A stretch of DNA of 64,000 nucleotides. Origin: Candidatus Poribacteria bacterium. GTDB taxonomy: Bacteria; Poribacteria; WGA-4E; GCA-2687025. The position numbers were made by a program, and so were the translations under genes. The number at the start of each line of letters is the position of its first letter. The first letter of the stretch is position 1. This document shows, piece after piece, positions 1-64,000 of this stretch. Where the stretch lies: NCBI GenBank assembly GCA_016866785.1, contig VGLH01000002.1, positions 14,086-78,085 of the forward strand, in the 5' to 3' direction. The notes under the pieces were generated by a model. That model did not search any database. It was not told the DNA's origin and saw only the letters and a program-made list of their open reading frames with translations.

Positions 1-1
1 G

Positions 2-1732
2 ATCCACTTGGTGTCCACATTCGTCGTCCTGATTCCCGGATTGCTGCACGTGGCATTCATTCTCTCCCGCGTGTGGTCGCGACCTGAGAGCCGCGCGTCG
101 CGGGGCTTCGTCCTGACCACGGTTGTCGCGACCGTCGTCGGCATGGTCGCGATGGGCGTGCTCGGAGTCGTCTACTCGGGCACCGAGTACGTCAACGAGT
201 TCCCATCGGACTACAGCTTCCTCTACGGTGAGGATCGAGCGTTCGCGCCGAGTCTAGCCCGCACGACGACCGGTGGAGCCTACGACGCTCGTTCCCTGAG
301 CGGCTCGGAGTCCTGCGGCACGTCTGGATGCCACGAAGAGATTCTGGAGGAGTGGACCCCCAGCGCCCATCGATACGCGGCGAAGGATGTCCTGTTCCAG
401 GGCATCCAGAACGTCATGGCGCAGCAGAACGGACCGGAATCGACCCGATACTGCGGTGGATGCCACGACCCCATCTCGCTGTTCTCCGGCACGAAGAACA
501 TCTTCGTGGAGGACCTCACAGGGCTTCAGGGCTATCAGGAGGGCGTGTCGTGCCTCGCGTGCCACGCGATCCGCGAGACGGACGTGCAGGGTAACGCGAA
601 CTACCTCATTGCCCAGCCCTCGGAGTACCTCTGGCAATGGAGCACGTCCGGGCTATCGCGAGTCATGCGCGACTTCCTGATCCGCACCTACCCAGCGCAG
701 CACAACACGCTCAGCAAGCGGCTCTACAAGGCTCCTGAGTACTGCGCCGCGTGCCACAAGCAGTTCATCGACCAGGAGGTGAACCGCGTCGGATGGGTGC
801 AGCTCCAGAACCAGTACGACAACTGGAAGGCGAGCCACTGGAATGCCGAGACGGAGGATCAGAAGCGCGATCCCAAGAAGTCCATCGAGTGTCGTGAGTG
901 CCACATGCCGCTCGTGGATTCCAGCGATCCGGCGGCTGGCGACACGGGCGACTACAACCGCAAAGCGAACGACGGCAAGCATCGGAGCCATCGTTTCATC
1001 GCGTCGAACCAGATGATGCCAAAGCTGCTCGAGTTGCCGGGGTGGGAGAAGCAGGTGCAGTTGACCGAGGAGTGGCTGAAAGGCAGCTTCCCGGTACCAG
1101 AGATCGCCGACAAGTGGACTGAGGGCCCCATCGTCAAGATGGCGCTCGAAGTGCCTGAGTCCGTCGCCCCTGGCGAGAAAATGCCGATCCGCGTAGTGTT
1201 CACCTCAAACAAGGTGGGACATGACTACCCGACGGGCCCGCTGGACATCATCCAGAGCTGGCTCGAAATCCAAGTGACCGACCCGGATGGGAACGTCATC
1301 TTCACCAGCGGGACGCGAGACGACAAGAACTTCATTGAGCCTGGGTCGTTCCTCTTCAAGGCGGAACCGGTGGACCAATACGGGAACCTGATCGACCGCC
1401 ACAACCTGTGGGAGATGGTCGGCGTCCGCTACCGTCGCGCGCTGTTCCCGGGTCACTCGGACGCTGTCGAATACAGTGTGACCTGCCCATCGGGCGTCGC
1501 ATTGGCGCCGAACACCAAGTTCAAGCAGCCTACAGGGGACTCCGCCGCCAAGTCGATGGATGTGGACGCCCCGGCGACCGAGGGTGTCTACCGCGTGTCG
1601 GCGAAGCTCCAGTACCGCAAGGTGGACCAGTTCCTGCTCAATTTCCTTCTCGGCGAGAAGTCGGGCGTGAGTGCCCCGACGGTCGAAATCGACCGCGCCG
1701 AGGCTGAGGTCCGCGTCCGGAGGGGCACATGA
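2..1732 (+). CDS. multiheme c-type cytochrome, 5'-truncated at window edge
   Basis: Reading frame is open to nt 1 with no upstream stop in the window. Hydrophobic N-terminal helices. Five CXXCH heme-binding motifs (CGTSGCH, CGGCH, CLACH, CAACH, CRECH). Stop overlaps the next start (ATGA at 1729-1732). Confidence 0.8.
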   Translation: MHLVSTFVVLIPGLLHVAFILSRVWSRPESRASRGFVLTTVVATVVGMVAMGVLGVVYSGTEYVNEFPSDYSFLYGEDRAFAPSLARTTTGGAYDARSLSGSESCGTSGCHEEILEEWTPSAHRYAAKDVLFQGIQNVMAQQNGPESTRYCGGCHDPISLFSGTKNIFVEDLTGLQGYQEGVSCLACHAIRETDVQGNANYLIAQPSEYLWQWSTSGLSRVMRDFLIRTYPAQHNTLSKRLYKAPEYCAACHKQFIDQEVNRVGWVQLQNQYDNWKASHWNAETEDQKRDPKKSIECRECHMPLVDSSDPAAGDTGDYNRKANDGKHRSHRFIASNQMMPKLLELPGWEKQVQLTEEWLKGSFPVPEIADKWTEGPIVKMALEVPESVAPGEKMPIRVVFTSNKVGHDYPTGPLDIIQSWLEIQVTDPDGNVIFTSGTRDDKNFIEPGSFLFKAEPVDQYGNLIDRHNLWEMVGVRYRRALFPGHSDAVEYSVTCPSGVALAPNTKFKQPTGDSAAKSMDVDAPATEGVYRVSAKLQYRKVDQFLLNFLLGEKSGVSAPTVEIDRAEAEVRVRRGT

Positions 1733-4287
1733 CCGGAGGCACTGGCGAGAATCCGTCGCGGCGCAAGCCTGGACGACGAGTCCGACGGCTACGGTGGACC
1801 CTCATCGGGCTCGCCGTAACCGCAGCGGTTGGGGGCGCTATCGGCATCGGCGCGTACTGGGCGTCGCGCCCGAAAGCGTATGAACCGGGCAGCGAGGACA
1901 AAGACATCACGTCCGTTCTCCGAAAGGACATCCCGGCGGACGCCCCCTCTCCCAAGCTCGTGGACGTCACGCGGGAAGCCGGCATCGCCGACTTCCAGAC
2001 GTTCGTTGGGGCGAGGACGTCTCAACTCCCGGAAGATATGGGTCCGGGGATGGCTTGGGGCGACTTCGACAACGACGGCGACGAGGACCTCTTCCTCGTT
2101 AGCGCAGGCGGTCCGCTGACTGCCCCGGAAACCCAACTCGCGCCGTCGTCGCTCTTTGAGAACCGGGGCGATGGCACGTTCCAGAGAGTCGTCGGCTTTG
2201 CGGAGCCGCGTATCCACGGCATGGGCGCCGCATGGGGCGACGTGGACGGCGACGGGTGGCTCGACCTACTCGTCACAGGCTACGACGCTCTCCAGCTTTA
2301 CCGGAACCGCCAAGGCAAGCTGTCGCTCGACAAAGGGTTCTCAGCCCCCAAGGGCTTCTGGGCAACGGCTTCGTTCGCCGACTACGACCAGGACGGCGAC
2401 CTCGACCTGTACGTGTGCGGCTACGTCCAGTACAAGCCCAGCGATGGCTCGCAGCGAACGTCCACGCAGTACAGCTCTTCGGTTCCCTACACGCTGAACC
2501 CGTCTTCATACGAGCCGGAACAGAATCTCCTCTTCCGCAATCGCGGCGACGGGCGGTTCGATGAGGTCGCCGAGAAAGCAGGCGTCTCGAACCCGGAGGG
2601 ACGCAGTCTGTCTGCCATCTGGCATGACTTCAACGCCGACGGATGGCTCGACCTCTACGTGGCGAACGACGTGTCCGACAACGTCCTTTGGCTGAACCGT
2701 CGAGGGAAGTTCGAGGACATCAGTCACGCAGCATGGGTCGCCGACTATCGCGGCGCGATGGGGCTCGCCGCAGCCGACTGGAACCGAGACGGCGACGACG
2801 ACCTCTTCATCACTCACTGGCTGGCGCAGGAGAACGCGCTGTACGACTCCCTGTCCAACGACATGAAGGGACAGCCCGGAGCCGGCAGCGATGGGTTGCG
2901 GTTCATGGATATTGCGGATGCGCAGGGCTTGGGACAGGTGGCGCTGCAGTCGGTCGGTTGGGGAGCCGAGTTCGTCGACCTCGACGCCGACGGTTGGCTC
3001 GACCTGGTCGTTGCGAACGGTAGCACCATCGAGACGGAGGAGACACCGAAGCGCCTTCGCCCTCAGCCCATGTTCGCGTTCTGGGGCAACCACGGAGAGC
3101 GATTCTACGACTTGGCTCCCCTCGACCCGATTCTCGCGACGCCGAGAGTTGCGCGCGGGCTGTCGATGTGCGACTACGACCGCGACGGGGACATGGATAT
3201 CCTCGTCTCGACGGCGGATGATGGCGTTCGGCTGTTCCGCAACGACATGCAATCCGGCAACTGGGCGGAGTTCCGGATCCGCACAAAGGACGGATCGGGC
3301 CCGGGACGCGATGGAACCGGCGCGACCGTCATCGTGACCGTTGGCGGCGTCCGCATCCGACGTTCGCTGTCCCCCGCGTCCTATCTCTCGCAGAGCTCGC
3401 GCGTCATTCACGTGGGATTGGGCGACGCGACTCGGATCGACCGACTGGAGCTCCTCTATCCCGGCGAGAAGCCCACGATCTACACCGACCTGGCGACGAA
3501 CACCGCGTGGGAGCTCACCGTTGGCGACACGACGGCGCGACAGGTCGGCAAGTCGGCGGCAGGCTCGTCCGCCAAATCGTCGTTGAGCCGCGAGCAGGTC
3601 GTCGAGTTCTGGCGGCTGCACCGCGCTGGCATGGACGCCATCAAGCGAGACAAGGACTTCGCAAGAGCCGTCGGGTCCTTCCGGCAGGCGTTGGAAATCG
3701 ACCCTAACCACGAAGACGCCCGGTACTACCTGGGCAACGCGCTGGCGGAGATCGGCGACATCGCCGGAGCCCTGAACCAGTTCGAGGCGTTGACGCGCGT
3801 CAATCCCAGCAGCCATCGAGGCTTCGCGCGTCACGGAACTCTTCTTGCCATCATGGCGAAGTCCCAGCGCGACCTCGATACGTCCCAATCGATCCTTGAG
3901 AAGGCGCTCGCACTCAACCCGGAGGAGACCGGCGCGCTGCTGACGCTTGGGGAAATCGCCCTGATGCGCGGCGACCTCGAGACAAGCCGACAGCGGCTCG
4001 AATGGGCTGCCCATAGCAATCCGCGAGCAACGGGGTCGTACTTCCTCCGAGCCTACATCGCGTGGAAAGCAAAGGACGCGGCTCGCTCGACGGAGCTGCT
4101 GCGCAAGGCGCGCGAGACGCTCGGGCCCGACTGGAAGCCCGAAGGAACTACCGCCGAAGGCGACGTGATCCACAAAGTGCACGACGACACGACCCCGCTC
4201 TCACCGTACTGGGACAGTTGGGATGGCAAGCCGAACCCGTCGACGGCGTTTGTGGCACTGGAGCGGGCGCTGCGCCTGCACTTCTGA
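1729..4287 (+). CDS. CRTAC1/ASPIC-UnbV family protein with FG-GAP-like Ca-binding repeats and C-terminal TPR repeats
   Basis: N-terminal membrane anchor. Repeated DxDxDGxxD loops (GDFDNDGDEDLF, GDVDGDGWLDLL, ADYDQDGDLDLY, DFNADGWLDLY, DWNRDGDDDLF, CDYDRDGDMDIL). UnbV/ASPIC-like segment (GTGATVIVTVGGVRIRR...LELLYPGEK). TPR-like helical repeats at the C-terminus. Confidence 0.8.
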   Translation: MTGGTGENPSRRKPGRRVRRLRWTLIGLAVTAAVGGAIGIGAYWASRPKAYEPGSEDKDITSVLRKDIPADAPSPKLVDVTREAGIADFQTFVGARTSQLPEDMGPGMAWGDFDNDGDEDLFLVSAGGPLTAPETQLAPSSLFENRGDGTFQRVVGFAEPRIHGMGAAWGDVDGDGWLDLLVTGYDALQLYRNRQGKLSLDKGFSAPKGFWATASFADYDQDGDLDLYVCGYVQYKPSDGSQRTSTQYSSSVPYTLNPSSYEPEQNLLFRNRGDGRFDEVAEKAGVSNPEGRSLSAIWHDFNADGWLDLYVANDVSDNVLWLNRRGKFEDISHAAWVADYRGAMGLAAADWNRDGDDDLFITHWLAQENALYDSLSNDMKGQPGAGSDGLRFMDIADAQGLGQVALQSVGWGAEFVDLDADGWLDLVVANGSTIETEETPKRLRPQPMFAFWGNHGERFYDLAPLDPILATPRVARGLSMCDYDRDGDMDILVSTADDGVRLFRNDMQSGNWAEFRIRTKDGSGPGRDGTGATVIVTVGGVRIRRSLSPASYLSQSSRVIHVGLGDATRIDRLELLYPGEKPTIYTDLATNTAWELTVGDTTARQVGKSAAGSSAKSSLSREQVVEFWRLHRAGMDAIKRDKDFARAVGSFRQALEIDPNHEDARYYLGNALAEIGDIAGALNQFEALTRVNPSSHRGFARHGTLLAIMAKSQRDLDTSQSILEKALALNPEETGALLTLGEIALMRGDLETSRQRLEWAAHSNPRATGSYFLRAYIAWKAKDAARSTELLRKARETLGPDWKPEGTTAEGDVIHKVHDDTTPLSPYWDSWDGKPNPSTAFVALERALRLHF

Positions 4288-4311
4288 CACACGCGCTCGA
4301 GGAAGGACACG

Positions 4312-6078
4312 ATGGATTCCCCTCGACTTCGTGGTTCCGACGGACCCCTCCGGTTCAGCGCCTACGTACCCGCCGAGAACGTGACGCGGCTCTTGTCAAG
4401 CGCCGAGGGACTGGACGAGGCGATCCGGCTGTGGCGCGCCAATGGCGTCACGAAGGTGTACCTCGACTGCCTTCGCGGCGGGCATTTCCCCGGCGAGCAA
4501 GTGCTCAGCACCGCGCGCGACACGATCCGACAAGCTGGGATCGGCGTCGCCGCAGGCATCACGCCGACTGCTGGCACGGGCAAGGCGTCGACGCACGGAC
4601 GCTGGTGGCTGTGCTACACGAATCGGTCCACTCAACGAGAGTTGGCGGACATCGTCACGCGGACAGCGCGTCTGTTCGATGAGCTCATCGTCGACGACTT
4701 CCTCTGCACTCAGTGCCAGTGTGACGAGTGCCGGGATGCGCGTGGCACGTCAACGTGGGTCGATTACTACGCATCGCTCATGCGTCATATCGCCGCTGAG
4801 TGCATCTTGGGTCCTGCGCGAGCCGTCAATCCGGATATCCACGTCGTCATCAAGTACCCGCAGTGGTACGACCGGTTCCACGCCTTCGGATACGATGTGA
4901 CGAGCCATCCGAGCCGCTTCGACGAGGTCTGGGTCGGAACCGAGATCCGCGATACACTGGTCGAGTATGTGCATCCGTACCAAGCCTTCGCCAACTACTC
5001 TTGGCTCGCGTCGCTGTCCGGGGAACGCATCGGCGGCGCGTGGTTCGACTTCATCAACTGCTACCCGGAGCGCTACGTCGAGCAGGCAGTGCAGAGCGTC
5101 CTCGCTGGAGCCCGCGAGTGCATCCGGTTCCACTACGATCCTGCGCTCTGGGACCCCGCCGTCGAGAACACAGCAGCGCTGTTGAGGGAGACCCTTCGCC
5201 TCGCCCGGCTCGCCGACGCACTGGGATCGCGCCGGGCGCAAGGCGTCACGTTCGTCAAGCCGACGGGCTCCGATGGCAGGGACGAGACCTACCTGCCGGA
5301 CTATCTCGGCATGCTGGGGTTGCCACTCGTGATGGCGCACGAGTTCCCGGTCGAGGCAGATGCCGTCTGCCTCGCCGTCCACGCAGCCGGCGACGCGGAT
5401 CTCTCCGAGCGGGCTCTCGCGTTCGCTCGCAGCGGCGGAACGCTCCTGCTGACGCCGGGCTACGTCGAAGCGATGGCGCACGACACGCATGTCCTCGAAG
5501 CGGCGGGACTTGCGAGCCCGCCCGTCGCTCGGAGCGACTCGTGGACGTTCCGGTTCGCCGTCGGCGGCGCACGAGCCGATGGCGAGGCGCACGTCCGGTT
5601 CAGCGCGCGTCCGGTTCCGGCAGGAGCGAACACGCTCGCATCGGCGATCTGCGCCAACGGTTCCTTCCCGGTGCTCACATCGCGTGCATATGGGCAGGGC
5701 ACGGTGCACGTGCTGAACACGACGACCTTCCAGTACGCCGAGGGATCGGGACGCGTGACGACGGGCGAGCCCGTGTCGCTCCCCCATCTGCCGCAGGCAG
5801 TCGTCGACGCGATCCGGACTGCGGCTCTCCCCAAAGCGCCGGTCAGCGTGTCGGTTCGCTCTCAGGTTGGCGTCTACCGATTCGGCGACCTGTTCGTGCT
5901 GTGCAACTTCAACGATCAGGCTGTGTCGGCGGTTCTGTCCAGCGCGACAGCAACGGATGGACCCATCGTCGATCCGACCAGCGGCGAGCGAGTCGCGAGC
6001 TGGCAGGACGGCGAGACGACAGTGCGCATACCGAGACGCGACTACGTCGTACTTCGGGTTGGTGAAGGAGCCATGTGA
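4312..6078 (+). CDS. hypothetical protein (588 aa), first gene of a translationally coupled five-gene cluster
   Basis: Long ORF with uniform GC-rich coding composition and no motif I can name. Its stop overlaps the next start (ATGTGATG at 6072-6080). Confidence 0.55.
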   Translation: MDSPRLRGSDGPLRFSAYVPAENVTRLLSSAEGLDEAIRLWRANGVTKVYLDCLRGGHFPGEQVLSTARDTIRQAGIGVAAGITPTAGTGKASTHGRWWLCYTNRSTQRELADIVTRTARLFDELIVDDFLCTQCQCDECRDARGTSTWVDYYASLMRHIAAECILGPARAVNPDIHVVIKYPQWYDRFHAFGYDVTSHPSRFDEVWVGTEIRDTLVEYVHPYQAFANYSWLASLSGERIGGAWFDFINCYPERYVEQAVQSVLAGARECIRFHYDPALWDPAVENTAALLRETLRLARLADALGSRRAQGVTFVKPTGSDGRDETYLPDYLGMLGLPLVMAHEFPVEADAVCLAVHAAGDADLSERALAFARSGGTLLLTPGYVEAMAHDTHVLEAAGLASPPVARSDSWTFRFAVGGARADGEAHVRFSARPVPAGANTLASAICANGSFPVLTSRAYGQGTVHVLNTTTFQYAEGSGRVTTGEPVSLPHLPQAVVDAIRTAALPKAPVSVSVRSQVGVYRFGDLFVLCNFNDQAVSAVLSSATATDGPIVDPTSGERVASWQDGETTVRIPRRDYVVLRVGEGAM

Positions 6079-7076
6079 TGCTGCGGATCGCCATCACGGG
6101 CGCGGGCTCGATGGGAAGGGCTCACGCGCGATCCATCGGAACCTACGGGGCCCGCGTCGGCGCCGTCCATGATGTCAACGCCGAAGCAGCCAGCGCGCTT
6201 GCCAACGAGTGCGGCGCGGAAGCGGCTACGACCCATCTCGATGAGCTCTTCACGGGGGAGCCCGACGGGTTGGTGGTCGCGACGCCGCCGGCGTCACGTA
6301 TCGAGCCGATCCGGCTGGCTTGCGAGCATGGCGTCGCATTGATGATCGAGAAGCCACCGGCGCTCACGATGCGCGATGGGCTCGCCTGCCAGCGCCTGGT
6401 CCGCGACGCAGGCGTGCTGGCGGCTGTCGGGCTGCAGCTTCGTTACCATCCGCTCTACGAACGGCTGCGCGAAATGCTCGCCGGTCAGACCATCCACCTG
6501 GCGCGGACGGTGTGCACCGTCGACTACTACCTCAGCTTCCGCATGAACCCATGGTTCCTGCAGATCGAGCACAGCGGCGGGCCCCTGCCGGAGCAGGCGG
6601 GGCACATACTCGACGCCCTGCGTTACGTCCTTGGCGACCCGAAGCCGATACGCGCCCACGCCTTCGCCGTCAAGAACATGGCGCACGACCGTGCCGAGTT
6701 CGACTCGGAGAACGCCATCCAGGTCTCCTACGAGCTCGACAACGGCGTCTTCGGGACGCACATGAACCACTGCGGGACCGAGCGATTCGCCTTCGACCTG
6801 GAGGTCACGGGTCCGCATCTGCGGCTCCAAGCCAACATCACCGAGGGTCGGATCAAGGGCTACCTGCACGGCAAGGACGTTGACGAACCAGCTCCGGCGC
6901 AGAGCTCGCTCGGGCTGGACAAGACGGCGGCGTGGCTGCGTGCCATCGAGACGGGCGATACGTCGCTTGTGCGCTCCCCGTTCGACGATGCGTTGCAGAC
7001 GCTCGCGCTCATCGACGCAGCCGTGCGCTCCCGCAACTCGGGGGTGTTCGCCGATGTGAAGGGCTCCGATGGCTAG
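6075..7076 (+). CDS. Gfo/Idh/MocA family NAD(P)-dependent oxidoreductase
   Basis: N-terminal Rossmann motif IAITGAGSMGRAHA. Typical ~330 aa length. EKP motif (LMIEKPPA). Confidence 0.85.
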   Translation: MMLRIAITGAGSMGRAHARSIGTYGARVGAVHDVNAEAASALANECGAEAATTHLDELFTGEPDGLVVATPPASRIEPIRLACEHGVALMIEKPPALTMRDGLACQRLVRDAGVLAAVGLQLRYHPLYERLREMLAGQTIHLARTVCTVDYYLSFRMNPWFLQIEHSGGPLPEQAGHILDALRYVLGDPKPIRAHAFAVKNMAHDRAEFDSENAIQVSYELDNGVFGTHMNHCGTERFAFDLEVTGPHLRLQANITEGRIKGYLHGKDVDEPAPAQSSLGLDKTAAWLRAIETGDTSLVRSPFDDALQTLALIDAAVRSRNSGVFADVKGSDG

Positions 7077-7836
7077 GGCTCGCGTGCTCATCACGGGCGG
7101 TTCCGGCTATCTTGCGGGCTCCATCGCATCGCGCCTGCGGCAATCCTGCGATCTCACGCTGATGGATCGTGTGGAACCGCCCGCCGACCGCTCCGACCTG
7201 CCGTTCAGTCGCGGGGACATCACGTCGTTCGATGACGTGCGTGCCGCCTGTCGTGATCAGGATGCTGTCGTGCACACGGTCGCGCTCGTCCGCGAGCGTT
7301 TCGGCAAGCCGCATGGGCTCTTCGCCGATGTCATGGTGAAGGGCACCTGGAACGTCGCCGAAGCGTGCGCTCAGCAGGGCGTGAGACGCATCGTCCACAT
7401 ATCGAGTGTCATCGCGTCCGGCACTCCGGCGCGTTCCGACCATCCGTACGCTGTTGGCGATCCGTGCGTCTACGCGCCCGGCGATCTTTTCTACTGCCTC
7501 GCCAAGCGACTCGCAGAGCAGGTCTTGGACGCGAGCGCACAGGCACACGGCTTTCGTGTGATCCACCTGAGACCCGGCATCATCGCCGGAGACGGGCTGA
7601 ACCGCGAGCCTGCCAAGCCCGCAGGAGACCCGCGCTATTGGTTCATGCATGTCGATCCGCGAGATGTTGCGCAGGCGGTCGAGCTGGCGCTGGTATCAGA
7701 CCTGACGTCGGGCTGCTACCACATCGTGGCAGGACGCGCCGACAGCCGGTACGAGTGGGAGAGCGCGACCCGTGATCTGGGCTACACTCCTGAGCACAAC
7801 TGGAAGCACATCCCCGTCAGTGAGGTGAACCCATGA
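7069..7836 (+). CDS. NAD-dependent epimerase/dehydratase family protein
   Basis: N-terminal VLITGGSGYLAG Rossmann motif. Start overlaps the previous stop. Confidence 0.8.
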   Translation: MARARVLITGGSGYLAGSIASRLRQSCDLTLMDRVEPPADRSDLPFSRGDITSFDDVRAACRDQDAVVHTVALVRERFGKPHGLFADVMVKGTWNVAEACAQQGVRRIVHISSVIASGTPARSDHPYAVGDPCVYAPGDLFYCLAKRLAEQVLDASAQAHGFRVIHLRPGIIAGDGLNREPAKPAGDPRYWFMHVDPRDVAQAVELALVSDLTSGCYHIVAGRADSRYEWESATRDLGYTPEHNWKHIPVSEVNP

Positions 7837-8528
7837 CCGTCAAGGGCCAGCACGTCGTCGTCACGGGTGCTAGCCGTGGTCTGGGCAGAGCGGTTGCCGA
7901 AGCGTTCCTCGCCGCCGGAGCACGCGTCTGCGGAACCGGTCGCGACCCGGAAGCGCTCGAGGAGACGCGCTCGCGGCTCGAAGCCATCGGCGGCGACTTC
8001 GAGCTCGTGACCCTCGACGTCCGTCACGAGGAATCCGTCTGCGACCTGATGCAGCGGTTGGATCGACTCGATATCGTCGTCAACAACGCCGGCATTGCTC
8101 GCATCAAGCCGCTGCTCGATACGGCAACAGAGGAGCTGTGCCAGACATTTTCCGTCAACGTCGTGGGCGCGTTCGTCGTCATGCGCGAGGCGGCGCGTCG
8201 CATGGTGGCGTCGGGCGGCGGACTAATCGTCAACATCGCGTCCGACGCGGCGATCCGGGGCATCCCACGGATGGCTCCTTACGTCGCGAGCAAACACGCG
8301 CTGCTGGGCATGGGACGCTCCGCGAGCCTCGAACTGCGCGGATCCGGGGTGCGCGTCACCACATTCTGCCCGGGGCCCATCGCCACCGACATCTTGGGGC
8401 CCGGAACCGCGAGCCCAAACGCGATGACCTGCAAGTCGCTCGCAGAACTGATCGTCAGCATCGCATCGCTGCCGCCCAACGCAGAGCTGCAGGAACTCCT
8501 GATCCAGCCGTCGCCCGTCGTCTCCTAG
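7833..8528 (+). CDS. SDR family oxidoreductase (short-chain dehydrogenase)
   Basis: TGASRGLGRAVA cofactor motif. NNAG motif. YVASKHAL catalytic YxxxK. Confidence 0.85.
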   Translation: MTVKGQHVVVTGASRGLGRAVAEAFLAAGARVCGTGRDPEALEETRSRLEAIGGDFELVTLDVRHEESVCDLMQRLDRLDIVVNNAGIARIKPLLDTATEELCQTFSVNVVGAFVVMREAARRMVASGGGLIVNIASDAAIRGIPRMAPYVASKHALLGMGRSASLELRGSGVRVTTFCPGPIATDILGPGTASPNAMTCKSLAELIVSIASLPPNAELQELLIQPSPVVS

Positions 8529-8554
8529 CCGAACACAGATGGGAGGGTCCGCCC

Positions 8555-9559
8555 ATGTCGGTTCCGCGTCTCTCGAACGATGCCATCGGTTGGCTGGCGC
8601 GTCGCGTCGCTGAAGCCTCCGCGAAGTTGCCGCGTGAGTTCGCGGACGTCGCGTCCTGGGAGGGCTGGCGCGACGACATGCGCGCTCGGCTCCGTTCCCG
8701 TATCGGCGTCCCGTATCTCGAACCGACGGAGGAAGCTGTCATTCGCAGCGACACGGTGATCGCCTCTCATGCTCGGCTTGAGCGCGTCGATATCCCCGCC
8801 GACGCCGACTACGCGATCCCTGCCTTCGTCGTGAAGCCGGCAGAACCGAAGGCAGACGGCGGACCTGGCATCGTGCTGTGCCCCGGATGGCCCCAGACGA
8901 AGTGGGAGCCGCAGTTCATGCGGTTCGGCGAACGGATGGCGAGGCACGGGTTCGTGACGGCGATTCTCGATCACGCGCCCTTCGGCGAGACGAGCCACAA
9001 CACGATGCCCGGCGCGATGACCCACGTCATGGGCATCGGGAACCTGCTGGGCATCAGTCAGCTCGCGCTCCGAGCCGCCGAGGCGATGTGCGTCGGCGAG
9101 TACCTGCGGATGCGCGACGACGTGCGGTCGGATCGGGTAGCAATTACAGGCCTGTGCCAGGGCGGGATGACGACGTGGATGGCAGGCGGGCTCGACAACC
9201 GCTTCGCCGCCGTCGCTCCGGTCGCGTCGGGAACCACGTTCACGGCGTGGGCAGTCGAGATGAGCCGCTACCGGGCGCTCGGAGACGTGTCGCCCTATCC
9301 GTTCGGGCTCATCGAGGTGTGCGACACGGAGCACCTGCACGCGGCCGTCGCGCCGAGGCCCCTGCTCGTTCAGGCGAACACGCCGGACGACTGGTGGCCC
9401 CTCAGCGGGTTCCAGCAGATCGAATCGTTCTCGCGGCAGGTGTACGAGCTCTACGGGGCGGAGGAACGCTGCGAGTTCGTCGGCGAGATGCACGAGCACG
9501 CGATCACGGGGCCCTTCGCCGACCGACTCGAAGCGTTCCTCCTCAAGCACCTGGGCTAG
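8555..9559 (+). CDS. dienelactone hydrolase family alpha/beta hydrolase
   Basis: Start chosen at the internal ATG preceded by GGGAGGG; the upstream part of the tracked ORF overlaps the SDR gene. Nucleophile elbow GLCQGG with Cys, typical of dienelactone hydrolases. Confidence 0.7.
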   Translation: MSVPRLSNDAIGWLARRVAEASAKLPREFADVASWEGWRDDMRARLRSRIGVPYLEPTEEAVIRSDTVIASHARLERVDIPADADYAIPAFVVKPAEPKADGGPGIVLCPGWPQTKWEPQFMRFGERMARHGFVTAILDHAPFGETSHNTMPGAMTHVMGIGNLLGISQLALRAAEAMCVGEYLRMRDDVRSDRVAITGLCQGGMTTWMAGGLDNRFAAVAPVASGTTFTAWAVEMSRYRALGDVSPYPFGLIEVCDTEHLHAAVAPRPLLVQANTPDDWWPLSGFQQIESFSRQVYELYGAEERCEFVGEMHEHAITGPFADRLEAFLLKHLG

Positions 9560-10431
9560 AGCAGCGCCCGCAGGTAGTCCACGGACGCCTTCGTCGCCGC
9601 CGAGTATTCCTCGTCGGTCAGAACGCCGCCACCGTGGTCTTGGATGAACTTGAGCTGCGACGCGGGACCCTCCGCCGAGTCGTCGGCGCGTGTCCCAGCG
9701 AGAATCGTCCGTTCGACGGGGTTGACGAACTCGACCGTGAGGTGCCCTTCGTAGCCGACCGACTTGAGCGTGTCCACGATGTCCCTCCAGTTCACGTGCC
9801 CCAGACCCGGAGGCTTCCGGTTGCTGTCGGCGACGTGAAAGTCGAGGAGGCGCTTGCCCAGAGAGCGGATCGTCGCCAGCGAATCCTCTTCCTCGATGTT
9901 CATGTGGAAGGCGTCGACGCAGATGCCGATGTCCTCCCCGATGGCGTCCGCGAGGGCGACCGCCTGCTCGCCACGGTTGATGAAGTAGGTCTCGAACCGG
10001 TTGATCGGCTCGATGGCGATCTGGACACCGAGCTTGCGGGCGACGTCGGCGACACGCTTCATGCCATCGACCGCCCACTCCCATTCCTGCTCGATGGAGG
10101 CGTCCGGAGCCGTCTTTCCGACCGTCGCCGGCACGGTCGTCATGATCTGACCGCCCAGACCGGCGACCATGCGGATACAGTCCTGCAGGTAGAGGATCGT
10201 TCCCTCGCGGAGGTACTTGTCAGCGAGTGTGAGTCCCCGTCCTTCCGTCATGATCGAAACGGAACCTCGGCACGTGATCCCGTGCTTTTCGAGGGTCTTG
10301 CGCGTCTCGTCGATGGGGTACAGCTCCGGTTCGCCGCTGATCTCGATGGCGTCGTAGCCGAAGCGCGCCAACCGCTCGACGGTCTGTTCGAGCGGCTCGG
10401 GTCGCATCCAGTTGTGCATCCCGATCTTCAT
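9556..10431 (-). CDS. sugar phosphate isomerase/epimerase (xylose isomerase-like TIM barrel)
   Basis: MKIGMHNW... N-terminus and xylose-isomerase-like TIM signature (FGYDAIEISGE). Start chosen at the internal ATG 10431 with an upstream GGAGGAG; the longer R-rich extension was rejected. Confidence 0.8.
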   Translation of the reverse strand: MKIGMHNWMRPEPLEQTVERLARFGYDAIEISGEPELYPIDETRKTLEKHGITCRGSVSIMTEGRGLTLADKYLREGTILYLQDCIRMVAGLGGQIMTTVPATVGKTAPDASIEQEWEWAVDGMKRVADVARKLGVQIAIEPINRFETYFINRGEQAVALADAIGEDIGICVDAFHMNIEEEDSLATIRSLGKRLLDFHVADSNRKPPGLGHVNWRDIVDTLKSVGYEGHLTVEFVNPVERTILAGTRADDSAEGPASQLKFIQDHGGGVLTDEEYSAATKASVDYLRALL

Positions 10432-10466
10432 GGTCGTCTCCTCCGTGTCGTCGGGTCTCGGACGAG

Positions 10467-11345
10467 CTAGAAGGCGCGGTCGACGAACTCGCGGTCGTGG
10501 ACGTTGACGGGCACCTTCGTCAGCTCCTGAACGCCTCGGGCGACGTGCTCCGCCAGCCGACGAAAAGCCTCTTCGCCCTTCTCCGCCGTCGCCCTCAGCG
10601 GATTCCCGATGACGCCGCTCTCGATGAACTCGTGGTGATCCATCGGGAACGTGAAATACTTGTAGCCCTCGAACTCGACGTCGGGCATACCGTCCTTCTT
10701 CTCGAAGCTCTTGGGGAGGTATTCGGGGATGTGCGCCTTCGTGAACTCCGCGCGCTCCATGCGCACGAACTCCTGGCTCCAGGCGAGGTCTTGGGACGTC
10801 TCCAACTCGCTGGCGTGCCAGCCGGGCGTCTCCTCGGGCGGGTTCTCCATGAGTCCCTTGAGGATGCCGACGTAGTTCTCCATGTAGGGCTTCACAAAGG
10901 CGATCAACGCGCCGGTTTCGTAGCGCAGCTTGCGCAGGATAGGATCGACGATCTTCACATTGGAGCCGTGTCCGTTGATGAAGATGATCCGGTTGAACCC
11001 ATGGTGGATGAGGCTCCGCGCGACGTCGTACATAAGGTTCAGCAGCGTCGTGCTGCGAACCGTGATCGTGCCTCGCCCCTCGCCCGGACGGTGCATGTGC
11101 TGGGGCGAATAGCCCATCCAGATGGGCGGCGTGTGCAGCACGGCGATCTGGCTGCAGACCCGTCGCGATATCTCGACGGCGGTCAGCGTGTCCGTCCACA
11201 GCGGCAGATGGGGCCCGTGCTGCTCCAGACTCGCCATCGGAACCAGCACCGTGTCCTTGTGCTGGAGGTACTCCTTGATGTCCGTGATCGTCAGCTCAGC
11301 CAGATTCCACGATCGGAACTTAGCTCGGAACTCCGCATCGCTCAC
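10467..11345 (-). CDS. creatininase family amidohydrolase
   Basis: ASLEQHGPHLPLWTD motif typical of the creatininase/ArfB/MftE family. ~290 aa. Start overlaps the upstream gene stop (ATGA at 11342-11345). Confidence 0.8.
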   Translation of the reverse strand: MSDAEFRAKFRSWNLAELTITDIKEYLQHKDTVLVPMASLEQHGPHLPLWTDTLTAVEISRRVCSQIAVLHTPPIWMGYSPQHMHRPGEGRGTITVRSTTLLNLMYDVARSLIHHGFNRIIFINGHGSNVKIVDPILRKLRYETGALIAFVKPYMENYVGILKGLMENPPEETPGWHASELETSQDLAWSQEFVRMERAEFTKAHIPEYLPKSFEKKDGMPDVEFEGYKYFTFPMDHHEFIESGVIGNPLRATAEKGEEAFRRLAEHVARGVQELTKVPVNVHDREFVDRAF

Positions 11346-12571
11346 GCGCGATCCTCCTTCGCCATGACGTTCAGGAACACATCCGCCACCTCCAGTCCGA
11401 ACGCCGTCTCGTTCACATGGCGGTCGAACATCATCACCGGGATGTCACTTCGCAGGTCGGCTCGCAACGCGGCAAGGAAGGCAGCGTCCGCGTCGGGATT
11501 CCAGAACGGACCCGTCGGCGTGTTCGGGATCGACAGTCCGCGTGTCGGAACCGCGATGACGACCGATCCCTTCGCAGGATTGAGCCTCTCGGCGAACAGG
11601 TGACCCAACTGGATCATCTCGTCGTGCGATGTGCGCACGAGTGTGTACTCAGGATTGTGGTCGTAGACCGGGCGGTCTCGCAACGGCTCGGGGACCGTCC
11701 CGGCGTTGAAGACGCTGAAGTCGATGCAACCGGGAACGATCACCTGCGGGAGCCCGACGGCTCCGACGCGCTTCAGGCGGTCCGGTCCGCCGTCGTGGAT
11801 GCCCCCGACCATCGGGTCGTAGACCTCGTTCGTCGTGAAGTCGATGACACCGACGAACTGCCCCGCCTCGGCGAGCTCCTCCATGGCGGGCCCGCCGACG
11901 CCGTTCGAGTGGAAGATGACCGCCTCGTACCCGTGTTCCGCGAGACGCGTCTTCAGCGACATGACTGCCGTCGTCGTGTTCCCAAGCATCGTGACGGCGA
12001 CGTACTTGCCCTCGGGCTCGGGCAGCTCGTGGCCATGCGCGAGCATCCCGGCTATCGCCGCCGCGACATTGTCGAAGACCGTGCAGGCGACGGGATTCAG
12101 CCCGAGGATGTCCACGATCGAGTGGACCGTCATGATATCGCGCGTGCCGACCAACGGCGCGAAGTAGTGCTTCCCCGACGCGATGGGCGAGACGAGCACC
12201 TTCGGCACGCCGACTGGCAGCACCATCATCGCCGCAGCGCCCATGACGGCTCCCTCGGCGCCGCCCATGCTCACCATCGCATGGCACTTCCCTTGTCGGT
12301 ATAGCTCAAGGGACAGCGTCCGAAGCGCCTCGCGCATCCCGTGGACGGCACGGCCCCGGCTCCCTGCGTTCCGAAGCTGCTCGATCGTGAAGCCGCCGTA
12401 CGTCGCGGCTTCCGCGCGGGAGATGTCCGGCTCGATGCCCAACGGCTCGCCCAGGATACCCGAATCCACGACGATGGGAGACAGCCCCAGCGACCGTAGG
12501 CGATCCCGGAGATAGGCGATCTCGGGGCCCTTCGTATCGAGTGTCCCGATGACAACGACGCTCTTGCTCAT
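11342..12571 (-). CDS. UPF0261 (Tm-1-like N-terminal domain) family protein
   Basis: N-terminus MSKSVVVIGTLDTKGPEIAYLRDRL...IVVDSGILGEP matches the UPF0261 signature. Start at internal ATG 12571; the 40-aa R-rich extension was rejected. Confidence 0.8.
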   Translation of the reverse strand: MSKSVVVIGTLDTKGPEIAYLRDRLRSLGLSPIVVDSGILGEPLGIEPDISRAEAATYGGFTIEQLRNAGSRGRAVHGMREALRTLSLELYRQGKCHAMVSMGGAEGAVMGAAAMMVLPVGVPKVLVSPIASGKHYFAPLVGTRDIMTVHSIVDILGLNPVACTVFDNVAAAIAGMLAHGHELPEPEGKYVAVTMLGNTTTAVMSLKTRLAEHGYEAVIFHSNGVGGPAMEELAEAGQFVGVIDFTTNEVYDPMVGGIHDGGPDRLKRVGAVGLPQVIVPGCIDFSVFNAGTVPEPLRDRPVYDHNPEYTLVRTSHDEMIQLGHLFAERLNPAKGSVVIAVPTRGLSIPNTPTGPFWNPDADAAFLAALRADLRSDIPVMMFDRHVNETAFGLEVADVFLNVMAKEDRA

Positions 12572-12594
12572 GCGTTGCGTCTCCTCGATTGCCG

Positions 12595-13692
12595 TCAGGC
12601 GACGTTCGCGGCGAGCAGCTCGTAGAGCCCCTGCACGCGCACGCCGAACTTCGGGGCGTGCTTGGCAAGCTGCGCCAGTGTGCCGGAGCACTCGGTCACG
12701 ACCGTCTCCGCCCCGACGTTCTTGGCGTCATCGAGACGCGAGTACGTCAGGTGGTTCGATATCTTCGGCTGCGTGAACTGCAACGCCGTGTTGCCCGACG
12801 GGTGCGCACGCTCTCGCCGCCAGAAGAGCTCGACCGGCGGACCCCCGACGACCGTACCCAAGAGCCGACGCGGGGCTTCGTGACGCGATGCGACTCGGAC
12901 AGCGTGCGTCGGATCGACATAGGCGCACTTGCCCAAACCGTCCGCCGCGCGGAGCCGCAACCGACCCGACTCCGCCGCCCCAGACAGGAACGACACGACC
13001 TCGATCACCTCGACGCCGTCAGGCAGAGCCAGCCCGAGCCGTTCGTCGTAGAGCCGCGCGAAGGCGTCGTAGTCGCCAGCCGAGAGGACGAACAGCCGCC
13101 GCGCTCCCGTTGCAGCGAGCTCCGCCAGGTTCGCCTCTGCGATGCTCTTTGCCGTTTCGTAGAGTCCGAGCGACGCCGGCAAGTAACCGCTGTTCCGCCC
13201 AACACCGATCAGGGCTGGCTTTACGCCTGCGCGTTCGAGGAGGCTGAGTGCGGCGTCGAGCGCCGAGCTCCAGGCGTGTTTCGCGTCGTCCCCCACGAAC
13301 AGGGCGTCCGCCGCCTTCGCGACGGGGTCCGAGGACGATGGTTCGCCATACGGGTTCCCGAACTGGCGAAGCCTCGCGTCCAGGTCAGCGACGACGTCAG
13401 GCATCAGACCTGCCGAGATCACCGACTGCCTTGCCAGTGCGATGGCGTCTGGCAGCGCCTGATCCGTCACGCAGTTGGCGCGGCATGTGCCGCAGTCGGC
13501 ACAAGCGTAGAGGACATCGACCGTCTTCTCGTCCCACGCGATCAGTCCGCGCTCGACCGACGCGATGAGCAGACCCCAGCCGTGGGGCGTGAGCGACTCG
13601 CGCCGCGTCACGTGCCCGACTGGGCAGACGTGCCGGCACATGAGGCAATAGCGGCAGTTGTCGCTGATCGGAGTGGAGTCGATGATCTGCAT
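12595..13692 (-). CDS. (Fe-S)-binding protein, GlcF/GlpC-like (two 4Fe-4S motifs plus CCG domains)
   Basis: CRYCLMCRHVCP and CADCGTCRANC ferredoxin motifs at the N-terminus. Cys-rich CCG-type C-terminal half. Confidence 0.8.
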   Translation of the reverse strand: MQIIDSTPISDNCRYCLMCRHVCPVGHVTRRESLTPHGWGLLIASVERGLIAWDEKTVDVLYACADCGTCRANCVTDQALPDAIALARQSVISAGLMPDVVADLDARLRQFGNPYGEPSSSDPVAKAADALFVGDDAKHAWSSALDAALSLLERAGVKPALIGVGRNSGYLPASLGLYETAKSIAEANLAELAATGARRLFVLSAGDYDAFARLYDERLGLALPDGVEVIEVVSFLSGAAESGRLRLRAADGLGKCAYVDPTHAVRVASRHEAPRRLLGTVVGGPPVELFWRRERAHPSGNTALQFTQPKISNHLTYSRLDDAKNVGAETVVTECSGTLAQLAKHAPKFGVRVQGLYELLAANVA

Positions 13693-13701
13693 GGCGGTCT
13701 C

Positions 13702-15138
13702 CTAAGCTCCGAAGCCGATCTTGCCGGGGTTCATGATGCCGTTGGGGTCGATCGCCTTCTTGAGGCTGACGAGCAGGTCCCACGCGGGCCCGTACTGCAT
13801 CCGCGCGAAGCGGCCGAGCTTCAGTCCAACCCCGTGGTGGTCATTGATCATCCCGCCGTGCTCGAAAGACGCCCGCACTGCCGTGGTCCAGACGCGGTTG
13901 TGGAGGGTGAGCGCCTCTTCGGCGTCCTCGGGCGGCTCCTCGATGATGAACCGGTCGTAGAGGCTGACACCCCAGTGGTACCAGTGCGAGAAGTGTCCGA
14001 TGTACTGGACGCCATGGTCGGCGTAGGTCTCCTCGACTGCGCGCTTCTTCGCCCAGTAAAGCGCCTCGATCTTGTCATAGGTCGTGACCGTCTCCGTCGT
14101 GCCGTACATCCACGGAAGCTTGAGGCTCTTGGGCGGGTAGTAGAAGTCGTAGCGATGGTTCCACCAGCGCTCGCCGGGCTCCCTGCCCAGGTCGCGTGCG
14201 CCGAGCTCGTCGAAGATCGCCATCGCCTTCCGTTCCTGGAGCGCGGCGATGTCCGGGTCGCCGTCGAACCCGACGACCATGTAGGAGCCCTCGAGCTCGT
14301 AGCCGAGCACGCGCTTCACCTGCGACGCCGTCGAATGTGCGTCGTAGAGCCGAATGACGAACGGATCGAGCCGCCGCGTCATCAGCCGTCGTCCCGCTTC
14401 GAGAGCCTTCGACAGGTCCTCGAACAAGAGCGCTCGGAGATACCGCGCCTCCGGGATATGATCCACCTGAACCGTCGCCTCGGTGATGATGCCCATCGTG
14501 CCCTCAGCCCCGAGGAAGATGCGTCCGAAGTCGGGACCGGACGAGTGGTTGGGGACAGCCGGCGTGCGGATGATCGTCCCGTTGGGGAGAACGACTTGCA
14601 TCGTCATGACGAGGTCTTCAGCTTTTCCGTACTTCGTGCTGATCGTACCGGTTCCTCGCGCGGCGAGAAAGCCAGCGAGCGTCGCGCAGTTGGAGGATGC
14701 GGGATAGTGAGGGAAGGTCAAGCCCTTCTCGTTGAGCGCCCACTCGAGCTGCTCGTTGATGATCCCCGCCTGCGCTGTGGCTTTGAGCGACTTCTCGTCG
14801 ATCTCGATGATCTTACTGAGCCGCTTGGTATCGACGACGATGCCTCCGTGCGTCGCCAACGCTCCGCCCTGCGTTCCCGATCCGCCGCCGTAGGGTACGA
14901 CGGGAATCCGGTACCCGTTGGCGATCTTCATGATGTCCGCGATCTCTTCCGGAGACCCCGGATGCACGATGACGTCCGGCTTCGACAGCGGCTGGCCCCT
15001 GTCGAGCCACATCTGCGCCATCCACGACCAGTCGGTCGAGTAGACGAGCCGATCCGTCTCGTCCGTCGAGACGAACGCCTCGCCGACAACGTCCTCGAGC
15101 TCGCTCCGGACCATCTGCCCGAATATGCCCAACGCCAT
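13702..15138 (-). CDS. FAD-binding oxidase (GlcD / D-lactate dehydrogenase-like)
   Basis: FAD_binding_4-type segment (VIVHPGSPEEIADIMKIANGYRIPVVPYGGGSGTQGG). Start at internal ATG 15138. Tight junction (9 nt) with the Fe-S partner. Confidence 0.85.
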   Translation of the reverse strand: MALGIFGQMVRSELEDVVGEAFVSTDETDRLVYSTDWSWMAQMWLDRGQPLSKPDVIVHPGSPEEIADIMKIANGYRIPVVPYGGGSGTQGGALATHGGIVVDTKRLSKIIEIDEKSLKATAQAGIINEQLEWALNEKGLTFPHYPASSNCATLAGFLAARGTGTISTKYGKAEDLVMTMQVVLPNGTIIRTPAVPNHSSGPDFGRIFLGAEGTMGIITEATVQVDHIPEARYLRALLFEDLSKALEAGRRLMTRRLDPFVIRLYDAHSTASQVKRVLGYELEGSYMVVGFDGDPDIAALQERKAMAIFDELGARDLGREPGERWWNHRYDFYYPPKSLKLPWMYGTTETVTTYDKIEALYWAKKRAVEETYADHGVQYIGHFSHWYHWGVSLYDRFIIEEPPEDAEEALTLHNRVWTTAVRASFEHGGMINDHHGVGLKLGRFARMQYGPAWDLLVSLKKAIDPNGIMNPGKIGFGA

Positions 15139-15218
15139 TGCTGCCCCCGATGTGACGGATTGCCTCTTCCCAATGCCCGACGTGCCGTGGATTGATGCCT
15201 TCCGCGCCTGTGTGCTAA

Positions 15219-15240
15219 GGTCGTGTCCCGCGACACGACC
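15219..15240. promoter_or_regulatory. perfect 9-4-9 palindrome (GGTCGTGTC-ccgc-GACACGACC) in divergent promoter region
   Basis: Read directly from the sequence. It sits 25 nt upstream of the esterase ATG (15265) and ~80 nt upstream of the GlcD-like operon start (15138) on the other strand. Confidence 0.5.
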
Positions 15241-15264
15241 CGCGCGCTCCGAGGAGTCCCACTC

Positions 15265-17733
15265 ATGCGTTGCCCGGCGTCGCTCATGTGCCTGCTGGCA
15301 GCAGTCGTCCTCTCGCCTTCGGCGTTGTCGCCAGTGTGTGCCGAACCGATCGTGCCGACAAGCTGTCTGATGATCGCTCGCGTCGCCCGGACCGGGCGAA
15401 CGCCTCTTCACACAGACTTCGTCGAGGCTCAGATTATCCGCGACGCCCCGCCGCCGCAAGAGGGAGACGCCATCGCCTTGGCAGACGGCGAGAGCGCCGT
15501 CTGGGAGCGGTCCGAGCTCGACGCCGACGGGAACTTCTCGGGCTCGTTCCGAGGCGGATACGCCTATGTCGCCGTGGACGTGCCGGATGCGCGTGTGATG
15601 ATCCTCGAAGCGTCAGGCACGCGGGAGGTCACGGTCAACGGAGAACCACGCGTTGGCGATCTCTATGGCACAGGGATCGTTCGGCTTCCCGTCCGTCTCC
15701 GCTCAGGCAGGAACGACCTCTATTTCGCCGCCGGGCGAGGCCGGCTGCGCGTCCGACTCGTCGAGCCCGACGCTCCGTCGATGATCCAGGCGCCCGACAT
15801 GACCCTTCCCGACCTCATTGCCGGCGAAGCCTCCGACATGTGGAGCGCTGCCGTGGTCGTCAACGCCTCATCGGCTGCGCTCACTGGCGCGCGGATCGCC
15901 GCCCAGATCGGCAACTCAGTTGTCGAGACGGACACACCGGCGATCGCGCCGCTCAGCATGCGCAAGGTCGAGTTCCGCATCGCGGCAGAGCCGATCGCTG
16001 ACCACACCGAAGTCCCGCTCCGGCTGACGCTCCTGAGCGCGTCCAGAGCCGCCCTTCACGAGCAGACGACGACCCTTCGCGTCCGCACCTCGACGCAGAC
16101 GCGAAAGGTGACGTTCGTCAGCGGTATCGACGGGAGCGTCCAGTACTACGCGGTGAATCCCTCCTACGGTGAGTCCGGCTCCCGTCCGGCGCTTGTACTG
16201 ACGCTCCACGGCGCGGGCGTCGAAGCCATCGGTCAGGCGGACGCCTACTCGCCGAAGTCGTGGGCGCACATCGTCGCGCCGACGAACCGTCGCCCCTACG
16301 GTTTCGATTGGGAGGATTGGGGCAGGATCGACGCCATCGAGGTGCTCGACTTGGCACAGTCATCGCTGCGCACCGATCCGTCGCGGACGTACTTGACGGG
16401 ACACTCCATGGGCGGGCACGGCACGTGGCAGGTGGGAGGTACGGTTCCGTCGCGCTTCGCCGCCATCGGGCCCAGCGCTGGGTGGATCAGTTTCCGCACG
16501 TACAGCGGCCGGCGCGAACCGGACTCGCCCAGCTACTTCGGCGACGGGCTCCTGACGCGTGCTGCGGCATCGAGCGACACGCTGGCGCTCGTGCCGAACT
16601 ACGAGCACTACGGCGTCTACGTCCTCCACGGCGACGCCGACGACAACGTGCCGGTCGAGCAGGCGCGACAGATGCGCGAGCAGCTCGAGCCGTTCCACAA
16701 GGACTTCCAGTACTTCGAGCAGCCGGGCGCGGGGCACTGGTGGGACGCGTCGGACGAGCCGGGCGCCGACTGTGTGGACTGGGCACCGATGTTCGATTTC
16801 TTCGCCCGCCACGCCGTGCCTTCTGACCGGGCAACACGACGCGTCCGGTTCATCACTGCGAATCCGTCGGCGTCTGCCGACTCTCACTGGCTTCGCATCG
16901 AGGCGCAACAGCGGGCGCTAGTACCGAGCTCGGCAGATGTGACCATGGACCCACACCGACGCCGGTTCCGTGGAACCACGGAAAACGTCGAGAGGCTGTC
17001 GCTCGACGCGTCGGTACTGACCGACGGAGAGATCGTCGTCGAGCTCGACGGTTCGCACCTCACGGTTCCAGCGCCAACGAACGGTCGGCTGGTCCTGGCA
17101 CGTACGCCCGATGGCTGGACTCATGCGCCGGCTGCCGATAGCTGGTCGAAGGGCCCAGTGCGCGGTGGGCTCTTCAAGGCAGCCTTCACCAACCGGTTCG
17201 TGTTCGTCGTCGGGACGCGCGGCTCGGAAGCCGAGACGACTTGGGCTCGGGCGAAGGCTCGGTACGACTCCGAACAGTGGTGGTATCGCGGAAACGGTTC
17301 TGTCGAAATCATCGACGACGCGGCTTTCTCGCCGTCGGAGTACACAGACCGGAGCGTCATTCTCTACGGGAACGCCGACACGAACGCCGCGTGGAGCGTC
17401 CTGCTTCCCGACTGCCCGGTACGTGTGACACGGGGATCGGTCGCCATCGGCGACAGGGCGGTCCAGGGGGATGACCTGGCGTGCCTATTCGTCTATCCAC
17501 GAGCTGACAGCGACACGGCAAGCGTCGGTGTCGTCAGCGGAACCGGCATCGTGGGCTCGCGCCTCACAGACCGCCTGCCCTACTTCCTCTCCGGCGTTGG
17601 GTACGCCGATGTGACCGTGATGGGTTCGGAGACGCTGACGGAACCGACGGCAGGCGTCCGGGTCACCGGCTTCTTCGGCAACGACTGGAGCGTCGAACGC
17701 GGCGAGTTCGTCTGGCGCGACGCCGCTCCGTGA
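15265..17733 (+). CDS. secreted alpha/beta-hydrolase fold esterase (large multidomain)
   Basis: Start at the ATG preceded by GAGGAG. Signal peptide MRCPASLMCLLAAVVLSPSALSPVCA. Central esterase core with nucleophile elbow GHSMGG and LHGDADDNVP. Confidence 0.7.
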   Translation: MRCPASLMCLLAAVVLSPSALSPVCAEPIVPTSCLMIARVARTGRTPLHTDFVEAQIIRDAPPPQEGDAIALADGESAVWERSELDADGNFSGSFRGGYAYVAVDVPDARVMILEASGTREVTVNGEPRVGDLYGTGIVRLPVRLRSGRNDLYFAAGRGRLRVRLVEPDAPSMIQAPDMTLPDLIAGEASDMWSAAVVVNASSAALTGARIAAQIGNSVVETDTPAIAPLSMRKVEFRIAAEPIADHTEVPLRLTLLSASRAALHEQTTTLRVRTSTQTRKVTFVSGIDGSVQYYAVNPSYGESGSRPALVLTLHGAGVEAIGQADAYSPKSWAHIVAPTNRRPYGFDWEDWGRIDAIEVLDLAQSSLRTDPSRTYLTGHSMGGHGTWQVGGTVPSRFAAIGPSAGWISFRTYSGRREPDSPSYFGDGLLTRAAASSDTLALVPNYEHYGVYVLHGDADDNVPVEQARQMREQLEPFHKDFQYFEQPGAGHWWDASDEPGADCVDWAPMFDFFARHAVPSDRATRRVRFITANPSASADSHWLRIEAQQRALVPSSADVTMDPHRRRFRGTTENVERLSLDASVLTDGEIVVELDGSHLTVPAPTNGRLVLARTPDGWTHAPAADSWSKGPVRGGLFKAAFTNRFVFVVGTRGSEAETTWARAKARYDSEQWWYRGNGSVEIIDDAAFSPSEYTDRSVILYGNADTNAAWSVLLPDCPVRVTRGSVAIGDRAVQGDDLACLFVYPRADSDTASVGVVSGTGIVGSRLTDRLPYFLSGVGYADVTVMGSETLTEPTAGVRVTGFFGNDWSVERGEFVWRDAAP

Positions 17734-17760
17734 CGCGCACGACCGCGGGAAGGACAACCC

Positions 17761-19053
17761 ATGGCTCGACCCAACATCATCTATCTGCACTCGCACGACA
17801 CAGGTCGGTACATCCAGCCCTACGGTTACGACGTGCCGACGCCCAACTTCCAGCGGCTCGCCGACGAAGGCATCGTGTTCCGCCATGCCTTCTGTGCGGC
17901 TCCGACCTGCTCTCCGAGCCGAGCCGCGCTCCTCACAGGCCAGTCCGCACACTCCAGCGGCATGTTGGGGCTCGCGCATCGCGGCTTCTCGCTGAACGAC
18001 TACCGGCAGCACATCGTCCATGTCTTGCGGGAAGCCGGCTACCGGTCAACGCTGTGCGGCGTGCAGCACGTCGCGCGAGACGCATCCGCCATCGGGTACG
18101 ACGAGATTATCCTGACCCCCGGCCGCGATATCGCCGGAGCGGCAGCGCGGTTCCTGTCGAACGCTCCGAGCCAGCCGTTCTTCCTGTCGTGCGGATTCTT
18201 CACGACGCACCGCGAGTTCCCGCAACCGGGCCCGGAAGACGATCCGCGCTACTGTCGTCCTCCTGCGCCATTGCCTGACACATCGGAGACGCGGCGAGAC
18301 ATGGCGGCGTACCGCACCTCAGCCCGGCAACTCGACACAGACATCGGAACCGTCCTCGACGCCCTCGAGGCGTCCGGACTGGCTGGGAACACGCTCGTCG
18401 TGAACACGACCGATCACGGGCTGGCGTTTCCCGGGATGAAGTGCAACCTGACCGACCACGGGATCGGCGTTCTGCTCATCATACGAGGTCCCGGAGGCTT
18501 CAGCGGAGGACGCGTCGTCGACGGGATCGTGTCGCACATCGACATCATGCCGACGCTCTGCGAAGTCGCCGGTATCGACGTTCCGTCGTGGGCGCAGGGG
18601 AAGTCGCTAATGCCGCTCGTGCGCGGCGACGCGGACGAGGTAAACGAGGACGTCTACGCCGAAGTCACCTACCACGCCGCGTACGAGCCGCAGCGCGCGG
18701 TGCGCACGAAGCGGTGGAAGTACATCCGTCGCTACGGGAACCAGCCGACGCCGGTGCTGCCGAACTGCGACGACAGCCCCAGCAAAAACGTGTGGCTAGA
18801 GAACGGATGGCGCACGCGGATCGTCGCACGCGAGCAGCTCTACGACCTGGCGTTCGACCCGAACGAGACGTCCAGCGTCGTCGCGGATCCCGCGATGGCA
18901 GACGTGCTCGCGGACATGCGCGGTCGGCTCGACCGATGGATGGAACGCACGGACGACCCGCTGCTGCGCGGCGATGTGCCCGCGCCATCCGGCGCGCAGG
19001 TGAACGACCCCCTTGGGCTGTCGCCTCGTGAGCCGACGATCCCCGTGTCCTGA
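17761..19053 (+). CDS. sulfatase (arylsulfatase family, formylglycine-dependent)
   Basis: N-terminal sulfatase signature with CxPxR motif (CAAPTCSPSRAALLTGQ). ~430 aa. Confidence 0.9.
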   Translation: MARPNIIYLHSHDTGRYIQPYGYDVPTPNFQRLADEGIVFRHAFCAAPTCSPSRAALLTGQSAHSSGMLGLAHRGFSLNDYRQHIVHVLREAGYRSTLCGVQHVARDASAIGYDEIILTPGRDIAGAAARFLSNAPSQPFFLSCGFFTTHREFPQPGPEDDPRYCRPPAPLPDTSETRRDMAAYRTSARQLDTDIGTVLDALEASGLAGNTLVVNTTDHGLAFPGMKCNLTDHGIGVLLIIRGPGGFSGGRVVDGIVSHIDIMPTLCEVAGIDVPSWAQGKSLMPLVRGDADEVNEDVYAEVTYHAAYEPQRAVRTKRWKYIRRYGNQPTPVLPNCDDSPSKNVWLENGWRTRIVAREQLYDLAFDPNETSSVVADPAMADVLADMRGRLDRWMERTDDPLLRGDVPAPSGAQVNDPLGLSPREPTIPVS

Positions 19054-19083
19054 GTTGCCTTGGCGCCTTTGGAGGCAACGTCG

Positions 19084-19635
19084 ATGGAAAACCCATCAAC
19101 TGTACCAGCACGACCCAAGAGGAGAGCGCGTCCCATGCTCCTCCCGACGCTCGTCATGGCGGCGCTTGCCGTTGTCCTGGTGTTCGTGGGCTACCGCAAC
19201 GGGACGAACCAGCACATCGCAGGGGCGAAGCTGGCAGGGAATATGCTGCTGTCGATCCTCCCGCTGCTCGTCTTCGCGTTCCTGGTGGCAGGCATGATGC
19301 AGGTGCTCATCCCCCGCGAGCTGCTCTCGAAGTGGATCGGGGCGGAATCGGGGTGGCGCGGCATCCTGATCGGAACCGTGGTCGGTGGCTTCATGCCGGG
19401 CGGGCCCTACGTCAGCCTGCCGGTCGTGCTCGGACTGTTGAAGGCTGGGGCGAGCGTCGGCACGTCCGTCGCGCTCCTCACGTCGTGGTCGCTCTGGGCG
19501 GTCGCCCGGTTGCCGATGGAGATCGGGATACTCGGCTGGCGGTTCACGCTCGTGCGGTTCGTCAGCACGTTCGCGTTCCCGCCCATCGCGGGCTGGCTTG
19601 CTCAGGCTGTCTTCGGAAACTTCCGCGTGACGTGA
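19084..19635 (+). CDS. permease-family membrane protein (DUF318/YraQ-like half-size)
   Basis: GGAGG sits 8 nt before the ATG. Multiple TM helices. Motif LIPRELLSKWIG...GFMPGGPYVSLPVV resembles predicted-permease DUF318 proteins. Confidence 0.55.
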   Translation: MENPSTVPARPKRRARPMLLPTLVMAALAVVLVFVGYRNGTNQHIAGAKLAGNMLLSILPLLVFAFLVAGMMQVLIPRELLSKWIGAESGWRGILIGTVVGGFMPGGPYVSLPVVLGLLKAGASVGTSVALLTSWSLWAVARLPMEIGILGWRFTLVRFVSTFAFPPIAGWLAQAVFGNFRVT

Positions 19636-19637
19636 GC

Positions 19638-21434
19638 CTACGCGCGGAACAAGTCGCCCATGCGCCGACCCAGTACCTTGGCGGCGACGAGCAGCGCGAC
19701 CGTGAGCAATCCCATCGCCAGGACGCCCATCGCGCTGGCGACGTACTGTCCGTCTCCGAGGCGGTTCGACAGCTCGTAGATGACCTTCGTGATCGGATCG
19801 TAGCCGACCGCGAGACCGCCCAGGATCAGACTGTCTGACACCTCCAGCATGGCGAACGAGAACGCCAGGATAGCGCCGGCGATCAGGTTCGCCGTCACGA
19901 GCGGCAGCGTAATCTTGAGCATCGTCTGCGCCGGTGTGGCGCCCAAGTTGCTCGACGCCTCTTCCAGCGTCACGCTCGTCTGTTGGAACCCCGCCACCGC
20001 CGACCTCATCATGTAGGGCAGCCGCCTGACCGAATAGGCGATGATGAGTAGCACCGTCGGGTTGATGCGCGGATTGAAGATGTCTAGCGCGTTTCCCTCG
20101 GCGAATACGCCGATCCCGAAGCTCCCGACGTAGCCGAACGCCATGACGATCCCCGGCAGCGCCAGCGGCATCATCGCGGCGGCGTCGAGCGTGTTGCGGA
20201 ACGGGATGCGTCGTCGGGTCAGCATCCACGCCAGTGCGACGCCGAGAACCAGGTCGATACCCGTGCTGGCGATGGAGTACTTGAAGCTGTTCTGGATGCT
20301 GCGAAGGGCGTCCAACGACTGCTCGCCGCCTCCGGGGGCGAAGATGCGCCGGTAGTGGTCCCCGACGAACTCGCGCGGCAGGATGCTGCCCATCCACTCC
20401 ACCTGCTCATAGAGTCCACCGGACCACGTGCCTGCCTGAGCCACCGAGGTCAGCACAACGCTGATGTGCGGCAGGATCGCGATAGCAGTCACGCCCAGTA
20501 CGACGAAGTAGACGAGCGGTATCCGCCAGCCCTCCGCCTTCACCTCCAGCGATCCGGTGTGACCTCGTGCCATCATCTCGTAGCGCCTCGACCCGGCAAG
20601 GCGCTTCGCCACGAAGAAGAAGAACGCCGTCAGCAGAATGACGATGACGACGAGTGCGTACGCTCCCTGCGAGGACGCGACCTCGCGGCTCGCGTCGAAG
20701 ATGCGCACCGGCACGACGCTCCGATAGTCGAACATGAGCGGCGTTCCGAGATCGGTGAATGCCCAGATGAAGACGAGGATGGCCCCGGCGAAGCAGCCGG
20801 GCATCATCAACGGCAGCGTGACGGTTCGGAACAGCGTGAAGCGGTCGGCTCCCATGTTCCGCGCGGCATCTTCCAGGTTCGGATCGACGTTTGCCAGGGC
20901 GGCTGCGACGTTGAGGTACATGATCGGGTAGAGGTGGAGCGTCGAGAGGATGACGACACCCCAGAACTTGTGCGCGTCGCTCCCCCCGAACCAGTCGATG
21001 GCGCTCGCCTTCGACATGAGTCCGAGCTTCATCAGCAGCGAGTTGACGCTGCCGTAGACGGCGAAGAGCTGCTTGATCCCGACGGCTCCGACGAACGGCG
21101 GCATGATCATCGGAACGAGGATGACGCCCTGGAGCAGCCCCTTGCCAGGAACCGAGTAGCGCACCAGCACATAGGCGAGAGGCAGGCTGAGCAGCGTCGT
21201 CGTCATCGTCGTCGCGGCAGCCACAACGATGCTGTTCCAGATCTCGCGCGCTTCCTGCGAGTCCAGGCGAAAGAAGCCGACGTTGAAGTTGCCGCCGAGG
21301 AAGAAGGCTTCCTTGAGGATGTAGGCGACGGGGTACACGAGGAAGGCGGCGAAGAAGACGATGACGCCCGCCAGGAGGGCGCTCGTACCCCACGTGAGGT
21401 CGAACTGCGAAGCCCAACGCCGGAGCCACGCCAT
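19638..21434 (-). CDS. ABC transporter permease, fused two-domain (FbpB/ThiP-like)
   Basis: 598 aa with about 12 predicted TM helices and two MetI-like halves containing EAA-like loops. Confidence 0.85.
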   Translation of the reverse strand: MAWLRRWASQFDLTWGTSALLAGVIVFFAAFLVYPVAYILKEAFFLGGNFNVGFFRLDSQEAREIWNSIVVAAATTMTTTLLSLPLAYVLVRYSVPGKGLLQGVILVPMIMPPFVGAVGIKQLFAVYGSVNSLLMKLGLMSKASAIDWFGGSDAHKFWGVVILSTLHLYPIMYLNVAAALANVDPNLEDAARNMGADRFTLFRTVTLPLMMPGCFAGAILVFIWAFTDLGTPLMFDYRSVVPVRIFDASREVASSQGAYALVVIVILLTAFFFFVAKRLAGSRRYEMMARGHTGSLEVKAEGWRIPLVYFVVLGVTAIAILPHISVVLTSVAQAGTWSGGLYEQVEWMGSILPREFVGDHYRRIFAPGGGEQSLDALRSIQNSFKYSIASTGIDLVLGVALAWMLTRRRIPFRNTLDAAAMMPLALPGIVMAFGYVGSFGIGVFAEGNALDIFNPRINPTVLLIIAYSVRRLPYMMRSAVAGFQQTSVTLEEASSNLGATPAQTMLKITLPLVTANLIAGAILAFSFAMLEVSDSLILGGLAVGYDPITKVIYELSNRLGDGQYVASAMGVLAMGLLTVALLVAAKVLGRRMGDLFRA

Positions 21435-21466
21435 ACAGTACCCCGACCTCGGTCAGTGGAGCTCGG

Positions 21467-22813
21467 TCACTTCGCCTTCGCGGCAGCCGCGTACTTGTCG
21501 CGCGCGAACGCCCGCCACTTCGATACGGTGTCCTTGCGGGTCAGCGCGTAGTCGTCGCTGTTCCACCGTTCGGACAGCGCGTTCGCCTCGGATTCGGTGA
21601 TGGGCATCGCGGCGAAGGCAGCGCGCGCCGATTCGGACGCCCCGGAGACGCTCTTCCAGGCGGCGGTGAGCTCCTTCGCCGAGTCGATGAGGAGCGAGCC
21701 GTAGAGATCGTTAACGAGGCTCCAGCGCCGTCCGCCCAGTTCGGCGTCGTAGTGTACCGTGTTCTGGATCTCGAACGGGTTCGCGGCGATCAGGCGCTTG
21801 TCGCCGAGCTCGTCGTAGAGCCCCGGTAGCACGCTGGACCGCGCGACGACTTCACTCTTGGGTCCTCCGGGCTCGCCGACAGGCAGCATCAGGAGCTTTT
21901 GGGCATCAGGAGTCAGGCAGTATTCGACGAACCGCTTGGCGAGCTCCATGTTCGGAGCGCCCTTGAGGATCGCGATGGCGTCCGGGTTGATGACCGAAAG
22001 CCCCTCCGGAGTGACGTAGGCGATCTTGTCTGCCCCGGTCTTCACCATCTGGGCGTAGGCGTAGAAGTCGATGACAGGTCCGTAGATGACGTTGCCGAGG
22101 GCGACCTCGTTGGGTACGTCGCTCGCCCCCGCGGTAAAGGACTTCACGTTCGCCGCCATCTCGGTCAGGACGCGCCAACCCTTCTCCCACCCGTACGCCT
22201 GCAGGATGATCTCGTAGATCATGTGCCCGCTGCCGCTATTGCGCGGGTCCGGTGCGGCGATCTTGCCCATCAGCGCCGGATTCGCCAGGTCTTCCCATGT
22301 CGCAGCGGTGGGCAGGTTGAGCTGCGTTTGGAGGAGACGGTTGTACATGATCCCGAACCCCGCGAGCGCCACTCCGTACCAGCGGTACTGCTCATCGTAG
22401 ACCGGCACGCCGGCGATCTGCCTACCGACGGCGCTCAGGATGGTACCGGGAACCGGGTACGGTTCCAGCAGATTCTGCTCGACGAGTTGCAGGTAGGAGT
22501 CGGTGCCTCCGCCGAAGAACAGGTCCATGTTGATGCCGGACGGCGAGCGCTTGTACTCTGATACGATGAAGCGCATGATCTGGGACGTGCCGCCCTGGTC
22601 GAGCCATTCGACGCCGGCATCCATGCCGTGGTTCGCCTTCATCCACGCCTGGAAGCCTGCCGTGAACTCATCGCGGAGGGCAGGCGGATGGGGCGACAGG
22701 ATGCGAACCTTCTGAACGTCCTTCTGCGCTTCCTTCTTGCCGCAGCCCGAGGATCCGAGCAGAACGACTGCCGCCGTGACTGCGAGCCAAATAGCCTGAC
22801 GCATACGCACCAT
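21467..22813 (-). CDS. ABC transporter substrate-binding lipoprotein (family 1 solute-binding protein)
   Basis: Signal peptide plus lipobox LLGSSGC. ~450 aa periplasmic-binding-protein-like sequence. Lies directly upstream of the fused permease. Confidence 0.8.
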   Translation of the reverse strand: MVRMRQAIWLAVTAAVVLLGSSGCGKKEAQKDVQKVRILSPHPPALRDEFTAGFQAWMKANHGMDAGVEWLDQGGTSQIMRFIVSEYKRSPSGINMDLFFGGGTDSYLQLVEQNLLEPYPVPGTILSAVGRQIAGVPVYDEQYRWYGVALAGFGIMYNRLLQTQLNLPTAATWEDLANPALMGKIAAPDPRNSGSGHMIYEIILQAYGWEKGWRVLTEMAANVKSFTAGASDVPNEVALGNVIYGPVIDFYAYAQMVKTGADKIAYVTPEGLSVINPDAIAILKGAPNMELAKRFVEYCLTPDAQKLLMLPVGEPGGPKSEVVARSSVLPGLYDELGDKRLIAANPFEIQNTVHYDAELGGRRWSLVNDLYGSLLIDSAKELTAAWKSVSGASESARAAFAAMPITESEANALSERWNSDDYALTRKDTVSKWRAFARDKYAAAAKAK

Positions 22814-22840
22814 GGATCGTCCTGCCTTCGCCGTCTGGGT

Positions 22841-22993
22841 TCAGCGGATGAACCGCGTCACGAGCTGGGGTTTCACGATCAAAAGGATGAAGATCACGAG
22901 CAGTATGAGATACCACACCGCGCGCCGGATCGATGCGCGAGCCCGAGCCTGCCGCTGTTCCGGCGTCTTGGGACGCGTGAGGAAGTCGAGCAT
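22841..22993 (-). CDS. small single-TM protein (50 aa), hypothetical
   Basis: Unlisted short ORF MLDFLTRPKTPEQRQARARASIRRAVWYLILLVIFILLIVKPQLVTRFIR with one clear TM helix. GGAGA sits 7 nt upstream. Immediately upstream of the SBP gene on the same strand. Confidence 0.35.
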   Translation of the reverse strand: MLDFLTRPKTPEQRQARARASIRRAVWYLILLVIFILLIVKPQLVTRFIR

Positions 22994-23054
22994 CGAAACG
23001 TCTCCACGAGCCGACGGTACACCGCGTATCGTCCAACGTCAAGCGGATGCGGCT

Positions 23055-23969
23055 CTAGCGGATGAGCCGCCAGCCGTCGGCATCGACCGCGAGCGCTCTC
23101 GCGCCAGCGTGTTCGTCGTACGCGCTGTTCATCTCGTCAATGGAGTCGAAGTAGCCGATCCCGTGAACCGCCCCGAACGACTCGCCCGCGGCGACGCGCC
23201 TCCCGCCGAGCTCGTGGATGAAGCAGACGTACCCGCGCTGGTGGCACCACGACTCGTAGACGGTCAAGGGGTCAAGCGCCATTCCCCCCAACCAAGTGCC
23301 GTTGGCGAGCTCGTAGGCGCGGATGAACCGGTCCGGTGTCGCCTCGCCGCGCTGGTACAGGAACCGCGCGTCTGGCGGGAACTCTGACTGGAACCGCGAG
23401 GCTGGGATTGTCCCGGCGTAGCTCAGGTAGATGCGGCGAAATGTGTCGCCGCCCGTGTGCTTCAGATGCCCCGGCATGTCCGTGCGAAGAATCAGTCCAT
23501 CGACCGTGTTGACGCTCTCGACGCGATCGTACGCGAGGAACCACCGGACGCCGTCCGGGAACACGAGCCACTGATGCCATCGCGAGCCCGGGCGGTACGG
23601 AGGGCGTGCTTTCGTCCACGTGAACGACAGGTGCACCGCGACGAAGCCATCTCCCCGGACCGTCTCCCAGCCGACAGAGCCGGCCTGCGTGCATATCTGG
23701 GGTGTCTCCACGTAGCGCTTCGCCAGGCTCCCGTGGTACGCGTTCCGCCATTCGTAGCGCATGTCCGAGGGCGTCGAGTCGTCGTCCTCTCCGGGCTCCA
23801 TCAGGAAGTCGACGATCATCAGCCCGAATCCTGGGTCGCGCGACCCGGACTGGCGGTCCACGAAGCTCCCCGCCATCACACCGGAGACGTACCCGGTCGT
23901 CGCGACGCGAGCCGAATAGCGGTCCGTCTCGACGTGAATGACGCCGCCGCGCGCTTCGACCTGTGCCAT
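23055..23969 (-). CDS. hypothetical protein (304 aa)
   Basis: Long ORF in coding-like composition with no recognisable motif. Confidence 0.55.
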   Translation of the reverse strand: MAQVEARGGVIHVETDRYSARVATTGYVSGVMAGSFVDRQSGSRDPGFGLMIVDFLMEPGEDDDSTPSDMRYEWRNAYHGSLAKRYVETPQICTQAGSVGWETVRGDGFVAVHLSFTWTKARPPYRPGSRWHQWLVFPDGVRWFLAYDRVESVNTVDGLILRTDMPGHLKHTGGDTFRRIYLSYAGTIPASRFQSEFPPDARFLYQRGEATPDRFIRAYELANGTWLGGMALDPLTVYESWCHQRGYVCFIHELGGRRVAAGESFGAVHGIGYFDSIDEMNSAYDEHAGARALAVDADGWRLIR

Positions 23970-24042
23970 TCGTGCGCCCCTTTGCGAGTCGATGTAGAAT
24001 CCGTGTTCGCCACTTGCCCTGCGCCGACCACACGGTGAGGAG

Positions 24043-24804
24043 TTGCCGATGACCGACGTTTCTGCCGCCGTCGAACGGTTCCATCGCGACGGATATCTCG
24101 TGCTTCGCGGCGTGCTCTCCGGCGACGAAGTCGCCGTTCTGCGCGAAGGCGTCGAGCGCGCGTTCGACGGGCCCGACAGCGGCTACGGGCCCTGCATCCG
24201 AACCGCGATGTTCGAGCGCGATCCGGCGTTCGAATCGCTGATCGACCATCCCAGCGTGATCGACATCATCGAGGCTCTGCTGGGGTCCGACTGCCATCTG
24301 ATCGCCGATAGCTCGCTCAAGACGGGACCAACGCAGAGCGTCGCGCCTGGCTTCCACGCGGATGAAACGGTTCGGTTCCCGCTGCCGGAGGGCGTCGAGC
24401 TCGACCCTCGAATCATCATGCATCCGTTCGTCGTCAACATGAACTTCTATCTCGTGGATGTCGATGAGGAGCTTGGACCAACGGAACTGGTACCCGGCAG
24501 CCACCGCAGCGGTCGGAACCCAGCGCCGGGCGCGCCCGTCGAGTACAAGGGGAACGGGCCCGTGATGGCGACCGGCAGCGCGGGAGACACCATCATGTGG
24601 CACGACCAGACGTGGCATCGCGGCGCTCCGAATCGCTCTCAGGACCGTTGGCGGTACGTGCAGCAGGGAGCCTACGGACGACGGTGGGTGTCACAGCGGT
24701 TCTACCCGTTCATCAACCGGAGCATCTCCGAGGAGATTTTGGAGCGGGCGAACCCACGCCGACGTCGACTGCTGGGCGTCCATCCACGGGGCGCGTACGG
24801 TTGA
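24043..24804 (+). CDS. phytanoyl-CoA dioxygenase (PhyH) family Fe(II)/2-oxoglutarate oxygenase
   Basis: FHRDGYLVLRGVL N-terminal motif. HADETV (HxD) and downstream His (WHDQTWHRG). Confidence 0.8.
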   Translation: MPMTDVSAAVERFHRDGYLVLRGVLSGDEVAVLREGVERAFDGPDSGYGPCIRTAMFERDPAFESLIDHPSVIDIIEALLGSDCHLIADSSLKTGPTQSVAPGFHADETVRFPLPEGVELDPRIIMHPFVVNMNFYLVDVDEELGPTELVPGSHRSGRNPAPGAPVEYKGNGPVMATGSAGDTIMWHDQTWHRGAPNRSQDRWRYVQQGAYGRRWVSQRFYPFINRSISEEILERANPRRRRLLGVHPRGAYG

Positions 24805-24811
24805 TGGCATG

Positions 24812-26233
24812 TCAGAAGATGAAGTAGATGAACGGGTTGTAGGCTTGTACGGCGAGCATGGCGAGGGACAACCAAAGCAAAGCGAGGCACGCCGCCGCCT
24901 TCAGCCACGACAGCCTCTCCGTCCAGTCCAGCGCCTGAGGAGCTGTCCAGACGACAACTCCGGCACAGGCGAACGACATGAGCAGGTAGGGCTCTCGAAG
25001 CACGGCACGGACGACATACGCGGCTGGTTGCGTCGGCGTGACTCCAACCATCGTCGACAGGTACCGCACCGAGTCGCCGAGAGAGTCCGACCGAAACACC
25101 ACCCATCCGATCAGCACGACCAGGAACGTCGCGACGACCCGTACCGGCTGAGGTAGCGCACGATGGAGGCTCCGTTTGCCCTGAGTCCGTTCCACAGCAA
25201 GCGCGATCCCGTGCAACGCGCCCCAGACGACGAAGGTCCATGCTGCGCCGTGCCAGAGCCCTCCGAGCAGCATGACGACCATCAGGTTCACGTAGGTCCT
25301 GACGGGTCCGCGACGGTTGCCTCCGAGCGGAATGTAGAGATAGTCGCGCAGCCATGTCGAAAGCGAGATGTGCCAACGCCTCCAGAACTCGGTGATCGAC
25401 GCCGACCGGTACGGCGAATCGAAGTTCTTGGGGAACCCGAATCCCAGCAACATGCCGAGCCCGATCGCCATGTCGGAATAGCCGCTGAAGTCGAAGTAGA
25501 TCTGGAACGCGTATCCGACCGCGCCATACCAAGCGTCGAGCGGTGTCAACGACGAGGCTCCGAACGCCGTGTCGGCGATCTTCCCGCACGGATTCGCCAG
25601 CAGCACCTTCTTCGACATGCCGAGAGAGAAGAGCGCGGCTCCGCGAGCGAACTTCGCGACCGTGTGACTTCGGTTCCGCAGTTGGTCGGCGACAGACGAG
25701 AACCGGATGATGGGTCCCGCCACAAGCTGCGGGAACATCGAGACGTAGCACGCGAAGTCGACGAAGTTGGTCAAAGGCTCCGCCTTGCCGCGGTACACGT
25801 CGATGGTGTAGCTCATCGACTGGAACGTGTAGAAGCTGATCCCCAGCGGAAGCGTCACGCGCAACGCGGTCTCCCAACGCGCCGCCGTTAGCCCGAGCGA
25901 TGAGACGAAAGCATTGTAGTTGTCGAGACCGAAGTTGAAATATTTGAAGAAACCCAGCAGCGACAGGTTCGTCACAACGGACACGGCGACGGCGGCGTGA
26001 CGAATCCGGCTCGAGGCAAGGCTTTCGGCTGCGCGACCGATCACCAGCCCGCACGCGTAATCGACCAGCGTCGATGCGAACATCAGGAAGACGAACTTCG
26101 GGTTCGCCCACCCGTAGAAGACGTAGCTGGCGATGGTGAGAACCAGATGACGGACGCGGCGTGGCGCGATGAAGTACGCCGCCAGCGCCGCCGGCAGGAA
26201 GTAGTAGACGAAGATGTGGGAGCTGAAGACCAT
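24812..26233 (-). CDS. MBOAT family membrane-bound O-acyltransferase (AlgI/DltB-like)
   Basis: N-terminus MVFSSHIFVYYFLPAALAAYF, multiple TM helices, conserved His region (WRRWHISLSTWLRDYLYIPLGGNR). Confidence 0.9.
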   Translation of the reverse strand: MVFSSHIFVYYFLPAALAAYFIAPRRVRHLVLTIASYVFYGWANPKFVFLMFASTLVDYACGLVIGRAAESLASSRIRHAAVAVSVVTNLSLLGFFKYFNFGLDNYNAFVSSLGLTAARWETALRVTLPLGISFYTFQSMSYTIDVYRGKAEPLTNFVDFACYVSMFPQLVAGPIIRFSSVADQLRNRSHTVAKFARGAALFSLGMSKKVLLANPCGKIADTAFGASSLTPLDAWYGAVGYAFQIYFDFSGYSDMAIGLGMLLGFGFPKNFDSPYRSASITEFWRRWHISLSTWLRDYLYIPLGGNRRGPVRTYVNLMVVMLLGGLWHGAAWTFVVWGALHGIALAVERTQGKRSLHRALPQPVRVVATFLVVLIGWVVFRSDSLGDSVRYLSTMVGVTPTQPAAYVVRAVLREPYLLMSFACAGVVVWTAPQALDWTERLSWLKAAACLALLWLSLAMLAVQAYNPFIYFIF

Positions 26234-26246
26234 CCCCGGTCACGCC

Positions 26247-28691
26247 CTACGGGACGACGTAGTAGTAGGGCACGTCCGGGTCGGGTTCCAGCGTGTCGGA
26301 CGTGTACACGCCGGAAAGCTGCGGGTTGGCGTCGAGCGGCTCCAGAACCAGCCGACGCGGATCGCCGCCAGACGGCAGACGCAGCGGGCTACTGTCGAGG
26401 ATTCCCCACTCCACGAGACGGATCCGCTCCGGAGTCGCTTCGCCTGCACCGACAACGCGGTATTCCGCTGCTACGAGCGCTTCGCGATAGGGTGCGATCT
26501 CCTGCACGGACGGAACGTCTGACCTCGCCATGAGCACCGCCTCTACGTCGATGGAGCTCCGGTGCGCGCGGCTGAAGAGGATGTTCCTGTAGGCTTCGTA
26601 GGAACCGAGGGCCTCGTTCGGCGACAGCGCCCGATCGTACACCGCGACGCCTTCCAGCGCGCCGGACCAGTCGCGCTCCCCGCTCCATTCGTCGCCGAAC
26701 AGGAAGCGGTGGGTCGACCAGTTGTCGAAGCCTCCTTGGACGACGTTCGTGTCGATGATCGTTTCGCCGTTACGGTAGGCGATCAGCCTGCCCGGAACGT
26801 AGGTCACGACCACATGCGTCGGTTCCGACGCCGGTACGTCGAAGAGCTGGACTTCAGGGCTGACGCCGTTCGTCCCGGTCTTCGGCGTCCGCAATCGGAA
26901 GACGAGTCGAGCCCCGTCCTGCCCGAGCGTGAAGTTGCGGCTTCCCGAATCGGTCGAGAAGGTGGCGATGCGCGCGGGTCCCGACTGCCGATCCGATGCG
27001 GGCATGATCGTCGCCTCCAGCGTCAGGGCGCTCGTTGCGCGAAGGCGGTCGAGTATTGCCGCCGACACGCTGTCCGGGGCGATGAACGCGCCGTTGGCGA
27101 GCCACATCGCCGATGCGCCGGTGAGTACCCCTCGTCCCCGCGGGCGCAGCACGACGTTCGTGCCGGAGTCGCGGTCGTCTGCCGTCTTCCATGCGAACAC
27201 CAGCCCATCCCTCGAAACGGGCCACGTCGGTCGGCGCACGGTCACGGCCTGCTTCTTCATGCGGTTGGGCTTCTGGGCCCGGTCGAACACGCCTTCAACC
27301 GCCAGCGTATCTTCCTTGCCCAGGTCAGCCCGAGTTCGGATGGTCAACTGCGTGCCGGAGTCATCGAGCGACCAGGACTCCACGCGTCTCCCTGAGTCGA
27401 ACCGGAGGCCAGGCTTGTTCAGCGTCACCGGTTCGTCAAACACGACGACCACCTCGCGTCGCCCTCGAAGGACGCTCCGCAGCACGCGAGGAGGCTCTGC
27501 CGGGAGGGCTTCGACTCTCCCTCGGCGTTCGATTCCGTCCACGACTGCCCTCACGACGTAGGTTCCCGGCGTCGCGTACGTGTGCCGGGCGGACTTGCCC
27601 GTGGCACCGTCTCCGTAGCCCCACGAATCCACACGTCCGCCCGGAGGTGTGGGGAACGTGATGGTCAGGGGCACTTCGCCGCGATGCCTGCCGAGCTCCA
27701 ACGGAGCGACGAACACGTTCGGGTACCGGTCGACACCTGCGTCGAACGTCATCCGAACCGGCTTGCCGACGATCTCCAACGTGGCGGGGTCCGACGGCGC
27801 GACGAACACGTCGTAGTCCGAGTTGTCGTGGTCGTGCTGGTCAGGCGATGCGGCGAATGTGAAGAGCCGACCATCTGACGAAAAGTGAGGAAAGTAGACG
27901 TAGTTGCGCTCCGGCGGAAGACGCGCGTCGTCGAGCGCCAGGATCGTCGAGGGCTCGTTCGTTGACAGTCGGACGCGATTCACGGGTCCGCCGGCTCCCG
28001 CCATCCAGTAGCCCCACACGCCGTCGTGCGAGAAGTACGCCTCGCAGCCGCCGTATGCCGGTTGCTCCGTGATCTGCCGGCTCTTGGCGTCGTAGAGAGC
28101 GAACTGCGCCGGATGCCCACGCGTCGCTCGCGTCATCGTCGCGTTGATCAGCCAGCCGTTCTCCGGGTGCCCCTGCGTCGTCAGCGGCGTTGAGGTTCCC
28201 GAGCGGACGTCGAATCTCTGCGACACTCCGTCCCCGTCGATGTAGGCGAGCGCCTCGTCACTCAGCCACACAGCGGATCGGTCGCCGCCGTAGTTCCGCG
28301 CATTCTCGACCAGGACGCGCCGCTCGCCGGTCGCCATGTCAACGAGGTAGAGGGGAGCCTTCGCGGACCGAGCCGCGAGGTGGGCAGCGTCGCCGCGTGG
28401 ATAGCTGATGTAGACGAGGCGTTTGCCATCCGGCGAGATCATGGGCGAGAAGTGGTTTCGTCCCGGTTCTTCCGGGCTGAGTTGCCTGGGCGGCGAGCCG
28501 TCCAAGTCGCGCATCCAGATGCGCCACAAGCCGGTACGGTTCGACTCCCATACGACGAAGCCGCTGCCGACAGCGGCAAGCTCTTCGAGCTCGGCGGCAG
28601 ACGGACCTGCCGCTGCCACGCCAGTACGAGCGAGCGTGATCAAGAGAAGGACTGCGGTCGCAGCCCAGCGACCGTTGGTACGTTCCGACAT
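26247..28691 (-). CDS. secreted PD40 beta-propeller / PKD / LamG (concanavalin-like) multidomain protein
   Basis: Signal peptide. TolB-like PD40 repeats (SPDGKRLVYIS...). PKD-like WGYGDGATGKSARHTYATPGTYVV. C-terminal LamG-like lectin domain. 13 nt upstream of the MBOAT gene. Confidence 0.75.
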   Translation of the reverse strand: MSERTNGRWAATAVLLLITLARTGVAAAGPSAAELEELAAVGSGFVVWESNRTGLWRIWMRDLDGSPPRQLSPEEPGRNHFSPMISPDGKRLVYISYPRGDAAHLAARSAKAPLYLVDMATGERRVLVENARNYGGDRSAVWLSDEALAYIDGDGVSQRFDVRSGTSTPLTTQGHPENGWLINATMTRATRGHPAQFALYDAKSRQITEQPAYGGCEAYFSHDGVWGYWMAGAGGPVNRVRLSTNEPSTILALDDARLPPERNYVYFPHFSSDGRLFTFAASPDQHDHDNSDYDVFVAPSDPATLEIVGKPVRMTFDAGVDRYPNVFVAPLELGRHRGEVPLTITFPTPPGGRVDSWGYGDGATGKSARHTYATPGTYVVRAVVDGIERRGRVEALPAEPPRVLRSVLRGRREVVVVFDEPVTLNKPGLRFDSGRRVESWSLDDSGTQLTIRTRADLGKEDTLAVEGVFDRAQKPNRMKKQAVTVRRPTWPVSRDGLVFAWKTADDRDSGTNVVLRPRGRGVLTGASAMWLANGAFIAPDSVSAAILDRLRATSALTLEATIMPASDRQSGPARIATFSTDSGSRNFTLGQDGARLVFRLRTPKTGTNGVSPEVQLFDVPASEPTHVVVTYVPGRLIAYRNGETIIDTNVVQGGFDNWSTHRFLFGDEWSGERDWSGALEGVAVYDRALSPNEALGSYEAYRNILFSRAHRSSIDVEAVLMARSDVPSVQEIAPYREALVAAEYRVVGAGEATPERIRLVEWGILDSSPLRLPSGGDPRRLVLEPLDANPQLSGVYTSDTLEPDPDVPYYYVVP

Positions 28692-28826
28692 GGTATTGCC
28701 TGCTTACAACTCCTGGCGGCTGGGTTCCCAATGACATGATGGGACACAAATGACAAGCGCCGATGAGCATGCTGTTAACGTGTGTGGCGCCGGATCGCGG
28801 CTACCCGGCGGTCGAATCGGTTGCGG

Positions 28827-30476
28827 TTAGCGAGGAGCCATACGGGGCCAGGCGAGCTCCATCCCCTGCGAGCGGAGCAGGCTCTGGAAGCTGGAAAGCA
28901 GCTCTTGGGATGCTCGTGTTGCGCGTGGTGACGCGTTCCGGTCGATACAGTACGCCGCCAGCGCGCCAGCAGCTTCGCCGATGTTCCACTCGACGGGGTG
29001 GAGCCGGTAGCAGCCGTTCGTGATGTGAGTGACGCCCAGGTTCTTGCAGCCGGGAATCAGGTTCTCGACGCGGACCGGAACCAGTGAGCCCAGCGGAATC
29101 TGAAACGGCAAGGAGCTCACGTCGATGTAGTTATCGCCGCCGGAGCTCGGATGCAGATCGATCCGGTAGCTGCCGACGCCCACGGAGTCCGCGAACGGCT
29201 CCGCCGAGACCTCTTCGCGCGGCCTGCCGGTCAGGGCAGCTCTCGCGTCCGTCCCGACGTGCTGCTCCACGACAGTGAACTCCGCCCGGATGCGGCGTGA
29301 CTCGCGCATGTAGGGATACTTCGCCAGTCCGTCGGGCGTGCCCACGATATCCCGCCTGAGTCGCAGACCTCGCCATCCTTCGCCGCCGTCGGACCGCGGA
29401 GCCGCAGTCTGCAGCCAGTAGAGCAGCGACAGGCTGAGCTGCTTGGCGCGCTCGACGTGCCGGTCCGCCTCTTCTGCGCTGACTCCGACCAGGTTCCCCA
29501 GCCAGTAGTCGTTCATGGGCCAGTTGACGAGACAGACGTCCGACCGCAGTGAACCGCGCTCGAAGTTGGCGGCGTGCAGGATACGTCGGTAACGCCACAG
29601 CCCGGACGCCTCACCGGAGCTCTCGCGCTCCGGATCGAACGCGTAGCCGCGCCGCTCCAGCGTGATCGGATGGCACCCAATCAACGAGAGCAGGGGTCCT
29701 GTCCATGGCGGCGTCATCGCCGGCACGTAGTCGCGCCAGAACGCCCACTCCGCCGGGGGATCGATGGTGTGATCCTCGCCGGGCAGGTAGTCCATGGCGA
29801 AACAGCAGGTGAAGGCTTGGTGATTGTCCGGCTGAGCCTCACTCGGGGCGTGCGGCTCACCGGTCTCCGCCTGCGACTCGGCTCCCGTCACGAACTCCGT
29901 GCCCGTCAACGGCAGTAGGTCGCCGAGCTCCGTCGCATCGATCACGTAGCTGGCGCGGATCGTCGTCGGATGCCCCGTTGGCGTGTGCATGACGGTCACG
30001 GCGCGTACCCGATCGCCTTCCATGTCGGCGGACACGGCGCGCGTGTCGAGGAGCAGTGCCAGGCGGCCGCTGTTCAGGTGGGGCGCGAGCATGTCGCTCA
30101 GCACGGCGAGCGCGGCGCGAGGCTCGTGACACAGCCGGGATACGTTGCCGTTGCCGGGGTTGAGGTCGGCTCGACGGGACGCTTCGCCGGTCAGCGGATA
30201 GGTGCGCCGGTAGTAGTCGCGCACCCCGTCGCGGAATGCGCGATAGGATCGAGTCGCTCCGAACTGCTCGATCCACGGATGCTCGTCGGGGGGAACGGCT
30301 TGCTGCGTGAGCTGGCCGCCGATCCAATCGGTTTCCTCGGTCAGAACCACGTTCCGGCCGGACCTCGCTGCTGCCAGCGCGGCGGCGCACCCCCCGGTTC
30401 CGCCGCCGACCACGAGTACGTCTGTGACGAGCTCGCCCGGACGCCCATTCCGCGTCGCCCATCGAGGTTCGTTCAT
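28827..30476 (-). CDS. FAD-dependent oxidoreductase (PF12831-like)
   Basis: Rossmann DVLVVGGGTGGCAAALAAARSG. Start chosen at ATG 30476; a longer form to 30686 would add a signal-peptide-like segment and an R/P/T-rich linker. Confidence 0.7.
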   Translation of the reverse strand: MNEPRWATRNGRPGELVTDVLVVGGGTGGCAAALAAARSGRNVVLTEETDWIGGQLTQQAVPPDEHPWIEQFGATRSYRAFRDGVRDYYRRTYPLTGEASRRADLNPGNGNVSRLCHEPRAALAVLSDMLAPHLNSGRLALLLDTRAVSADMEGDRVRAVTVMHTPTGHPTTIRASYVIDATELGDLLPLTGTEFVTGAESQAETGEPHAPSEAQPDNHQAFTCCFAMDYLPGEDHTIDPPAEWAFWRDYVPAMTPPWTGPLLSLIGCHPITLERRGYAFDPERESSGEASGLWRYRRILHAANFERGSLRSDVCLVNWPMNDYWLGNLVGVSAEEADRHVERAKQLSLSLLYWLQTAAPRSDGGEGWRGLRLRRDIVGTPDGLAKYPYMRESRRIRAEFTVVEQHVGTDARAALTGRPREEVSAEPFADSVGVGSYRIDLHPSSGGDNYIDVSSLPFQIPLGSLVPVRVENLIPGCKNLGVTHITNGCYRLHPVEWNIGEAAGALAAYCIDRNASPRATRASQELLSSFQSLLRSQGMELAWPRMAPR

Positions 30477-30654
30477 CTCCGGCTCCCGTGATGCCGTCGG
30501 TCGTGACAACTGTCGCGAGTTTCGCTCATCGCGGACCCATCCGCAACCTGCGCTGCGGCTCGGCTCGGTCGTTGTCGGAGTACGACCCGTGTGATACGCT
30601 CTGGCGCATCGGCACGGGCCCGATCCGTTCGACCCCACGACAAGGAGCGACGCT

Positions 30655-31665
30655 GTGGCAAGCACACCGATACGCGGCGCAGTCATCGGCTACGGGGCAG
30701 CCTTCAACATGGGCAAGCATCACGCCGTTGCCATGAACCGAACCGAGGGCATTCAGACCGTCGCGATCGTTGACGTGGACAAGGCTCGCACTGAAGCCGC
30801 CAAGGCTGACTTCCCGGATGTGCAAACGTTCAACAGCGTTGCCGACCTCATCTCGTGGGGCGAGTTCGATGTCGCGGTCAATGTCCTGCCGCACTCGCTG
30901 CACCATGGACCGACGCTCGCGTGTCTCCAAGCTGGCAAGGGAGCCATCGTCGAGAAGCCGTTCACGATCACCATCGCTGAAGCCACCGAGCTGATCGAGG
31001 CGGCGAAACAGAAGAACGTGGTATTGACGGTTCATCACAACCGACGATGGGACGCCGACTTCTGGACTCTGAAGGGACTCGTCGCCAGCGGCGTCATCGG
31101 TAAGGTCTTCAATATCGAGATGTGGGGCGGCGGCTACGGCAAGCCGAATCCCAACTGGTGGCGCAGCGTCAAGCGTGTCAGCGGCGGCGCGTTCTACGAC
31201 TGGGGAGCCCATTTCCTCGACTGGCTGCTGAACGTCATTCCCGAGAAGATGGTCAGCGTGACGGGCTTCTTCCACGATCTCGTGTGGCACGACATCAGCA
31301 ATGAGGATCACGTCCACGCCATCATCCGCTTCGCCAGCGGATGCAGCGCCGACATCCAGATGTCGCAGATCGCCAAGATCGGCAAGCCGAGATGGCGTCT
31401 GCTGGGTTCGCACGGCGCGATCATCGACGCGGGCGGGAACAAGTTCAAGGTCTACTCCGAGGTTCCCGGACAGGAGAAGGAACAGGAAGTCGCCTACTCC
31501 GGCCGACCTGGACCGTCGTTCTACGAGAACTTCGTCGCCCACGTGAACGACGGAACGCCGCTCATCGTGACCGCCGAGGAAGCGCGGCGCGTCATCGCCG
31601 TCATGGAGCTCGCCGAGAAGTCGTCGCGCACCCATCAGGCGGAGACGATCCCGTACGAGTTCTAG
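30655..31665 (+). CDS. Gfo/Idh/MocA family oxidoreductase
   Basis: GTG start 7 nt after AAGGAG. GAVIGYGAAFNMGKHHA Rossmann motif. EKP motif. Confidence 0.85.
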   Translation: MASTPIRGAVIGYGAAFNMGKHHAVAMNRTEGIQTVAIVDVDKARTEAAKADFPDVQTFNSVADLISWGEFDVAVNVLPHSLHHGPTLACLQAGKGAIVEKPFTITIAEATELIEAAKQKNVVLTVHHNRRWDADFWTLKGLVASGVIGKVFNIEMWGGGYGKPNPNWWRSVKRVSGGAFYDWGAHFLDWLLNVIPEKMVSVTGFFHDLVWHDISNEDHVHAIIRFASGCSADIQMSQIAKIGKPRWRLLGSHGAIIDAGGNKFKVYSEVPGQEKEQEVAYSGRPGPSFYENFVAHVNDGTPLIVTAEEARRVIAVMELAEKSSRTHQAETIPYEF

Positions 31666-31691
31666 CTCGAAGGCGTGCTGAGGAAGGCTCG

Positions 31692-33185
31692 ATGCGGATC
31701 GGTGTCGCGCAGTTCTATCACGAATCCAACTCGTTCTCGTCGACCTCGACGCGAGAGGTGGATTTTCGCGACACCTCCGCATCGGGACCTGCCCTTCTCG
31801 ACAGATGGCGCGATACGAACAGCGAAATCGCCGGAGTCATCGACGCAGCCGAGGAGTCGGGATCAACGTCTCAGCCCGTCGAGCTGGTTCCCCTGACGGG
31901 AGCGTGGGCATGGCCCTCCGGTCCCATCGTGGACGAGTTCTACGTCCGCTTTCGCAACGATCTGGCGCAGCGCGTTGCGAGCGCCGGTCTGGACGGGCTC
32001 CTGCTTTCGTTGCACGGAGCCGCCATCACGACGGCGCGCGCGGACGCCCAAGCAGATCTGTTGGCGGCGATCCGGGGGCGTGTCGGAGCGGCGCTCCCCA
32101 TCGTCTCGACGCTCGACTTCCACGCCAACCTGTCGCCGGAGGTCGTCTCGGCGCTCGATGCGCTCGTCGGGTATCGAACCTATCCGCATGTCGATTACCG
32201 CGAACGCGGGGCCCAGGCGCTGCGACTGACTGCGGAACTGGTCGAGACCGGGCTGAGACCCCAGACCGGCTTCACGCAGCCGCCGATGATGCCGGTCCCG
32301 CAGCGGCAAGGCACGTCGGGCAACCCGATGGCGGCAATCATGGCGCGCGCCCGCGAGATCGAGTCGGCGCCGGACGTGCTCGTCGCGAACGTGTTCGGCG
32401 GGTTTGCCTACGGCGACTCGCCAAGTGCAGGCTTGTCTGTCGCGGTCGTCTCTCGTGAGAGCCACGAAATCGCTCAGAACTACGCCGACGAACTCGCGAT
32501 GATGGCTTGGACGTCACGCGCCGAGTTCGTTCCTGACCTCCTCAGCCCGCGCGACGCCGTGCGGACCGCCTACAGCCACGACAGCGGCTTGTCCGTCCTC
32601 GTGGATGTCGGGGACAACGTGGGGGGCGGTACGCCGGCAGACGGCACGGTGCTTCTCTCGGAACTGCTGAGAGTCCGAGCGGAACGTGCCGCCGTCGTCC
32701 TATGCGACGGCAAGTCGGTGCGCGAGTGCGTGCAGGCGGGCGTTGGCGCGGAAGTCCGCCTGCGAGTCGGCGGCAAGACCGACGGCTGGCACGGCGCGCC
32801 GGTCGCTGTGACGGGACGTGTCCGCATGCTCTTCGACGGCGAGTTCACGAACGTCGGGCCCATGCGCGAGGGAATCACGGAGCGTCAGGGATTGACGACT
32901 CGCGTGACGGTCGGTGGCATCGATCTCCTGCTGACGACGCGTCGATTGCCGCCGTGGAACCTTGAGCAGCTTCGCGCCGTCGGTATTGAGCCGACGCGTC
33001 TGCGTGCGTTCGTCGCGAAGTCCGCCGTGGCGTTCCGAGCCGCATGGGAACCGATTGCGGACCGGGTCATCGAGGTGAACACACCGGGGTTGACGTCTGC
33101 CGATCTCTCCGCGTTCCCGTACAAACACGTTCGCCGACCCGTCTTCCCCCTGGACGAAGCGTGCGCGCCCGGGAGGGATCGGTAG
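31692..33185 (+). CDS. MlrC-like M81 family metallopeptidase
   Basis: Start at ATG with GAGGAAGG upstream. N-terminus MRIGVAQFYHESNSF matches the MlrC/DUF1485 family. Confidence 0.8.
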   Translation: MRIGVAQFYHESNSFSSTSTREVDFRDTSASGPALLDRWRDTNSEIAGVIDAAEESGSTSQPVELVPLTGAWAWPSGPIVDEFYVRFRNDLAQRVASAGLDGLLLSLHGAAITTARADAQADLLAAIRGRVGAALPIVSTLDFHANLSPEVVSALDALVGYRTYPHVDYRERGAQALRLTAELVETGLRPQTGFTQPPMMPVPQRQGTSGNPMAAIMARAREIESAPDVLVANVFGGFAYGDSPSAGLSVAVVSRESHEIAQNYADELAMMAWTSRAEFVPDLLSPRDAVRTAYSHDSGLSVLVDVGDNVGGGTPADGTVLLSELLRVRAERAAVVLCDGKSVRECVQAGVGAEVRLRVGGKTDGWHGAPVAVTGRVRMLFDGEFTNVGPMREGITERQGLTTRVTVGGIDLLLTTRRLPPWNLEQLRAVGIEPTRLRAFVAKSAVAFRAAWEPIADRVIEVNTPGLTSADLSAFPYKHVRRPVFPLDEACAPGRDR

Positions 33186-33763
33186 TGGGCAAGGTTCAGT
33201 CCGAGCCTTTGGTCAAGCCGATCTGCGGGGCTCTCTTCATCGACCCGATGGTCCTTGAGCAGGCGTGGGTTGCGCTCGAAGAGATGCTGGGTCCGCGACA
33301 AGATACCTCGGAGCCGGTGGCTTTCACGTACTCGACGTACTACGATGCCGAGATGGGCCCGGGAATCCGCCGCTGCTACGCTTCGTTCGCCAGCCCTGTG
33401 GACGCGGGATTCCTCGCGTCTGCCAAGCACGCGACGAACCGCATCGAGCGAACGCTGGCGCAGCCCGACGGCCGCCGACGCGTCAACCTCGACATCGGCT
33501 ATCTCGGCGCTGGGCAGGTCGTTCTCGCCACGACGAAGGGCGTCAGCCATCGTGTTGCCATCGGCAGAGGAATCTACGGCGAGCTCACCTACACGTTCGC
33601 GGAGGGCGAGTACCGACCGCTTCCGTGGACGTACCCCGACTACCGCGACGAAGGCACGCGGTCGTTCTTCCTTCAGGTGCGATCCGACTACATGAGGCAG
33701 CATCAGGCGTGGAGCAGCTCTCCCGGAGCTCGCCACTTCACGCGACGGAGAGAGAGTGCATGA
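33185..33763 (+). CDS. hypothetical protein (DUF, ~190 aa), translationally coupled
   Basis: GTG overlapping the upstream stop (TAGTG). Conserved-looking core (PICGALFIDP...NLDIGYLGAGQVVLATTKG). Start uncertain. Confidence 0.45.
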   Translation: MGKVQSEPLVKPICGALFIDPMVLEQAWVALEEMLGPRQDTSEPVAFTYSTYYDAEMGPGIRRCYASFASPVDAGFLASAKHATNRIERTLAQPDGRRRVNLDIGYLGAGQVVLATTKGVSHRVAIGRGIYGELTYTFAEGEYRPLPWTYPDYRDEGTRSFFLQVRSDYMRQHQAWSSSPGARHFTRRRESA

Positions 33764-35730
33764 ATCGCCACGGTGCAACGCGAATCCTTCTGCTCTGTGC
33801 GTTGGCAGCCTGGGGCTCCCAGGCATTCGGATGGGGGTATGAGGCGCACAAGCTGATAACGCGGAAGGCGTGCGACGCAATGCCGGAGCCGGTCCGCGGC
33901 TTCTTCATCTCGCATTCCGACGAGCTCGCCGAGCGCTCCCTCGATCCCGATTCCTGGCGCAAGACGGACAAACTGGAGCACTCCAACCACTTCCTGGATA
34001 TCGACTACAGCGGCTTCGGTCCGTACCCGTTCTCGGACCTTCCCAGGTCGTACGCCGAGGCGTCCGCGAAGTTCGGCGAGGAGGCACTCGACCAGTACGG
34101 GCGGCTTCCCTGGCGCATCGACCGCTACATGGAGGATGCCGTCCGCGCGATCAAGTCGGGGGACCCGGCGAAGGTCGTCGGCGTTCTCGGAGCTTACAGC
34201 CACTACATCGAAGACGCGCACATGCCGCTTCACGTCGTGATGAACTTCAACGGTCAGTTGACCGGGCAGCGAGGCGTCCACGGACGGTGGGAGTGGAACA
34301 TGGTTGACCGGCATCTGCCGGAGCTCAGCGCGGCAGTGCTCGCGGATCCGTCGAAGGTCGCACCGGTAGAACAGCCGTTGGAGACGGCGTTCGAGATCAT
34401 CTTCGACTCGTACGGCAAGCACTTCGCTCTGCTGGACGCCGACCGCCACGCGGCGGCTGGCATCGAGGGCGACCTGGAGGAGAGCGACGTCTACTTCGAC
34501 CGGCTGTGGCGCCGTTCCAACGAGCTTTGCATCGCGCAAATGACAAGAGCCGCTGAGTACGTGGCGAGTTTTTGGACGACCGCATGGGAGCGCGCAGGCA
34601 AGCCGAAACTCCCTGCGGACGTTCCAGCACGGCGCGAACGGGCCCGCGACCTGGGAATCCGCATCGGGTCTCGAACGCCGGGTCCTCTGAACGCGATCAC
34701 CGACGTCCTGGGCGTACGGGTCGGTCACGTCACTCATGTCCGAGGTAGCGGCAAGAACGCGGTCCGCACCGGCGTTACGGCGATCGTGCCTCGCGATGAC
34801 ATCTGGCACCGGAAAGCTCCCGCTGCTGTGTTCGCCATGAACAGCAACGGCGAAGTGATGGGTTCCCACTGGATCCGGGAAGCCGGCAGCCTCGAAGTGC
34901 CCATCGTGCTCACCACGACCCTGAACGTCCCGGCGGCGGCGGCTGGTGTAGTCGAATGGATGGTTCGTGTGCACCCGTCGATGGGCAGAGGCGACGACGT
35001 CGTGCTGCCCGTCGTCGCGGAGTGCGACGATTCTGGGCTCAACGACTCCCAGGCTCGCGCGGTCACAGCCGAGGACACCGTTCGCGCGATTGAGACATCT
35101 CGGTCGGGCCCCGCCGAGGAGGGGTCGGTCGGGGCTGGTACCGGGCTCAGGAGCTACGGGTTCAAGGGCGGCATCGGCACGGCGTCGCGCGTCATTGAGG
35201 GCGGATACACGGTGGGTGCCCTGGTCGAGGCGAACGGCGGACGTAGGTCAGAGCTTCGAGTCGATGGCGTCCCCGTCGGCGAGGAGATCGCCGACCTGCT
35301 GCCGACTCGACCGGATCCCGAGAAGTCGTTCATCGTCGTCGTGGCGACGGACGCGCCCCTCGATGCCCGTCAACTGGAGCGCGTCGCCAAGCGGGCGTCA
35401 TGGGGCATCGCCCGAACCGGAACCGTCGGTAGACACGGCAGCGGCGACTTCGTGATCGCCTTTTCCACCGCGAACCCGATGCCCCACATGCCCGACGAAC
35501 CGACGTATCCCGGTGTCTCCTTCGTCGACGCGCACATCAACGAGCTCTTCGCAGCAACCATCGAGGCGACGGAGGAAGCGATCGTCAACGCGCTCGTCGC
35601 GGCGGAGACGATGGTCGGCTACGGCGGCGCGACAGCGCACGAACTGCCGAGTGATCGGCTGCGCGCGATCCTGTACCGCCATGGCAGGCTCTTCCCGTCC
35701 TCGACCCAGCCAGTGGAGGCGGCGGAATGA
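33760..35730 (+). CDS. secreted fusion protein: N-terminal S1/P1 nuclease-like domain + C-terminal DmpA/S58 (P1 family) peptidase domain
   Basis: ATGA overlap with the upstream gene; GGAGAGAG RBS. Signal peptide, then WGYEAHKLI and HYIEDAHMPLH (S1/P1 nuclease zinc ligand motifs). Then ITDVLGVRVGHVTH...TGVTAIVP, typical of DmpA/L-aminopeptidase. Confidence 0.75.
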   Translation: MNRHGATRILLLCALAAWGSQAFGWGYEAHKLITRKACDAMPEPVRGFFISHSDELAERSLDPDSWRKTDKLEHSNHFLDIDYSGFGPYPFSDLPRSYAEASAKFGEEALDQYGRLPWRIDRYMEDAVRAIKSGDPAKVVGVLGAYSHYIEDAHMPLHVVMNFNGQLTGQRGVHGRWEWNMVDRHLPELSAAVLADPSKVAPVEQPLETAFEIIFDSYGKHFALLDADRHAAAGIEGDLEESDVYFDRLWRRSNELCIAQMTRAAEYVASFWTTAWERAGKPKLPADVPARRERARDLGIRIGSRTPGPLNAITDVLGVRVGHVTHVRGSGKNAVRTGVTAIVPRDDIWHRKAPAAVFAMNSNGEVMGSHWIREAGSLEVPIVLTTTLNVPAAAAGVVEWMVRVHPSMGRGDDVVLPVVAECDDSGLNDSQARAVTAEDTVRAIETSRSGPAEEGSVGAGTGLRSYGFKGGIGTASRVIEGGYTVGALVEANGGRRSELRVDGVPVGEEIADLLPTRPDPEKSFIVVVATDAPLDARQLERVAKRASWGIARTGTVGRHGSGDFVIAFSTANPMPHMPDEPTYPGVSFVDAHINELFAATIEATEEAIVNALVAAETMVGYGGATAHELPSDRLRAILYRHGRLFPSSTQPVEAAE

Positions 35731-36767
35731 GATTCAGAACGCTCGGCGCATTCGCACTAGTCGCGTTGGCGCTCGCCTCGGGCTGTCGGCGCGGAGACCA
35801 GACCTCGACGGAACTGCATGTGTTCGCCTGGTCCGACTACTTCACCGACGAGGCGATCCAGCGGTTCGAGAAGGAGCACAAGGCTCACGTCGTCCTCGAC
35901 ACGTACGAGAACAACGAGGACCTCGTCGCCAAGCTCCAGGCGGGCGTGAGCGGGTACGATGTGGTGGTGCCGTCGGACTACGCCGTGAAGCAACTCGCCG
36001 AGCTCGGGCTCCTGGAGCCGCTGAACCGGGGCAACGTCCCGAACCTGCGAACCCTCGATACGAACTTCCTGAACCAGTACTTCGATCCCAGCAACCGGTA
36101 CTCGGTTCCCTACCTCTGGGGCACCGCCGGGATCGGTTACGACTCGACCAAGGTCACGCCCCCGCCGGTGAGCTCCGCCGTCCTATGGGATAAGCAATAC
36201 GGCGGCAACATCAACATGCTCGACGACGTGCGCGAGTCCTTCGCCCTCGCCCTCAAGCGGCTGGGCTACTCCGTCAACACGCGTGAACCGAATGAGATCA
36301 CGGCGGCTCAGGAGCTCCTCATCCAACAGAAGCCGCTGGTGCGCAGCTACACAACCGAAACGGACGTGCTGATGCTCTCCGGTCAGGTAGTGCTGACGCA
36401 CGCGTGGAGCGGCGATGTGCTGCGCGTCGCCGAGGAAGCCCCTCACTGGAAGTACGTGATCCCCGAAGAGGGGAGCACGATCTTCATCGACAACCTGTGC
36501 ATCCCCAAAGGCGCGCCGAAGAAGGAGCTCGCCGAGGCGTTCATCAACTTCATCATCCAGCCGGACGTGATCGCCGGCGTCACCGCCTTCACGCACTACG
36601 CGAACTGCGTTCCGGCGTCGAAGGAGCATTTGCCGCCTACGCTGCGCGACAACCCAGTGATGTCGCCGCCCGAAGATATCATTCGACGGCTGGAACCGCT
36701 GCAGGACCTCGGTGAACTACAGACGCTCTACGGAGACGCCTGGACCGCCGTCAAGGCAGCCCAGTGA
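35727..36767 (+). CDS. spermidine/putrescine-type ABC transporter substrate-binding lipoprotein (PotD/PotF-like), orphan
   Basis: Lipobox LALASGC. PotD-family N-terminal signature (HVFAWSDYF...VVPSDY). No cognate permease or ATPase in the operon. Confidence 0.8.
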   Translation: MRFRTLGAFALVALALASGCRRGDQTSTELHVFAWSDYFTDEAIQRFEKEHKAHVVLDTYENNEDLVAKLQAGVSGYDVVVPSDYAVKQLAELGLLEPLNRGNVPNLRTLDTNFLNQYFDPSNRYSVPYLWGTAGIGYDSTKVTPPPVSSAVLWDKQYGGNINMLDDVRESFALALKRLGYSVNTREPNEITAAQELLIQQKPLVRSYTTETDVLMLSGQVVLTHAWSGDVLRVAEEAPHWKYVIPEEGSTIFIDNLCIPKGAPKKELAEAFINFIIQPDVIAGVTAFTHYANCVPASKEHLPPTLRDNPVMSPPEDIIRRLEPLQDLGELQTLYGDAWTAVKAAQ

Positions 36768-37192
36768 AGAATCCGCGATTGGTTTGGCTCCGCGTCCTCG
36801 TTCTCGCCGTCCTTGCCCTTGGGGCGGCGGTCGTCGTCGCGCCGCCGTTGCTCGAGTCGCGGCACGTCGCCCAGGCGATCAGCGATCTGGAACTCCTGTC
36901 CGACGCCGCCAGGCAGTACCTGCACCACACCGGCAAGACCTGCGAAGAACTCCAGGCACTCATCGACGATCCAGGCGTCGCCGGTTGGCGCGGGCCCTAC
37001 TTGGCAAGTGACGCCGTACCGCCGACGCCCTGGGGCGGCTCCTATCGGATCGATGTCGCTCGCGGGGTCGTTGGGATCGCCGCAGACGCCGCGCGCGCGC
37101 CTGAGAAGTTCCGTCTGGGAGGCATCGCCGAGCTGTCCCAGGCGGTGCGAGCGGATCCGCATTGGTGGGCGGACGACAATGGTCCACGCTGA
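36764..37192 (+). CDS. GspG-like pseudopilin-domain protein lacking canonical prepilin cleavage motif
   Basis: C-terminal region matches GspG (AISDLELLSDAARQYLHHTGK...WRGPYL...PTPWGGSY). The N-terminus is a plain hydrophobic anchor without G-F-T-L-I-E. Confidence 0.6.
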   Translation: MKNPRLVWLRVLVLAVLALGAAVVVAPPLLESRHVAQAISDLELLSDAARQYLHHTGKTCEELQALIDDPGVAGWRGPYLASDAVPPTPWGGSYRIDVARGVVGIAADAARAPEKFRLGGIAELSQAVRADPHWWADDNGPR

Positions 37193-37973
37193 GGCGGCGA
37201 TCGCTGCCGGAGTCGTCGGGATGTGCGTCGGCAGCTTCGGGAACGTCGTCGCCCACCGGATCCCCATCGGGCAAACGCCCTGGTTCCCGCAACGCTCCTA
37301 CTGCCCGCATTGCCAGTCGTCGATCCGCTTCCGCGACAACATCCCACTGCTGAGCTTCTTTCTGCTGCGGGGCAAGTGCCGGGACTGCCATGGGCCCATC
37401 TCGTGGCGCTACCCGGTGGTCGAGGCTGTGACTGCGCTCGGGTTCTCGCTGGCGTTCTTGCTGCACGGACTGTCCATGCGGGCCCTGAGCGGGTCCCTTT
37501 TTGCCGCCGTTCTTGTCGTCCTCGCAACGACGGACTCGGAGCACGGCAGACTCCCCACCGCCGTCGTGGCTTCAGGAGCCGTCCTTGCCGCGTTCGTTGC
37601 GCTCGCGCGCGCGCTGAGCGAGGGCGCTGGCAGCCTTTGGCATGTCGCATCGGCGGCGCTCACCGGGTTGGGACTGCTGGGATTGGTGCGCTGGGTCGCC
37701 TCGAGATTGGCGCGCCGGGAGGCAATGGGGTTGGGCGATGTCAGACTGGCGGGGATGATGGGACTCTACATCGCCTCGCCGTCGCACACGCTGCTGGCAA
37801 TCGTCCTGGCGTCCTTGGCAGGGGCATTGTGGGGAACCGTTCTGATCGCCATGGGACGCGCGCGGATGGGAAACCAGATGCCCTTCGGACCATTCCTCGC
37901 CGTAGGCGGGATCGTGTCGTTTCACGCCGGGGAACCGATCCTGGGCTGGTACCTCCGGCTTTTCGCCCGGTGA
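37179..37973 (+). CDS. prepilin peptidase (A24 family, PilD/GspO-like)
   Basis: N-terminal zinc-finger cysteines (CPHCQSSI...CRDCHGPI). Multiple TM helices. Conserved LGDVRLAGMMGLY aspartate region. Confidence 0.8.
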   Translation: MVHAEAAIAAGVVGMCVGSFGNVVAHRIPIGQTPWFPQRSYCPHCQSSIRFRDNIPLLSFFLLRGKCRDCHGPISWRYPVVEAVTALGFSLAFLLHGLSMRALSGSLFAAVLVVLATTDSEHGRLPTAVVASGAVLAAFVALARALSEGAGSLWHVASAALTGLGLLGLVRWVASRLARREAMGLGDVRLAGMMGLYIASPSHTLLAIVLASLAGALWGTVLIAMGRARMGNQMPFGPFLAVGGIVSFHAGEPILGWYLRLFAR

Positions 37974-37989
37974 TCCCTGCGAGGTGGCA

Positions 37990-38724
37990 ATGACTCGCCT
38001 GGCGTACGTGCTGTGCCGTATCGCTGCTTTGTGCTGCGGCTCACAGCGCCTGGGCGCTCTGTCGCGCGGCGAGCTCGAGTCGGTCATGGCGCTCTACGCG
38101 CACCAGCCTTGGCATGTCCGGGCGCATGTCGGCGCGCGCGCGGCAACGCTCTCGGACGTTCTGCGTCACATTGATGCCCTGCCCGACGATGCGAGCGTGC
38201 TTGACGTCGGATGCGGCTACGGGTTCGCGTCCCACTGGGCGGCGCGGGTTCCGACCAGGCAGGTCGTAGGCATAGACGCCTCGGCTGGACGTGTCGCCAT
38301 CGCAACCAGCGTCGCGTCGCGCGGCAATCCGTCGTTCCGGGTCGAGGTCGTCGAGAACGCCACGGGGGTGGCGACGTCGCTCGACGGCGTGCTGTGCGTC
38401 GATGTGCTCCTCTATCTGGCGCAGGTCGATCAGGAGCGGCTGCTTGCCGCGCTCCGCTGTCGGTCGACGGATCAATCCCGTCTCATCGTCAAAGATACGC
38501 TGGCGACGCCGAAATGGAAGCTGGCGTGGACGCGCGCCGAGGAGCGGATCAAGCTTCGCGCCGGTCTCTATGGCGGGTGCGCCAGAGGTACCAGCGTAAC
38601 GTACCGGACTGAGGACGATTGGCGCGACTGTCTGACACGCTGCGGCTGGCGCGTCGTCTCGTTGCACCGGCATGGACATGTGTCGCCGTACCCTGGGTTC
38701 ATCGCAGTGTGTCACGCAGGCTAG
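37990..38724 (+). CDS. class I SAM-dependent methyltransferase
   Basis: Motif I VLDVGCGYGFAS. ~245 aa. GAGGT 4 nt before the ATG. Confidence 0.7.
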   Translation: MTRLAYVLCRIAALCCGSQRLGALSRGELESVMALYAHQPWHVRAHVGARAATLSDVLRHIDALPDDASVLDVGCGYGFASHWAARVPTRQVVGIDASAGRVAIATSVASRGNPSFRVEVVENATGVATSLDGVLCVDVLLYLAQVDQERLLAALRCRSTDQSRLIVKDTLATPKWKLAWTRAEERIKLRAGLYGGCARGTSVTYRTEDDWRDCLTRCGWRVVSLHRHGHVSPYPGFIAVCHAG

Positions 38725-38891
38725 GGTTCGCGTCGGCGTGTGCCATGGTGACAACGCCATCGATGCGGGGCTGTGGTGAGAGTCGCGCCGCGTCGCGGGT
38801 CCTCGGTGGCATGGTAGTTGCGTGGAGTGCCGCGTGACGACTGTCTTCGTACGCGATGCGGCATGTCGTGTGCTGCGGATTGGCTTGGGCG

Positions 38892-39389
38892 ATGCAGAAC
38901 GCATCATTTGGCGCGGACTCAGCCTCGACACCGACGTTGCCTCCGACGGTCCTCATCGTCGATGACGATGAGGTCACGCTCGAGCTCCTGCGCCAGGTCG
39001 TCGAGAGGGACGGGTACCGCTGCCTGACCAGCGGAGACGGGCAATCCGCCCTCACGCTCTACCTGACGCACGACGTCAGCGTCGCGCTTGTCGACCTGGA
39101 GTTGCCCGATGTAAGCGGAATCGAGCTCTTGCGATTGTTCCGCGCCGAGCGGCAGTGGGTTCCCGTGATGCTAATGACTGGGAACCCGTCCCAGAAGGCG
39201 ATGATGGAAGCCGCAGAGGCTGGCGCATACACGTTCCTGACGAAGCCGCTCGACCTGCTGGGGCTTCGTCGTCTGCTCGCGAAGTCGAGGACAGCGACAC
39301 CCTCGTACCAATTGACGATGTCACGAGTCGAAGTAAAGCGTTCGTCGGTCTTCATCCGATGGAGCCGATGGATCGTCGGCAAGGACTGA
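38892..39389 (+). CDS. single-domain response regulator (CheY-like receiver)
   Basis: VLIVDDDEV, phospho-acceptor region ALVDLELPDVSG, T/K region (LMTGN...TFLTKP). Start could be 38856. Confidence 0.7.
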   Translation: MQNASFGADSASTPTLPPTVLIVDDDEVTLELLRQVVERDGYRCLTSGDGQSALTLYLTHDVSVALVDLELPDVSGIELLRLFRAERQWVPVMLMTGNPSQKAMMEAAEAGAYTFLTKPLDLLGLRRLLAKSRTATPSYQLTMSRVEVKRSSVFIRWSRWIVGKD

Positions 39390-39442
39390 GAAGCCGGCAC
39401 GTACCGGCAATGCGCACCTGACAGGAAGGGAATCCGTCACCG

Positions 39443-41350
39443 ATGGGCAAAGTCATAGGGATCGATCTGGGAACGACGAACTCGTGCGTGGCGATCATGG
39501 AGAACGGCAAGCCCGTTGTCGTCGCCAACTCGGAAGGTGCGCGCACAACGCCCTCGGTCGTGGCGTTCACCAAGGACGGTGAGCGGCTCGTGGGCCAGGC
39601 GGCGAAACGACAGGCAGTGACAAATCCCAAGAACACCGTGTTTTCGATCAAGCGATTCATGGGACGCAACTACAACGAGGTCACCAACGAACTCGCCCAG
39701 TTCCCGTACGAGGCGGTCCGCGCCGACAGCGGCGGGGTCAAAGTGCGCGCGGCCGGAAAGGAGTACACACCGCCCGAAGTCTCCGCGATGGTGCTCCAGA
39801 AGATGAAGCAGACCGCGGAGGACTACCTCGGCGAGCCGGTCACGCAGGCAGTCGTCACGGTGCCAGCCTACTTCAACGACGCGCAGCGACAGGCGACGAA
39901 GGATGCGGGCAGGATCGCCGGGCTCGACGTCCTGCGAATCATCAACGAGCCGACGGCGGCATCGCTCGCCTACGGCCTCGAGAAGAAGAAGGACGAACGC
40001 ATCGCCGTCTTCGACCTCGGCGGCGGGACGTTCGACATCTCGATCCTTGAGATCGGCGACGGCGTCTTCGAGGTGAAGTCGACCAACGGCGACACCCACC
40101 TGGGCGGCGATGATTTCGACCAGGTCATCATCAACTGGCTCGCCGACGAGTTCAAGCGCGACAACGGGATCGACCTGCGCAAGGACACGATGGCGCTTCA
40201 GCGACTCAAGGAAGCCGCTGAGAAGGCGAAGATCGAACTCTCCAGCTCGATGTCCACCGACATCAATCTGCCGTTCATCACAGCAGACGCCAGCGGACCC
40301 AAGCACCTGAACGTACCGCTGTCGCGCGCCAAGCTGGAACAACTCACCGAGGAACTGATCAACCGGACGCTCGAGCCGTGCCGCAAGGCGCTTGCCGACG
40401 CCAAGGTGACGGCAAACGGCATCGACGAGGTCGTCCTCGTCGGCGGCATGACGCGCATGCCCAAGATCCAGCAGGTGGTACGGGAGTTCTTCGGCAAGGA
40501 GGCGCACAAGGGCGTCAATCCCGACGAGGTCGTTGCGGTCGGAGCGGCTGTCCAGGGCGCGGTGCTCAGCGGTGACGAAGGCGTCAAGGACGTCCTGCTG
40601 CTCGACGTAACGCCGCTTTCGCTCGGGATCGAAACGCTTGGCGGCGTGATGACCAAACTCATCGAGCGCAACACGACGATTCCGACGCGGCGGAACCAAG
40701 TGTTCACGACCGCCGAGGATGGTCAGACGAGCGTCGATATCCACGTGCTTCAGGGCGAACGCGAGATGGCTGCCTACAACAAGACGATCGGCAGGTTCCG
40801 TCTCGACGGCATCCCACCGGCTCCTCGAGGCGTGCCGCAGGTCGATGTGACGTTCGATATCGACGCGAACGGCATCCTCAACGTCTCGGCAAAAGACACG
40901 GCGACCGGCAAGGAGCAGAAGATCACGATCACGGCTTCGTCCGGGCTCAGCGAGCAAGAGATCAATCAGATGGTCAAGGACGCCGAGTCCCACGCCGACG
41001 AAGATCGCGCCAAGCGCGAGGAAGTGGATACGCGCAATCGTGGCGAGCAGCTTGCCTATCAGACCGAGAAGCAGCTCAAGGAGTTCGAAGGCAAGCTGTC
41101 GGATGACGTGAAGGGAACCGTCGAGACGACTCTCAAGACCCTCAAGGAGACGCTCGAAGGTGGCTCGACGGCAGCCATCAAGTCGGCGACCGAGGAGCTC
41201 CAGCAGGCGTGGTATCAGGCATCGGCGACGCTCTATCAGCAGGCGGGGGCTCCGGGCGATGGCGGAGCCGAGCAGGCTGCTGGCGGCAACGGAGCCGACG
41301 ACGACGTGATCGACGCGGACTACGAAGTCGTCGACGACGACAAGAAGTAG
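39443..41350 (+). CDS. dnaK: molecular chaperone DnaK (Hsp70)
   Basis: [35 protein letters not shown] and the rest of the canonical Hsp70 signature. 635 aa. Confidence 0.97.
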
Positions 41351-41400
41351 ACCCGATCAAGGGAACGCGAACGAGGAGGGCTGGCGTCAGCGCCAGCCCT

Positions 41401-42101
41401 TCATCGCTTGAGGCGCCGCCGCCGAACGACCGCCACGATGACCAGGTACGCGACTGCAGCCATACCGGCGACCGTAGAGCCTCCGAGGAGACCGTGCCCG
41501 AACCGCGGATCAGCCGAAGCGCCTTGCGCGACCAGACGCGACGCGTACCCGAAGTACGTGTAGGCGGGACGCCGGGTACCATGGCAACCGCTGAAGCCGC
41601 AGCATAGGGCAGGAACCGTATCGGCGTCAGTCCAAAGGCGTAGTTCAGCAAGCCGAATGGAAAGAGCGGCACCAGGCGCACGACCACCACGTACTTCCAG
41701 CCGTCCTGCTCTATGCCCGACCATACGACGCGCGCGCGCGATCCCAGCGCTCGATCGAACCAGTCGCCAGCGGCATGTCGCGCGATCAGGAAGCTCACGC
41801 TGGACGCCACCATGGCGCTCGCCAGTGTCAGCGACGCACCGACCGTCACGCCGAACACGTAGCCACCGGCGAGCGTCAGCGGGATACCGGGCAGCGCCAT
41901 CGCCGCGATGAATACGTACGCAGCGCAATACGCGAGGAGCGCCCAGCTTCCCATCTTGGAGAGTCGCGCAGCCAGCGCGTCGGAACCGACCTCATGGCGT
42001 AGGAGCCAGAAGCCTCCGATGGCGACCGCCAGCCAGGCGACGACGGCCAGGGCGCGTCGCAGCGCCACACCGCGTGACGCCTGTCTCTGGCGACCTCTCA
42101 T
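41401..42101 (-). pseudogene. TVP38/TMEM64 (DedA-like) family membrane protein, apparent -1 frameshift near 41557-41570
   Basis: N-terminal ~180 aa in one frame (MRGRQRQ...RLVPLFPFGLLNYAFGLTPIRF...AMVPG). The conserved C-terminal TM segment (AYTYFGYASRLVAQGA...MAAVAYLVIVAVVRRRRLKR*) continues in another frame ending at 41401. Read-through in the first frame gives an R/P-rich junk tail that overlaps dnaK. Confidence 0.5.
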
Positions 42102-42868
42102 GAGCTCGTGGGTTTCCGCGCGGTGATGTTGATGCGGTCGGAGTTGCCGTGGTAGCGCGAGAACGTCCAGGCGTCGAACGCGCTCAGGTAGTCGAACCCG
42201 CGCTCGACCAATATGCCCTTGATCTCCGGGACTTCGAAGATCCTCTGGATGTGCGTCTCGACGTGTCGCTCGAACAATCCATCCGGGCGCGCGATGAAGA
42301 ACGTGAGCTCGGTGCAGCAGGTGGCGTCGTGGCGAGAGTAGACGTTCTTCCAGACGTAGGAGTATCTCGGCTCGTTCTCGGCGAACGTGTTCATGTGGAA
42401 GTGCTCGACGATGTTCCGCTCCGTGGTCACATCGAACGCGAACAAACCGCCTGGCTTGAGAACACGCCACACGCAATCGACCACTTGGCGGAGCTCGCGC
42501 GCGTCGCGCGCGTAGTTGATGCTGTCGTAAAGGCACAGGACGGCATCGAAGGGCTCCCCGAACGAGAAGTCACGCATGTCGCCCTGCACCCACTCGACCG
42601 TGACGCCGCGCTGGCGTGCCTTGTCCGCGCCGACATTCATCATCTCCTGAGCGCGGTCGAGCCCCACGACCTCGAATCCACGCTCAGCCAGCGGCACGGC
42701 GACCGAGCCCGTCCCGCACGCCAGGTCCAGCAGCCGTCTGGGCTTGACTTCGTAGTGCCGGAAGAGATCGATCACGTAGTCCACCCACCGACGGTAGTTG
42801 ACGTTGGACATTATCTCGTCGTAGGCGTACGCGAACCGGCTGTATGGCACGACGTCCGACACGCGCAT
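42098..42868 (-). CDS. class I SAM-dependent methyltransferase
   Basis: Motif I LLDLACGTGSVAVPLAERG and motif II region DAVLCLYDSINY. Stop overlaps the downstream TVP38 start (ATGA). Start uncertain (42868 or 42976). Confidence 0.7.
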   Translation of the reverse strand: MRVSDVVPYSRFAYAYDEIMSNVNYRRWVDYVIDLFRHYEVKPRRLLDLACGTGSVAVPLAERGFEVVGLDRAQEMMNVGADKARQRGVTVEWVQGDMRDFSFGEPFDAVLCLYDSINYARDARELRQVVDCVWRVLKPGGLFAFDVTTERNIVEHFHMNTFAENEPRYSYVWKNVYSRHDATCCTELTFFIARPDGLFERHVETHIQRIFEVPEIKGILVERGFDYLSAFDAWTFSRYHGNSDRINITARKPTSS

Positions 42869-42890
42869 CTCCGAAGGGATGGGCAGATCG

Positions 42891-43823
42891 TCAGGAACCC
42901 AAGGGAATGTCACGCAGCACCAGCCACGCCAACGATCCGCAGGCTTGGACGATGCTCGCCACAATCCCCGGCACAAGCGAGCGAGAGCGCACGAACAGGT
43001 ATCCGTTCGCCGCTCCCAGCGCTACGAGAGGCACAAACGACAGAGCCGATCCGGACGCCACCGCAAACGCCACGGCGGCTCCCCACACCGATAGATGGAC
43101 TGTGCGTTTCTGACGCAGCATCCGAAGCAGCATGCCTCGGAAGAAGATCTCGCTCCCGAGGGGTCCCAGCGCGAGCACCGTCGGGAGAATCAGCACCCAC
43201 AGCGGGTCAGATGTCTGCGTCGGAAACAGTTGAAGCACCTGTTGACGCTCCTCGCGCAGCACCGGCACGAGCGACGCCGCCAGCTCGAACAACTCCCCAA
43301 ACGCGAATACCGCCGCGCCGGCTCCGACCCCCATCACGAGTGCGCCGCGCAGATCGTCTGTGTGGAGCCCGATGTCCTCGAGCGACCAGCGGAACCTTCC
43401 GTTCAACATCCAGATGCACAGGACGGCGAAGAGCGCCGACTTCAACAGCTCGAGCGACCAGAGGATGTCCGGGGCAAGGAGCGCTTGCAGCGTGCGCGGC
43501 TCGGACGTATCGGTCGGGAGCTTGCCCATGGCCGTCAAGACGACCATCCCGACCATGAAGCTGATGACCCACGACACGAAGAAGATGGCGACGAGGTCGC
43601 GCGCGCGCCAATCGGCACGTGTTCGCCGAGGCATCTCCTCGCGAGCGATCATCAACTCGCAGTGGCTGCACTGACGAGTGTCCACGGGGTTGTGCCCGTC
43701 GCATCGCGGACACCGCCAGTAATACGGTGGCGGAACCCGCCAGACAAAGAACGGGAGACCCAGCACGCCGGCAGTCACGACGAAGAGCAAGCCCTGAAAG
43801 ATGCTTTGGGCGATCGCGTCCAT
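42891..43823 (-). CDS. CPBP family intramembrane metalloprotease (CAAX protease/Abi-like) with N-terminal zinc ribbon
   Basis: N-terminal CPRCDGHN...CSHC. Multiple TM helices. EIFFRGML (EExxFRG-type) and ANGYLF motifs. Confidence 0.7.
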   Translation of the reverse strand: MDAIAQSIFQGLLFVVTAGVLGLPFFVWRVPPPYYWRCPRCDGHNPVDTRQCSHCELMIAREEMPRRTRADWRARDLVAIFFVSWVISFMVGMVVLTAMGKLPTDTSEPRTLQALLAPDILWSLELLKSALFAVLCIWMLNGRFRWSLEDIGLHTDDLRGALVMGVGAGAAVFAFGELFELAASLVPVLREERQQVLQLFPTQTSDPLWVLILPTVLALGPLGSEIFFRGMLLRMLRQKRTVHLSVWGAAVAFAVASGSALSFVPLVALGAANGYLFVRSRSLVPGIVASIVQACGSLAWLVLRDIPLGS

Positions 43824-43916
43824 GCACCTTGCCTAGCATGCGCGCGAGACGATGGCAGACCGGACCAGCCGCGCCATGCTATCACCGCGCATGTAGACGA
43901 GTCAAAGGCTCCGAAC

Positions 43917-44834
43917 CTACGACAGACGCGCCTGGATGCCGGTCTGCTCCGCGAGACGGAGGAGGCTCGCCAGGCGCTCTGGAGACTGGGTTCCGCCGGA
44001 CACGGTGTAGGGCATTCCGAGCCATTCGTACTTGGCTCCGGCTGAGGCGTTGTAGGGCAGGAAGGAGATGGCAGTCAGACCTGTATCTCGCATGAAGTCC
44101 AGGATTCCGACTACGTTCTCGTCAGTGTCCGTCACCGATGGAATCAGCGGAACGCGAATCTCGACGTTTCGTCCCGCGAGGCGGCGCGCGTTCTCGAGGA
44201 TTCGCCGGTTCGATGCGCCGGTCCATGACCGGTGCGCCTCGTCATCGATGAGCTTGAGGTCGTAGAGCACGAGGTCGGTGTGTTCGAGCACTCGCGCCAA
44301 CGGCTCCCAGGCGGACATGCCGCATGTCTCGATGGCGGTATGGATGCCGCGCTCTCGGCAGCCTTGGGCGATCGCCGCAGCGAACGCGTGCTGCAGCGTG
44401 ACCTCGCCGCCGGTCAGTGTGATGCCGCCGCCGGAATGATGGAAGAAAGCCTTCATCCGCGACGCCTGATCGATGACCGCGCCCGCTGTGGTCTCGTACC
44501 CCTTGATGGCGACCGCCTGGTTCTGGCACACGGAGACGCACCGCCCGCAGGCGTCGCAACTCTCCCAGTGGACGTGGTGCTGCTCGTCTGCGACCTCGTG
44601 AACGTCGTTGGGGCAGACTTCGGCGCATGCCCCGCAGAACGCGCAACGGCTCCCGGCGAACACGAGCTCGGGGTCGGCGTCCTGCGACTCCGGGCTGTGG
44701 CACCATGCACACGTCAGCGGACAGCCTTTGAGATAGACCGCCATGCGCACGCCGGGACCGTCGTGCACGGCGAACGTATCGACGTCGAACACGACGCCAC
44801 GGACTTCGCCCGAGGTTCCAGACGGATCGGTCAT
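43917..44834 (-). CDS. glycyl-radical enzyme activating protein (radical SAM, PFL2-type with two extra 4Fe-4S motifs)
   Basis: CPLTCAWC (CxxxCxxC) radical-SAM motif. CAFCGACAEVCP and CDACGRCVSVC ferredoxin motifs. Start overlaps the GRE stop (ATGA at 44831-44834). Confidence 0.85.
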   Translation of the reverse strand: MTDPSGTSGEVRGVVFDVDTFAVHDGPGVRMAVYLKGCPLTCAWCHSPESQDADPELVFAGSRCAFCGACAEVCPNDVHEVADEQHHVHWESCDACGRCVSVCQNQAVAIKGYETTAGAVIDQASRMKAFFHHSGGGITLTGGEVTLQHAFAAAIAQGCRERGIHTAIETCGMSAWEPLARVLEHTDLVLYDLKLIDDEAHRSWTGASNRRILENARRLAGRNVEIRVPLIPSVTDTDENVVGILDFMRDTGLTAISFLPYNASAGAKYEWLGMPYTVSGGTQSPERLASLLRLAEQTGIQARLS

Positions 44835-47140
44835 GACCGACCCTCCTGGCGGCGGATGTGGTGATCCTGTTGCTCGCGGCTGAGCATCGTGAAGTAGGCG
44901 CACCATCCTCCCATGCGAACGCGAAGGGAGCGGTACCGGTCCGGGTCGCGTTGAGCCGCGCGGAGCTCCTCCGTGTCGGCGACGGTGAGCGTCATCATCG
45001 CGCCGCCTGCATCGACGAACCCGCGCACCAGCCCGGACATGCGCGTCGTGCCCTCCTCTCCAGCCACCAGATGCCGCGCCACTCGCAGGTCGATGGGACC
45101 GCCGGCAGGCAGGTTCTCGTGGTGCATCTTGGAGTAGGACAGGATCGCGGCGGTCAAGCCGGCAGCATCGCGTCCGAGCGCCGGTGAGAAGTTGCTCGCG
45201 ACGGGTTCCCCGGATCGACGACCATCGGGCGACGCGCCCAGTCCTTCGCCGATCCCGATGTACCACGAGAACGTGCCGACGCCGCATGGAAAGCGGATCA
45301 GCGAGGCGTGAGACACCGCGTGCCGCGCCACGGCATTGGTGAAGGCGTCGATGACCTGTCGTCCCATCGCGTCGGCGACCGGGTCATCGTTCCCGTACTT
45401 CGGCGCGGCAATGAGCTTGGCGCGCAGCGGTCCCCAGCCCTCGAAGTCCACGTCTAAAGCGTCGCACAGCTCAGTCATCGACGCCTCGCGCCGCTCGAAG
45501 ACGGTCTGTCGGATCGCCGTCAGGGAATCGATGGCGTGCGACGCGCTCTCGGCGAGCATACCGAACGTGCGATAGCGGGCTCCGCCCGCCGTGAGATCGC
45601 GGCGGCTTTCGACGGCTCCTTCGATCAGGGCGCTCAGCAGTGGCACGGGCGCGATGGTCGATCGGTTATCGACGGTCGAAGCCACGCGCTGGACGACGTA
45701 GCCGACCATCGCGTCGATCTGCTCCTCGAACGCTTGCCACACGTCGTCGAAGGACGAGAAACGACGCGGATCGCCTGGATCGGGTCCGTGCGTGCCCGGA
45801 GGCGGGTCGCCCTCGCCTCGTCGATGGTTCCCTCGGTTCAGCGCCCTCTCGAGGCATAGCATCAGGCTCAGACGCTGGAACCGGAAGTCGGTCCGCCCGG
45901 GGATGATCACTTCCCAGCAGCCGTCGTTCGTGTAGTCGCGCGCGTCGGGCTGGTCGATCCCGATGCGCATGAGAGCCGGAACTAGCGCTTCGTCGTTGAA
46001 GAACGCCGGCATTCCGCCACCGTCCTTCAGCACTTCGCACGACGCGCGGATGAGTTCCTCCGGCGACCGCCGGTGGACGCGCACCGTAAGCAGCGGATTC
46101 GTCATCCGGTTCCGTCGGTAGCTCTCCAGCAGCAAGAACGTGAGTGGATTCGTGCCGTCGTCGCCGTTCGGCGTCACGCCGCCGACGATGATGTTCTGCA
46201 GCCAGTGGTTTGTGGCATCGACGCTGTCGCGACGGGTTCCGCGCTGGGAGGATGTGTCGTGCCGCGTCTTGCTGCTTGGGCCCTTGGGCTCATCCTCGCG
46301 CGCCTCAGGGCGTTGATCGTCGGTCGTCTTGGCTCGCTCGTTGAACTTCAGCGTGAAGCAGTCGACGAGCTCCGCGCCAAAGCCGAGGTCGATGGTTCCC
46401 TGCGTGAGATCTGTCTCGAGGTAGGGAGCGGCGTACTGGTCGAGACGCCCGACGGCGTTCCCGTTCATGGTCGAGTGGAAGATCATGTGGAGCAGCCACA
46501 CGCTCTGCAGCGCCTGCCAGAACGTCTGGGCTGGTTCGCTGGGAACCTGCCGCAGATTCGCCGCCATGGTGCGAAGCTCGACGCGGCGCTCCAGCGTCAG
46601 GTCAGCGCGTTCGGCTTCGGAGTCACAGCGCTGCGACAGCCGATCGGCGAAATCGCAGACAGCGTCGCACGCGATTTCCACCGACCGAAGAAAGGCGAGT
46701 TCGTCTTGGGTCCGTGCCGACGTCGCTTGGCGCCGGGCGTCTTCGGCGATGGCGCGGAGCCCCCTGCCGAGCAGGCGAGGGTAGTCCGGGACGATGTGAC
46801 CAAAGACCGAATGGATGCTCAGTCCCCGGCTGGATGCCGCAGCCTTCTCCTCGGGAGTCACGTAGTCTGGGAACCCGCGTTCGGCGTGGATGCGTGGGTT
46901 CTCGAGCGTCATCGATCCGGCGATGAGCTGATCGTCCCACAGATCGGTCGGCATCGCCTCCAGCTTGGCGCAAATCGCGAGCGCCTTTCGGACCGCCAAT
47001 GGCTCCGACATGTGCGCCTCGTCGATGCGAGGTGGGCAGCGGAACTCGGCGGGAGGCTGCTCCATGGCGTCGCGGACGCGGCGACGCAGCGACTCCACGC
47101 GAGGCGTGCTGGGCAGCTTGCGGATCACATCGGCGTTCAT
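44831..47140 (-). CDS. glycyl radical enzyme, PFL2/glycerol-dehydratase-like family, substrate unknown
   Basis: Start at ATG 47140 with GAGGAGAG upstream. Cys loop NDGCWEV. C-terminal Gly loop RVRMGGWCAYF aligned to canonical RVAGYSAFF. ~770 aa. Confidence 0.8.
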   Translation of the reverse strand: MNADVIRKLPSTPRVESLRRRVRDAMEQPPAEFRCPPRIDEAHMSEPLAVRKALAICAKLEAMPTDLWDDQLIAGSMTLENPRIHAERGFPDYVTPEEKAAASSRGLSIHSVFGHIVPDYPRLLGRGLRAIAEDARRQATSARTQDELAFLRSVEIACDAVCDFADRLSQRCDSEAERADLTLERRVELRTMAANLRQVPSEPAQTFWQALQSVWLLHMIFHSTMNGNAVGRLDQYAAPYLETDLTQGTIDLGFGAELVDCFTLKFNERAKTTDDQRPEAREDEPKGPSSKTRHDTSSQRGTRRDSVDATNHWLQNIIVGGVTPNGDDGTNPLTFLLLESYRRNRMTNPLLTVRVHRRSPEELIRASCEVLKDGGGMPAFFNDEALVPALMRIGIDQPDARDYTNDGCWEVIIPGRTDFRFQRLSLMLCLERALNRGNHRRGEGDPPPGTHGPDPGDPRRFSSFDDVWQAFEEQIDAMVGYVVQRVASTVDNRSTIAPVPLLSALIEGAVESRRDLTAGGARYRTFGMLAESASHAIDSLTAIRQTVFERREASMTELCDALDVDFEGWGPLRAKLIAAPKYGNDDPVADAMGRQVIDAFTNAVARHAVSHASLIRFPCGVGTFSWYIGIGEGLGASPDGRRSGEPVASNFSPALGRDAAGLTAAILSYSKMHHENLPAGGPIDLRVARHLVAGEEGTTRMSGLVRGFVDAGGAMMTLTVADTEELRAAQRDPDRYRSLRVRMGGWCAYFTMLSREQQDHHIRRQEGRS

Positions 47141-47438
47141 CGTCGGACTCTCCTCTCGCCGACTCGGCTGAAAACCGAGCCCCGGGTCATCGCTCCACAG
47201 TCGCCGTCGAGCCCTTGTCGCTCCGTGTCCGGTGGCTCTCAGATGCCATGGGCCCAATCGATTCCACTGGGACAAAGGACGGAAGCGCGGGTTGGCGCGT
47301 CGCCTGCCCGCATCCGGCGCACGGCATATGGGAGCCCTTCCGGCTTCGAACCCCCTGGGCAATGAGCGCCACCACAGCCGCGCTCACCGTGGCGAACGCA
47401 GCGGCTTCCTGCCACATGAGCCGCCTCCTCTCGACCGC

Positions 47439-49634
47439 CTAGACCAGCGCCGTCGTCACCGCCTTCGCGATGAACGCTGCAGCATAGGCAAGGACAGCCA
47501 TATAGCTCCACGCGAACACGGGCCAGCGCCACGAGCCCGTCTCACGCCAGATCGTCGCCACGGTAGACATGCACTGCAGCGCGATCACATAGAACACCAG
47601 CAGCGACACGACCACCGGCAACGTGAACACGGGATTCCCGGCGTGCGGACCCAACTGCCAGGTGGCAGACCGGAGACGATCTGCCAGCGGCGAAGTGTCC
47701 TCGGTCACATCGCCGACGCTGTAGATCGTTCCGAGCGTGCTGACGAACACCTCTCTGGCGGCAAACGACGACAAGATGCCGATGCCGATCCTCCAGTCGA
47801 AGCCCAGCGGCGAGATGACCGGTTCCATCAGGCTTCCCAGTCTACCTGCGAAGCTGACGCGCAGCATGGCGGACGCCTCTTCCGCTTCCAGCGACGCGAG
47901 TTGCTCGTCTACGTCGAACGCTTGTTCGGCGGCGATCAGATCGCGACGCGACGCGTACTCGCCCGCGATGACCGGCGACTTGGGATAGGATGCCAGGAAC
48001 CACATGATCACAGACACGCTCAGGATCACGGTTCCAGCCCGTTGAAGGAACATCCGCGCGCGGTCCCACATGTTCAGCAGAACCGACCGGATGTTCGGCA
48101 GTCGATAGGGAGGCAGTTCCAGAATCAGCGCCGGTGTTTCGCTGCGGAAAAGCGTCTTCTTCAGAAGCAGCGCGACACCGATGGCGATGACGACGCCAGC
48201 CGCGTAGAGGGTTCCCAAGACCAACGCCTTCGTCATCGCAGACCCCGCGATGAAAGTCGCGATGATGAGCGTATAGACAGGCAGGCGAGCGCTGCAGGTC
48301 ATTAGCGGCGCGACGAGGATCGTGACGAACCGGTCCTTCCGGTTCTCGATGGTCCGAGTCGCCATGATGCCCGGCACGGCGCACGCGAACGAGCTCAGGA
48401 GGGGGATGAACGCCTTGCCGTGCAAGCCCACGCGCCGCATCAGCCGGTCCATCATGAACGCGGCGCGCGCCATGTAGCCGGTGTCTTCCAGCAACCCGAT
48501 GAAAAGAAACAGAAACAGAATCTGGGGCAGGAAGATGACCACGGAACCGACTCCGGCGACGACGCCATCCACGAGCAGGTCTCGGAAGGGCCCGGGACCC
48601 ATGCGAGACGACAACGCCGCTGCGAGGGCGGTCATTCCTCGGTCGATCCAATCCATCGGAACGGCAGCCCATGCGAAGATCGCCTGAAAGACCAGACCCA
48701 TCAGGATGAGAAACGTCAACGGGCCGGCGACTCGATGGGTCAGGATCGCATCGGCGCGGTCGCTGCGGCTGGGTCGGGTCGCGTCACGGCGTTGCACGCA
48801 ATCCCGGGTGATCCCCCGAATCCAGCGATATCTGGCTTCCGCCTCGAAGGCTTCCGGGTCGAACCCCTCGGCAGTCAGCGTGGAGCGTCCCGTCTCTATG
48901 GCGCTGCGTAACGCTTCCGACGTCGGACGTCCCCAGACCTCCCCGACGGACACAGCGCCTAGACACCGAATGGCTTCGGCGTCGGCCTGTGCCGTCGTGT
49001 ATCCTCGATCCGACCGGAGGAGAGCGGCGACCTCGGCGATAGCGCGTTCCGCCCCTTCGGAGAGTCTCCATCGCCTTTCGGGCGGAACCGGGGGATCGCC
49101 GGACGCCAGAAGCGACAGGAGACCGTCGATTCCGATTCCTCTGCTGGCGCACATCGGCACGACGGGAACGCCGAGCCTGCGAGACAACTCCGGGGCGTCG
49201 ATGACAACGCCTGAACGCTCCGCCACGTCGATCATGTTCAGCGCGATGATCGTCGGCGCCCCCAGGTCGAGCACCTGTCCGGCAAGATATAGGTTGCGGT
49301 CGAGGTTGCTGGCATCGACGACGACGACAACGACGGTCGTTCGCGGCGTGTCTTTCGCTTCGCCCAGGATAACGGTCCGCGCGATGCGTTCCTCGGGCGA
49401 ACGGACGGTGAGGCTGTATGTCCCCGGAAGGTCGAGGACGTCGTGGAGGGCAGTTCCGAGCTGGAGGATACCCATCTTGCGCTCGACGGTGACGCCAGGG
49501 TAGTTGCCCACCTTCTGGCGCAGCCCAGTCAGCGCGTTGAAGAGCGTGGTCTTACCGGAGTTCGGGTTGCCAGCAAGCGCGATAACGTGCTTGGAAGACG
49601 CGGCGGCGACTGCGCCCGCAGCGGCCTGCCTCAT
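47439..49634 (-). CDS. feoB: ferrous iron transport protein B
   Basis: N-terminal GTPase (ALAGNPNSGKTTLFNALTG) followed by a polytopic membrane domain. 731 aa. Confidence 0.9.
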   Translation of the reverse strand: MRQAAAGAVAAASSKHVIALAGNPNSGKTTLFNALTGLRQKVGNYPGVTVERKMGILQLGTALHDVLDLPGTYSLTVRSPEERIARTVILGEAKDTPRTTVVVVVVDASNLDRNLYLAGQVLDLGAPTIIALNMIDVAERSGVVIDAPELSRRLGVPVVPMCASRGIGIDGLLSLLASGDPPVPPERRWRLSEGAERAIAEVAALLRSDRGYTTAQADAEAIRCLGAVSVGEVWGRPTSEALRSAIETGRSTLTAEGFDPEAFEAEARYRWIRGITRDCVQRRDATRPSRSDRADAILTHRVAGPLTFLILMGLVFQAIFAWAAVPMDWIDRGMTALAAALSSRMGPGPFRDLLVDGVVAGVGSVVIFLPQILFLFLFIGLLEDTGYMARAAFMMDRLMRRVGLHGKAFIPLLSSFACAVPGIMATRTIENRKDRFVTILVAPLMTCSARLPVYTLIIATFIAGSAMTKALVLGTLYAAGVVIAIGVALLLKKTLFRSETPALILELPPYRLPNIRSVLLNMWDRARMFLQRAGTVILSVSVIMWFLASYPKSPVIAGEYASRRDLIAAEQAFDVDEQLASLEAEEASAMLRVSFAGRLGSLMEPVISPLGFDWRIGIGILSSFAAREVFVSTLGTIYSVGDVTEDTSPLADRLRSATWQLGPHAGNPVFTLPVVVSLLVFYVIALQCMSTVATIWRETGSWRWPVFAWSYMAVLAYAAAFIAKAVTTALV

Positions 49635-49652
49635 CGGATCGTTCCTCGGAAG

Positions 49653-49895
49653 CTACTGCGCTACGCGGAAGCCTTCGCGCTCGACGTCGATGTAAGAGGC
49701 TTCGTGCTTGCGCAGCGAAAGGTGGTATCCACTAACCAGCAGTTCGATCGGGTCGCCGAACGGCGCGTACTTCAGCAGCTTGACGGGCTCGCCGCGAAGG
49801 AGTCCCATCTCCATGAGCCGCGTTCTGACCGAGGGCTCTCCGCCCACTCGGACGATGGTTGCCGATTCCCCGGGCTTGAGTTGAGAGAGAGTCAT
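49653..49895 (-). CDS. feoA: FeoA family protein
   Basis: 80-aa SH3-like FeoA sequence (MTLSQLKPGESATIVRV...GDPIEL). Ends 18 nt upstream of feoB. Confidence 0.75.
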   Translation of the reverse strand: MTLSQLKPGESATIVRVGGEPSVRTRLMEMGLLRGEPVKLLKYAPFGDPIELLVSGYHLSLRKHEASYIDVEREGFRVAQ

Positions 49896-49961
49896 GTTCC
49901 GGTAGTGCCTCGCACCAGATGACCTGGTATGATGTTGCGACTCAGTCTCGCTATAGGGTCC

Positions 49962-49987
49962 AAAAAATGCGTCGGCACTCCTGCCGA
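49962..49987 (-). terminator. intrinsic-terminator-like hairpin plus T6 tract in the era/GHL10-feoA intergenic region
   Basis: Minus strand reads TCGGCA-ggag-TGCCGA (6-bp GC stem, 4-nt loop) followed by cgcaTTTTTT. A T-run this long is rare in this GC-rich sequence. Confidence 0.45.
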
Positions 49988-50001
49988 ACGTCTTCGACAC
50001 T

Positions 50002-50032
50002 AATCTAGCACTTGGGGCACATCGCTGTCAAC
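50002..50032 (-). promoter_or_regulatory. sigma70-like promoter candidate (TTGACA-18 nt-TAGATT) upstream of feoA
   Basis: Minus strand reads TTGACAgcgatgtgccccaagtgcTAGATT. It overlaps the GHL10 stop codon and lies upstream of the hairpin/T-tract. Confidence 0.35.
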
Positions 50033-51965
50033 GGTCGGTGCGGGTCGTATCAGCCGCACTCGACGAGTCGGACGTCGCTCCGAGGCGCAGCGCCGGCAGA
50101 TGGTTGGACAGCACGTCCGCGTCGTAGTTGAAGAGGACGAAGCCCTGCGCCCCGAGCTCGCGCAACGTCACGACCTGACGCACGACCTGTTCGGAGGTCA
50201 GTCCTGGCGCTGAAGCCCCGATGCCCGGGTACAGCGGCACCCTCCCGCCGACCGTCCCCAACTGCGCCTCCACGAGCCGGCGAAACCGCGCGTCGTTGTC
50301 CGTGTAGTCCATCGGGCACACGAAGTCGAGATAGCCTTCCTGAATCCATGCCGCCCAATCCTGCCCGACGGTATCGCGACACGTTGGGTAGTCCGCGAAG
50401 ACAGCAGCCGACACCTGAACCCCGGGTCGCGCTTCGCGAACGCGCTGGTTGACGGCCCGCACCAGGGCGGTGATCTGGTTTCGTCGCCAATCGGCGAACG
50501 CAGCGGCGAGGCTTCCCGTCGTGGCATCGGCGGGCCACTTGCGGACGAGCTTGCCCGTGGCTCGCTGGAACCGCTCAAGGCACCCGTCGCAGAAGCACGA
50601 ATCCGAGTCCGGGTACCGAATGTAGTCGAAATGGATTCCGTCCACCGGGTATCGTCGTACGACTTCGACCATCGACTCCGTCTCGAGCTCCAGGTTCCGT
50701 GGATCCGACGGGCAGAGCCACAGCCGTTCGGATCCATCGCGGTGTCGCTGCAGCCTCTTCTCAGCCCGCATGCGAGCGACGAAGCTGTCGGGAGCAGTGG
50801 AGAGGCCCCAGTTGACTTTCCACACGTGCACGGCGATCCCATGGCGGCGAGCGGCGTCCAGGCATTCTTGGATCTGGTCGCCTCGCTCGGAGACCTCCGC
50901 AGCAACCGGCAGGATGTCGCTCGGGTAGTAGGCGAGCCCTCCCCACAGCATGTTGGGCAGCACCGCGTTGAACCCCTGGTCCGACAAGCGACGAAGGGCT
51001 TCGTCCCACGTCAGCCCCGGCACGCCGAACGCCGAATGGCACCAGACCGCCCGGAACTCATCGGGCTTTGGCGGAACCGACGCATAGTACACCGAGAGCG
51101 ATGCGCGTCGCGCTTGGGAGGCGAGGGCAAGTGCGTCGCCCGGGCTCCCAGCGTCCAGTGCTCGCTTCGCCGCAGCCGCGAGGTTCGAGCTCTCCGATCC
51201 GTACGGCTGATCGTTGACGCCGACTGCCGAAGGCATCGCGGGCGGGAGCTCGTCGAAAGCGGGCTCAACCCATGTCTTCGACAAGCCGGGCAGCAGACGA
51301 CATAGCAGCGCGCGAACGAACTGCACCTTGGCGTCGCGATCTCCCGGCAGCAGCACGTGACCGATGAACGCTCCGTTCGCATTGACCGTCACTGCGGGGA
51401 GCCCGGTGTCCTCGCCCGATGCGCGTTCCCAGTAGCCAATCGCCTGTGCGCTCGTCGCTCTCGGCACGTTGACGTTCCACGAGCCCTGCAGCACCCGTTC
51501 CGGCGAACCCGCGAACGAGCGCTCAAACCGGATCGCCGAATACTCACCGGGCTCGCGTTCCTGCCGCCATGTCGAGCCCTCGATGCCAAGCAGCCCCGCC
51601 AACGTGCTCGGCAGCGAATAGCAGACGATGACTTTCCCGCCGGCTCTGACGAAGCGAACCAGCTCGCGCCCGGCTGCAGGCGGAAGGTCCGGCGTGTGGG
51701 CGAGCACCGCGACGCGCACGCCGTCGAGACTCCCGACGCGCACGTCGCCCGCTGTCACCACGTCCCTTGGAAGGCGGGCTGCCTCCAAGACTCGCGACCA
51801 CTCCCGCGCGAAGCGTTCCGTCTGGGAGCTGCCTGCTCGGATAATGCGGATCAGCGGCGCGTTGGACGCGGCGTGGCTGTCACGCGCTGGCGTCAGCAGG
51901 AGCGCCGTCGCAAAGGCGGTGACAATGCTCAGCAGATGGGCTGCGGGTGTGCACCTGTGGGTCAT
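50028..51965 (-). CDS. secreted GHL10 (glycoside hydrolase-like family 10, DUF187/YngK-like) protein
   Basis: Signal peptide. GIHFDYIRYPDS motif characteristic of GHL10. Start overlaps the era stop (ATGA). Confidence 0.65.
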   Translation of the reverse strand: MTHRCTPAAHLLSIVTAFATALLLTPARDSHAASNAPLIRIIRAGSSQTERFAREWSRVLEAARLPRDVVTAGDVRVGSLDGVRVAVLAHTPDLPPAAGRELVRFVRAGGKVIVCYSLPSTLAGLLGIEGSTWRQEREPGEYSAIRFERSFAGSPERVLQGSWNVNVPRATSAQAIGYWERASGEDTGLPAVTVNANGAFIGHVLLPGDRDAKVQFVRALLCRLLPGLSKTWVEPAFDELPPAMPSAVGVNDQPYGSESSNLAAAAKRALDAGSPGDALALASQARRASLSVYYASVPPKPDEFRAVWCHSAFGVPGLTWDEALRRLSDQGFNAVLPNMLWGGLAYYPSDILPVAAEVSERGDQIQECLDAARRHGIAVHVWKVNWGLSTAPDSFVARMRAEKRLQRHRDGSERLWLCPSDPRNLELETESMVEVVRRYPVDGIHFDYIRYPDSDSCFCDGCLERFQRATGKLVRKWPADATTGSLAAAFADWRRNQITALVRAVNQRVREARPGVQVSAAVFADYPTCRDTVGQDWAAWIQEGYLDFVCPMDYTDNDARFRRLVEAQLGTVGGRVPLYPGIGASAPGLTSEQVVRQVVTLRELGAQGFVLFNYDADVLSNHLPALRLGATSDSSSAADTTRTDR

Positions 51966-52894
51966 TCGTACCCGAACTCGCGCAGCATCGCGTCTTTCTC
52001 GCGCCAGCCTTCACGAACACCGACCCACAGATCGAGGAAGACCTTCGTGCCGAGGAACTGCTCAATGTCTTCTCGCGCCGACTGCCCGATGGACTTGAGC
52101 ATCTCGCCTCCCCGACCGACGACGATCATCTTCTGATTCGCACGCTCCACGTAGATTGATGCGCGGATGTAGATGCGGTTCGCGCCTTCCTCTGCCACGA
52201 ACTCCTCGATCACGACGGACGAGGCGTACGGGACCTCCTGGCGCGTGCGCAGAAACACCTTCTCGCGGATCGTCTCCGCGACGAAGAATCTCTCCGGGAG
52301 CTCGCTCATCTGGTCAGGTGGAAAGAGCATGGGGCTCTCAGGAAGGTACTTCTCCATGCAGTCGAGGAGTCGGTTCAGACCCTCGCCACGCCGGGCAGCC
52401 ACGGGCACCATCTCGGCGAAGAGGTCTCGCTTCCCGTACTCGTCGAGGATCGGTAGCAGCAGCGGCTTGGCGATGCGATCGATCTTATTCAGGACGAGCA
52501 ACACGGGTCCTCGGTGCCCAGGGAGCTGCTGGAGAATCACATCGTCTGCGCGGTGGGGCGCGGTGCTGGCGTCGATGACATAGAGGACGAGGTCTGCGTC
52601 GCGCGCGGCATCGAACGCCATCTTGACCATGCGCTGCTGGAGGCGGTATCGTGGCTCCACCACACCTGGCGTGTCGAGAAACACGAACTGCGCGCGCGAT
52701 GTCGTCAGGATCCCCGAGATCCGGTTCCGCGTCGTCTGCGGCTTGCTCGTAACGGCAGCGAGCTTGCTGCCGACCAGGGCGTTGAGCAGCGTGGACTTCC
52801 CGACGTTCGGCCTGCCGAGCAGGCTGGCGTATCCAGCCCGGAACGGCTGAGCGGACGCACCCGATTCGAGCGTCTGTGTCGAGTCATCAGACAT
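51962..52894 (-). CDS. era: GTPase Era
   Basis: GRPNVGKSTLLNAL, DTPG, NKID GTPase motifs plus C-terminal KH domain. 310 aa. Confidence 0.93.
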   Translation of the reverse strand: MSDDSTQTLESGASAQPFRAGYASLLGRPNVGKSTLLNALVGSKLAAVTSKPQTTRNRISGILTTSRAQFVFLDTPGVVEPRYRLQQRMVKMAFDAARDADLVLYVIDASTAPHRADDVILQQLPGHRGPVLLVLNKIDRIAKPLLLPILDEYGKRDLFAEMVPVAARRGEGLNRLLDCMEKYLPESPMLFPPDQMSELPERFFVAETIREKVFLRTRQEVPYASSVVIEEFVAEEGANRIYIRASIYVERANQKMIVVGRGGEMLKSIGQSAREDIEQFLGTKVFLDLWVGVREGWREKDAMLREFGYE

Positions 52895-53031
52895 GGTGAG
52901 GTCCGGAGAGTCGTCAGCGCCAGGTACTGGGGCGCGACAATCATATCACCCGGCAGTCCGTGCGGGTAGGGCGCACTACTGATTAGGTCCGCAGCCATCT
53001 CCGATTGCGTCACCGGACAGGAGGTCAACAG

Positions 53032-53985
53032 ATGAAACTCGCAAGCGCTCGAACCGCCGTCCTGCTTGGCGCTGCCTGCCTGGCGACGCTTGGGGCTCGC
53101 GCTCCAGATCGTCAGACGATCGTCTTCACATCCACCCGCGATGGTGATCGCGAAATCTACACGGTGGACACGCTGGGACGGAATCCGCGCAACCTGACGA
53201 ATCTGGTCGGGAGCGATCTCGCGCCGTTCTGGTCGCCCAAGGGAACGGCAATCGCGTTCACCTCCAAACGGTCGGGCAACGACGAGCTCTACACCATGGG
53301 TCCCGACGGCGAGGACTTGCGCAACCTCACGAACCACCCCTCGGCGGACATCTGGGCGGCCTGGTCGCCTAACGGAGCCGATATCGCGTTCGTTTCGGAT
53401 CGCCACGGCAACTACGAGATCTACGTCACCGACGCCGAAGGAACCTCGGTCCGTCGATTGACGTTCGAGGGCGCTGCCGACATCCAGCCATGTTGGTCGC
53501 CGGACGGTCGCTACATCGCGTTCGCGTCGAACCGCTTCGGCCGGTACGAAATTATGGTCATGGATCGTGACGGCGCGAACGTGGAGAACGTTTCCCGCGA
53601 TCCAGCCGTCGATGTCACGCCGCGATGGTCGCCCGACGGCAAACAGCTTCTGTTCACATCGGACCGGTCAGGGAACGACGAAGTCTGGGCAATGAATGCC
53701 GACGGGACGAAGCCCCGCAACCTGACGAACCACCCGTCGACGGACTCGCTGGGAACCTGGTCTCCGGACGGCAAGTGGATCGCCTTCGTGAGCGACCGCG
53801 AGGACGATGGCGACATCTTCGTGATAACCACCAATGGCGAAGGCATCCGCAATGTGACGAAGTCGCCCGGTGTCGACAGTTGGCCCTCGTGGTTCGACCC
53901 AGCCAAAAGGAAGCCCTCGCCCATCGCGAAGAAGCTTGAGATATGGGCGCGCCTGCTTGTCGCCGAGATGCCCAAGAGCCAGTAA
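53032..53985 (+). CDS. secreted PD40 (TolB-like) beta-propeller repeat protein
   Basis: GGAGG RBS. Signal peptide. Repeated WSPDG/WSPNG PD40 motifs. Confidence 0.75.
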   Translation: MKLASARTAVLLGAACLATLGARAPDRQTIVFTSTRDGDREIYTVDTLGRNPRNLTNLVGSDLAPFWSPKGTAIAFTSKRSGNDELYTMGPDGEDLRNLTNHPSADIWAAWSPNGADIAFVSDRHGNYEIYVTDAEGTSVRRLTFEGAADIQPCWSPDGRYIAFASNRFGRYEIMVMDRDGANVENVSRDPAVDVTPRWSPDGKQLLFTSDRSGNDEVWAMNADGTKPRNLTNHPSTDSLGTWSPDGKWIAFVSDREDDGDIFVITTNGEGIRNVTKSPGVDSWPSWFDPAKRKPSPIAKKLEIWARLLVAEMPKSQ

Positions 53986-54007
53986 ACGCTTGCGCCAAGG
54001 AGTCGTG

Positions 54008-54985
54008 GTGTCGAAGCTGAGCATTGCGATCATCGGTTCGGGCGGCATGGCGAACCACCATGCCAGGGAGCTCGCCCAGGAGAGCGATGTCACAATCGCC
54101 CTGGTGGCGTCGCGCAACCGCGAGACGGGCGAGGCTCTTGCCCACCAGCACGAAGCGCGGTACGCCCCCCAGTGGGAGGACGCCATCGCCGATGGACGCA
54201 TCGACGCCGTCGTCGTGTGTACGCACAACGCCTCTCACGGCGAGATCATCCTCGGAGCGCTCGGAGCCGGCAAGCACGTCCTCAGCGAGTACCCCCTTGC
54301 GCGGTCTATCGAGGAAGGGCGCGAGATCGTGCGCCAGAGCACCGACGGCGAGTCGATCCTGCGATTGACCCACTCCGAGACCGTGTCGGGCATGCATCGC
54401 GCTCTTCGACGCGAATCGCGGGCTCTCGGTTCTCTTCTTCTGTCTTCGTTCGTTCGGTTGACTCCCGGACGAGGTTCCCGACCCGAAGTACTGTTCAATC
54501 TGCCGGTGTCAGGTCCGCCCGCGCATTTCTTCATCTACCACGTGTATCCCGTGGTAGACCCATTCGGGCCCGCCGCGTGGGTCGATGCGTCGTGCATCTA
54601 CGAAGGACTGCAGCCGGACGGTCGCTACGACCGGTTCGTTAACGTCGTGACGGCGGGAATGGTCGGAGGCGGTATCGCGCAGTGGACGTGGGCGGGCGGC
54701 ATCGAGATCGACAGCGCGAAGCAGGAAGTGCGCTACGTGATGTCCGACGGCACGCTGCATCCGGGAGGCGATGGCTGGGTCAGCTCTCGGCGCGACGGGT
54801 CAAAGGGTGTTCACTCGGACACCGATGGGTCGGACTCGCTTTACGCCCAGTGGCTCCGAGAGATCCGAAACGGCGAGACCGCGCGAGCTCGGGCGGACGC
54901 GCTCACGGCATTCGAGGCGATCAACCTGTCTCTGTCCGCGGAGAGGGCGATGGCAGAGGGGCAGCGCGCCGTGTTGGGGCGTTGA
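54008..54985 (+). CDS. Gfo/Idh/MocA family oxidoreductase
   Basis: GTG start 5 nt after AAGGAG. IAIIGSGGMANHHA Rossmann motif. Confidence 0.8.
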   Translation: MSKLSIAIIGSGGMANHHARELAQESDVTIALVASRNRETGEALAHQHEARYAPQWEDAIADGRIDAVVVCTHNASHGEIILGALGAGKHVLSEYPLARSIEEGREIVRQSTDGESILRLTHSETVSGMHRALRRESRALGSLLLSSFVRLTPGRGSRPEVLFNLPVSGPPAHFFIYHVYPVVDPFGPAAWVDASCIYEGLQPDGRYDRFVNVVTAGMVGGGIAQWTWAGGIEIDSAKQEVRYVMSDGTLHPGGDGWVSSRRDGSKGVHSDTDGSDSLYAQWLREIRNGETARARADALTAFEAINLSLSAERAMAEGQRAVLGR

Positions 54986-55101
54986 GCCTCGTGAGTCAGG
55001 ACTTCGCGTTGCTCCCGGTGCACTCGCAGAGGTATCCTCCCTGGCACATGCAACGCACAGCATTCTGAGAGCTACCGACGCACAACGGTCAGAGGGAGAC
55101 G

Positions 55102-55848
55102 ATGAAGACTGCGGCAATAGCACTGACGGCGGTGCTCGCGGCGGCGACGCTCACGGCATCCGCCGCTCCGATCAAGATCAACTGGGAAGACGGCAAGCTC
55201 GACGCCTGGTCTGCGGTCGACGAAAAGGACCTGGGAGACAAGGGCCCCTCCAACTGGGTCATCGCAGCCGGGCCCATCGACGGCAAGGCGCTGAACCAGA
55301 CCTCCAACATCTGGGGAGACGCGACAGACACGGTCGCGATCGGCACGTTCTTCATCTACAACGCGGCGGAGTTCGTCAGCTTCACGCTGGACGCGGACGT
55401 CGTCGCACAGGACAACGACGGTGTCGGCATCGTCTGGGCGTACAAGAGCCCGGAGGAACACTACCGCATGTTCATGATGCTGGACGCCAGCAATCCGCCC
55501 AACGGCGAGAAGGGTCCGTGGCGCAAGTTGGAGAAGCGGCTCGGACCCGGCACAGGCTCGAAGCTGCCCTTCTACGACAAGCCGATGGACATCAACAAGG
55601 GAGAAGCCTACTCCCAAGGCGCCAAGATGCACTGGCGACTCGAGGTCAACGCTGGCGAGTTCAAGTTCGCGCTCGACGGCAAGGATGTCCTCAAGGGCAA
55701 GGACACGACCTACTCGAAGGGCAAGATCGGGTTCCAGCTCTACGCCGAGAGCAACATCTTCATCGACAACATCGCCATCGAGGACTTGGGTCTCGCTGTC
55801 TCGCCAGCCGGTAGGCTTGCCTCCGCCTGGGCTGACCTGAAGCGATAG
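55102..55848 (+). CDS. secreted DUF1080 (3-keto-disaccharide hydrolase-like, concanavalin-type) protein
   Basis: Signal peptide. NWEDGKLDAWS start and C-terminal GKIGFQLYAESNIFIDNIAIE match the DUF1080 pattern. Confidence 0.7.
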   Translation: MKTAAIALTAVLAAATLTASAAPIKINWEDGKLDAWSAVDEKDLGDKGPSNWVIAAGPIDGKALNQTSNIWGDATDTVAIGTFFIYNAAEFVSFTLDADVVAQDNDGVGIVWAYKSPEEHYRMFMMLDASNPPNGEKGPWRKLEKRLGPGTGSKLPFYDKPMDINKGEAYSQGAKMHWRLEVNAGEFKFALDGKDVLKGKDTTYSKGKIGFQLYAESNIFIDNIAIEDLGLAVSPAGRLASAWADLKR

Positions 55849-55870
55849 CCGTCCCGGAACACACAGCCCA

Positions 55871-56926
55871 TCAGATGGCGTGCCGCACCTCGTAGATCGC
55901 GGCACGCCGTCCCAGCAGTTCGATCTGCCAGCGACGGCGCAACTTCCAGACCGACGTCCCTTCCAGCGCGCGCTCTAAGAGCCGGCTTCGGCTTGTCAGC
56001 AGTATCATTCTGCCCTCTGGAGCCAGGACCCGAGCGGCTTCGCGCAGGAACGCCGGATAGAGCGCGGCGTTCGACTCCTCCGACCCGACTTTGATGCCGA
56101 ACGGCAGGTTCGTCACGAGCGCCGAGACGGAACCCGACCCGAGCGGCAGAGCTCCGGCGTCCCATTGATGCAGCCCGATGGGCTGGAACCGTGGACCAAC
56201 GTTGGCTCGCGTCGCGGCAACAGCAGAGGCTGCGTGATCGCCGCCGATCAGCAGGCGGTATCGGGCGTCATCCCCACGCTCGATGAGGATCGTCCCTGCT
56301 CCGCACATCGGATCGAGGAACACGTCGTCCGGGCTCGGTTCAGACAAGTGGACCATGCACCGAGCTACGACGGGGCGCAGCGACGCTTCCACATGCGCCG
56401 ACTTGTAGGAGCGATGCCGCATGGTCCGGTCGGATAGCCGGACGCCGCACAGGAGCTCGTCCCCATCCTGCCGCGCCCAGACCTCGATGTGGGCATCGTC
56501 TTCGACTTCGCGCCAGCGAGGGAACCTCGACCCGATGGCAGCGCCGATCCGCGTCTGGAGATCGACGCGACGGTACGCGTGAGCGTCGTGGACGCGCTGG
56601 CAGACGACACGGTAGGTGATCCGGTGGGCGCGCGACCGGCGCAGTCCGCGCAGAACCGCAACCGCTGCGTCGAATCGGTCGCGTCGCATGACGAGGGCTT
56701 CCGCTTGTCGCAGCCCATCGCGCTCTCGTGAGATGGTCCCGGAACCGACCAGCGCGAAGACGTCCTCCGTCGTCCTGAGACGGAGGAGCCGGGCAGCGTC
56801 GCCGCCGTACTCGAAGTGGACGATACCCCGCGACGTCGGCGACGAGGTAGCGCTGTCGAGGCGACGAGCGATCTCTCGGCTCGTCAGCTCCTCGAGACCG
56901 ATCGTCGTGAAGGCGTAGAACCTCAT
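55871..56926 (-). CDS. THUMP-domain class I SAM-dependent RNA methyltransferase
   Basis: THUMP-like N-terminus. Motif I DPMCGAGTILIE. NLPFG (NPPY-like) motif. Confidence 0.7.
   Translation of the reverse strand: MRFYAFTTIGLEELTSREIARRLDSATSSPTSRGIVHFEYGGDAARLLRLRTTEDVFALVGSGTISRERDGLRQAEALVMRRDRFDAAVAVLRGLRRSRAHRITYRVVCQRVHDAHAYRRVDLQTRIGAAIGSRFPRWREVEDDAHIEVWARQDGDELLCGVRLSDRTMRHRSYKSAHVEASLRPVVARCMVHLSEPSPDDVFLDPMCGAGTILIERGDDARYRLLIGGDHAASAVAATRANVGPRFQPIGLHQWDAGALPLGSGSVSALVTNLPFGIKVGSEESNAALYPAFLREAARVLAPEGRMILLTSRSRLLERALEGTSVWKLRRRWQIELLGRRAAIYEVRHAI
55877..55908. repeat. perfect 10-bp inverted repeat (GGCGTGCCGC-12 nt-GCGGCACGCC) at convergent gene junction
   Basis: Read directly. 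It lies inside the last codons of the THUMP methyltransferase gene, 29 nt past the DUF1080 stop. No T-tract follows. Confidence 0.4.
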
Positions 56927-57762
56927 GCGAGGTCGTTGAGGGCAGCCGCCAGCCCGTCTTCGTCGTTTCCGCCGGTGATGCGAAACCCCAGACGATGGAG
57001 CTCAGGAGCCGCGTTCCCCATCAGGACGCCATGGCCGGCGTACCGGAGCATGTCAAGATCGTTCAGATTGTCTCCGACCGCCATAATCTCGTCGGCTGTC
57101 AGCCCGCGCTCGGCTGCGATCTGCTGGAGCGGCAGAGCCTTCGTCACGTCGTGATGGGCGATCCCGATATACCCGATGCGCCCGCCGTGTGCCGGAATGA
57201 CGCTCACGCGCGAACCGAGCCGTTCGGCAACCGCGCCAGCGAGCTCGCCCGTACGCGCCTTCGGAGCCGTGAGCATGACCTCCAGCGCGTTGCCGGAGAA
57301 TCCGGTCAGGTCATCGACAAGGGTGACGTAGGCGGCGTTCCGCTGAACGTAATCGCGGAAGTAGGGCGCCAGACTCTCATCCGCGCGCTCAGGAGCCATG
57401 CAGAAGATGCGCGTGAACGGATCTCCGGAGTCGTCTTGGAAGGCGAGCGGATAGGCGTCGAGCTCGTCGGCGAGCCGTCCGGCGGCGTGGATGATGTCTT
57501 CAGACACGCGGCGCGCGTAGAGGTAAGAACCGTCGCGGCGACGCAGAGCGGCTCCGTTGTGGAGCCCGTACAGGGCTGGCACGTAAAGGTCGCCCGCGAC
57601 CGCCATCGCGGACTCGAAGCGCCTGCCCGACACAATGGCGATCTCAATGCCCAGTCGGTGCGCGCGGTCCAGGGCTCGGTGTGTCGCATCGGTGATGCGC
57701 CCCGACGGATCAAGGAGCGTCCCGTCGATGTCGATGCCGACGAGCCGCACTCCGCGCGTCAC
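56923..57762 (-). CDS. Cof-type HAD-IIB family hydrolase
   Basis: GIDIDGTLL motif I. GDNLNDLDML motif. ~280 aa. Confidence 0.8.
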   Translation of the reverse strand: MTRGVRLVGIDIDGTLLDPSGRITDATHRALDRAHRLGIEIAIVSGRRFESAMAVAGDLYVPALYGLHNGAALRRRDGSYLYARRVSEDIIHAAGRLADELDAYPLAFQDDSGDPFTRIFCMAPERADESLAPYFRDYVQRNAAYVTLVDDLTGFSGNALEVMLTAPKARTGELAGAVAERLGSRVSVIPAHGGRIGYIGIAHHDVTKALPLQQIAAERGLTADEIMAVGDNLNDLDMLRYAGHGVLMGNAAPELHRLGFRITGGNDEDGLAAALNDLA

Positions 57763-59312
57763 GTCGCCGCGCCTTCATGGTGCTGCTCGACGAGCCGCGA
57801 CACGACGTCGAACGAGGGCTTGAGCGCCGGATACAGGGCTCGATAGACGCCGTAGTAGTCCTCGTACCGCCGGACGTTTTCGGCGACAGGGGTCGTCTCG
57901 GTCTGCTTGCGGACGAGTGCGTCCGCCGCCGCTTCGCAGGACTCATAGACTCCCGCGCCCACGCCTGCGAGGATCGCAGCGCCGAACGCCGGGCCCTCGG
58001 CGATGTTGATCGTCACGACGGGAGCGTTGTAGATATCCGCCTGCATTTGTCGCCAGACCGCGCTGCGCGCTCCGCCGCCGGTCGCGGTGATCTCCGTGAC
58101 CGCCAGCCCCTGCGCTCGGATGATCTCCAGCGAATCGCGCATGCCGAACGTGATGCCCTCCATCGTCGCGCGGATGATCTCAGGCTTCGCGTGCCGCAGC
58201 GTCAGCCCGAAGTAGACGCCCTTGGCGTTGGCGTCGGCGTGCGGCGTCCGCTCGCCGGTCAGGTAGGGCAGAAAGACGAGACCCTCGCTCCCGACCGGAG
58301 CGTCTGCCACCGCTTGGGTCAACACGTCGTAAGGATCGGCTCCGACTGCGAGCGCGTGCTCTTTCTCGGCGACTGCAAGCGCATCGCGGAACCAGCGGAA
58401 CGCGCCGCCCGCCGAGAGCATCACGCCCATCGTGTACCATCGGTTCGGGACGGCGTGGCAGAAGGTGTGCGCCCGCAGGTTCGGATCGACCAGCACTTCG
58501 TCCGTGTGCGCCAAGACGACGCCGGATGTGCCGAGGCTGGCGCTGACCCGTCCCTCCCGGACGATGCCATTGCCCACCGCGCTGCACGCGTTGTCCGCGC
58601 CGCCAGCCATCACGGGGGTTCCCTTGGCGAGGCCGGTCTTTTCGGCAGCGTCCGCCGTGATGCGCCCGGCGACATCCACGGACTCGCAGATCGGCGGCAT
58701 CCAGTCCGATGGAATCCCCAGAGCGGACAGAACCCGGTCCGACCACCGACGTTCGCGGACGTTGAACAGAAGCGTTCCGGCGGCGTCGGACACCTCCATC
58801 GCGAGCTCGCCCGTCAGTCGGAGCCGCACGTAGTCCTTTGGCAGCAGGATGCGCTTCACCTGCTCGAACACGCGGGGTTCATGCCGACGCATCCACAGCA
58901 CCTTGGGAGCCGTGAATCCTTCGAGAGCCGGGTTACACGTCTCCGACAAGAGCGTTTCTCTGCCGACAGTGTCCGTGATCTCGCGGCATTGCTCCGTCGT
59001 GCGGACGTCACACCAGAGGATGGCAGGACGCAACGGCGTGTGATTGCTGTCGAGCAACACCAGTCCGTGCATCTGTCCCGAGAAGCTCAGCCCGCGGATG
59101 TCGGACGGCTTGGCGCCGGAGTCGTGGATGACCCGCCGGATGGTCTTGACGGTCGCCTCGTACCAGTGGTTCGGGTCCTGTTCCGCCCACTTGGGTCGGG
59201 GTGTGGAGAGGGGATACTCCTCCAGCGCACTCGCCACCAAGTCGCCGTCTTCGGAGACGAGGATCGTCTTAGCCCCGGTCGTGCCGACGTCGATGCCCAA
59301 CAGGTATGCCAC
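57759..59312 (-). CDS. xylB: FGGY-family carbohydrate kinase, xylulokinase-like
   Basis: AYLLGIDVGTTGAKTIL N-terminus. FGGY N- and C-domains. 517 aa. The xylB assignment is by family resemblance only. Confidence 0.7.
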   Translation of the reverse strand: MAYLLGIDVGTTGAKTILVSEDGDLVASALEEYPLSTPRPKWAEQDPNHWYEATVKTIRRVIHDSGAKPSDIRGLSFSGQMHGLVLLDSNHTPLRPAILWCDVRTTEQCREITDTVGRETLLSETCNPALEGFTAPKVLWMRRHEPRVFEQVKRILLPKDYVRLRLTGELAMEVSDAAGTLLFNVRERRWSDRVLSALGIPSDWMPPICESVDVAGRITADAAEKTGLAKGTPVMAGGADNACSAVGNGIVREGRVSASLGTSGVVLAHTDEVLVDPNLRAHTFCHAVPNRWYTMGVMLSAGGAFRWFRDALAVAEKEHALAVGADPYDVLTQAVADAPVGSEGLVFLPYLTGERTPHADANAKGVYFGLTLRHAKPEIIRATMEGITFGMRDSLEIIRAQGLAVTEITATGGGARSAVWRQMQADIYNAPVVTINIAEGPAFGAAILAGVGAGVYESCEAAADALVRKQTETTPVAENVRRYEDYYGVYRALYPALKPSFDVVSRLVEQHHEGAAT

Positions 59313-59402
59313 AGTGCCGCCCTTTCGTGACGATGGGTCCCTGAAGTGACGCCATTGTGCCGCGCGGATGCGTGTCCGGCAACGGGATCGACGGGCAGCG
59401 GC

Positions 59403-60089
59403 TCAGAGCGCCCGCAGATATGCCAGCAGGATGTCGGGTCGGTTCGTGCTGATGCCGCTCACACCCAGCCCGATCATCGCCTTCTGCTCGCGCAGCGTGT
59501 CCGGGTTCCATGCGCGGATCTCCAGCCCGGCGGATAGCGCCCGTTCGACGATCCCGAGACGGACGTTCTTGTATTGCACGCCGACCGCACTCGCGCCGAT
59601 GTCAACCGCCCGCGCGATGTCGGAATCCGATGGGTTCGAGATGATCGCGCCGATCCGCAGGTCATCGGACATCTGCCGGACACGCTCGACCCGGTCGAGG
59701 GCAAAGGACGTGAACACGACCTCTCCCTCCATCTCCCGCGTCCGGACGCACTCGACCGCCGCATCCTCGACGCCCTCACCCTTGAGCTCGCACAGGAGCC
59801 GAATCCTGCCCTGTGTCACGGCGAGCACCTCGTCGAGCGTCGGAACCTGGTTCCCGTCGCCCGCGTCGAGCGCGCGGATCTCGTCAAACGTCAAGTCGCG
59901 GATCGCGCCGGAACCGTTCGTCGTGCGGTTGACAGTCGCGTCGTGCATGACAACCAGCCGGTCGTCACGGGTAAGGTGGACATCGCATTCCGTGTAGGTG
60001 CACCCGAGCCGAATGGCGTACTCGAACCCCGGTACCGTGTTCTCCGGCAGAACGCCCGCCGCTCCCCGATGCCCGACGACGTAGACCAT
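59403..60089 (-). CDS. glycerophosphodiester phosphodiesterase (GDPD) family protein
   Basis: VVGHRGAAGVLPENT and ECDVHLTRD GDPD motifs. Confidence 0.8.
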   Translation of the reverse strand: MVYVVGHRGAAGVLPENTVPGFEYAIRLGCTYTECDVHLTRDDRLVVMHDATVNRTTNGSGAIRDLTFDEIRALDAGDGNQVPTLDEVLAVTQGRIRLLCELKGEGVEDAAVECVRTREMEGEVVFTSFALDRVERVRQMSDDLRIGAIISNPSDSDIARAVDIGASAVGVQYKNVRLGIVERALSAGLEIRAWNPDTLREQKAMIGLGVSGISTNRPDILLAYLRAL

Positions 60090-60201
60090 TCGTTAGCCTC
60101 CCAAAGCTCGCTGAATACCTGACGCTCAATCGGCTAGCCCGAAGCACGAGCCAGCGGTAGAATGCCGCGCGTAGCTGATCGCGTCACCGAGGAACCGCAC
60201 C

Positions 60202-61695
60202 ATGTCCGAGCACCACCTGTCCGAGCCGGTCGTCCTGGCAATCGACATCGGTTCGTCATCGACGCGCGCGATCCCTTTCGACGCCAGCGGCAACGCCTTC
60301 GCCGACACGACAGCGACCCGGAGCCATGCGGTCCGCGCGACTCAGGACGGCGGAGCGACCCTCGACGCCCTCGAGGTCGTCGAAGGCGTGGTCGCCTGTG
60401 CTTCGGAGTCGTACGCTCGACTTGGTGACCGAGCTGCGTCGCTCCGAGGCGTCGGCATTTCCATTTTCATGCATTCTTGGCTCGGAGTCGATGCCCAGGG
60501 TGAACCGACCACGCCCGTTATCATGTGGTCGGACACCCGTAGCACCGCCGAAGTGACATTCCTTGCGCGCGAGTACGGAGCGGATCGGTTCCACCGTGAA
60601 AGCGGTTGCCCTCCGCACACGTCTTACGCTCCACCGAAGTACCTCTGGCTCAAGAAGCACGACCCGGGCGCCGTCCGGCGGACGCGACGCTGGATGAACA
60701 TCGGCGACTTCGTGCTCTACCGGCTCTTCGGCAGCGAAGGCAGTAGCCGGTCGTTGGCGTCGTCTTTGGGGCTCCTCAGAGCCGACACCGGAGACTGGAA
60801 CCGCGACCTCCTCGACTTCCTGGGCATCGCCGCCGAATCGATTCCCGAGTTGGTTCCACATGACACCCGCTTCGAAGGTGCGTCGGGCCCGTACCACCAA
60901 GCCCTGGGACCCGCAGGGCTGCTGCCGTGGTTCCCCGCAAGCGGCGACGGCTCCTGTAGCAACGTCGGCAGCGGAGGCTTCGACGCGTCCACGTACGCGC
61001 TGAACCTGGGAACCAGCGGGGCTCTGCGAGTGCTCGACCGCTCGCTGCCGCGTCACGCTCCCGAAGGGCTGTGGTGCTACCTGACAAACGACGACCGTCC
61101 CTTCATCGGGGGCGCGATCACGAATGCCGGAAGCCTGTTCGCCTGGCTGTGCGACCGACTGAGGCTCGAGCCCGGCGACAAACTGGAAGCGGCATTGGCG
61201 ACTATGGAGCCCGACAGCCACGGGCTGACGATGCTGCCGTTCCTCATGGGCGAGCGCAGCGTCGGGTGGCGGGGAGACGCCACGGCGGCAATCGTCGGGC
61301 TACGCGGCAACACGTCGAGTCTGGATATCCTGCGCGCGGGCTTGGAGACGGTCGCCCTGCGCATCGGGCTCATCCTGGAGCGCCTTCGCCCGGTCTCTCC
61401 GAACACCGATCGCATCGTCGCGGGAGGCGGAGTCACGAAGTCGGCGGCGTGGATGCAGATCATGTCGGACGTTCTGGAGGTTCCCTTGTATGAGAGCGAG
61501 GAGCTTGAGGCGTCCGCGCGGGGGGCTGCCGTCTTCGCCCTGCACGCTCTCGGCGACATCCCCGACTTGAGCGCGGTCCCTGCACGGCTCGGGCGTTGCT
61601 ACGAGCCCCGTCCTTGGGCGTCCGAGCGCTACCGCGCAGCCCGAGCGCGCCACGCGGACCTCTACGGCAAACTGGTTGGCGGCATCGACGCCTAG
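60202..61695 (+). CDS. FGGY-family carbohydrate kinase (gluconokinase-like)
   Basis: LAIDIGSSSTRAI N-terminus. FGGY architecture. 497 aa. Confidence 0.75.
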   Translation: MSEHHLSEPVVLAIDIGSSSTRAIPFDASGNAFADTTATRSHAVRATQDGGATLDALEVVEGVVACASESYARLGDRAASLRGVGISIFMHSWLGVDAQGEPTTPVIMWSDTRSTAEVTFLAREYGADRFHRESGCPPHTSYAPPKYLWLKKHDPGAVRRTRRWMNIGDFVLYRLFGSEGSSRSLASSLGLLRADTGDWNRDLLDFLGIAAESIPELVPHDTRFEGASGPYHQALGPAGLLPWFPASGDGSCSNVGSGGFDASTYALNLGTSGALRVLDRSLPRHAPEGLWCYLTNDDRPFIGGAITNAGSLFAWLCDRLRLEPGDKLEAALATMEPDSHGLTMLPFLMGERSVGWRGDATAAIVGLRGNTSSLDILRAGLETVALRIGLILERLRPVSPNTDRIVAGGGVTKSAAWMQIMSDVLEVPLYESEELEASARGAAVFALHALGDIPDLSAVPARLGRCYEPRPWASERYRAARARHADLYGKLVGGIDA

Positions 61696-61750
61696 GTTCT
61701 ATCATTGGCGAGATGCGTTGCTGCTCTCTCGCCGGATGGGACCCTGACGC

Positions 61751-62806
61751 ATGTTCCGCAACCTGTTCCGCAAGGGCGACAAGCCCGCCACGCCAACGAC
61801 CGAAGCACGACCAGCGAGCCCGAGCCCCATTCCTGCCGAGACGCCAGCCGAGCCCGCGCCGAAGAAGACGGGCTTCTTCCAGCGGCTCCGCGAAGGCTTA
61901 TCCAAGACGCGGGCGAACCTCACCGACCAGCTCGCCGGTCTGCTCCGTATGGGACGCCGCATCGACGATGACTTGATCGACGAGATCGAGGAACTGCTCA
62001 TCCGCGCGGACGTCGGCGTCAACACGACGATGGAGCTCATCGAACGCGTCCGCGAGACGGTGAAAGCCAAGGGACTGAGCGACGCCGGCGATCTGCACGG
62101 CGTCCTGAGGGACGAAGTCCTGAGAGTCCTCGGTGACCAAGCAGCGACAATCGACACGACCACGGCGAAGCCCTTTGTCATGCTCGTGGTCGGCGTGAAC
62201 GGAGTCGGCAAGACGACCACAATCGGCAAGCTGGCTTCGCGGTACCGGAGCGAGGGCAAGCGCGTGCTGGTCGCCGCCGCAGACACGTTCCGAGCGGCAG
62301 CCATCGATCAGCTCGAGGTGTGGTGCCAGCGAGCCTGCGTCGAGATCATCAAGCAGGCGGAGGGGTCTGACGCCGCCGCCGTCGTCTTCGACGCGATCGC
62401 CGCGTCGCGTTCGCGCGGAACGGACGTGCTGATCGTCGACACGGCGGGTCGGCTCCACACGAAGACGAATCTGATGCAGGAGTTGGCGAAGATCAGCCGC
62501 GTCGCTTCGCGGGAAGTGCCGGACGCTCCGCACGAAGTGCTGTTGGTTCTCGACGCGACGACGGGACAGAACGCGGTGAGCCAGGCGCAGAAGTTCCGCG
62601 AGATCGTGCCGGTCTCGGGGATCGCCTTGACGAAGCTCGACAGCACGGCGAAGGGCGGCATCGTGATCGCCGTGAAGCACGAGCTCGATATCCCGGTGAA
62701 GCTGATCGGGATCGGCGAAAGCATCGAGGACCTGCGCGACTTCGTTCCGAGCGACTTCGTCTCCGCGCTCTTCACGCTCTCGAGCGACGAGGAGTCCCAG
62801 GGATGA
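61751..62806 (+). CDS. ftsY: signal recognition particle-docking protein FtsY
   Basis: Pro/Ala-rich N-terminus, then NG domain (GVNGVGKTTTIGKLA, DTAGR, TKLD). Confidence 0.93.
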   Translation: MFRNLFRKGDKPATPTTEARPASPSPIPAETPAEPAPKKTGFFQRLREGLSKTRANLTDQLAGLLRMGRRIDDDLIDEIEELLIRADVGVNTTMELIERVRETVKAKGLSDAGDLHGVLRDEVLRVLGDQAATIDTTTAKPFVMLVVGVNGVGKTTTIGKLASRYRSEGKRVLVAAADTFRAAAIDQLEVWCQRACVEIIKQAEGSDAAAVVFDAIAASRSRGTDVLIVDTAGRLHTKTNLMQELAKISRVASREVPDAPHEVLLVLDATTGQNAVSQAQKFREIVPVSGIALTKLDSTAKGGIVIAVKHELDIPVKLIGIGESIEDLRDFVPSDFVSALFTLSSDEESQG

Positions 62807-63960
62807 AGTCTCATCTCCGCTGGACGAAGCACGAGGACCTCGCCATCCGCAAGACGCCGACCGTCGGGCGCGAGGAATACCTCGACCACATGACCTTCCA
62901 GGCGAACGTACGCCCTCTGTTCACCGAGATCTTCGGACCCATCATTGGTCTGAAGGAGGAATGGCTCGAACAGGGCGCGACGCCCGATGAGTTGGACTTT
63001 TCCGCGTTCCGGTACCGTTGCACCAGCCACGGCGGCGTACCGGTCAACACCGGATGGATCGGCGGCGACCGGGAAGTGATCCTCGAGGAGACCGACGACT
63101 ACCGGATCACTCGCGACCGCATGGGCAGGCGCATGAAGCTGCACAAGAACGTCGCGACCCTCGCTCTGCCGATGGATCACCCGGTCTCGACGATGGACGA
63201 TTGGCGGCGCATCAAGCACCACTACGAGTTCTCCGAAGCGCGCTTCGGAGACGGATGGGAAGAGATCGCGAGGCGACACTACGAAGCCGGTCGCGTCGTT
63301 ACCGTCGGCATCCCGGGTGGCTTCGACGAACCCCGGCAGCTCATGGGCGAGGAGGGGGTTTGCATCGCGTTTCACGAGAACCCCGAGCTCATCCACGACA
63401 TCCTCGCGACCATCGGCGACACGGCGTTTCGCGTGCTCGAGCACGTCAGTTCGGCGGTCCGAATCGACCAACTGAGCGTTCACGAGGACATGGCGGGCAA
63501 GAGCGGACCTCTCGCCGGTCCCGCTCAGATCCGCGAGTTCATCGCGCCGTACTACCGGCGCATCTGGGACCTGTTGAGCGATCGCGGAGCCCGGCTGTTC
63601 GACCAAGACTCAGACGGAGACATGAACGCCGTCATCCCGGCGTTCCTCGATGCGGGTGTCAACGTCATGCACCCCTTCGAAGCCGGCGCGGGAATGGATG
63701 TCGTTCAGGTACGAGAACGCTTCGGCAACCGGCTCGCGTTCTACGGCGGCATCGACAAGCACATCATCCGCCGGACTCAGGGCGAGATCGTCGCAGAACT
63801 CGAATACAAGATTCCACCGCTCGTACGCTCCGGCGGATGCGTTCTCGCTCTCGACCATCGCATTCCCAACGGCACGCCGCTCGCCAACTACCGCTTCTAC
63901 CTGCAGAAGGCGTGGGAGATCATCGAGCGCGAAGCCTCCACGACCGGCATCGCCTCCTAG
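62803..63960 (+). CDS. uroporphyrinogen decarboxylase (URO-D) family protein
   Basis: URO-D/MtaA-like TIM-barrel sequence (~385 aa). Start overlaps the ftsY stop (ATGA). Confidence 0.65.
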   Translation: MKSHLRWTKHEDLAIRKTPTVGREEYLDHMTFQANVRPLFTEIFGPIIGLKEEWLEQGATPDELDFSAFRYRCTSHGGVPVNTGWIGGDREVILEETDDYRITRDRMGRRMKLHKNVATLALPMDHPVSTMDDWRRIKHHYEFSEARFGDGWEEIARRHYEAGRVVTVGIPGGFDEPRQLMGEEGVCIAFHENPELIHDILATIGDTAFRVLEHVSSAVRIDQLSVHEDMAGKSGPLAGPAQIREFIAPYYRRIWDLLSDRGARLFDQDSDGDMNAVIPAFLDAGVNVMHPFEAGAGMDVVQVRERFGNRLAFYGGIDKHIIRRTQGEIVAELEYKIPPLVRSGGCVLALDHRIPNGTPLANYRFYLQKAWEIIEREASTTGIAS

Positions 63961-64000
63961 CCCCCGTTCTCGCCCATCACATTCGTGCTCTTTGGCGTGC

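Follow-up and report, generated by a model that had tools for sequence, protein, structure and literature searches.

The window, the whole stretch of 64,000 nucleotides that was analysed, belongs to a Candidatus Poribacteria genome and contains five collinear open reading frames on the minus strand, found where the earlier note had placed them, and an intergenic region ahead of the first gene:

Gene A, 13702-15138, minus strand, 478 aa: FAD-linked oxidase from the clade of GlcD, D-lactate dehydrogenase and alkyl-DHAP synthase (AGPS), with an AGPS-like active site
Gene B, 12595-13692, minus strand, 365 aa: Fe-S protein with an N-terminal two-[4Fe-4S] ferredoxin module and a C-terminal domain of CCG fold that lacks the CCG cysteines
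Gene C, 11342-12571, minus strand, 409 aa: UPF0261 (Tm-1-like) protein, predicted ATP-dependent kinase
Gene D, 10467-11345, minus strand, 292 aa: creatininase-fold binuclear-metal hydrolase, proposed ring-opening / C-C hydrolase
Gene E, 9556-10431, minus strand, 291 aa: xylose-isomerase-like TIM barrel of the ketose 3-epimerase / IolO type
Divergent intergenic region, 15139-15222, no strand, 84 nt: upstream of gene A, presumed promoter/operator from its position only

The junctions measure 9 nt (A/B), 23 nt (B/C) and 35 nt (D/E), and C and D overlap by 4 nt. The overlap, described earlier as ATGA, reads GTGA, the GTG start of D lying over the TGA stop of C. A GGAG-type ribosome-binding sequence precedes all five starts, and the search within the five-gene block turned up neither a sigma-70-like promoter nor an intrinsic terminator. 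The 84-nt region contained no match to the sigma-70 consensus and no Rfam family. Because a divergent gene (15223-17733, plus strand) and a convergent gene (8555-9559, plus strand) bound the block, the five genes are the whole unit. Metagenome contigs that are nearly identical to this stretch, and whose genes were called independently, have the same five. These results indicate that the block is one operon.

A scan with C, with one genome per species, yielded 214 relatives, of which 60 loci with enough flanking sequence were kept. The gene order was ABECD in 51 loci, ABCD with an E encoded on the other strand in 5, ABCD in 2, BCD in 1 and C alone in 1. All five genes were thus present in 56 of the 60 loci and the A-B-C-D core in 58, counts that are not phylogenetically independent, with 61 of 82 clustered loci from Chloroflexota and nearly all loci from metagenome-assembled genomes. 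The informative loci span Chloroflexota, Rhodothermales and their relatives, Poribacteria and Zixibacteria; parts of the module were detected on truncated contigs of Trueperaceae and Longimicrobiales, and all five proteins have orthologues on contigs of Herpetosiphonaceae, Anaerolineales and Zixibacteria. At least seven bacterial phyla have members that keep this gene content. Only these five families are common across phyla; all other neighbours are lineage specific. Divergent copies were found in the isolate Kallotenue papyrolyticum (59, 46, 49, 59 and 66% identity for A, B, E, C and D, respectively) and in a Mahellales genome, in the order A-B-D-C behind a DeoR/GlpR-type regulator. The gene arrangement is far beyond chance, and random juxtaposition fails as an explanation because the cluster is conserved. 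No published description of the module was found in full-text literature searches, in line with the earlier remark that the combination matched no recognised pathway. The five genes are a real, uncharacterised operon.

The surroundings of the module are of carbohydrate type. CUT1 or CUT2 sugar ABC transporters adjoin the module in Zixibacteria, Rhodothermales, Kallotenue and a variant that contains IolM, and dehydrogenases of the GFO/IDH/MocA (IolG-like) family and IolE-like barrels are frequent. In Chloroflexota, XylA, XylB, LarA and a TauE-family permease are frequent as well; the lactate racemase LarA, which scored 508 bits with a cut-off of 460, adjoins the module in about 30 loci. A second UPF0261 gene, paired with a PEP_hydrolase gene, adjoins the module in 19 Chloroflexota loci and in Kallotenue. 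The two systems co-exist there, and the proposal that the PEP-hydrolase partner had been replaced in this cluster is not borne out.

Pfam found every family named by the earlier note in the window copies of A to E. In A, it matched FAD_binding_4 (136 bits) and FAD-oxidase_C (95 bits), while all NCBIfam equivalog models scored below their cut-offs (GlcD, 179 bits against 568). The best solved relative, aligned over the full length of A, is AGPS/ADPS (PDB 2UUU, 4BBY), with 190 bits for the Dictyostelium and 146 bits for the guinea-pig enzyme; D-lactate dehydrogenase reached 134 and glycolate oxidase 129. The alignments start at residues 127 of 584 and 178 of 658, as A is missing the N-terminal extension of AGPS (about 100 to 170 residues). 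R263, Y394 and H434-H435 of A align with AGPS Arg419, Tyr578 and His616-617 and are invariant in 14 orthologues, which are 58 to 76% identical. By sequence, A resembles alkyl-DHAP synthase more than GlcD. AGPS catalyses a redox-neutral acyl/alkyl exchange, whereas A is partnered with an Fe-S/CCG-fold protein and, in an anaerobe, with fumarate-reductase-like genes, which implies a net oxidation. The lipid-metabolism setting of AGPS is absent around A.

The partner protein B gave a Pfam match to Fer4_8. The CCG part of the subunit proposed earlier has no Pfam match in the window copy; it is seen in the precomputed PF02754 matches of many B orthologues (39 to 59% identical) and in the predicted structure. 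The AlphaFold model (pLDDT 88) was closest in Foldseek to M. smegmatis EtfD (9ojn, TMq 0.77), LutA and HdrB. The cysteines of B are at positions 13, 16, 19, 23, 64, 67, 70 and 74, with nonconserved extras at 256 and 335, and the model shows a CCG fold that lacks the CCG cysteines. The Mahellales homologue of B is TfrB-like, and the genes after it encode TfrA-like fumarate reductase. Together with the EtfD/HdrB/LutA fold, this suggests that B may transfer electrons.

GlcDEF and the two-subunit D-lactate dehydrogenases likewise combine an FAD_binding_4 flavoprotein with a ferredoxin-plus-CCG-fold gene directly downstream. The label GlcD/GlcF-like was nevertheless not sustained: besides the low GlcD score of A, B reached only 15.6 bits against the GlcF cut-off of 333 and is without the CCG cysteines, GlcE is absent, and the metal site for 2-hydroxy acids, GEHG in D-lactate dehydrogenase, is (D/E)HHG in A, which carries the AGPS residues instead.

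The N-terminal and the C-terminal domain of C matched UPF0261 (161 bits) and UPF0261_C (225 bits), and the NCBIfam model NF002674 scored 408 bits against a cut-off of 335. Orthologues across phyla are 69 to 79% identical. The PDB matches were Tm-1 (197 bits) and, over the full length and with the same two-domain architecture, MarK (196 bits). MarK (Saro_1862), the UPF0261 multiple aromatic kinase from Novosphingobium aromaticivorans, uses ATP and has been crystallised (9MPY), its activity having been demonstrated in 2025 (PMC12624787), so the earlier statement that UPF0261 has no assigned role in bacteria is outdated. C keeps the D12-T13-K14 ATP motif, H221, F285 and H305; both the ATP-site Asp-Thr-Lys that is decisive in MarK and the equivalents of His219/His304, which contact the acceptor hydroxyl, are retained. 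C is therefore predicted from its sequence to be an ATP-dependent kinase. The substrate pocket differs, in that MarK Thr196 is N198 and MarK His348 is P349 in C.

Phosphorylation of a phenolic hydroxyl is the only demonstrated UPF0261 activity, and the FAD domain of A distantly matches p-cresol methylhydroxylase and vanillyl-alcohol oxidase. The module could thus serve the catabolism of phenolic or aromatic compounds, with C phosphorylating a phenol, a VAO/PCMH-like flavoprotein oxidising the side chain and D hydrolysing a ring-fission product. This is very improbable. The residues replaced in C include the ketone-binding His348 of MarK, and the likeness of A to VAO/PCMH is confined to the FAD domain (E about 1e-17, against 6e-55 for AGPS). 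MarK belongs to a setting of lignin aromatics and is partnered with a biotin carboxylase and a phosphatase, whereas C is partnered with a hydrolase, a flavoprotein and an epimerase in a carbohydrate setting; the locus has neither the biotin carboxylase nor the phosphatase of the acetovanillone pathway, no conserved ring-cleavage dioxygenase is nearby, and the neighbours are sugar genes.

No other protein of the module is as well conserved as D, whose orthologues are 61 to 83% identical (median, 79%). D matched Pfam Creatininase with 201.6 bits but remained below the NCBIfam cut-offs for creatininase (118/235), MftE (106/172) and IolN (99/245). The predicted structure (pLDDT 88) shares the fold of creatininase (PDB 1J2T, 1Q3K; TM 0.7 to 0.8), and all five ligands of the binuclear metal site, E41, H43, D52, H126 and E182, are conserved. 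In contrast, the identity to creatininase is 24 to 25%, and its substrate-binding and catalytic residues Tyr121, Glu122 and Trp154 are absent from D. The D clade has the invariant motifs GYSPQH and PEETPGWH and many invariant Arg/Lys residues.

Along the lines of the earlier note, the cluster could be a glycolate/D-lactate oxidase acting with the hydrolysis of a creatinine-like lactam or another N-heterocycle, and UPF0261 and creatininase might form an ATP-dependent lactamase comparable to 5-oxoprolinase. The fold and metal site of D, the low-level GlcD matches of A and the LarA neighbours agree with this, and activation of an amide by a kinase-plus-hydrolase pair is possible in principle. It is nonetheless quite unlikely, since the creatinine-binding residues are missing from D, A and B score far below GlcD and GlcF with no GlcE, and A is without the D-lactate dehydrogenase-type metal site. 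No conserved creatinase, sarcosine oxidase, urease, amino-acid or nucleobase gene is nearby; the neighbours (sugar ABC transporters, GFO/IDH/MocA proteins, further xylose-isomerase-like barrels and IolM) are of carbohydrate type. Of the earlier ring-opening idea, the lactam substrate was dropped, and a ring-opening or cleavage step by D was kept as the best guess.

E matched Pfam AP_endonuc_2 (140.1 bits), and its top NCBIfam models were the 5-keto-L-gluconate epimerase IolO (149/300) and D-psicose 3-epimerase (137/300). The best PDB match was TM_0416 (IolO, Thermotoga TM0416), and the tetrad E141, D173, H199 and E234 is conserved. Orthologues are 45 to 57% identical, and the place of E within the module varies.

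A sister clade of the C/D pair has the order A'-C'-D'-IolM, in which D' and C' are 50 to 51% and 43% identical to D and C. Its IolM is a bona fide scyllo-inosose 3-dehydrogenase, with scores of 549 and 540 bits where the cut-off is 450. The oxidative myo-inositol pathway of Thermotoga maritima (TM0411-TM0416: IolG, IolM, IolN, the kinase TM0415 and IolO; Rodionova et al. 2013, as summarised in PMC5931981) consists of the same four kinds of parts, namely dehydrogenase(s), a hydrolase of the creatininase family, a kinase with an unsettled true substrate (PMC5931981) and an AP_endonuc_2 epimerase, and IolN and D belong to one Pfam family. The second dehydrogenase in Thermotoga is the NAD-dependent Zn-ADH IolM and the kinase is PPi-dependent and belongs to the ribokinase family, whereas the module has an FAD/Fe-S system and a UPF0261 kinase; in the module, the hydrolase always has the kinase as its partner, and no IolG orthologue lies inside the operon.

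The explanation that we tentatively favour is that the module is a self-contained catabolic unit for a carbohydrate-derived polyhydroxy-ketone, most likely an inositol/inosose-type cyclitol, and a phosphorylation-dependent variant of the Thermotoga pathway. The link to inositol is drawn from IolO and TM_0416 as the best matches of E, from the equal distance of D to IolN, MftE and creatininase, of which IolN alone acts on a carbohydrate, from the IolM of the sister clade, from the contexts of two other relatives of D, from the frequent IolG-like dehydrogenases and IolE-like barrels, and from the presence of a kinase, TM0415, in the Thermotoga operon; the sugar ABC transporters fit the uptake of a carbohydrate. 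What was observed is the set of genes, how they are conserved, the families and folds to which they were assigned and the residues of their active sites; we infer the substrate, the order of steps and all catalytic activities, with homology or neighbourhood as the functional links. A, with its AGPS-like catalytic residues, would oxidise a hydroxyl beside a carbonyl or phosphate ester, and the electrons would pass through B to the respiratory chain or, in the anaerobic relative, apparently to a fumarate-reductase-like enzyme. With ATP, C would add a phosphate to the substrate or to an intermediate, at a hydroxyl or an enol. In D, metal-activated water may attack a carbonyl, so that a ring is opened or a C-C bond cut, as IolN does with 3-dehydro-scyllo-inosose. 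E would epimerise the resulting keto-acid or keto-sugar next to the carbonyl for entry into ordinary sugar-acid or pentose pathways. Such a route would resemble IolG-IolM-IolN-IolO, with flavoprotein A in place of IolM, but with the UPF0261 kinase obligatorily paired with D. An anionic or phosphorylated intermediate is consistent with the DeoR-type regulator in Mahellales, the invariant Arg/Lys of the D clade and the AGPS-type site of A.

Several observations argue against inositol. The IolN and IolO scores of D and E are well below the cut-offs, and D is as near to creatininase or MftE as to IolN. No IolM and no clear IolG was found in the window or in most loci; the GFO protein nearby in the window scored 86 with the IolG model, whose cut-off is 355, and it is absent from the set of conserved neighbours. 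The IolM-linked clade is only a sister group with 43 to 51% identity, and its substrate may therefore differ. Thermotoga IolN needs no kinase partner, so the analogy leaves the role of C unexplained. The AGPS-like residues of A suggest a ketone-phosphate, for which a ketose- or polyol-phosphate may fit as well as a cyclitol, and the XylA, XylB, LarA and TauE neighbours in Chloroflexota point to pentoses, 2-hydroxy acids and organic anions.

Pathways of the Ery and Otn types combine a kinase, a flavoprotein or other dehydrogenase and an AP_endonuc_2 isomerase or epimerase, and in Otn an unusual kinase family is followed by C-C cleavage. The logic of EryA/B/C and OtnI/OtnK/OtnC is shared with the module, but the protein families differ: the kinases are FGGY and DUF1537, the dehydrogenases are GlpD-like and beta-hydroxyacid types, and the cleavage enzyme has a class II aldolase fold. 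To our knowledge, neither pathway includes a creatininase-fold enzyme.

In a polyol/ketose phosphate route of the Brucella EryA-EryB-EryC erythritol type, C would phosphorylate a small polyol or ketose, A/B would act as a flavoprotein/Fe-S dehydrogenase of the glycerol-3-phosphate type giving a ketose phosphate, E would epimerise it, and D would carry out an accessory hydrolysis (of a lactone, cyclic ester or diketo-phosphate). A shares its catalytic residues with an enzyme to which a dihydroxyacetone-phosphate moiety binds, the N-terminus of B weakly matches GlpC (75 bits for the Mahellales homologue), and the Mahellales regulator and the XylA and XylB neighbours also fit. The AP_endonuc_2 enzymes EryC, UlaE and SgbU epimerise tetrulose and pentulose phosphates, but E scores far higher with epimerases of free ketoses and keto-acids (149 and 137 bits) than with those of phosphate sugars (23 and 18 bits). 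D, although the most conserved protein and co-varying with C in three different contexts, would have no natural role, and the IolM of the sister clade would be left unexplained. This route is a possible but unlikely alternative.

Somewhat less likely is an acid-sugar route like that of tetronate (LtnD/DenD-OtnI-OtnK-OtnC) or 2-ketogluconate (kguE-kguK), in which A/B would oxidise an aldonate or an acid derived from a lactone at its 2-hydroxyl, E would isomerise or epimerise the keto-acid, C would phosphorylate it, and D would cut a beta-dicarbonyl or open a lactone. By overall homology A belongs to the D-2-hydroxy-acid dehydrogenase clade, but it carries the AGPS residues and not the His-His-Glu metal site that binds the 2-hydroxy acid in D-LDH. 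The weaker matches of E include hydroxypyruvate isomerase (76 bits) and 2-oxo-tetronate isomerase (55 bits), and the basic residues of the D clade would suit an acid. LarA and TauE agree with this route, although only in Chloroflexota. The Otn pathways reportedly use a dehydrogenase, a TIM-barrel isomerase, an unusual kinase and C-C cleavage, a logic that the module matches; however, no decarboxylase or aldolase is among its conserved neighbours.

More distant relatives of D were found in other contexts. One (45% identity) adjoins a DeoC aldolase and a 388-aa Zn-ADH, and another (48%) lies together with UPF0261 and an aminotransferase of the DegT family in one operon.

The five genes at 9556-15138 form a real, conserved gene block and a predicted operon; a full-text literature search found no published description of the cluster. 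All five genes, lettered A to E below, are encoded in head-to-tail order by the minus strand. A and B are separated by 9 nt, B and C by 23 nt and D and E by 35 nt, C and D overlap by 4 nt, and a GGAG-type ribosome-binding sequence precedes all five starts. The block and the two genes bordering it are arranged as follows.

15223-17733, divergent from the block: S9/esterase-like gene
13702-15138, minus strand: gene A, AGPS (alkyl-DHAP synthase)-like FAD-linked oxidase, 478 aa
12595-13692, minus strand: gene B, Fe-S protein, 365 aa
11342-12571, minus strand: gene C, UPF0261 protein, 409 aa
10467-11345, minus strand: gene D, creatininase-fold hydrolase, 292 aa
9556-10431, minus strand: gene E, xylose-isomerase-like TIM barrel, 291 aa
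8555-9559, convergent with the block: alpha/beta hydrolase gene

Promoter and terminator scans found no sigma-70-like promoter and no intrinsic terminator inside the five-gene block, and an Rfam scan of the whole window found no elements. The same five genes were called independently on four near-identical metagenome contigs, and the C protein is identical to one annotated in a Candidatus Poribacteria genome. The G+C content is 63-67% throughout the window, and that of the block is unremarkable. Their common strand, tight or overlapping spacing, lack of an internal terminator and conserved collinearity mark the five genes as a predicted operon. The earlier note, made from the sequence alone, had described five minus-strand genes with tight junctions at these positions, and this description and its five family labels were borne out, the latter by Pfam; the overlap that it gave as ATGA is GTGA. 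Its observation therefore stands, and its interpretation survives only in part, as set out for the individual proteins.

Contigs of Herpetosiphonaceae, Anaerolineales and Zixibacteria carry orthologues of all five proteins side by side. A search with aligned C orthologues, run against one genome per species, yielded 214 relatives, of which the 80 best loci were carried forward. These 80 belong in the majority to Chloroflexota and otherwise to Rhodothermales, Salinivenus, Balneolaceae, Poribacteria, Zixibacteria, Trueperaceae and Longimicrobiales, with taxon labels as in the sequence records; the loci are mostly metagenome-assembled genomes, and one phylum dominates the counts. Gene order was judged in the 60 loci with enough flanking sequence. 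The order A-B-E-C-D was found in 51 of these, A-B-C-D with E on the opposite strand in five, A-B-C-D in two, B-C-D in one and C alone in one. The order A-B-C-D-E of the window is a local variant. When all open reading frames of the surveyed loci were clustered, the A to E families were the only ones common to several phyla. The cluster is thus a conserved collinear module and not a chance juxtaposition. At the one locus with ample flanks where C stands without A, B, D and E (L050:10001-11227), the C orthologue is 75% identical to that of the window.

The median identity to the window proteins was 72% for A, 75% for C and 79% for D, versus 52% for B and 50% for E, indicating a much tighter constraint on A, C and D than on the other two proteins of the operon. 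Horizontal transfer was considered as a cause of the high identity of A, C and D. The G+C content of the block is unremarkable, and the identity of only about 50% for B and E within the same operon tentatively favors differential constraint over one recent transfer. The module is carried by hundreds of genomes of abundant, little-studied heterotrophs, including Chloroflexota from sludge, soil and hot springs, Rhodothermales from saline waters and sponge-associated Poribacteria.

The label of a GlcD/GlcF-like dehydrogenase in the earlier note was not upheld. A scored 179.3 against the GlcD equivalog (cut-off, 567.9), B scored 15.6 against GlcF (cut-off, 333), and GlcE, the third subunit of GlcDEF, is absent from both the operon and the conserved module. 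The best solved relatives of A are alkyl-DHAP synthases (190 and 146 bits), followed by D-lactate dehydrogenase (134) and glycolate oxidase (129). By these scores, A is placed in the GlcD/D-lactate dehydrogenase/AGPS clade but is not GlcD. The AGPS catalytic positions were located in the alignment via the mutant entries 4BC7 and 4BCA; R263, Y394 and H434-H435 of A align with Arg419, Tyr578 and His616-His617 of AGPS. These residues are invariant in all examined orthologues and in A', the distant A homologue of a sister clade. At the last site, D-lactate dehydrogenase has GEHG, whereas A has the histidine pair of the AGPS type. A differs from AGPS in lacking its N-terminal extension, the alignment starting at residue 127 of 584 and 178 of 658. 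Moreover, AGPS is stand-alone and redox neutral and has no electron-transfer partner, whereas A is always followed by the Fe-S protein B.

Two CxxCxxCxxxC motifs, the usual signature of a pair of [4Fe-4S] clusters, account for eight cysteines of B. No cysteine past residue 74 is conserved; C256 is present in 2 and C335 in 1 of 15 sequences. The best match of the structural model (pLDDT, 88) is Mycobacterium smegmatis EtfD (9ojn; E value, 3.7e-13; TMq, 0.77), followed by LutA and HdrB, and PF02754 matches were obtained in many B orthologues. B is accordingly assigned the ferredoxin-plus-CCG fold but lacks the ligands of the non-cubane CCG cluster. Five Rhodothermales/Bacteroidota orthologues (L053, L055, L056, L070 and L071) retain only four or five of the eight ferredoxin cysteines, so that at most one [4Fe-4S] cluster could be bound; these cysteine-poor proteins are still kept between A and C.

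In a Mahellales (Bacillota) genome, the order is DeoR-A-B-D-C, followed by fumarate-reductase-like genes. Its B homologue is TfrB-like, with a scoring CCG domain, and TfrA-like flavoprotein and SdhB-like [2Fe-2S] genes come next, an arrangement which supports A as a protein that would pass electrons onward. The genes after this module (L096:12475-14600) encode a TfrA-like fumarate reductase flavoprotein and a separate 131-aa SdhB-type [2Fe-2S] protein. The B homologue resembles the C-terminal two-thirds of TfrB, and the set may represent a split thiol:fumarate-reductase-like electron sink.

C matched PF06792 (N-terminal; 161 bits) and PF23189 (C-terminal; 225 bits), each versus a cut-off of 27, and NCBIfam NF002674 (407.7 bits versus 335), placing it as a full-length member of the UPF0261/Tm-1-like ATP-binding family. 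It scored 196-197 bits to tomato Tm-1 and to MarK, the UPF0261 kinase of Novosphingobium aromaticivorans. MarK was the first UPF0261 protein with a shown activity, being a kinase that uses ATP to phosphorylate phenolic hydroxyls, with ADP as a product, and the decisive lysine of its ATP site (MarK E16K) is the equivalent of Tm-1 Lys20 (PMC12624787). The Asp-Thr-Lys of the MarK/Tm-1 ATP site (D12-T13-K14 in C) and H221, the equivalent of the His219 of MarK that contacts the acceptor, are invariant in 17 orthologues and relatives. C keeps the equivalents of MarK His219, Phe283 and His304. Thr196 and His348 of the aromatic-ketone pocket are replaced in C by N198 and P349, with N350 adjacent, and the replacements are kept across orthologues. 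The retention of the kinase lysine together with these replacements suggests that C is a predicted kinase with a different acceptor. An aromatic route like that of MarK fits poorly with the residues and also with the gene contexts. In 19 of the 80 loci the module adjoins another UPF0261 paralogue, with about 40% identity to C, that is paired with a PEP_hydrolase-like TIM barrel; L005:1-1446 and L095:2832-4948 show this arrangement. The classical pairing of UPF0261 with PEP-hydrolase and its pairing with creatininase thus occur side by side.

D matched Pfam PF02633 (Creatininase) with 201.6 bits and gave Foldseek TM scores of 0.72/0.80 to 1Q3K. The binuclear metal ligands E41, H43, D52, H126 and E182 (Glu-His-Asp-His-Glu) are conserved. 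Tyr121, Glu122 and Trp154 of the creatinine site are absent; NGHYEN is changed to NGHGSN, and the Trp154 region is not conserved. D fell below the cut-offs of all three characterized creatininase-family subfamilies: creatininase itself (EC 3.5.2.10, TIGR04448; 117.9 bits versus 235), MftE (106 versus 172) and the 3-dehydro-scyllo-inosose hydrolase IolN (NF041098; 99.3 versus 245). The creatininase-family label of the earlier note therefore holds for family, fold and metal ligands, but D is not a creatininase proper. A glycolate-plus-lactam route, along the lines of the earlier note, is a poor fit to both contexts and residues. The D clade is small (82 of 1.84 billion representatives at an E value of ≤1e-30) and has many invariant basic residues, whose Arg and Lys suggest a pocket for an anionic substrate. 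The wider D clade comprises 1,072 proteins at this E value. No C-D gene fusion was evident among 150 D-family representatives.

The best family for E was the 5-keto-L-gluconate epimerase IolO (NF041099; 148.9 bits versus a cut-off of 300), followed by psicose 3-epimerase (137.4 versus 300), and its best structure match was TM_0416. E141, D173, H199 and E234, the AP_endonuc_2 Glu-Asp-His-Glu tetrad, match conserved motifs in TM_0416 and in the Clostridium cellulolyticum epimerase. E is predicted to be a ketose-3-epimerase-type barrel with an intact catalytic tetrad.

Divergent copies and relatives place these proteins in other contexts. Kallotenue papyrolyticum, a cultured isolate, carries A-B-E-C-D with 46-66% identity at about 275.4-281.2 kb of JAGA01000001 (assembly GCA_000526415.1). 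Behind this block come a glyoxalase-like gene, a CUT1 ABC transporter, two further xylose-isomerase-like barrels, a GntR regulator and a GFO/IDH/MocA gene. In the sister clade the order is A'-C'-D'-IolM, with D' 50-51% and C' 43% identical to the window proteins. The Zn-dependent alcohol dehydrogenase in this string scores above the cut-off for the scyllo-inosose 3-dehydrogenase IolM (549 and 540 bits at L090 and L094; cut-off, 450); adjacency to IolM was present at these two loci and absent in the window and the 80 orthologous loci. D' relatives scored 98 bits against IolN. The sister-clade neighbors are a CUT2 sugar transporter, a GFO/IDH/MocA gene, two mycofactocin-coupled SDRs and mftABCD. 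At L094:5361-16434, A'-C'-D'-IolM lies between the two SDRs and mftA-mftB-mftC-mftD. No MftE-scoring peptidase was found among the called genes of this locus, where D' is the sole creatininase-family gene; P0121, a protein 91% identical to this D', scored 90 bits against MftE (cut-off, 172).

The pairing of D with UPF0261 outlasts the orthologous group. A D relative of 48% identity lies in an operon with UPF0261, a DegT-family aminotransferase, a histidinol-dehydrogenase-like gene and an MFS transporter. One of 45% adjoins a DeoC aldolase and a 388-aa Zn-dependent alcohol dehydrogenase, and one of 41% has no UPF0261 in its neighborhood. The context with the DegT-family aminotransferase, at L091:595-8201, contains creatininase-like, DegT-family aminotransferase, histidinol-dehydrogenase-like, hypothetical, metallo-beta-lactamase, UPF0261 and MFS transporter genes, a set reminiscent, from its gene families, of aminocyclitol or amino-sugar metabolism. 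Further signs of a carbohydrate substrate, and of an intermediate that is phosphorylated or anionic, are the sugar ABC transporters, the IolG-like and IolE-like neighbors and a DeoR/GlpR-type regulator in the contexts of the module and its relatives. In 27 Chloroflexota loci (e.g., L012:12213-13052), the gene immediately after D encodes a TauE/SafE-family (TSUP) anion permease, a hint that the substrate or product may be anionic and perhaps sulfonated or carboxylated.

The best explanation of the observed gene content, conservation, folds and active-site residues is that the module is a variant of an oxidative cyclitol pathway, a reading in which we infer the substrate, the order of the steps and all activities. 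In Thermotoga, IolM makes diketo-inositol, IolN hydrolyzes it to 5-keto-L-gluconate, and IolO epimerizes the product; the same operon encodes a kinase whose physiological acceptor is unsettled (PMC5931981). The Thermotoga route has the same four kinds of enzyme as the module, D and E belong to the families of IolN and IolO, and the sister clade of the A-C-D trio is physically linked to IolM. In the module, A and B would carry out the oxidation and C the phosphorylation, D would open the ring or cleave a C-C bond, and E would epimerize the product of D.

Several points stand against the cyclitol reading. D and E miss the membership cut-offs of IolN and IolO, and the orthologous module is without IolM or a clear IolG. 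Thermotoga IolN works without a kinase, whereas the D of the module is paired with UPF0261. In addition, the AGPS-like site of A would suit a ketose- or polyol-phosphate equally well. Substantial weight is therefore given to an erythritol-type route through a polyol or ketose phosphate and to an acid-sugar route. The module would operate much as the Thermotoga Iol route does and has elements of the GlcDF-type dehydrogenases and of MarK, but by curated criteria it falls outside all of these. If the inositol-type assignment is right, the module would be a third route of cyclitol breakdown and would explain a recurrent "hypothetical" operon of metagenomes. Its presence in the cultured K. papyrolyticum makes the question directly testable.

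A bolder proposal, which we consider unlikely, is that C and D, probably with A, form a previously unknown multienzyme system in which a cyclic di- or polyketone is phosphorylated on an enol or hydroxyl at the expense of ATP, a step tied mechanistically to hydrolytic opening of the ring by C-C cleavage and to covalent chemistry at flavin N5. A complex of closely interacting proteins would fit the high conservation of A, C and D across phyla (medians of 72-79%, versus about 50% for B and E) and also the retention of the C/D pair in three gene contexts that otherwise differ. If true, such coupling would be a new enzymatic strategy for opening carbocycles and the first clue to the ubiquitous UPF0261-plus-hydrolase pairs, including the plant UPF0261/PEP-hydrolase fusion Tm-1-like. 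The module joins three enzyme families with largely blank bacterial roles, namely, UPF0261, for which one activity has been known since 2025, the bacterial AGPS-like flavoproteins and those members of the creatininase family, the majority, that are not creatininases. The obligate pairing of kinase and hydrolase gives access to the roles of UPF0261, those of plant Tm-1-like proteins included, regardless of what the substrate is.

Other genes were considered as partners of the module and rejected. The flanking genes of the window (GH-like, GFO/IDH/MocA, NAD epimerase, SDR, alpha/beta hydrolase, S9 esterase, sulfatase and ArsP) recur beside the module in 0 of the 80 loci and were treated as unrelated. 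Accessory genes confined to Chloroflexota and one Zixibacteria locus were rejected as core for that reason: a levoglucosan-dehydrogenase-like GFO, XylA, a XylA-like barrel, XylB, LarA, a TauE permease, PfkB, a DeoC-ferredoxin, an aldehyde:ferredoxin oxidoreductase and the second UPF0261 and PEP_hydrolase pair. An FGGY kinase (57792-59312) is 51% identical to the XylB-like neighbor of the module in Chloroflexota; it is located 43 kb from the module, next to GDPD and HAD genes, and a connection is improbable. Within 57759-61695, two FGGY-family kinases flank a glycerophosphodiester phosphodiesterase, with a HAD hydrolase adjacent.

A plus-strand gene string at 4288-9559 converges on the operon and is conserved only in near-identical poribacterial contigs. 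It encodes a protein with no Pfam match, a GFO/IDH/MocA protein, an NAD-epimerase-like protein, an SDR and the alpha/beta hydrolase, which has a faint glucuronoyl-esterase match; for the first of these, GH_cat and SSO3021_2nd are precomputed on near-identical contigs. A multiheme cytochrome c gene and a gene for an FG-GAP/ASPIC-UnbV/TPR protein lie at 2-4287, 5-8 kb from the operon. Similar FG-GAP/ASPIC and TPR genes directly follow the module in a Bacteroidetes contig from the Great Salt Lake (L070:6183-9471), a recurrence that may be a coincidence.

Follow-up and report, generated by a model that had tools for sequence, protein, structure and literature searches.

A predicted exported protein of Candidatus Poribacteria combining a PLC/P1-superfamily zinc domain with a DmpA-type peptidase domain

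Gene arrangement and reading frame

The window analyzed here, a 64,000-nucleotide stretch of a Candidatus Poribacteria genome, contains a tightly packed gene run that opens with an M81/MlrC-like metallopeptidase gene and includes one long open reading frame (ORF) in which a zinc domain precedes a peptidase domain. The genes and features are as follows.

31689–33185, + strand: M81/MlrC-like metallopeptidase gene (PF07364, 2.2e-84; PF07171, 1.5e-50)
33185–33763, + strand: DUF4416 gene, 192 aa, no signal peptide (PF14385, E = 1.1e-48)
33760–35730, + strand: fusion gene of 656 codons plus stop, encoding a signal peptide, a PLC/P1-superfamily zinc domain, a short linker, and a DmpA/S58 peptidase
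33760–33831, + strand: predicted Sec signal peptide, aa 1–24 (MNRHGATRILLLCALAAWGSQAFG), from the sequence read by eye and hydrophobicity
33832–34605, + strand: all-helical zinc phosphoesterase-like domain, aa 25–282
34606–34638, + strand: short linker, aa 283–293 (KLPADVPARRE), from alignment, the starts of PDB alignments, and a pLDDT dip
34639–35727, + strand: DmpA/S58 (MEROPS P1) self-processing aminopeptidase/amidase domain, aa 294–656, from PF03576 and PDB matches
35323–35328, + strand: predicted autoproteolytic site between Lys522 and Ser523, from alignments to 1b65 and 2drh
35727–36767, + strand: gene for a PotD/PotF-like polyamine-binding lipoprotein with lipobox LASGC, from homology and synteny

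Positions 33760–35730 of the forward strand translate in a single frame, free of stops, into 656 residues identical to NCBI MBM3213408.1. A sequence-only reading of this DNA had proposed one secreted polypeptide of this length, and the proposal holds: the ORF is continuous, a signal peptide can be recognized by eye, and the motifs quoted in that reading lie at residues 22–33 (AFGWGYEAHKLI), 148–158 (HYIEDAHMPLH), 313–326 (ITDVLGVRVGHVTH), and 337–347 (TGVTAIVPRDD). The frame stays open in the 5′ direction as far as a GTG at 33265, a part that overlaps the DUF4416 gene in a different frame; homologues all begin at the equivalent Met, which is followed by a signal peptide. GGAGAGAGAG precedes the ATG at 33760, which overlaps the stop codon of DUF4416 (ATGA), and the start of the PotD/PotF-like gene likewise overlaps the stop of the fusion (ATGA).

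The signal peptide, called by eye without a predictor, comprises a basic n-region (MNRHGATR), a hydrophobic core (ILLLCALAAW; 9-residue Kyte–Doolittle mean of up to 3.1), and a terminal A-F-G motif followed by Trp. Cleavage before Trp25 is predicted to leave this Trp as the mature N-terminus. The linker extends from the end of the last helix of the N-terminal domain (N-domain; AGKP) to the start of S58 homology (RARDLGI). PDB alignments of the S58 half begin at residues 286–294, and the full-length model, with a pTM of only 0.70, shows a pLDDT dip at residues 281–290. No NCBIfam model matches either half of the protein.

Among the neighbors, the DUF4416 gene is conserved upstream of the module, whether fused or split into two genes, in most Poribacteria loci; it has no PDB relative, and no paper on it was found in the literature searched. 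The PotD/PotF-like gene lies downstream of the fusion in four of five distinct clade I genomes. The M81/MlrC-like gene is absent beside the module at all other loci compared, and its link is specific to this genome.

The two domains

Judged by its sequence, the C-terminal half is unambiguously a DmpA/S58 (MEROPS P1) peptidase with all catalytic residues, as the sequence-only reading had stated. Pfam PF03576 (Peptidase_S58) covers residues 311–625 at E = 2.5e-109 and with a score of 365.9 bits (cut-off 23.9; profile positions 1–306 of 307). Four PDB entries (2drh, 1b65, 3n2w, and 5tzb) match the domain at E-values of 1e-84 to 1e-65, with 2drh (9.9e-84) and DmpA itself (1b65, 6.3e-78) aligning over residues 286/294–644. 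In the alignments, Ser523 falls on DmpA Ser250 (1b65) and on its counterparts in 2drh and 3n2w, and it is invariant in 15 fusions. Residues S561-G562, N492, and E421, which correspond to S288-G289, N218, and the AE(T/C) motif of DmpA, are likewise invariant (15/15 fusions); the DmpA numbering of Ser288-Gly289 and Asn218 follows a count on the 1b65 alignment and the literature.

Cleavage at this site would yield an alpha chain of residues 25–522 (54.4 kDa, including the zinc domain) and a beta chain of residues 523–656 (14.3 kDa). The residue ahead of the nucleophile is Lys, where DmpA has Gly and BapA has Asn, which counts against taking self-cleavage as given. ThnT, a pantetheine-cleaving enzyme, is only distantly related within S58 (E = 1.4e-11), and the S58 half lies far nearer to DmpA and 2drh. 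Enzymes related to DmpA act on esters and amides of D-Ala and on beta-alanyl compounds. Hydrolysis of beta-alanyl substrates, carnosine among them, has been described for such relatives (PMC9235088).

The N-domain is a member of a large uncharacterized third branch of the PLC/P1 superfamily, comprising 1057 clusters at 50% identity (E ≤ 1e-10), whose proteins standard annotation labels "hypothetical". Its predicted metal ligands are W25, H30, D62/D64, H77, H148, D152, H158, H174, and E178, and R67 is a probable phosphate-binding residue. W25-G26 and H30 do not vary in any of the full-length N-domain sequences compared. The window protein keeps all nine ligand positions, as do 34 of 44 tabulated family sequences, and in a 62-sequence family alignment each is invariant or at least 90% conserved. 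Zinc is bound in phospholipase C (PLC) by W1, H14, D55, H69, H118, D122, H128, H142, and E146. Against this pattern, the five C-terminal positions align exactly (in a profile alignment, H148, D152, H158, H174, and E178 line up with the corresponding residues of the phosphatidylcholine-preferring enzyme, PC-PLC), whereas at the N-terminus the spacing is W1...H6, not W1...H14.

The Pfam matches of the N-terminal half are borderline or below threshold. PF00882 (Zn_dep_PLPC) scores 24.7 bits with the whole protein and 27.1 bits with the domain alone (cut-off 26.8) and matches 22 of 62 family members at E ≤ 0.01, while PF02265 (S1-P1_nuclease) reaches 15.1 and 17.3 bits, respectively, against a cut-off of 29.5, and matches only seven of the 62. 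A single-sequence search of PDB sequences with the N-domain gave no match; the family profile retrieved only Bacillus cereus phospholipase C (E about 3e-5) and no nuclease at E ≤ 10. In fold comparison, the N-domain is equidistant from PLC and from S1/P1 nucleases, and its fold agrees with that of the S1/P1 family.

The trinuclear zinc site of S1/P1 nucleases, which includes the mature N-terminal Trp, has been defined, as has their nucleoside-binding site NBS1, in which a Phe and an Asp stand beside a zinc-binding His in the pattern H-F-x-D (PMC5201275). The N-domain holds residues for every position of such a predicted site, with E178 replacing Asp as the ninth ligand, and its H77-F78-L79-D80 fits the NBS1 pattern. 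The HF.D motif is, however, common to S1/P1 nucleases and PLC and thus does not separate the two. We consider it unlikely that the N-domain is a genuine S1/P1 single-strand nuclease or 3′-nucleotidase, with extracellular nucleic acid and peptides being digested independently by the two halves: the nuclease HMM scores, the PLC-only profile match, and the final Glu ligand, as in PLC, all speak against it. The sequence-only reading had called this half S1/P1 nuclease-like and had staked both domain assignments on HMM support. The mature Trp/His and HxxxDxxxxxH zinc motifs on which it relied are indeed present, and PF03576 supports the peptidase; PF02265 stays below its cut-off, so that assigning the N-domain to the S1/P1 nucleases is not warranted.

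A phosphoesterase is suggested by the company that the family keeps, since its members are repeatedly fused to NPP-type phosphodiesterases (PF01663). The domain also tends to occupy the front of its proteins: it begins no more than about 60 residues from the N-terminus in nearly all of the 150 best family representatives, including 16 of the 17 among them that are at least 500 aa long.

Fused and separate genes in Poribacteria

The identical 656-aa protein occurs in three assemblies, namely the NCBI metagenome-assembled genome (Candidatus Poribacteria bacterium FJZ36_00605) and two independent Logan assemblies. The same two-domain layout is found in 14 further protein clusters (90% identity level) at 48–68% identity, and in eight GTDB species reference genomes, six of which are labelled Candidatus Poribacteria; in these other clusters and genomes, the frame is continuous and the short linker conserved. 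The recurrence that the sequence-only reading had proposed to look for thus exists. A search for homologues of the N-domain by itself had returned just stand-alone proteins of about 295 aa, the two best of which have no S58 gene in their contexts, hinting at a unique or artefactual fusion; this was overturned when a full-length search recovered the fusions, including the identical protein, which the first search had missed, presumably through word-based candidate selection. The literature searches yielded no description of a zinc domain–S58 architecture or of peptidase or phospholipase links in Poribacteria. This agrees with the earlier statement that the fusion was not recognized as a described architecture, and we regard it as a new combination of domains of known kinds.

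In 19 other Poribacteria species genomes, the DUF4416 gene is followed by a PLC/P1-like gene and then an S58 gene as separate ORFs. Among four such split loci that were translated, two have a gap of 14–17 nt between the reading frames and a third has one of about 2.1 kb; in another, the S58 gene lies downstream at a similar distance. Each product of the split pair has its own signal peptide. After that peptide, the split S58 protein starts with ...SSVPEGRARARDLGI, which matches the linker ...VPDGRSRARDLGI of related fused proteins; the fused proteins lack the internal signal peptide. As the halves neighbor each other as genes in related species, they probably work together. In a neighbor-joining (NJ) tree of the S58 halves, the two Poribacteria clades are not grouped together; two fusions, or a domain replacement, may have occurred.

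In other phyla, no S58 gene lies within the available flanks (up to 5 kb) of N-domain family members, except at one Vicinamibacteria locus; the S58 link is lineage-specific. At the exceptional locus (L032), an N-domain–NPP fusion is directly followed by an S58 gene. Another N-domain–NPP locus has no S58 neighbor, so L032 stands alone.

One fused subclade (P0127–P0130, L010, L011, and L013) carries the substitutions D64Y, H148F, D152K, and H174D together with an intact peptidase site. Having lost four zinc ligands, it can hardly bind three zincs, and the persistence of such fusions suggests that catalysis by the N-domain is not always needed; the peptidase would then be the indispensable partner. 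The degenerate N-domain also occurs as a stand-alone protein (P0001, P0002, and L012), and the zinc-less subclade offers a natural experiment on the transition from enzyme to pseudoenzyme. These observations fit a reading in which the N-domain is mainly a non-catalytic accessory (for binding, targeting, scaffolding, or folding) and the DmpA half alone performs chemistry: a whole subclade has lost predicted ligands while all S58 catalytic residues are invariant, and a zinc-less version that survives on its own is evidently useful. As a general account, this reading is nonetheless doubtful. All nine ligands are retained by the window protein, by the fused and split proteins of clade II, and by most relatives in other phyla, even at overall identities of 30–50%, which argues for selection on the metal site, and the frequent fusion of the family to another phosphoesterase, NPP, points in the same direction.

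Proposed function and relation to known systems

The reading that we favor, at a probability of roughly 0.6, is that the protein is a Sec-exported two-enzyme chain, made in Poribacteria by joining two neighboring co-oriented genes, whose halves act in one process. Following export through Sec to the periplasm or the outside, signal peptidase would cleave after AFG and expose Trp25, whose free alpha-amino group and carbonyl would complete a three-zinc center with H30, D62/64, H77, H148, D152, H158, H174, and E178. In a second maturation step, the DmpA-type domain would cut itself between Lys522 and Ser523. Ser523 would thereby become the nucleophile at the N-terminus of a 14-kDa beta chain, which would remain bound to the 54-kDa alpha chain bearing the zinc domain. 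The two maturation chemistries would fix the domain order, as the zinc domain would need the extreme N-terminus and the DmpA domain would make its own N-terminus internally.

The most likely reaction of the zinc module is hydrolysis of a phosphoester, be it a phosphodiester or a phosphomonoester and be it that of a nucleotide or of a lipid head-group. The evidence here is neutral on the suggestion of the sequence-only reading that the module may act on something other than nucleic acid. The DmpA module, for its part, most likely cleaves peptides, amides, or esters so as to release an N-terminal residue whose amino group is free; characterized DmpA relatives release D-Ala, beta-Ala, Gly, or a small L-residue. 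We infer that both modules serve one extracytoplasmic scavenging process. Many Poribacteria are sponge symbionts, and the fusion protein may help them to scavenge nutrients in the host matrix. Through guilt by association, the fused and split arrangements also give access to two poorly understood groups: a secreted PLC/P1 branch of more than 1000 uncharacterized clusters (50% identity, E ≤ 1e-10), and the DmpA-type peptidases, whose natural substrates are poorly understood.

A more specific, and rather improbable, proposal is that the two halves act sequentially on one hybrid substrate in which a phosphoester is combined with an aminoacyl or beta-alanyl group, such as D-alanylated teichoic acid, alanyl- or lysyl-phosphatidylglycerol, or coenzyme A/phosphopantetheine. 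It draws on the retention of fusion or tight adjacency across deep Poribacteria divergence, the gene order at L032, the activity of DmpA relatives on D-Ala esters and amides and on beta-alanyl compounds, and the S58 relationship to ThnT, a pantetheine-cleaving enzyme. Against it stand the zinc-degenerate subclade, which speaks against an obligatory two-step reaction, the other N-domain–NPP locus without an S58 neighbor, and the much closer relationship of the S58 half to DmpA and 2drh than to ThnT. Conceivably, if at long odds, the fusion and the split pair mark a dedicated extracytoplasmic pathway for hybrid substrates, with teichoic acids from neighboring bacteria among the candidates; the PLC/P1 zinc phosphoesterase superfamily would then have in the N-domain a third branch with a new function, and the co-translated PotD-like protein of clade I might bind the amine set free. 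That the long ORF is instead an assembly chimera, or the product of a sequencing error deleting a stop between two genes, has a negligible probability: related genomes do carry both halves as separate genes, but the ORF is identical in three independent assemblies, 14 other clusters and eight reference genomes share the continuous frame and conserved linker, and a mere stop-codon error would not remove the signal peptide of the split S58 protein.

The protein can be set beside several known systems. The DmpA/BapA-type enzymes are homologous over residues 286/294–644 (E = 6e-78 to 1e-83), with the nucleophilic Ser, the S-G pair, and the Asn conserved. Compared with DmpA, the fusion adds a 258-residue zinc domain to the N-terminus of the alpha chain and would be exported, and its predicted cleavage site is Lys-Ser, in contrast to Gly-Ser or Asn-Ser in DmpA and BapA. 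The PC-preferring phospholipase C of B. cereus (1AH7) and Listeria PlcB (8CQM), both of PF00882, share only 13–17% identity with the N-domain, which differs in the W1...H6 spacing (PLC, W1...H14 in the customary numbering) and in which no choline-site residues were recognized. The S1/P1 nucleases (Aspergillus oryzae S1, 5FB9; Stenotrophomonas maltophilia SmNuc1, 8QJL; AtBFN2, 3W52) end their ligand set with Asp, whereas the N-domain ends it with Glu. In the N-domain–NPP fusions (about 530–920 aa; P0258, P0284, L032, and others), found in Acidobacteriota and other phyla, the same N-domain leads a secreted multi-enzyme protein, but its partner is a type I phosphodiesterase/nucleotide pyrophosphatase rather than a peptidase. 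A further counterpart is the split pair (for example L027, 4929–6131 and 6145–7320; L049, isolate PCPOR2b), whose N-domains are orthologous to the fused ones in an NJ tree: it follows DUF4416 in the same gene order and retains every zinc ligand and every peptidase residue, and it differs in consisting of two ORFs and in an insertion of 110–150 aa after the DPDRWR motif of the zinc-domain gene.

The fusion gene and its surroundings

The fusion gene lies in a run of genes joined by start-to-stop overlaps, from an M81/MlrC-like gene to a prepilin peptidase gene.

Genes of the run (window positions)
31689-33185: M81/MlrC-like peptidase, first in the run
33185-33763: DUF4416 gene, upstream of the fusion
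33760-35730, plus strand: fusion gene, 656 codons and a stop in one open frame by translation
35727-36767: PotD-like lipoprotein (lipobox LASGC), downstream of the fusion
36764-37192: GspG-like pseudopilin, after the lipoprotein
37179-37973: prepilin peptidase A24, after the pseudopilin

The frame is open upstream as far as a GTG at 33265, an extension that overlaps the DUF4416 gene in a different frame; in alignment, the homologues all start at the Met equivalent to ATG 33760, which is preceded by GGAGAGAGAG. This ATG overlaps the upstream gene's stop (ATGA), and the fusion stop overlaps the downstream ATG in the same manner. Residues 1-24 look like a Sec signal peptide: the n-region is basic, a hydrophobic core follows, and A-F-G stands ahead of Trp25 (read by eye). 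A 423-codon frame runs antisense to the gene (33703-34974, minus strand), as is common in 65% G+C sequence such as this one; the homology evidence here is entirely on the plus strand.

The identical protein is recorded at NCBI (MBM3213408.1, Candidatus Poribacteria bacterium FJZ36_00605) and, with the same neighbours, on two independent Logan assemblies. The sequence-only reading had claimed an S1/P1 nuclease-like domain fused to a DmpA/S58 peptidase; its four quoted motifs were all located on the translation where it had placed them, and the same fusion, which it proposed to seek elsewhere, was indeed found. A survey of one genome per GTDB species, by tblastn followed by an open-frame check, detected one-frame fusions in eight species genomes (L009, L010, L011, L013, and L015-L018); six of these bear the label Candidatus Poribacteria and the other two 'uncultured bacterium'. 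Fourteen further 90%-identity clusters (48-68% identity, 598-668 aa, at least 91% coverage) align with the fusion end to end and conserve the short linker. A homology query with the N-domain only missed the identical protein (P0121) and every fusion, presumably through word-based candidate selection, while a full-length query recovered the fusions; such behaviour could mislead estimates of domain-fusion rarity. The protein is already public as 'hypothetical protein' (NCBI) or 'D-aminopeptidase' (JGI), and a literature search on the architecture, the N-domain family, and DUF4416 found no paper.

Two predicted catalytic domains

By every sequence test applied, the C-terminal half is a member of the S58 family. 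Pfam PF03576 (Peptidase_S58) matches residues 311-625 over nearly the entire profile (E=2.5e-109), and solved relatives found by PDB sequence search align with residues 286/294-644 (2drh, 9.9e-84; DmpA 1b65, 6.3e-78; BapA 3n2w, 8.8e-67; 5tzb, 2.6e-65). Counting along the 1b65 alignment, Lys522-Ser523 falls at the position of DmpA Gly249-Ser250, Ser561-Gly562 at Ser288-Gly289, and Asn492 at Asn218; all these residues are invariant across 15 fusion proteins. Self-cleavage is thus predicted at Lys522-Ser523, after Lys instead of Gly or Asn, with computed masses of 54.4 kDa for the alpha chain (residues 25-522, including the N-domain) and 14.3 kDa for the beta chain. In P0136 (772 aa), two S58 domains are arranged in tandem in a single chain (two matched stretches, 789.8 bits).

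The N-domain gave weak Pfam hits to two families. Zn_dep_PLPC scored 24.7 bits on the whole protein and 27.1 on the domain alone (cut-off 26.8), and S1-P1_nuclease 15.1 and 17.3 (cut-off 29.5); both families belong to one Pfam clan. With a profile built from 62 family members, the sole PDB sequence match was B. cereus PC-PLC (E about 3e-5), and no nuclease among PDB sequences was matched even at E<=10. Fold comparison returned PC-PLC 1ah7 (18.2), PlcB 8cqm (17.6), SmNuc1 8qjl (17.5), S1 5fb9 (17.3), AtBFN2 3w52 (16.9), and alpha-toxin 1olp (16.4), with the next match at 4.8; this places the N-domain firmly in the PLC/P1 nuclease fold superfamily, although not demonstrably in either characterised family. 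The earlier S1/P1 label holds for the shared fold, but is not supported for the family, whose profile scores below its cut-off. All nine predicted zinc ligands (W25, H30, D62/D64, H77, H148, D152, H158, H174, and E178) are present in the fusion, at positions invariant or at least 90% conserved across the N-domain family.

A filter-only HMMER search over 1.84 billion representatives yielded 2107 family clusters at E<=1e-3; stricter limits of E<=1e-10 and E<=1e-30 left 1057 and 192. The majority are stand-alone, with a length of about 280-300 aa (the few checked were nameless or 'hypothetical protein'), and record titles place them in Acidobacteriota, Bacteroidota, KSB1, Ignavibacteriota, and others. 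Among the best 150 representatives the domain almost always occupies the extreme N-terminus (true for 16 of 17 listed proteins with at least 500 aa), which fits a requirement for a free Trp alpha-amino group. The single exception, P0395 (816 aa), starts with a subtilase S8 domain and has its S1/P1 nuclease domain at the C-terminal end (38.6 bits, above cut-off), raising the puzzle of how a domain placed there would gain its N-terminal Trp ligand.

An NPP-type phosphodiesterase (PF01663) is a recurrent partner (P0256, weakly; P0258; P0284; P0307; L032); the family also occurs with a T9SS sorting tail, with a dockerin, and with a VWA match that is weak and sub-threshold. Such partners suggest that the family serves in secreted phosphoester scavenging. 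A recurrent class of ~530-920 aa is led by the zinc domain (P0256, P0258, P0262, P0267, P0273, P0284, P0286, P0300, and P0307); all four members scanned contain a type I phosphodiesterase domain (P0256 only weakly), and the other ~900-aa members are assumed to be alike. The sole S58 association observed outside Poribacteria is in L032, a Vicinamibacteria MAG.

Genes at L032
2504-5284: N-domain with ~630-aa NPP-type phosphodiesterase (PF01663, E 4.6e-34); 926-codon open frame, 919-aa protein
5371-6348: S58 gene, directly downstream

Fused, split, and degenerate forms in Poribacteria

Another 19 Poribacteria species genomes (L026, L027, L029-L031, L033, L034, L036-L038, L041-L047, L049, and L064) have separate zinc-domain and S58 genes, which follow DUF4416 in the same order. 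Three loci were translated.

Split zinc-domain genes
L027: 4929-6131
L049: 4878-6137
L031: 4908-6269

These genes encode about 400-450 aa and end in ...AGKPELK/R. They have their own signal peptide, which ends in ...FP just before WG, and DPDRWR is followed by an insertion of 110-150 aa that separates the D64 equivalent from that of H77. A Pfam scan of the insertion gave no significant match (weak sub-threshold HeH, E 0.005); that of L031 is internally duplicated in tandem, with IDFPQDAPVSLRGKNGRWFITIGEQEY present twice. The S58 frame starts 14-17 nt past the zinc-domain stop in L027 and L049, and about 2.1 kb further on in L031, with two ORFs between; L026 is spaced similarly to L031. The split S58 gene bears its own signal peptide (MRLWFSLFLCLIAGWMPVNSDQ...), and the beginning of its mature product (...VPEGRARARDLGI) agrees with the linker in related fusions (...VPDGRSRARDLGI). 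Read from these sequences, the two forms therefore differ by exactly a stop codon, a spacer, and a second signal peptide, classic Rosetta-stone evidence suggesting that both products work together.

In a neighbour-joining (NJ) tree, Poribacteria N-domains form a single clade that divides in two: clade I holds the window protein, P0122-P0126, and a degenerate group, and clade II pairs a fused group with the split group as sisters. In the S58 NJ tree, clades I and II do not form a group of their own apart from stand-alone S58 proteins, some of which are named Nitrospirota or Nitrospira. Fusion may have occurred more than once, these NJ trees being too crude for a decision.

DUF4416 lies upstream of the module in the window, L005/L009, L008, L015-L018, and all split loci; a PotD-like gene lies downstream in the window, L005/L009, L006/L013, and L010, all clade I. 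Among the loci compared, the M81 link is confined to this genome. The PotD-like protein matches PotD and PotF structures (E 1e-61 to 1e-48) and, as mapped by hand on the alignment, keeps most polyamine-contacting positions of E. coli PotD. It has neither an ABC permease nor an ATPase gene next to it and so appears to be an orphan binding protein. A weak second PotD-like match at 21905-22018 (minus strand; 47% identity across 38 aa, E 1.5e-5) may be part of a different gene for a solute-binding protein.

The degenerate members share D64Y, H148F, D152K, and H174D, both in fusions (P0127-P0130, L010, L011, and L013) and in stand-alone proteins (P0001, P0002, and L012); the fused ones keep all S58 catalytic residues. 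With four predicted ligands lost, the N-domain of this branch has very probably been kept without a metal centre. Its retention beside an intact peptidase indicates that the peptidase is the constant catalytic element, and that the N-domain is of some use other than catalysis. The window protein, with its full ligand set, lies outside this branch. Downstream of stand-alone P0001 (L001, 8001-8891), after about 2.6 kb with three unannotated genes, lie genes of a Mu-like phage type (portal, Mu-like protease, and capsid).

Proposed maturation and comparison with known enzymes

Upon export, signal-peptidase cleavage would generate Trp25 and thereby the three-zinc centre, and autoproteolysis at Lys522-Ser523 would generate the Ser nucleophile, giving a two-enzyme particle. 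No other order of the domains would allow both of these maturation steps. DmpA is a tetramer; a DmpA-like assembly would carry four zinc domains on its outside. The full-length model (pLDDT 91.5, pTM 0.70) is of high confidence per residue only, and no fixed interface is claimed. That the fusion acts on a hybrid substrate, or has a phosphoesterase specificity of a new type, seems unlikely.

The N-domain combines nuclease-like features, namely the WGxxxH start (mature W1...H6) and D64-x-x-R67, with a PLC-like H174-x3-E178; in S1 nuclease, Asp65, Lys68, and the N-terminal Trp ligand have been described (PMC5201275). The fusion, for which comparative data support a functional link between the halves, joins known superfamilies in a new way but is no new kind of system.

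Follow-up and report, generated by a model that had tools for sequence, protein, structure and literature searches.

Glycyl-radical enzymes (GREs) that act as 1,2-eliminases or isomerases all keep a CxE motif, whose glutamate serves as the general base (PMC13450708). Several types have been described: the C–S lyases IslA, IseG, and HpsG anchor sulfonate through an Arg-Gln-Arg triad, and E. coli YbiW and PflD are anhydro-hexitol-6-phosphate ring-opening isomerases that are encoded together with sugar-transport and aldolase genes; the function of PFL2 from Archaeoglobus fulgidus is still debated or unknown (PMC13450708). A 2026 GRE review, in which whole clades remain unvalidated, contains no enzyme that matches the one reported here (PMC13450708), and our literature search on this GRE family in Planctomycetes, Armatimonadetes, or Poribacteria turned up nothing of relevance, nor did the AARE paper.

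The GRE gene analyzed here (44831–47140, minus strand) lies in a 64-kb stretch of DNA from a Candidatus Poribacteria bacterium, hereafter the window. It encodes a 769-aa protein with a PFL-like domain (PF02901, 428 bits) and a Gly_radical domain (PF01228, 53 bits). The open reading frame (ORF) is intact and preceded by the ribosome-binding site GAGAGGAGAG, and its product is 100% identical to an NCBI entry, [quoted passage not shown]. The gene belongs to a run of nine genes on the minus strand, with feoA, feoB, a 76-aa ORF, the GRE, its activase, a CPBP protease (PF02517, 42891–43823), and a methyltransferase in this order; genes for an Era-type GTPase and a GHL10 protein complete the run. The adjoining genes feoA (PF04023, 49653–49895/50000), feoB (TIGR00437, 541 bits, 47439–49634), and the 76-aa ORF, which is possibly FeoB-associated, together span 47187–50000 on the same strand and stand outside the GRE system.

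Downstream of the GRE, the activase gene (43917–44834, minus strand) encodes a radical-SAM protein of 305 aa that scores 299.7 bits against TIGR02494 (cut-off 174). Its ATG overlaps the GRE stop codon (ATGA), and it is translationally coupled to the GRE. The CxxxCxxC motif and the two ferredoxin-like motifs described in an earlier note on this DNA were located as the radical-SAM cluster motif C38x3C42x2C45 (44700–44723, minus strand) and as an insert (44523–44645, minus strand) with CX2CX2CX3C motifs at residues 64–74 and 93–103, which match Pfam Fer4 families and correspond to auxiliary [4Fe-4S] clusters; a GGE sequence follows at residue 142. With the score, the radical-SAM motif, and the two-motif insert all present, the protein is a PFLE/PFLC-type GRE-activating enzyme of TIGR02494.

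The NDGCWEV Cys loop reported in the same note is found at residues 405–411 (45908–45928, minus strand) and supplies C408 as the thiyl-radical Cys and E410 as the CxE glutamate. C408 aligns with C433 of glycerol dehydratase (GD) and with the Cys of the same loop in CutC and HypD, and every one of the 148 aligned sequences behind the tree has a Cys at this position. C408, W409, and E410 are invariant among 38 members of the GRE's own family and in 35/35 sequences of a wider clade, here termed the CWE clade; C408-W-E410 has the CxE form of the eliminase/isomerase group. The Gly loop, RVRMGGW (residues 740–746, 44903–44923, minus strand), is an MGGW variant of the RVxG[YFW] fingerprint, whose usual form is RVAGY. 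It is invariant in the family, and G745, which aligns with the radical Gly of GD, CutC, and HypD, is kept in 34 of the 35 CWE-clade sequences. A third residue, His115 (46796–46798, minus strand), aligns with the general-acid His164 of GD (HMMER, 1r8w, 9f3w) and is invariant in the family; CutC has Asp there. The CxE glutamate is also found in GRE decarboxylases, and most PFL2-like sequences share a His at the position of His115, so these motifs are no proof of elimination chemistry. With a barrel, a C-terminal glycine-radical domain, and both loops present, the protein is a member of the PFL-like branch of the GRE superfamily, and it is predicted to be oxygen-sensitive. The pair of a 769-aa GRE and its activase is thus real, and its genes, coordinates, and catalytic loops are all confirmed.

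We then compared the GRE with characterized enzymes. The earlier note had seen a PFL2-family Cys loop in it and called its specificity unassignable. The resemblance to PFL2 is borne out, but membership in the curated subfamily is not: against TIGR01774 (PFL2/glycerol dehydratase subfamily) the GRE scores 427.4 bits, under the curated cut-off of 678.2; among ten other uncharacterized PFL2-type GREs from a genome scan, nine score 713–821 bits and the tenth 639. Each NCBIfam equivalog reaches 30–34% of its own cut-off or less, namely HpsG (340/1000), HypD (333/1100), HpfG (318/1000), CutC (TIGR04394, 317/1050), PRK09983 (PflD-type, 293/1109), IAD (208/1100), and HPAD (150/1150). In the PDB, the best sequence matches score about 300–320 bits, led by CutC (9f3w, 320 bits) and, as the second-best full-length match, A. 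fulgidus PFL2 (2f3o, 304 bits). The latter resembles the GRE in the DGC.E context of its Cys loop and in the Trp that follows the radical Gly (RVAGW), but it has CVE in place of CWE and groups with conventional PFL2 enzymes in the tree. CutC uses the same Cys, Glu, and Gly machinery, but its Asp216 is replaced by His and its T502 by Gln, and the BMC genes and diol context that were looked for beside the GRE are absent. YbiW and PflD are likewise PFL2-type enzymes with CxE and His, and their genomic contexts resemble those of wider CWE-clade members; however, they fall in another clade of the tree, and no PTS, kinase, or aldolase gene adjoins the GRE family.

The AF2 model of the GRE is moderate (pLDDT 76.6) and matches more than 50 GRE chains with a Foldseek probability of 1.00, the top match being a 1,2-propanediol dehydratase. 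Structure prediction therefore upholds the GRE fold but singles out no nearest functional relative, since every PFL2-type eliminase is matched alike (TM about 0.66) and Foldseek scores are flat across families. GD (C. butyricum, 1r8w) and propanediol dehydratase (5i2g, 9rco), for example, share with the GRE a ten-stranded PFL-type barrel at this TM value, an aligned catalytic Cys, CxE Glu, His164 position (His115), and radical Gly, and a dedicated activase whose ferredoxin insert has two clusters. They differ from it in sequence (about 23–25% identity in whole-chain Foldseek alignments), in the middle residue of CxE (Val rather than Trp), and in the Gly loop (RVAGY rather than RMGGW).

Differences also lie at the substrate-contact positions, which we located through sequence alignment only. 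N228-A229 of the GRE aligns with H281-S282 of GD, L314 with Y339 of GD and F340 of HypD, Q422 with D447 of GD and T502 of CutC, G622 with Y640 of GD, and F624 with S642 of GD, I700 of CutC, and T645 of HypD; none of the contact residues known from GD, CutC, or HypD is retained. The residue next to Q422, R423, is invariant in the family. An indirect mapping tentatively places S111, H115, and about G622 of the GRE, with no Arg or Gln, at the positions of the sulfonate Arg-Gln-Arg triad. The GRE also carries a clade-specific insertion at residues 270–313 (46202–46333, minus strand) with the conserved motif RH.TSSQ.G.RRD..D.TNHW, which ends at the NHWLQN strand and is modeled with pLDDT < 50. The E268–Q315 span measures 48 residues in the GRE but 21 in both PflD and YbiW of E. 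coli, and its median length is 46 within the CWE clade and 21 outside it; compared with GD, the GRE has 27 extra residues ahead of the NHWLQN strand. Because the residues at its substrate-contact positions are unlike those of any characterized GRE, the enzyme appears to act on a new substrate.

These comparisons bear on three other readings of the protein. The top NCBIfam, PDB, and Foldseek matches and the common catalytic Cys, Glu, and His would suit a diverged orthologue of a characterized eliminase or isomerase, be it glycerol/propanediol dehydratase, CutC, HypD, HpsG/HpfG, IslA, YbiW/PflD, or HplG. We consider this very unlikely, given the low equivalog scores, the separate clade in the tree, the replaced contact residues, the flat Foldseek scores, and the low identities: about 19–25% in whole-chain Foldseek alignments, and in a GTDB scan no more than 36% for GREs from outside the family. 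A pyruvate (or 2-oxoacid) formate-lyase is suggested by the PFL-like Pfam domain and by JGI source names for family members ("pyruvate-formate lyase", "formate C-acetyltransferase"); PRK09983 is annotated as formate C-acetyltransferase too, and the E. coli pflD product is named likewise. The PFL Cys loop contains a Cys418–Cys419 pair (PMC12338860), but the loop of the GRE has a single Cys (GCWE). The GRE scores 75 bits against TIGR01255 (pyruvate formate-lyase, cut-off 994), and its PDB match to PflB (67 bits) covers the C-terminal Gly-radical part only. This reading is thus the least probable of all, and we conclude that the GRE is not a pyruvate formate-lyase. The occurrence of CxE in decarboxylases, together with the divergence seen in the unusual MGGW loop and the long insertion, could also indicate a GRE of another class (an arylacetate decarboxylase or X-succinate synthase) or an inactive relic. 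Both are highly improbable: the HPAD and IAD scores are 150–208 bits against cut-offs of 1100–1150, BSS (4pkc, 165 bits) and MASS (9o8u, 159 bits) are among the weakest PDB matches of the PFL2/XSS group, no small-subunit ORFs were found near the GRE, and the ORF is intact and has kept 64–74% identity over at least five phyla, which speaks for purifying selection of a strong kind.

The GRE had been described as an orphan, but it instead belongs to a conserved family. Members occur in Poribacteria, Armatimonadota, Planctomycetota, Chloroflexota, and Latescibacteria, form a tight group (64–74% identity), and make up essentially one 50% cluster in a library of 1.84 billion representatives. The GTDB scan returned family matches at 54–74% identity, with everything else at or below 36%, and a JGI scan yielded 291 confirmed family loci, with more than 120 clusters at 90% identity among the matches listed; the family is plentiful in sediment, groundwater, and wastewater metagenomes. 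Around it lies a shell of sequences at 33–46% identity that has DGCWE, NHWLQN, GTF, and RVRMGGW in common with the family, and a neighbor-joining tree places the CWE clade apart from CutC, HypD, GD, PflD, YbiW, and A. fulgidus PFL2. Thus, the protein does not cluster tightly inside a characterized clade, and by profiles, alignments, and tree alike its specificity is indeed unassignable. Collectively, these results indicate that the family is large, highly conserved, and uncharacterized, with hundreds of members, and is nested in a wider CWE clade that is wholly uncharacterized.

The window itself offers little guide to the substrate: as the earlier note had stated, no substrate-indicating neighbor of the GRE was found within it. 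When the window and four family loci were scanned for riboswitches or regulatory RNAs at the Rfam gathering thresholds, one tRNA and nothing else was detected. As to the aerobic or microaerobic character that the note had ascribed to the rest of the window, the annotated genes favor neither side. The suggested co-regulation with ferrous-iron uptake fared less well. The GRE starts 46 bp after the last ORF of the feo operon on the same strand, no terminator-like site was found in this gap, and promoter-like sites occur only upstream of feoA and upstream of the CPBP gene; ferrous-iron uptake and GREs are, moreover, both typical of anoxic conditions. Local co-transcription of the GRE with the feo operon in this genome is therefore possible. 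However, BLAST of the FeoA, FeoB, CPBP, GHL10, and 76-aa proteins of the window against the ORFs of 100 other family loci gave 0 matches, and the 117 ORFs nearest to the pair form an extremely varied set in which 89 Pfam families are represented. We therefore rejected a conserved functional link to feoAB; that the pair is co-regulated with these genes as an anaerobic iron/Fe-S unit has very little probability, and feoAB are almost certainly chance neighbors. The only partner that is always adjacent across 101 family loci is the activase, which lies directly downstream of the GRE in every locus of sufficient length.

Outside the sub-lineage of the window, the commonest partner of the GRE is an aminotransferase of the alanine-glyoxylate type: in 34 of the 77 informative family loci, its gene immediately precedes that of the GRE in the same orientation. 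It is 72–97% identical across loci, has the Nostoc alanine-glyoxylate aminotransferase 1vjo as its best solved relative (393 bits), and adjoins the GRE in loci from Phycisphaerae and Armatimonadota (L005, L013, and L020). A recurring operon consists of an FAD oxidoreductase, an MBL hydrolase, the aminotransferase, the GRE, and the activase. An aggregated Pfam scan of the nearest neighbors found no further dominant family. As the commonest partner, the aminotransferase hints at small amino or oxo acids over sugars, and the GRE could act with it in such a pathway. It might, for instance, yield pyruvate by eliminating X from a 2-hydroxy acid substituted at position 3 (glycerate, isoserine, or sulfolactate), or it might produce or use up glyoxylate or hydroxypyruvate, with the aminotransferase feeding or draining the pathway; the invariant R423 could bind a carboxylate. 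This adjacency is, however, clumped: all aminotransferase-positive loci fall within one of eight GRE clusters (70% identity), and the sub-lineage of the window lacks the gene and shows no conserved neighbor beyond the GRE–activase pair. A tblastn search of the 64-kb window for partner genes detected only a URO-D-like gene 16 kb away and none for an AGXT-like aminotransferase, a 417-aa FAD oxidoreductase, MBL, hemerythrin, M20, MR_MLE, or ADP-ribosylglycohydrolase, and the best 120 aminotransferase matches included none from the same Poribacteria assembly. The aminotransferase family is also very large (7914 of 8000 scored candidates at E ≤ 1e-100) and may represent a housekeeping gene. We thus regard an amino- or oxo-acid pathway as unlikely, though less so than the other alternatives. 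A phosphonate route, with the class-V aminotransferase as PhnW and the GRE as a C–P lyase on 2-hydroxyethylphosphonate, was considered and dropped: the aminotransferase scores 196 bits against PhnW-AepZ (cut-off 361) and 113 bits against PhnW 1m32, far below its match to 1vjo, and no GRE C–P lyase was found in the literature.

The carbohydrate lead comes from other relatives. Family loci are set among glycoside hydrolases and sugar-acid enzymes, and four loci of wider CWE-clade members (Butyricicoccus faecihominis, Clostridium sp. E02, a gut contig, and a deltaproteobacterium) contain sugar transporters of the ABC or PTS type and regulators of the AraC/DeoR type, along with aldehyde dehydrogenase, alcohol dehydrogenases, aldehyde:ferredoxin oxidoreductase, an aldolase, or a split transketolase. 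These sugar-transport and aldehyde-oxidation operons may serve as a lead to a carbohydrate substrate, the members concerned being only 33–46% identical to the family.

Taken together, the GRE and its activase probably form a functional two-gene module in which the GRE is a radical 1,2-eliminase/dehydratase or ring-opening isomerase that acts on a hydroxylated, probably carbohydrate-derived substrate; we infer the chemistry from homology, and the kind of substrate from the genomic context of relatives. Under anoxia, the activase would use its radical-SAM [4Fe-4S] cluster, together with two auxiliary clusters, to split SAM and remove a hydrogen from Gly745. The glycyl radical stored on the GRE would move to Cys408, whose thiyl radical would take a hydrogen from a hydroxyl-bearing carbon; Glu410 would deprotonate the hydroxyl while His115 protonates the adjacent leaving group for expulsion, and the product radical would recover a hydrogen from Cys408. 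The reaction would resemble that of GD, HypD, or YbiW. The most likely substrate candidates are a polyol, a deoxy- or anhydro-sugar, or a hydroxy acid, and the substrate may be anionic. We further suggest, tentatively and at somewhat less than even chances, that the family and the CWE clade catalyze an undescribed glycyl-radical reaction, with the Arg/Ser/Thr-rich 44-residue insertion as a new substrate-binding element. Such a reaction might, for example, dehydrate a sugar derivative of polysaccharide origin or open its ring, or it might be a C3 hydroxy-acid elimination tied to glyoxylate/serine transamination.

Identity of about 70% across at least five phyla points to a function of the family that is under strong selection, and the family is a good target for characterization, although it will not surprise specialists. 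Since its members are routinely named "pyruvate formate-lyase", MAG reconstructions that trust the name would wrongly infer formate-producing fermentation. Discovery of the substrate would extend the GRE eliminase/isomerase class by a new reaction or, at the minimum, by a new specificity, and would open the whole CWE clade, including experimentally tractable cultured gut Firmicutes in which the gene lies in clear sugar operons. If the reaction does prove to be an undescribed one, it would provide an oxygen-independent route in anoxic sediments for glycan-degrading Planctomycetota, Armatimonadota, Chloroflexota, and Poribacteria.

ORF listing and translation yielded a run of minus-strand genes as the earlier note had claimed, with a glycyl-radical enzyme (GRE) gene and the gene of its radical-SAM activase at its centre. 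From high to low coordinates, the run consists of genes for an Era-type GTPase (51962-52894) and a GHL10-like protein (50028-51965), feoA (49653 to 49895 or 50000; PF04023), feoB (47439-49634; TIGR00437, 541 bits), a 76-aa ORF (47187-47417), the 769-aa GRE (44831-47140; Pfam PFL-like, 428 bits, and Gly_radical, 53 bits), the 305-aa activase (43917-44834; TIGR02494, 299.7 bits against a cut-off of 174), a CPBP/Rce1-like protease (42891-43823; PF02517), and a SAM methyltransferase (42098-42976). A strong ribosome-binding site (GAGAGGAGAG) precedes the GRE start at 47140, and the GRE stop is overlapped by the activase start codon (ATGA), which suggests translational coupling. The motifs named in the earlier note were found in both proteins. 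The Cys loop of the GRE, NDGC408WE410V (residues 405-411), holds one Cys only, and its Gly loop reads RVRMGG745W as against RVAGY, with G745 aligned to the radical glycine of glycerol dehydratase (GD), choline trimethylamine-lyase (CutC), and HypD. The activase carries C38x3C42x2C45, two CX2CX2CX3C motifs, and GGE. Judged by motifs and homology, the pair is predicted to be a functional glycyl-radical module. The GRE is identical to an NCBI entry named 'hypothetical protein FJZ36_00660, Candidatus Poribacteria bacterium'. Elsewhere, at 31341-35730 on the plus strand, lie an M81/MlrC-like metallopeptidase (DUF1485 and MlrC_C) and an 821-aa protein that carries a Peptidase_S58 domain (DmpA-type aminopeptidase), followed by a solute-binding protein; together these resemble a cluster for peptide utilisation with no relation to the GRE finding.

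We compared the GRE with the characterised enzymes of its superfamily. The NCBIfam functional equivalog models all reached about one third of their cut-offs or less: HpsG (340 bits, cut-off 1000), HypD (333, 1100), HpfG (318, 1000), CutC (317, 1050), the PflD-type PRK09983 (293, 1109), IAD (208, 1100), HPAD (150, 1150), and PFL (TIGR01255; 75, 994). On these scores, we rejected orthology to a known eliminase. An identity as pyruvate formate-lyase was rejected on its TIGR01255 score and on the Cys loop, whose single Cys rules out an acyl-transfer enzyme of the PFL type. The broad PFL2 subfamily model TIGR01774 gave 427 bits, below its cut-off of 678, whereas ten other uncharacterised PFL2-type GREs from the genome scan scored 639-821 bits; the GRE is thus an outlier even among unassigned GREs. 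A neighbour-joining tree (C-terminal 440 columns; distance-based, without support values, midpoint-rooted) placed it in a group of uncharacterised GREs, the CWE clade, apart from the clade with CutC, HypD, GD, PflD, YbiW, and A. fulgidus PFL2, and within this group its family forms a tight, long-stemmed subclade. The proposal that the protein falls outside the characterised GREs was therefore upheld by both the model scores and the tree. By sequence, the top solved structures were CutC (320 bits), A. fulgidus PFL2 (304 bits), and GD (299 bits). The AF2 model (pLDDT 76.6, pTM 0.81) resembled the PFL2-type eliminases and isomerases all alike (TM approximately 0.66, 19-25% identity); the structure comparison thus confirms, at the level of a predicted model, the fold of the GRE superfamily, and singles out no nearest functional relative.

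The family is large and conserved. A search of 5.8 billion proteins gave over 120 clusters of 730-810 aa at 66-74% identity, whose source names include Armatimonadota, Latescibacteria, Anaerolineae/Chloroflexi, Phycisphaerae, Planctomycetota, Brocadiia, and Poribacteria. Among GTDB species genomes, a scan found 14 loci at 54-74% identity, with all other matches at or below 36%, and a scan of JGI metagenomes found 291 confirmed family loci. Pairwise identity among 97 full-length members is 64-100% (median 72%), and mean column identity in a 38-sequence alignment is 73%. When 1.84 billion representatives at 50% identity were searched exhaustively with HMMER, the family came out as essentially one cluster, and full-length relatives of 33-46% identity formed a shell around it; these relatives have the motifs DGCWE, NHWLQN, GTF, and RVRMGGW-type in common. 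The CWE clade is also marked by a segment of extra length ahead of the NHWLQN strand: E268 to Q315 covers 48 residues in the GRE, whereas E. coli PflD and YbiW have 21 there, and the medians are 46 for the clade and 21 for other sequences. Most alignments to solved structures are interrupted at query residues 271 to 314 or so, and AF2 models the segment poorly; H294, T296-S297-S298-Q299, G301, R304-D305, D308, and T310-N311-H312-W313 are invariant in it across the family. Two GRE-activase pairs occur in a single locus, as paralogues, in an Anaerolineales MAG (L012, 4140-7454 and 9962-13176); a metagenome contig (L128) likewise has two pairs, family or clade paralogues side by side.

Catalytic and specificity positions were assigned by alignment to solved enzymes. 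C408 and E410 are present in all 35 CWE-clade sequences aligned and G745 in 34 of the 35. H115, constant in family and clade, corresponds in the alignment to His164 of GD, which is proposed to protonate the hydroxyl that leaves (PMC13450708), whereas CutC has an Asp at this position. Every substrate-contact position of GD, CutC, or HypD differs in the GRE: N228-A229 aligns with GD H281-S282, L314 with GD Y339 and HypD F340, Q422 with GD D447 and CutC T502, G622 with GD Y640 and CutC L698, and F624 with GD S642, CutC I700, and HypD T645, while the family-invariant R423 lies near HypD Y450. Across the CWE clade, the contact positions vary and the catalytic ones do not, a pattern that, as read from the alignment, would be expected of one chemistry acting on different substrates. 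By homology, the GRE is most likely a dehydratase/eliminase or a ring-opening isomerase; the reaction would begin with hydrogen abstraction beside a hydroxyl, followed by base/acid-assisted loss of the neighbouring group.

We then turned to gene context, using 101 family loci (1.18 Mb in total) whose ORFs were clustered by all-against-all BLASTP. The earlier note had suggested that the GRE may be co-regulated with ferrous-iron uptake, and this link did not hold across the family: homologues of FeoA, FeoB, the CPBP and GHL10 proteins, and the 76-aa ORF were found in none of the 100 other loci, so the feo adjacency is specific to the window's genome. The 76-aa ORF probably belongs to the feo operon as its third gene; it has its own ribosome-binding site, an N-terminal hydrophobic helix, a CAGCG motif, and as its sole Pfam match a sub-threshold hit to PF12669 FeoB_associated (E = 0.14). 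Its end lies 46 bp from the GRE start, and this gap contains a 7-bp hairpin with no T run. In simple scans, the sole promoter-like sites preceded feoA and the CPBP gene, and the stretch from feoB to the GRE showed no terminator; local read-through from the feo genes is possible. Co-expression under anoxia would be physiologically sensible, yet uninformative on the substrate.

The activase lies directly downstream of the GRE wherever the contig allows, and this part of the neighbourhood is conserved. The second commonest partner, a class-V aminotransferase of approximately 390 aa, immediately precedes the GRE in the same orientation in 34 loci; upstream sequence exceeds 1.5 kb in 77 loci. It is of the alanine/serine-glyoxylate type (393 bits to 1vjo) and does not reach the PhnW equivalogs. 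Other partners are a 417-aa PF12831 FAD oxidoreductase (19 loci), URO-D-like proteins of three sequence clusters within a few kb of the GRE (about 15), a 209-aa MBL-fold hydrolase (11), an enolase-superfamily sugar-acid dehydratase (9), ADP-ribosylglycohydrolase-like proteins (7), and hemerythrin and an M20 peptidase (about 5 each). In about ten loci (L002, L020, L083, L084, L106, L107, L110, L114, L115), the FAD oxidoreductase, MBL, aminotransferase, GRE, and activase form a recurrent operon (roughly -3.5 kb to +1 kb relative to the GRE), often followed by a UDP-GlcNAc 2-epimerase-like gene and an opposite-strand hemerythrin gene. The remaining neighbours are highly varied, with 89 Pfam families in the 117 nearest ORFs. 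The main alternative for the substrate, a small amino- or oxo-acid pathway coupled to this aminotransferase, draws on that adjacency; the aminotransferase-positive loci all fall in one of eight clusters at 70% GRE identity, the window GRE belongs to a sub-lineage without the gene, and the aminotransferase family is very large and its gene may be a housekeeping one. We regard such a pathway as unlikely. Neither this aminotransferase nor the MBL or 417-aa-type FAD oxidoreductase was found in the 64-kb window, where the only partner type is a URO-D-like gene 16 kb from the GRE (62803-63960, plus strand; PF01208, E = 4.6e-9). The window also encodes a 619-aa PF12831 FAD-dependent oxidoreductase (28827-30686, minus strand), which is distinct from and longer than the 417-aa type; tblastn with the latter gave no match in the window.

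Among five distant CWE-clade members looked up, four had an informative context and the fifth an AraC regulator only. Butyricicoccus faecihominis has two ribose-type sugar ABC systems, DeoR and AraC regulators, an aldehyde dehydrogenase, and an Fe-ADH; Clostridium sp. E02 has AraC, a PTS EIIC, a HAD phosphatase, and a class-I aldolase; a deltaproteobacterium has a CUT1 sugar ABC system, an SDR, and an aldehyde:ferredoxin oxidoreductase; and a gut metagenome contig (L141, 1153-13976) has an activase, AraC, a ribose-type sugar ABC system, the GRE P0325, a Zn-ADH, a split transketolase, an AP_endonuc_2 isomerase, and an SDR. Such surroundings typify the catabolism of carbohydrates or polyols by way of a radical dehydratase or isomerase that would give a carbonyl product; the 'anhydroglycolysis' enzymes PflD and YbiW are a precedent (PMC13450708). 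Near the family loci are glycoside hydrolases (GH31/36, GH38, GH123, fucosidase, cellulases, GH10, GH15), GFO/IDH/MocA oxidoreductases, and sugar-acid dehydratases, although genes of these kinds abound in the family genomes in any case. What was observed directly is the sequence, its motifs, the separation of the clade, and the statistics of gene context; for the substrate, we tentatively favour a carbohydrate-derived hydroxylated compound, at somewhat less than even odds, by analogy with the context of the 33-46% relatives. P0325 is uncharacterised and present on many contigs (75 index blocks), and it is probably an easier experimental way into the CWE clade.

A GRE with its activase is a well-known kind of system, and an unassigned GRE is not surprising in itself, since entire GRE clades still lack validation (2026 review, PMC13450708). 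What sets this family apart is its size and conservation, its place in a wholly uncharacterised clade with a signature of its own (CWE, MGGW, and an insertion longer by 27 residues), its occurrence across phyla that degrade glycans in anoxic sediments, and its systematic mis-naming as pyruvate formate-lyase. Many members (P0017, P0027, P0030, and others) are named 'pyruvate-formate lyase' or 'formate C-acetyltransferase' by JGI despite the missing Cys-Cys pair of PFL and a TIGR01255 score far below the cut-off; this is likely a systematic mis-annotation that feeds MAG metabolic reconstructions.
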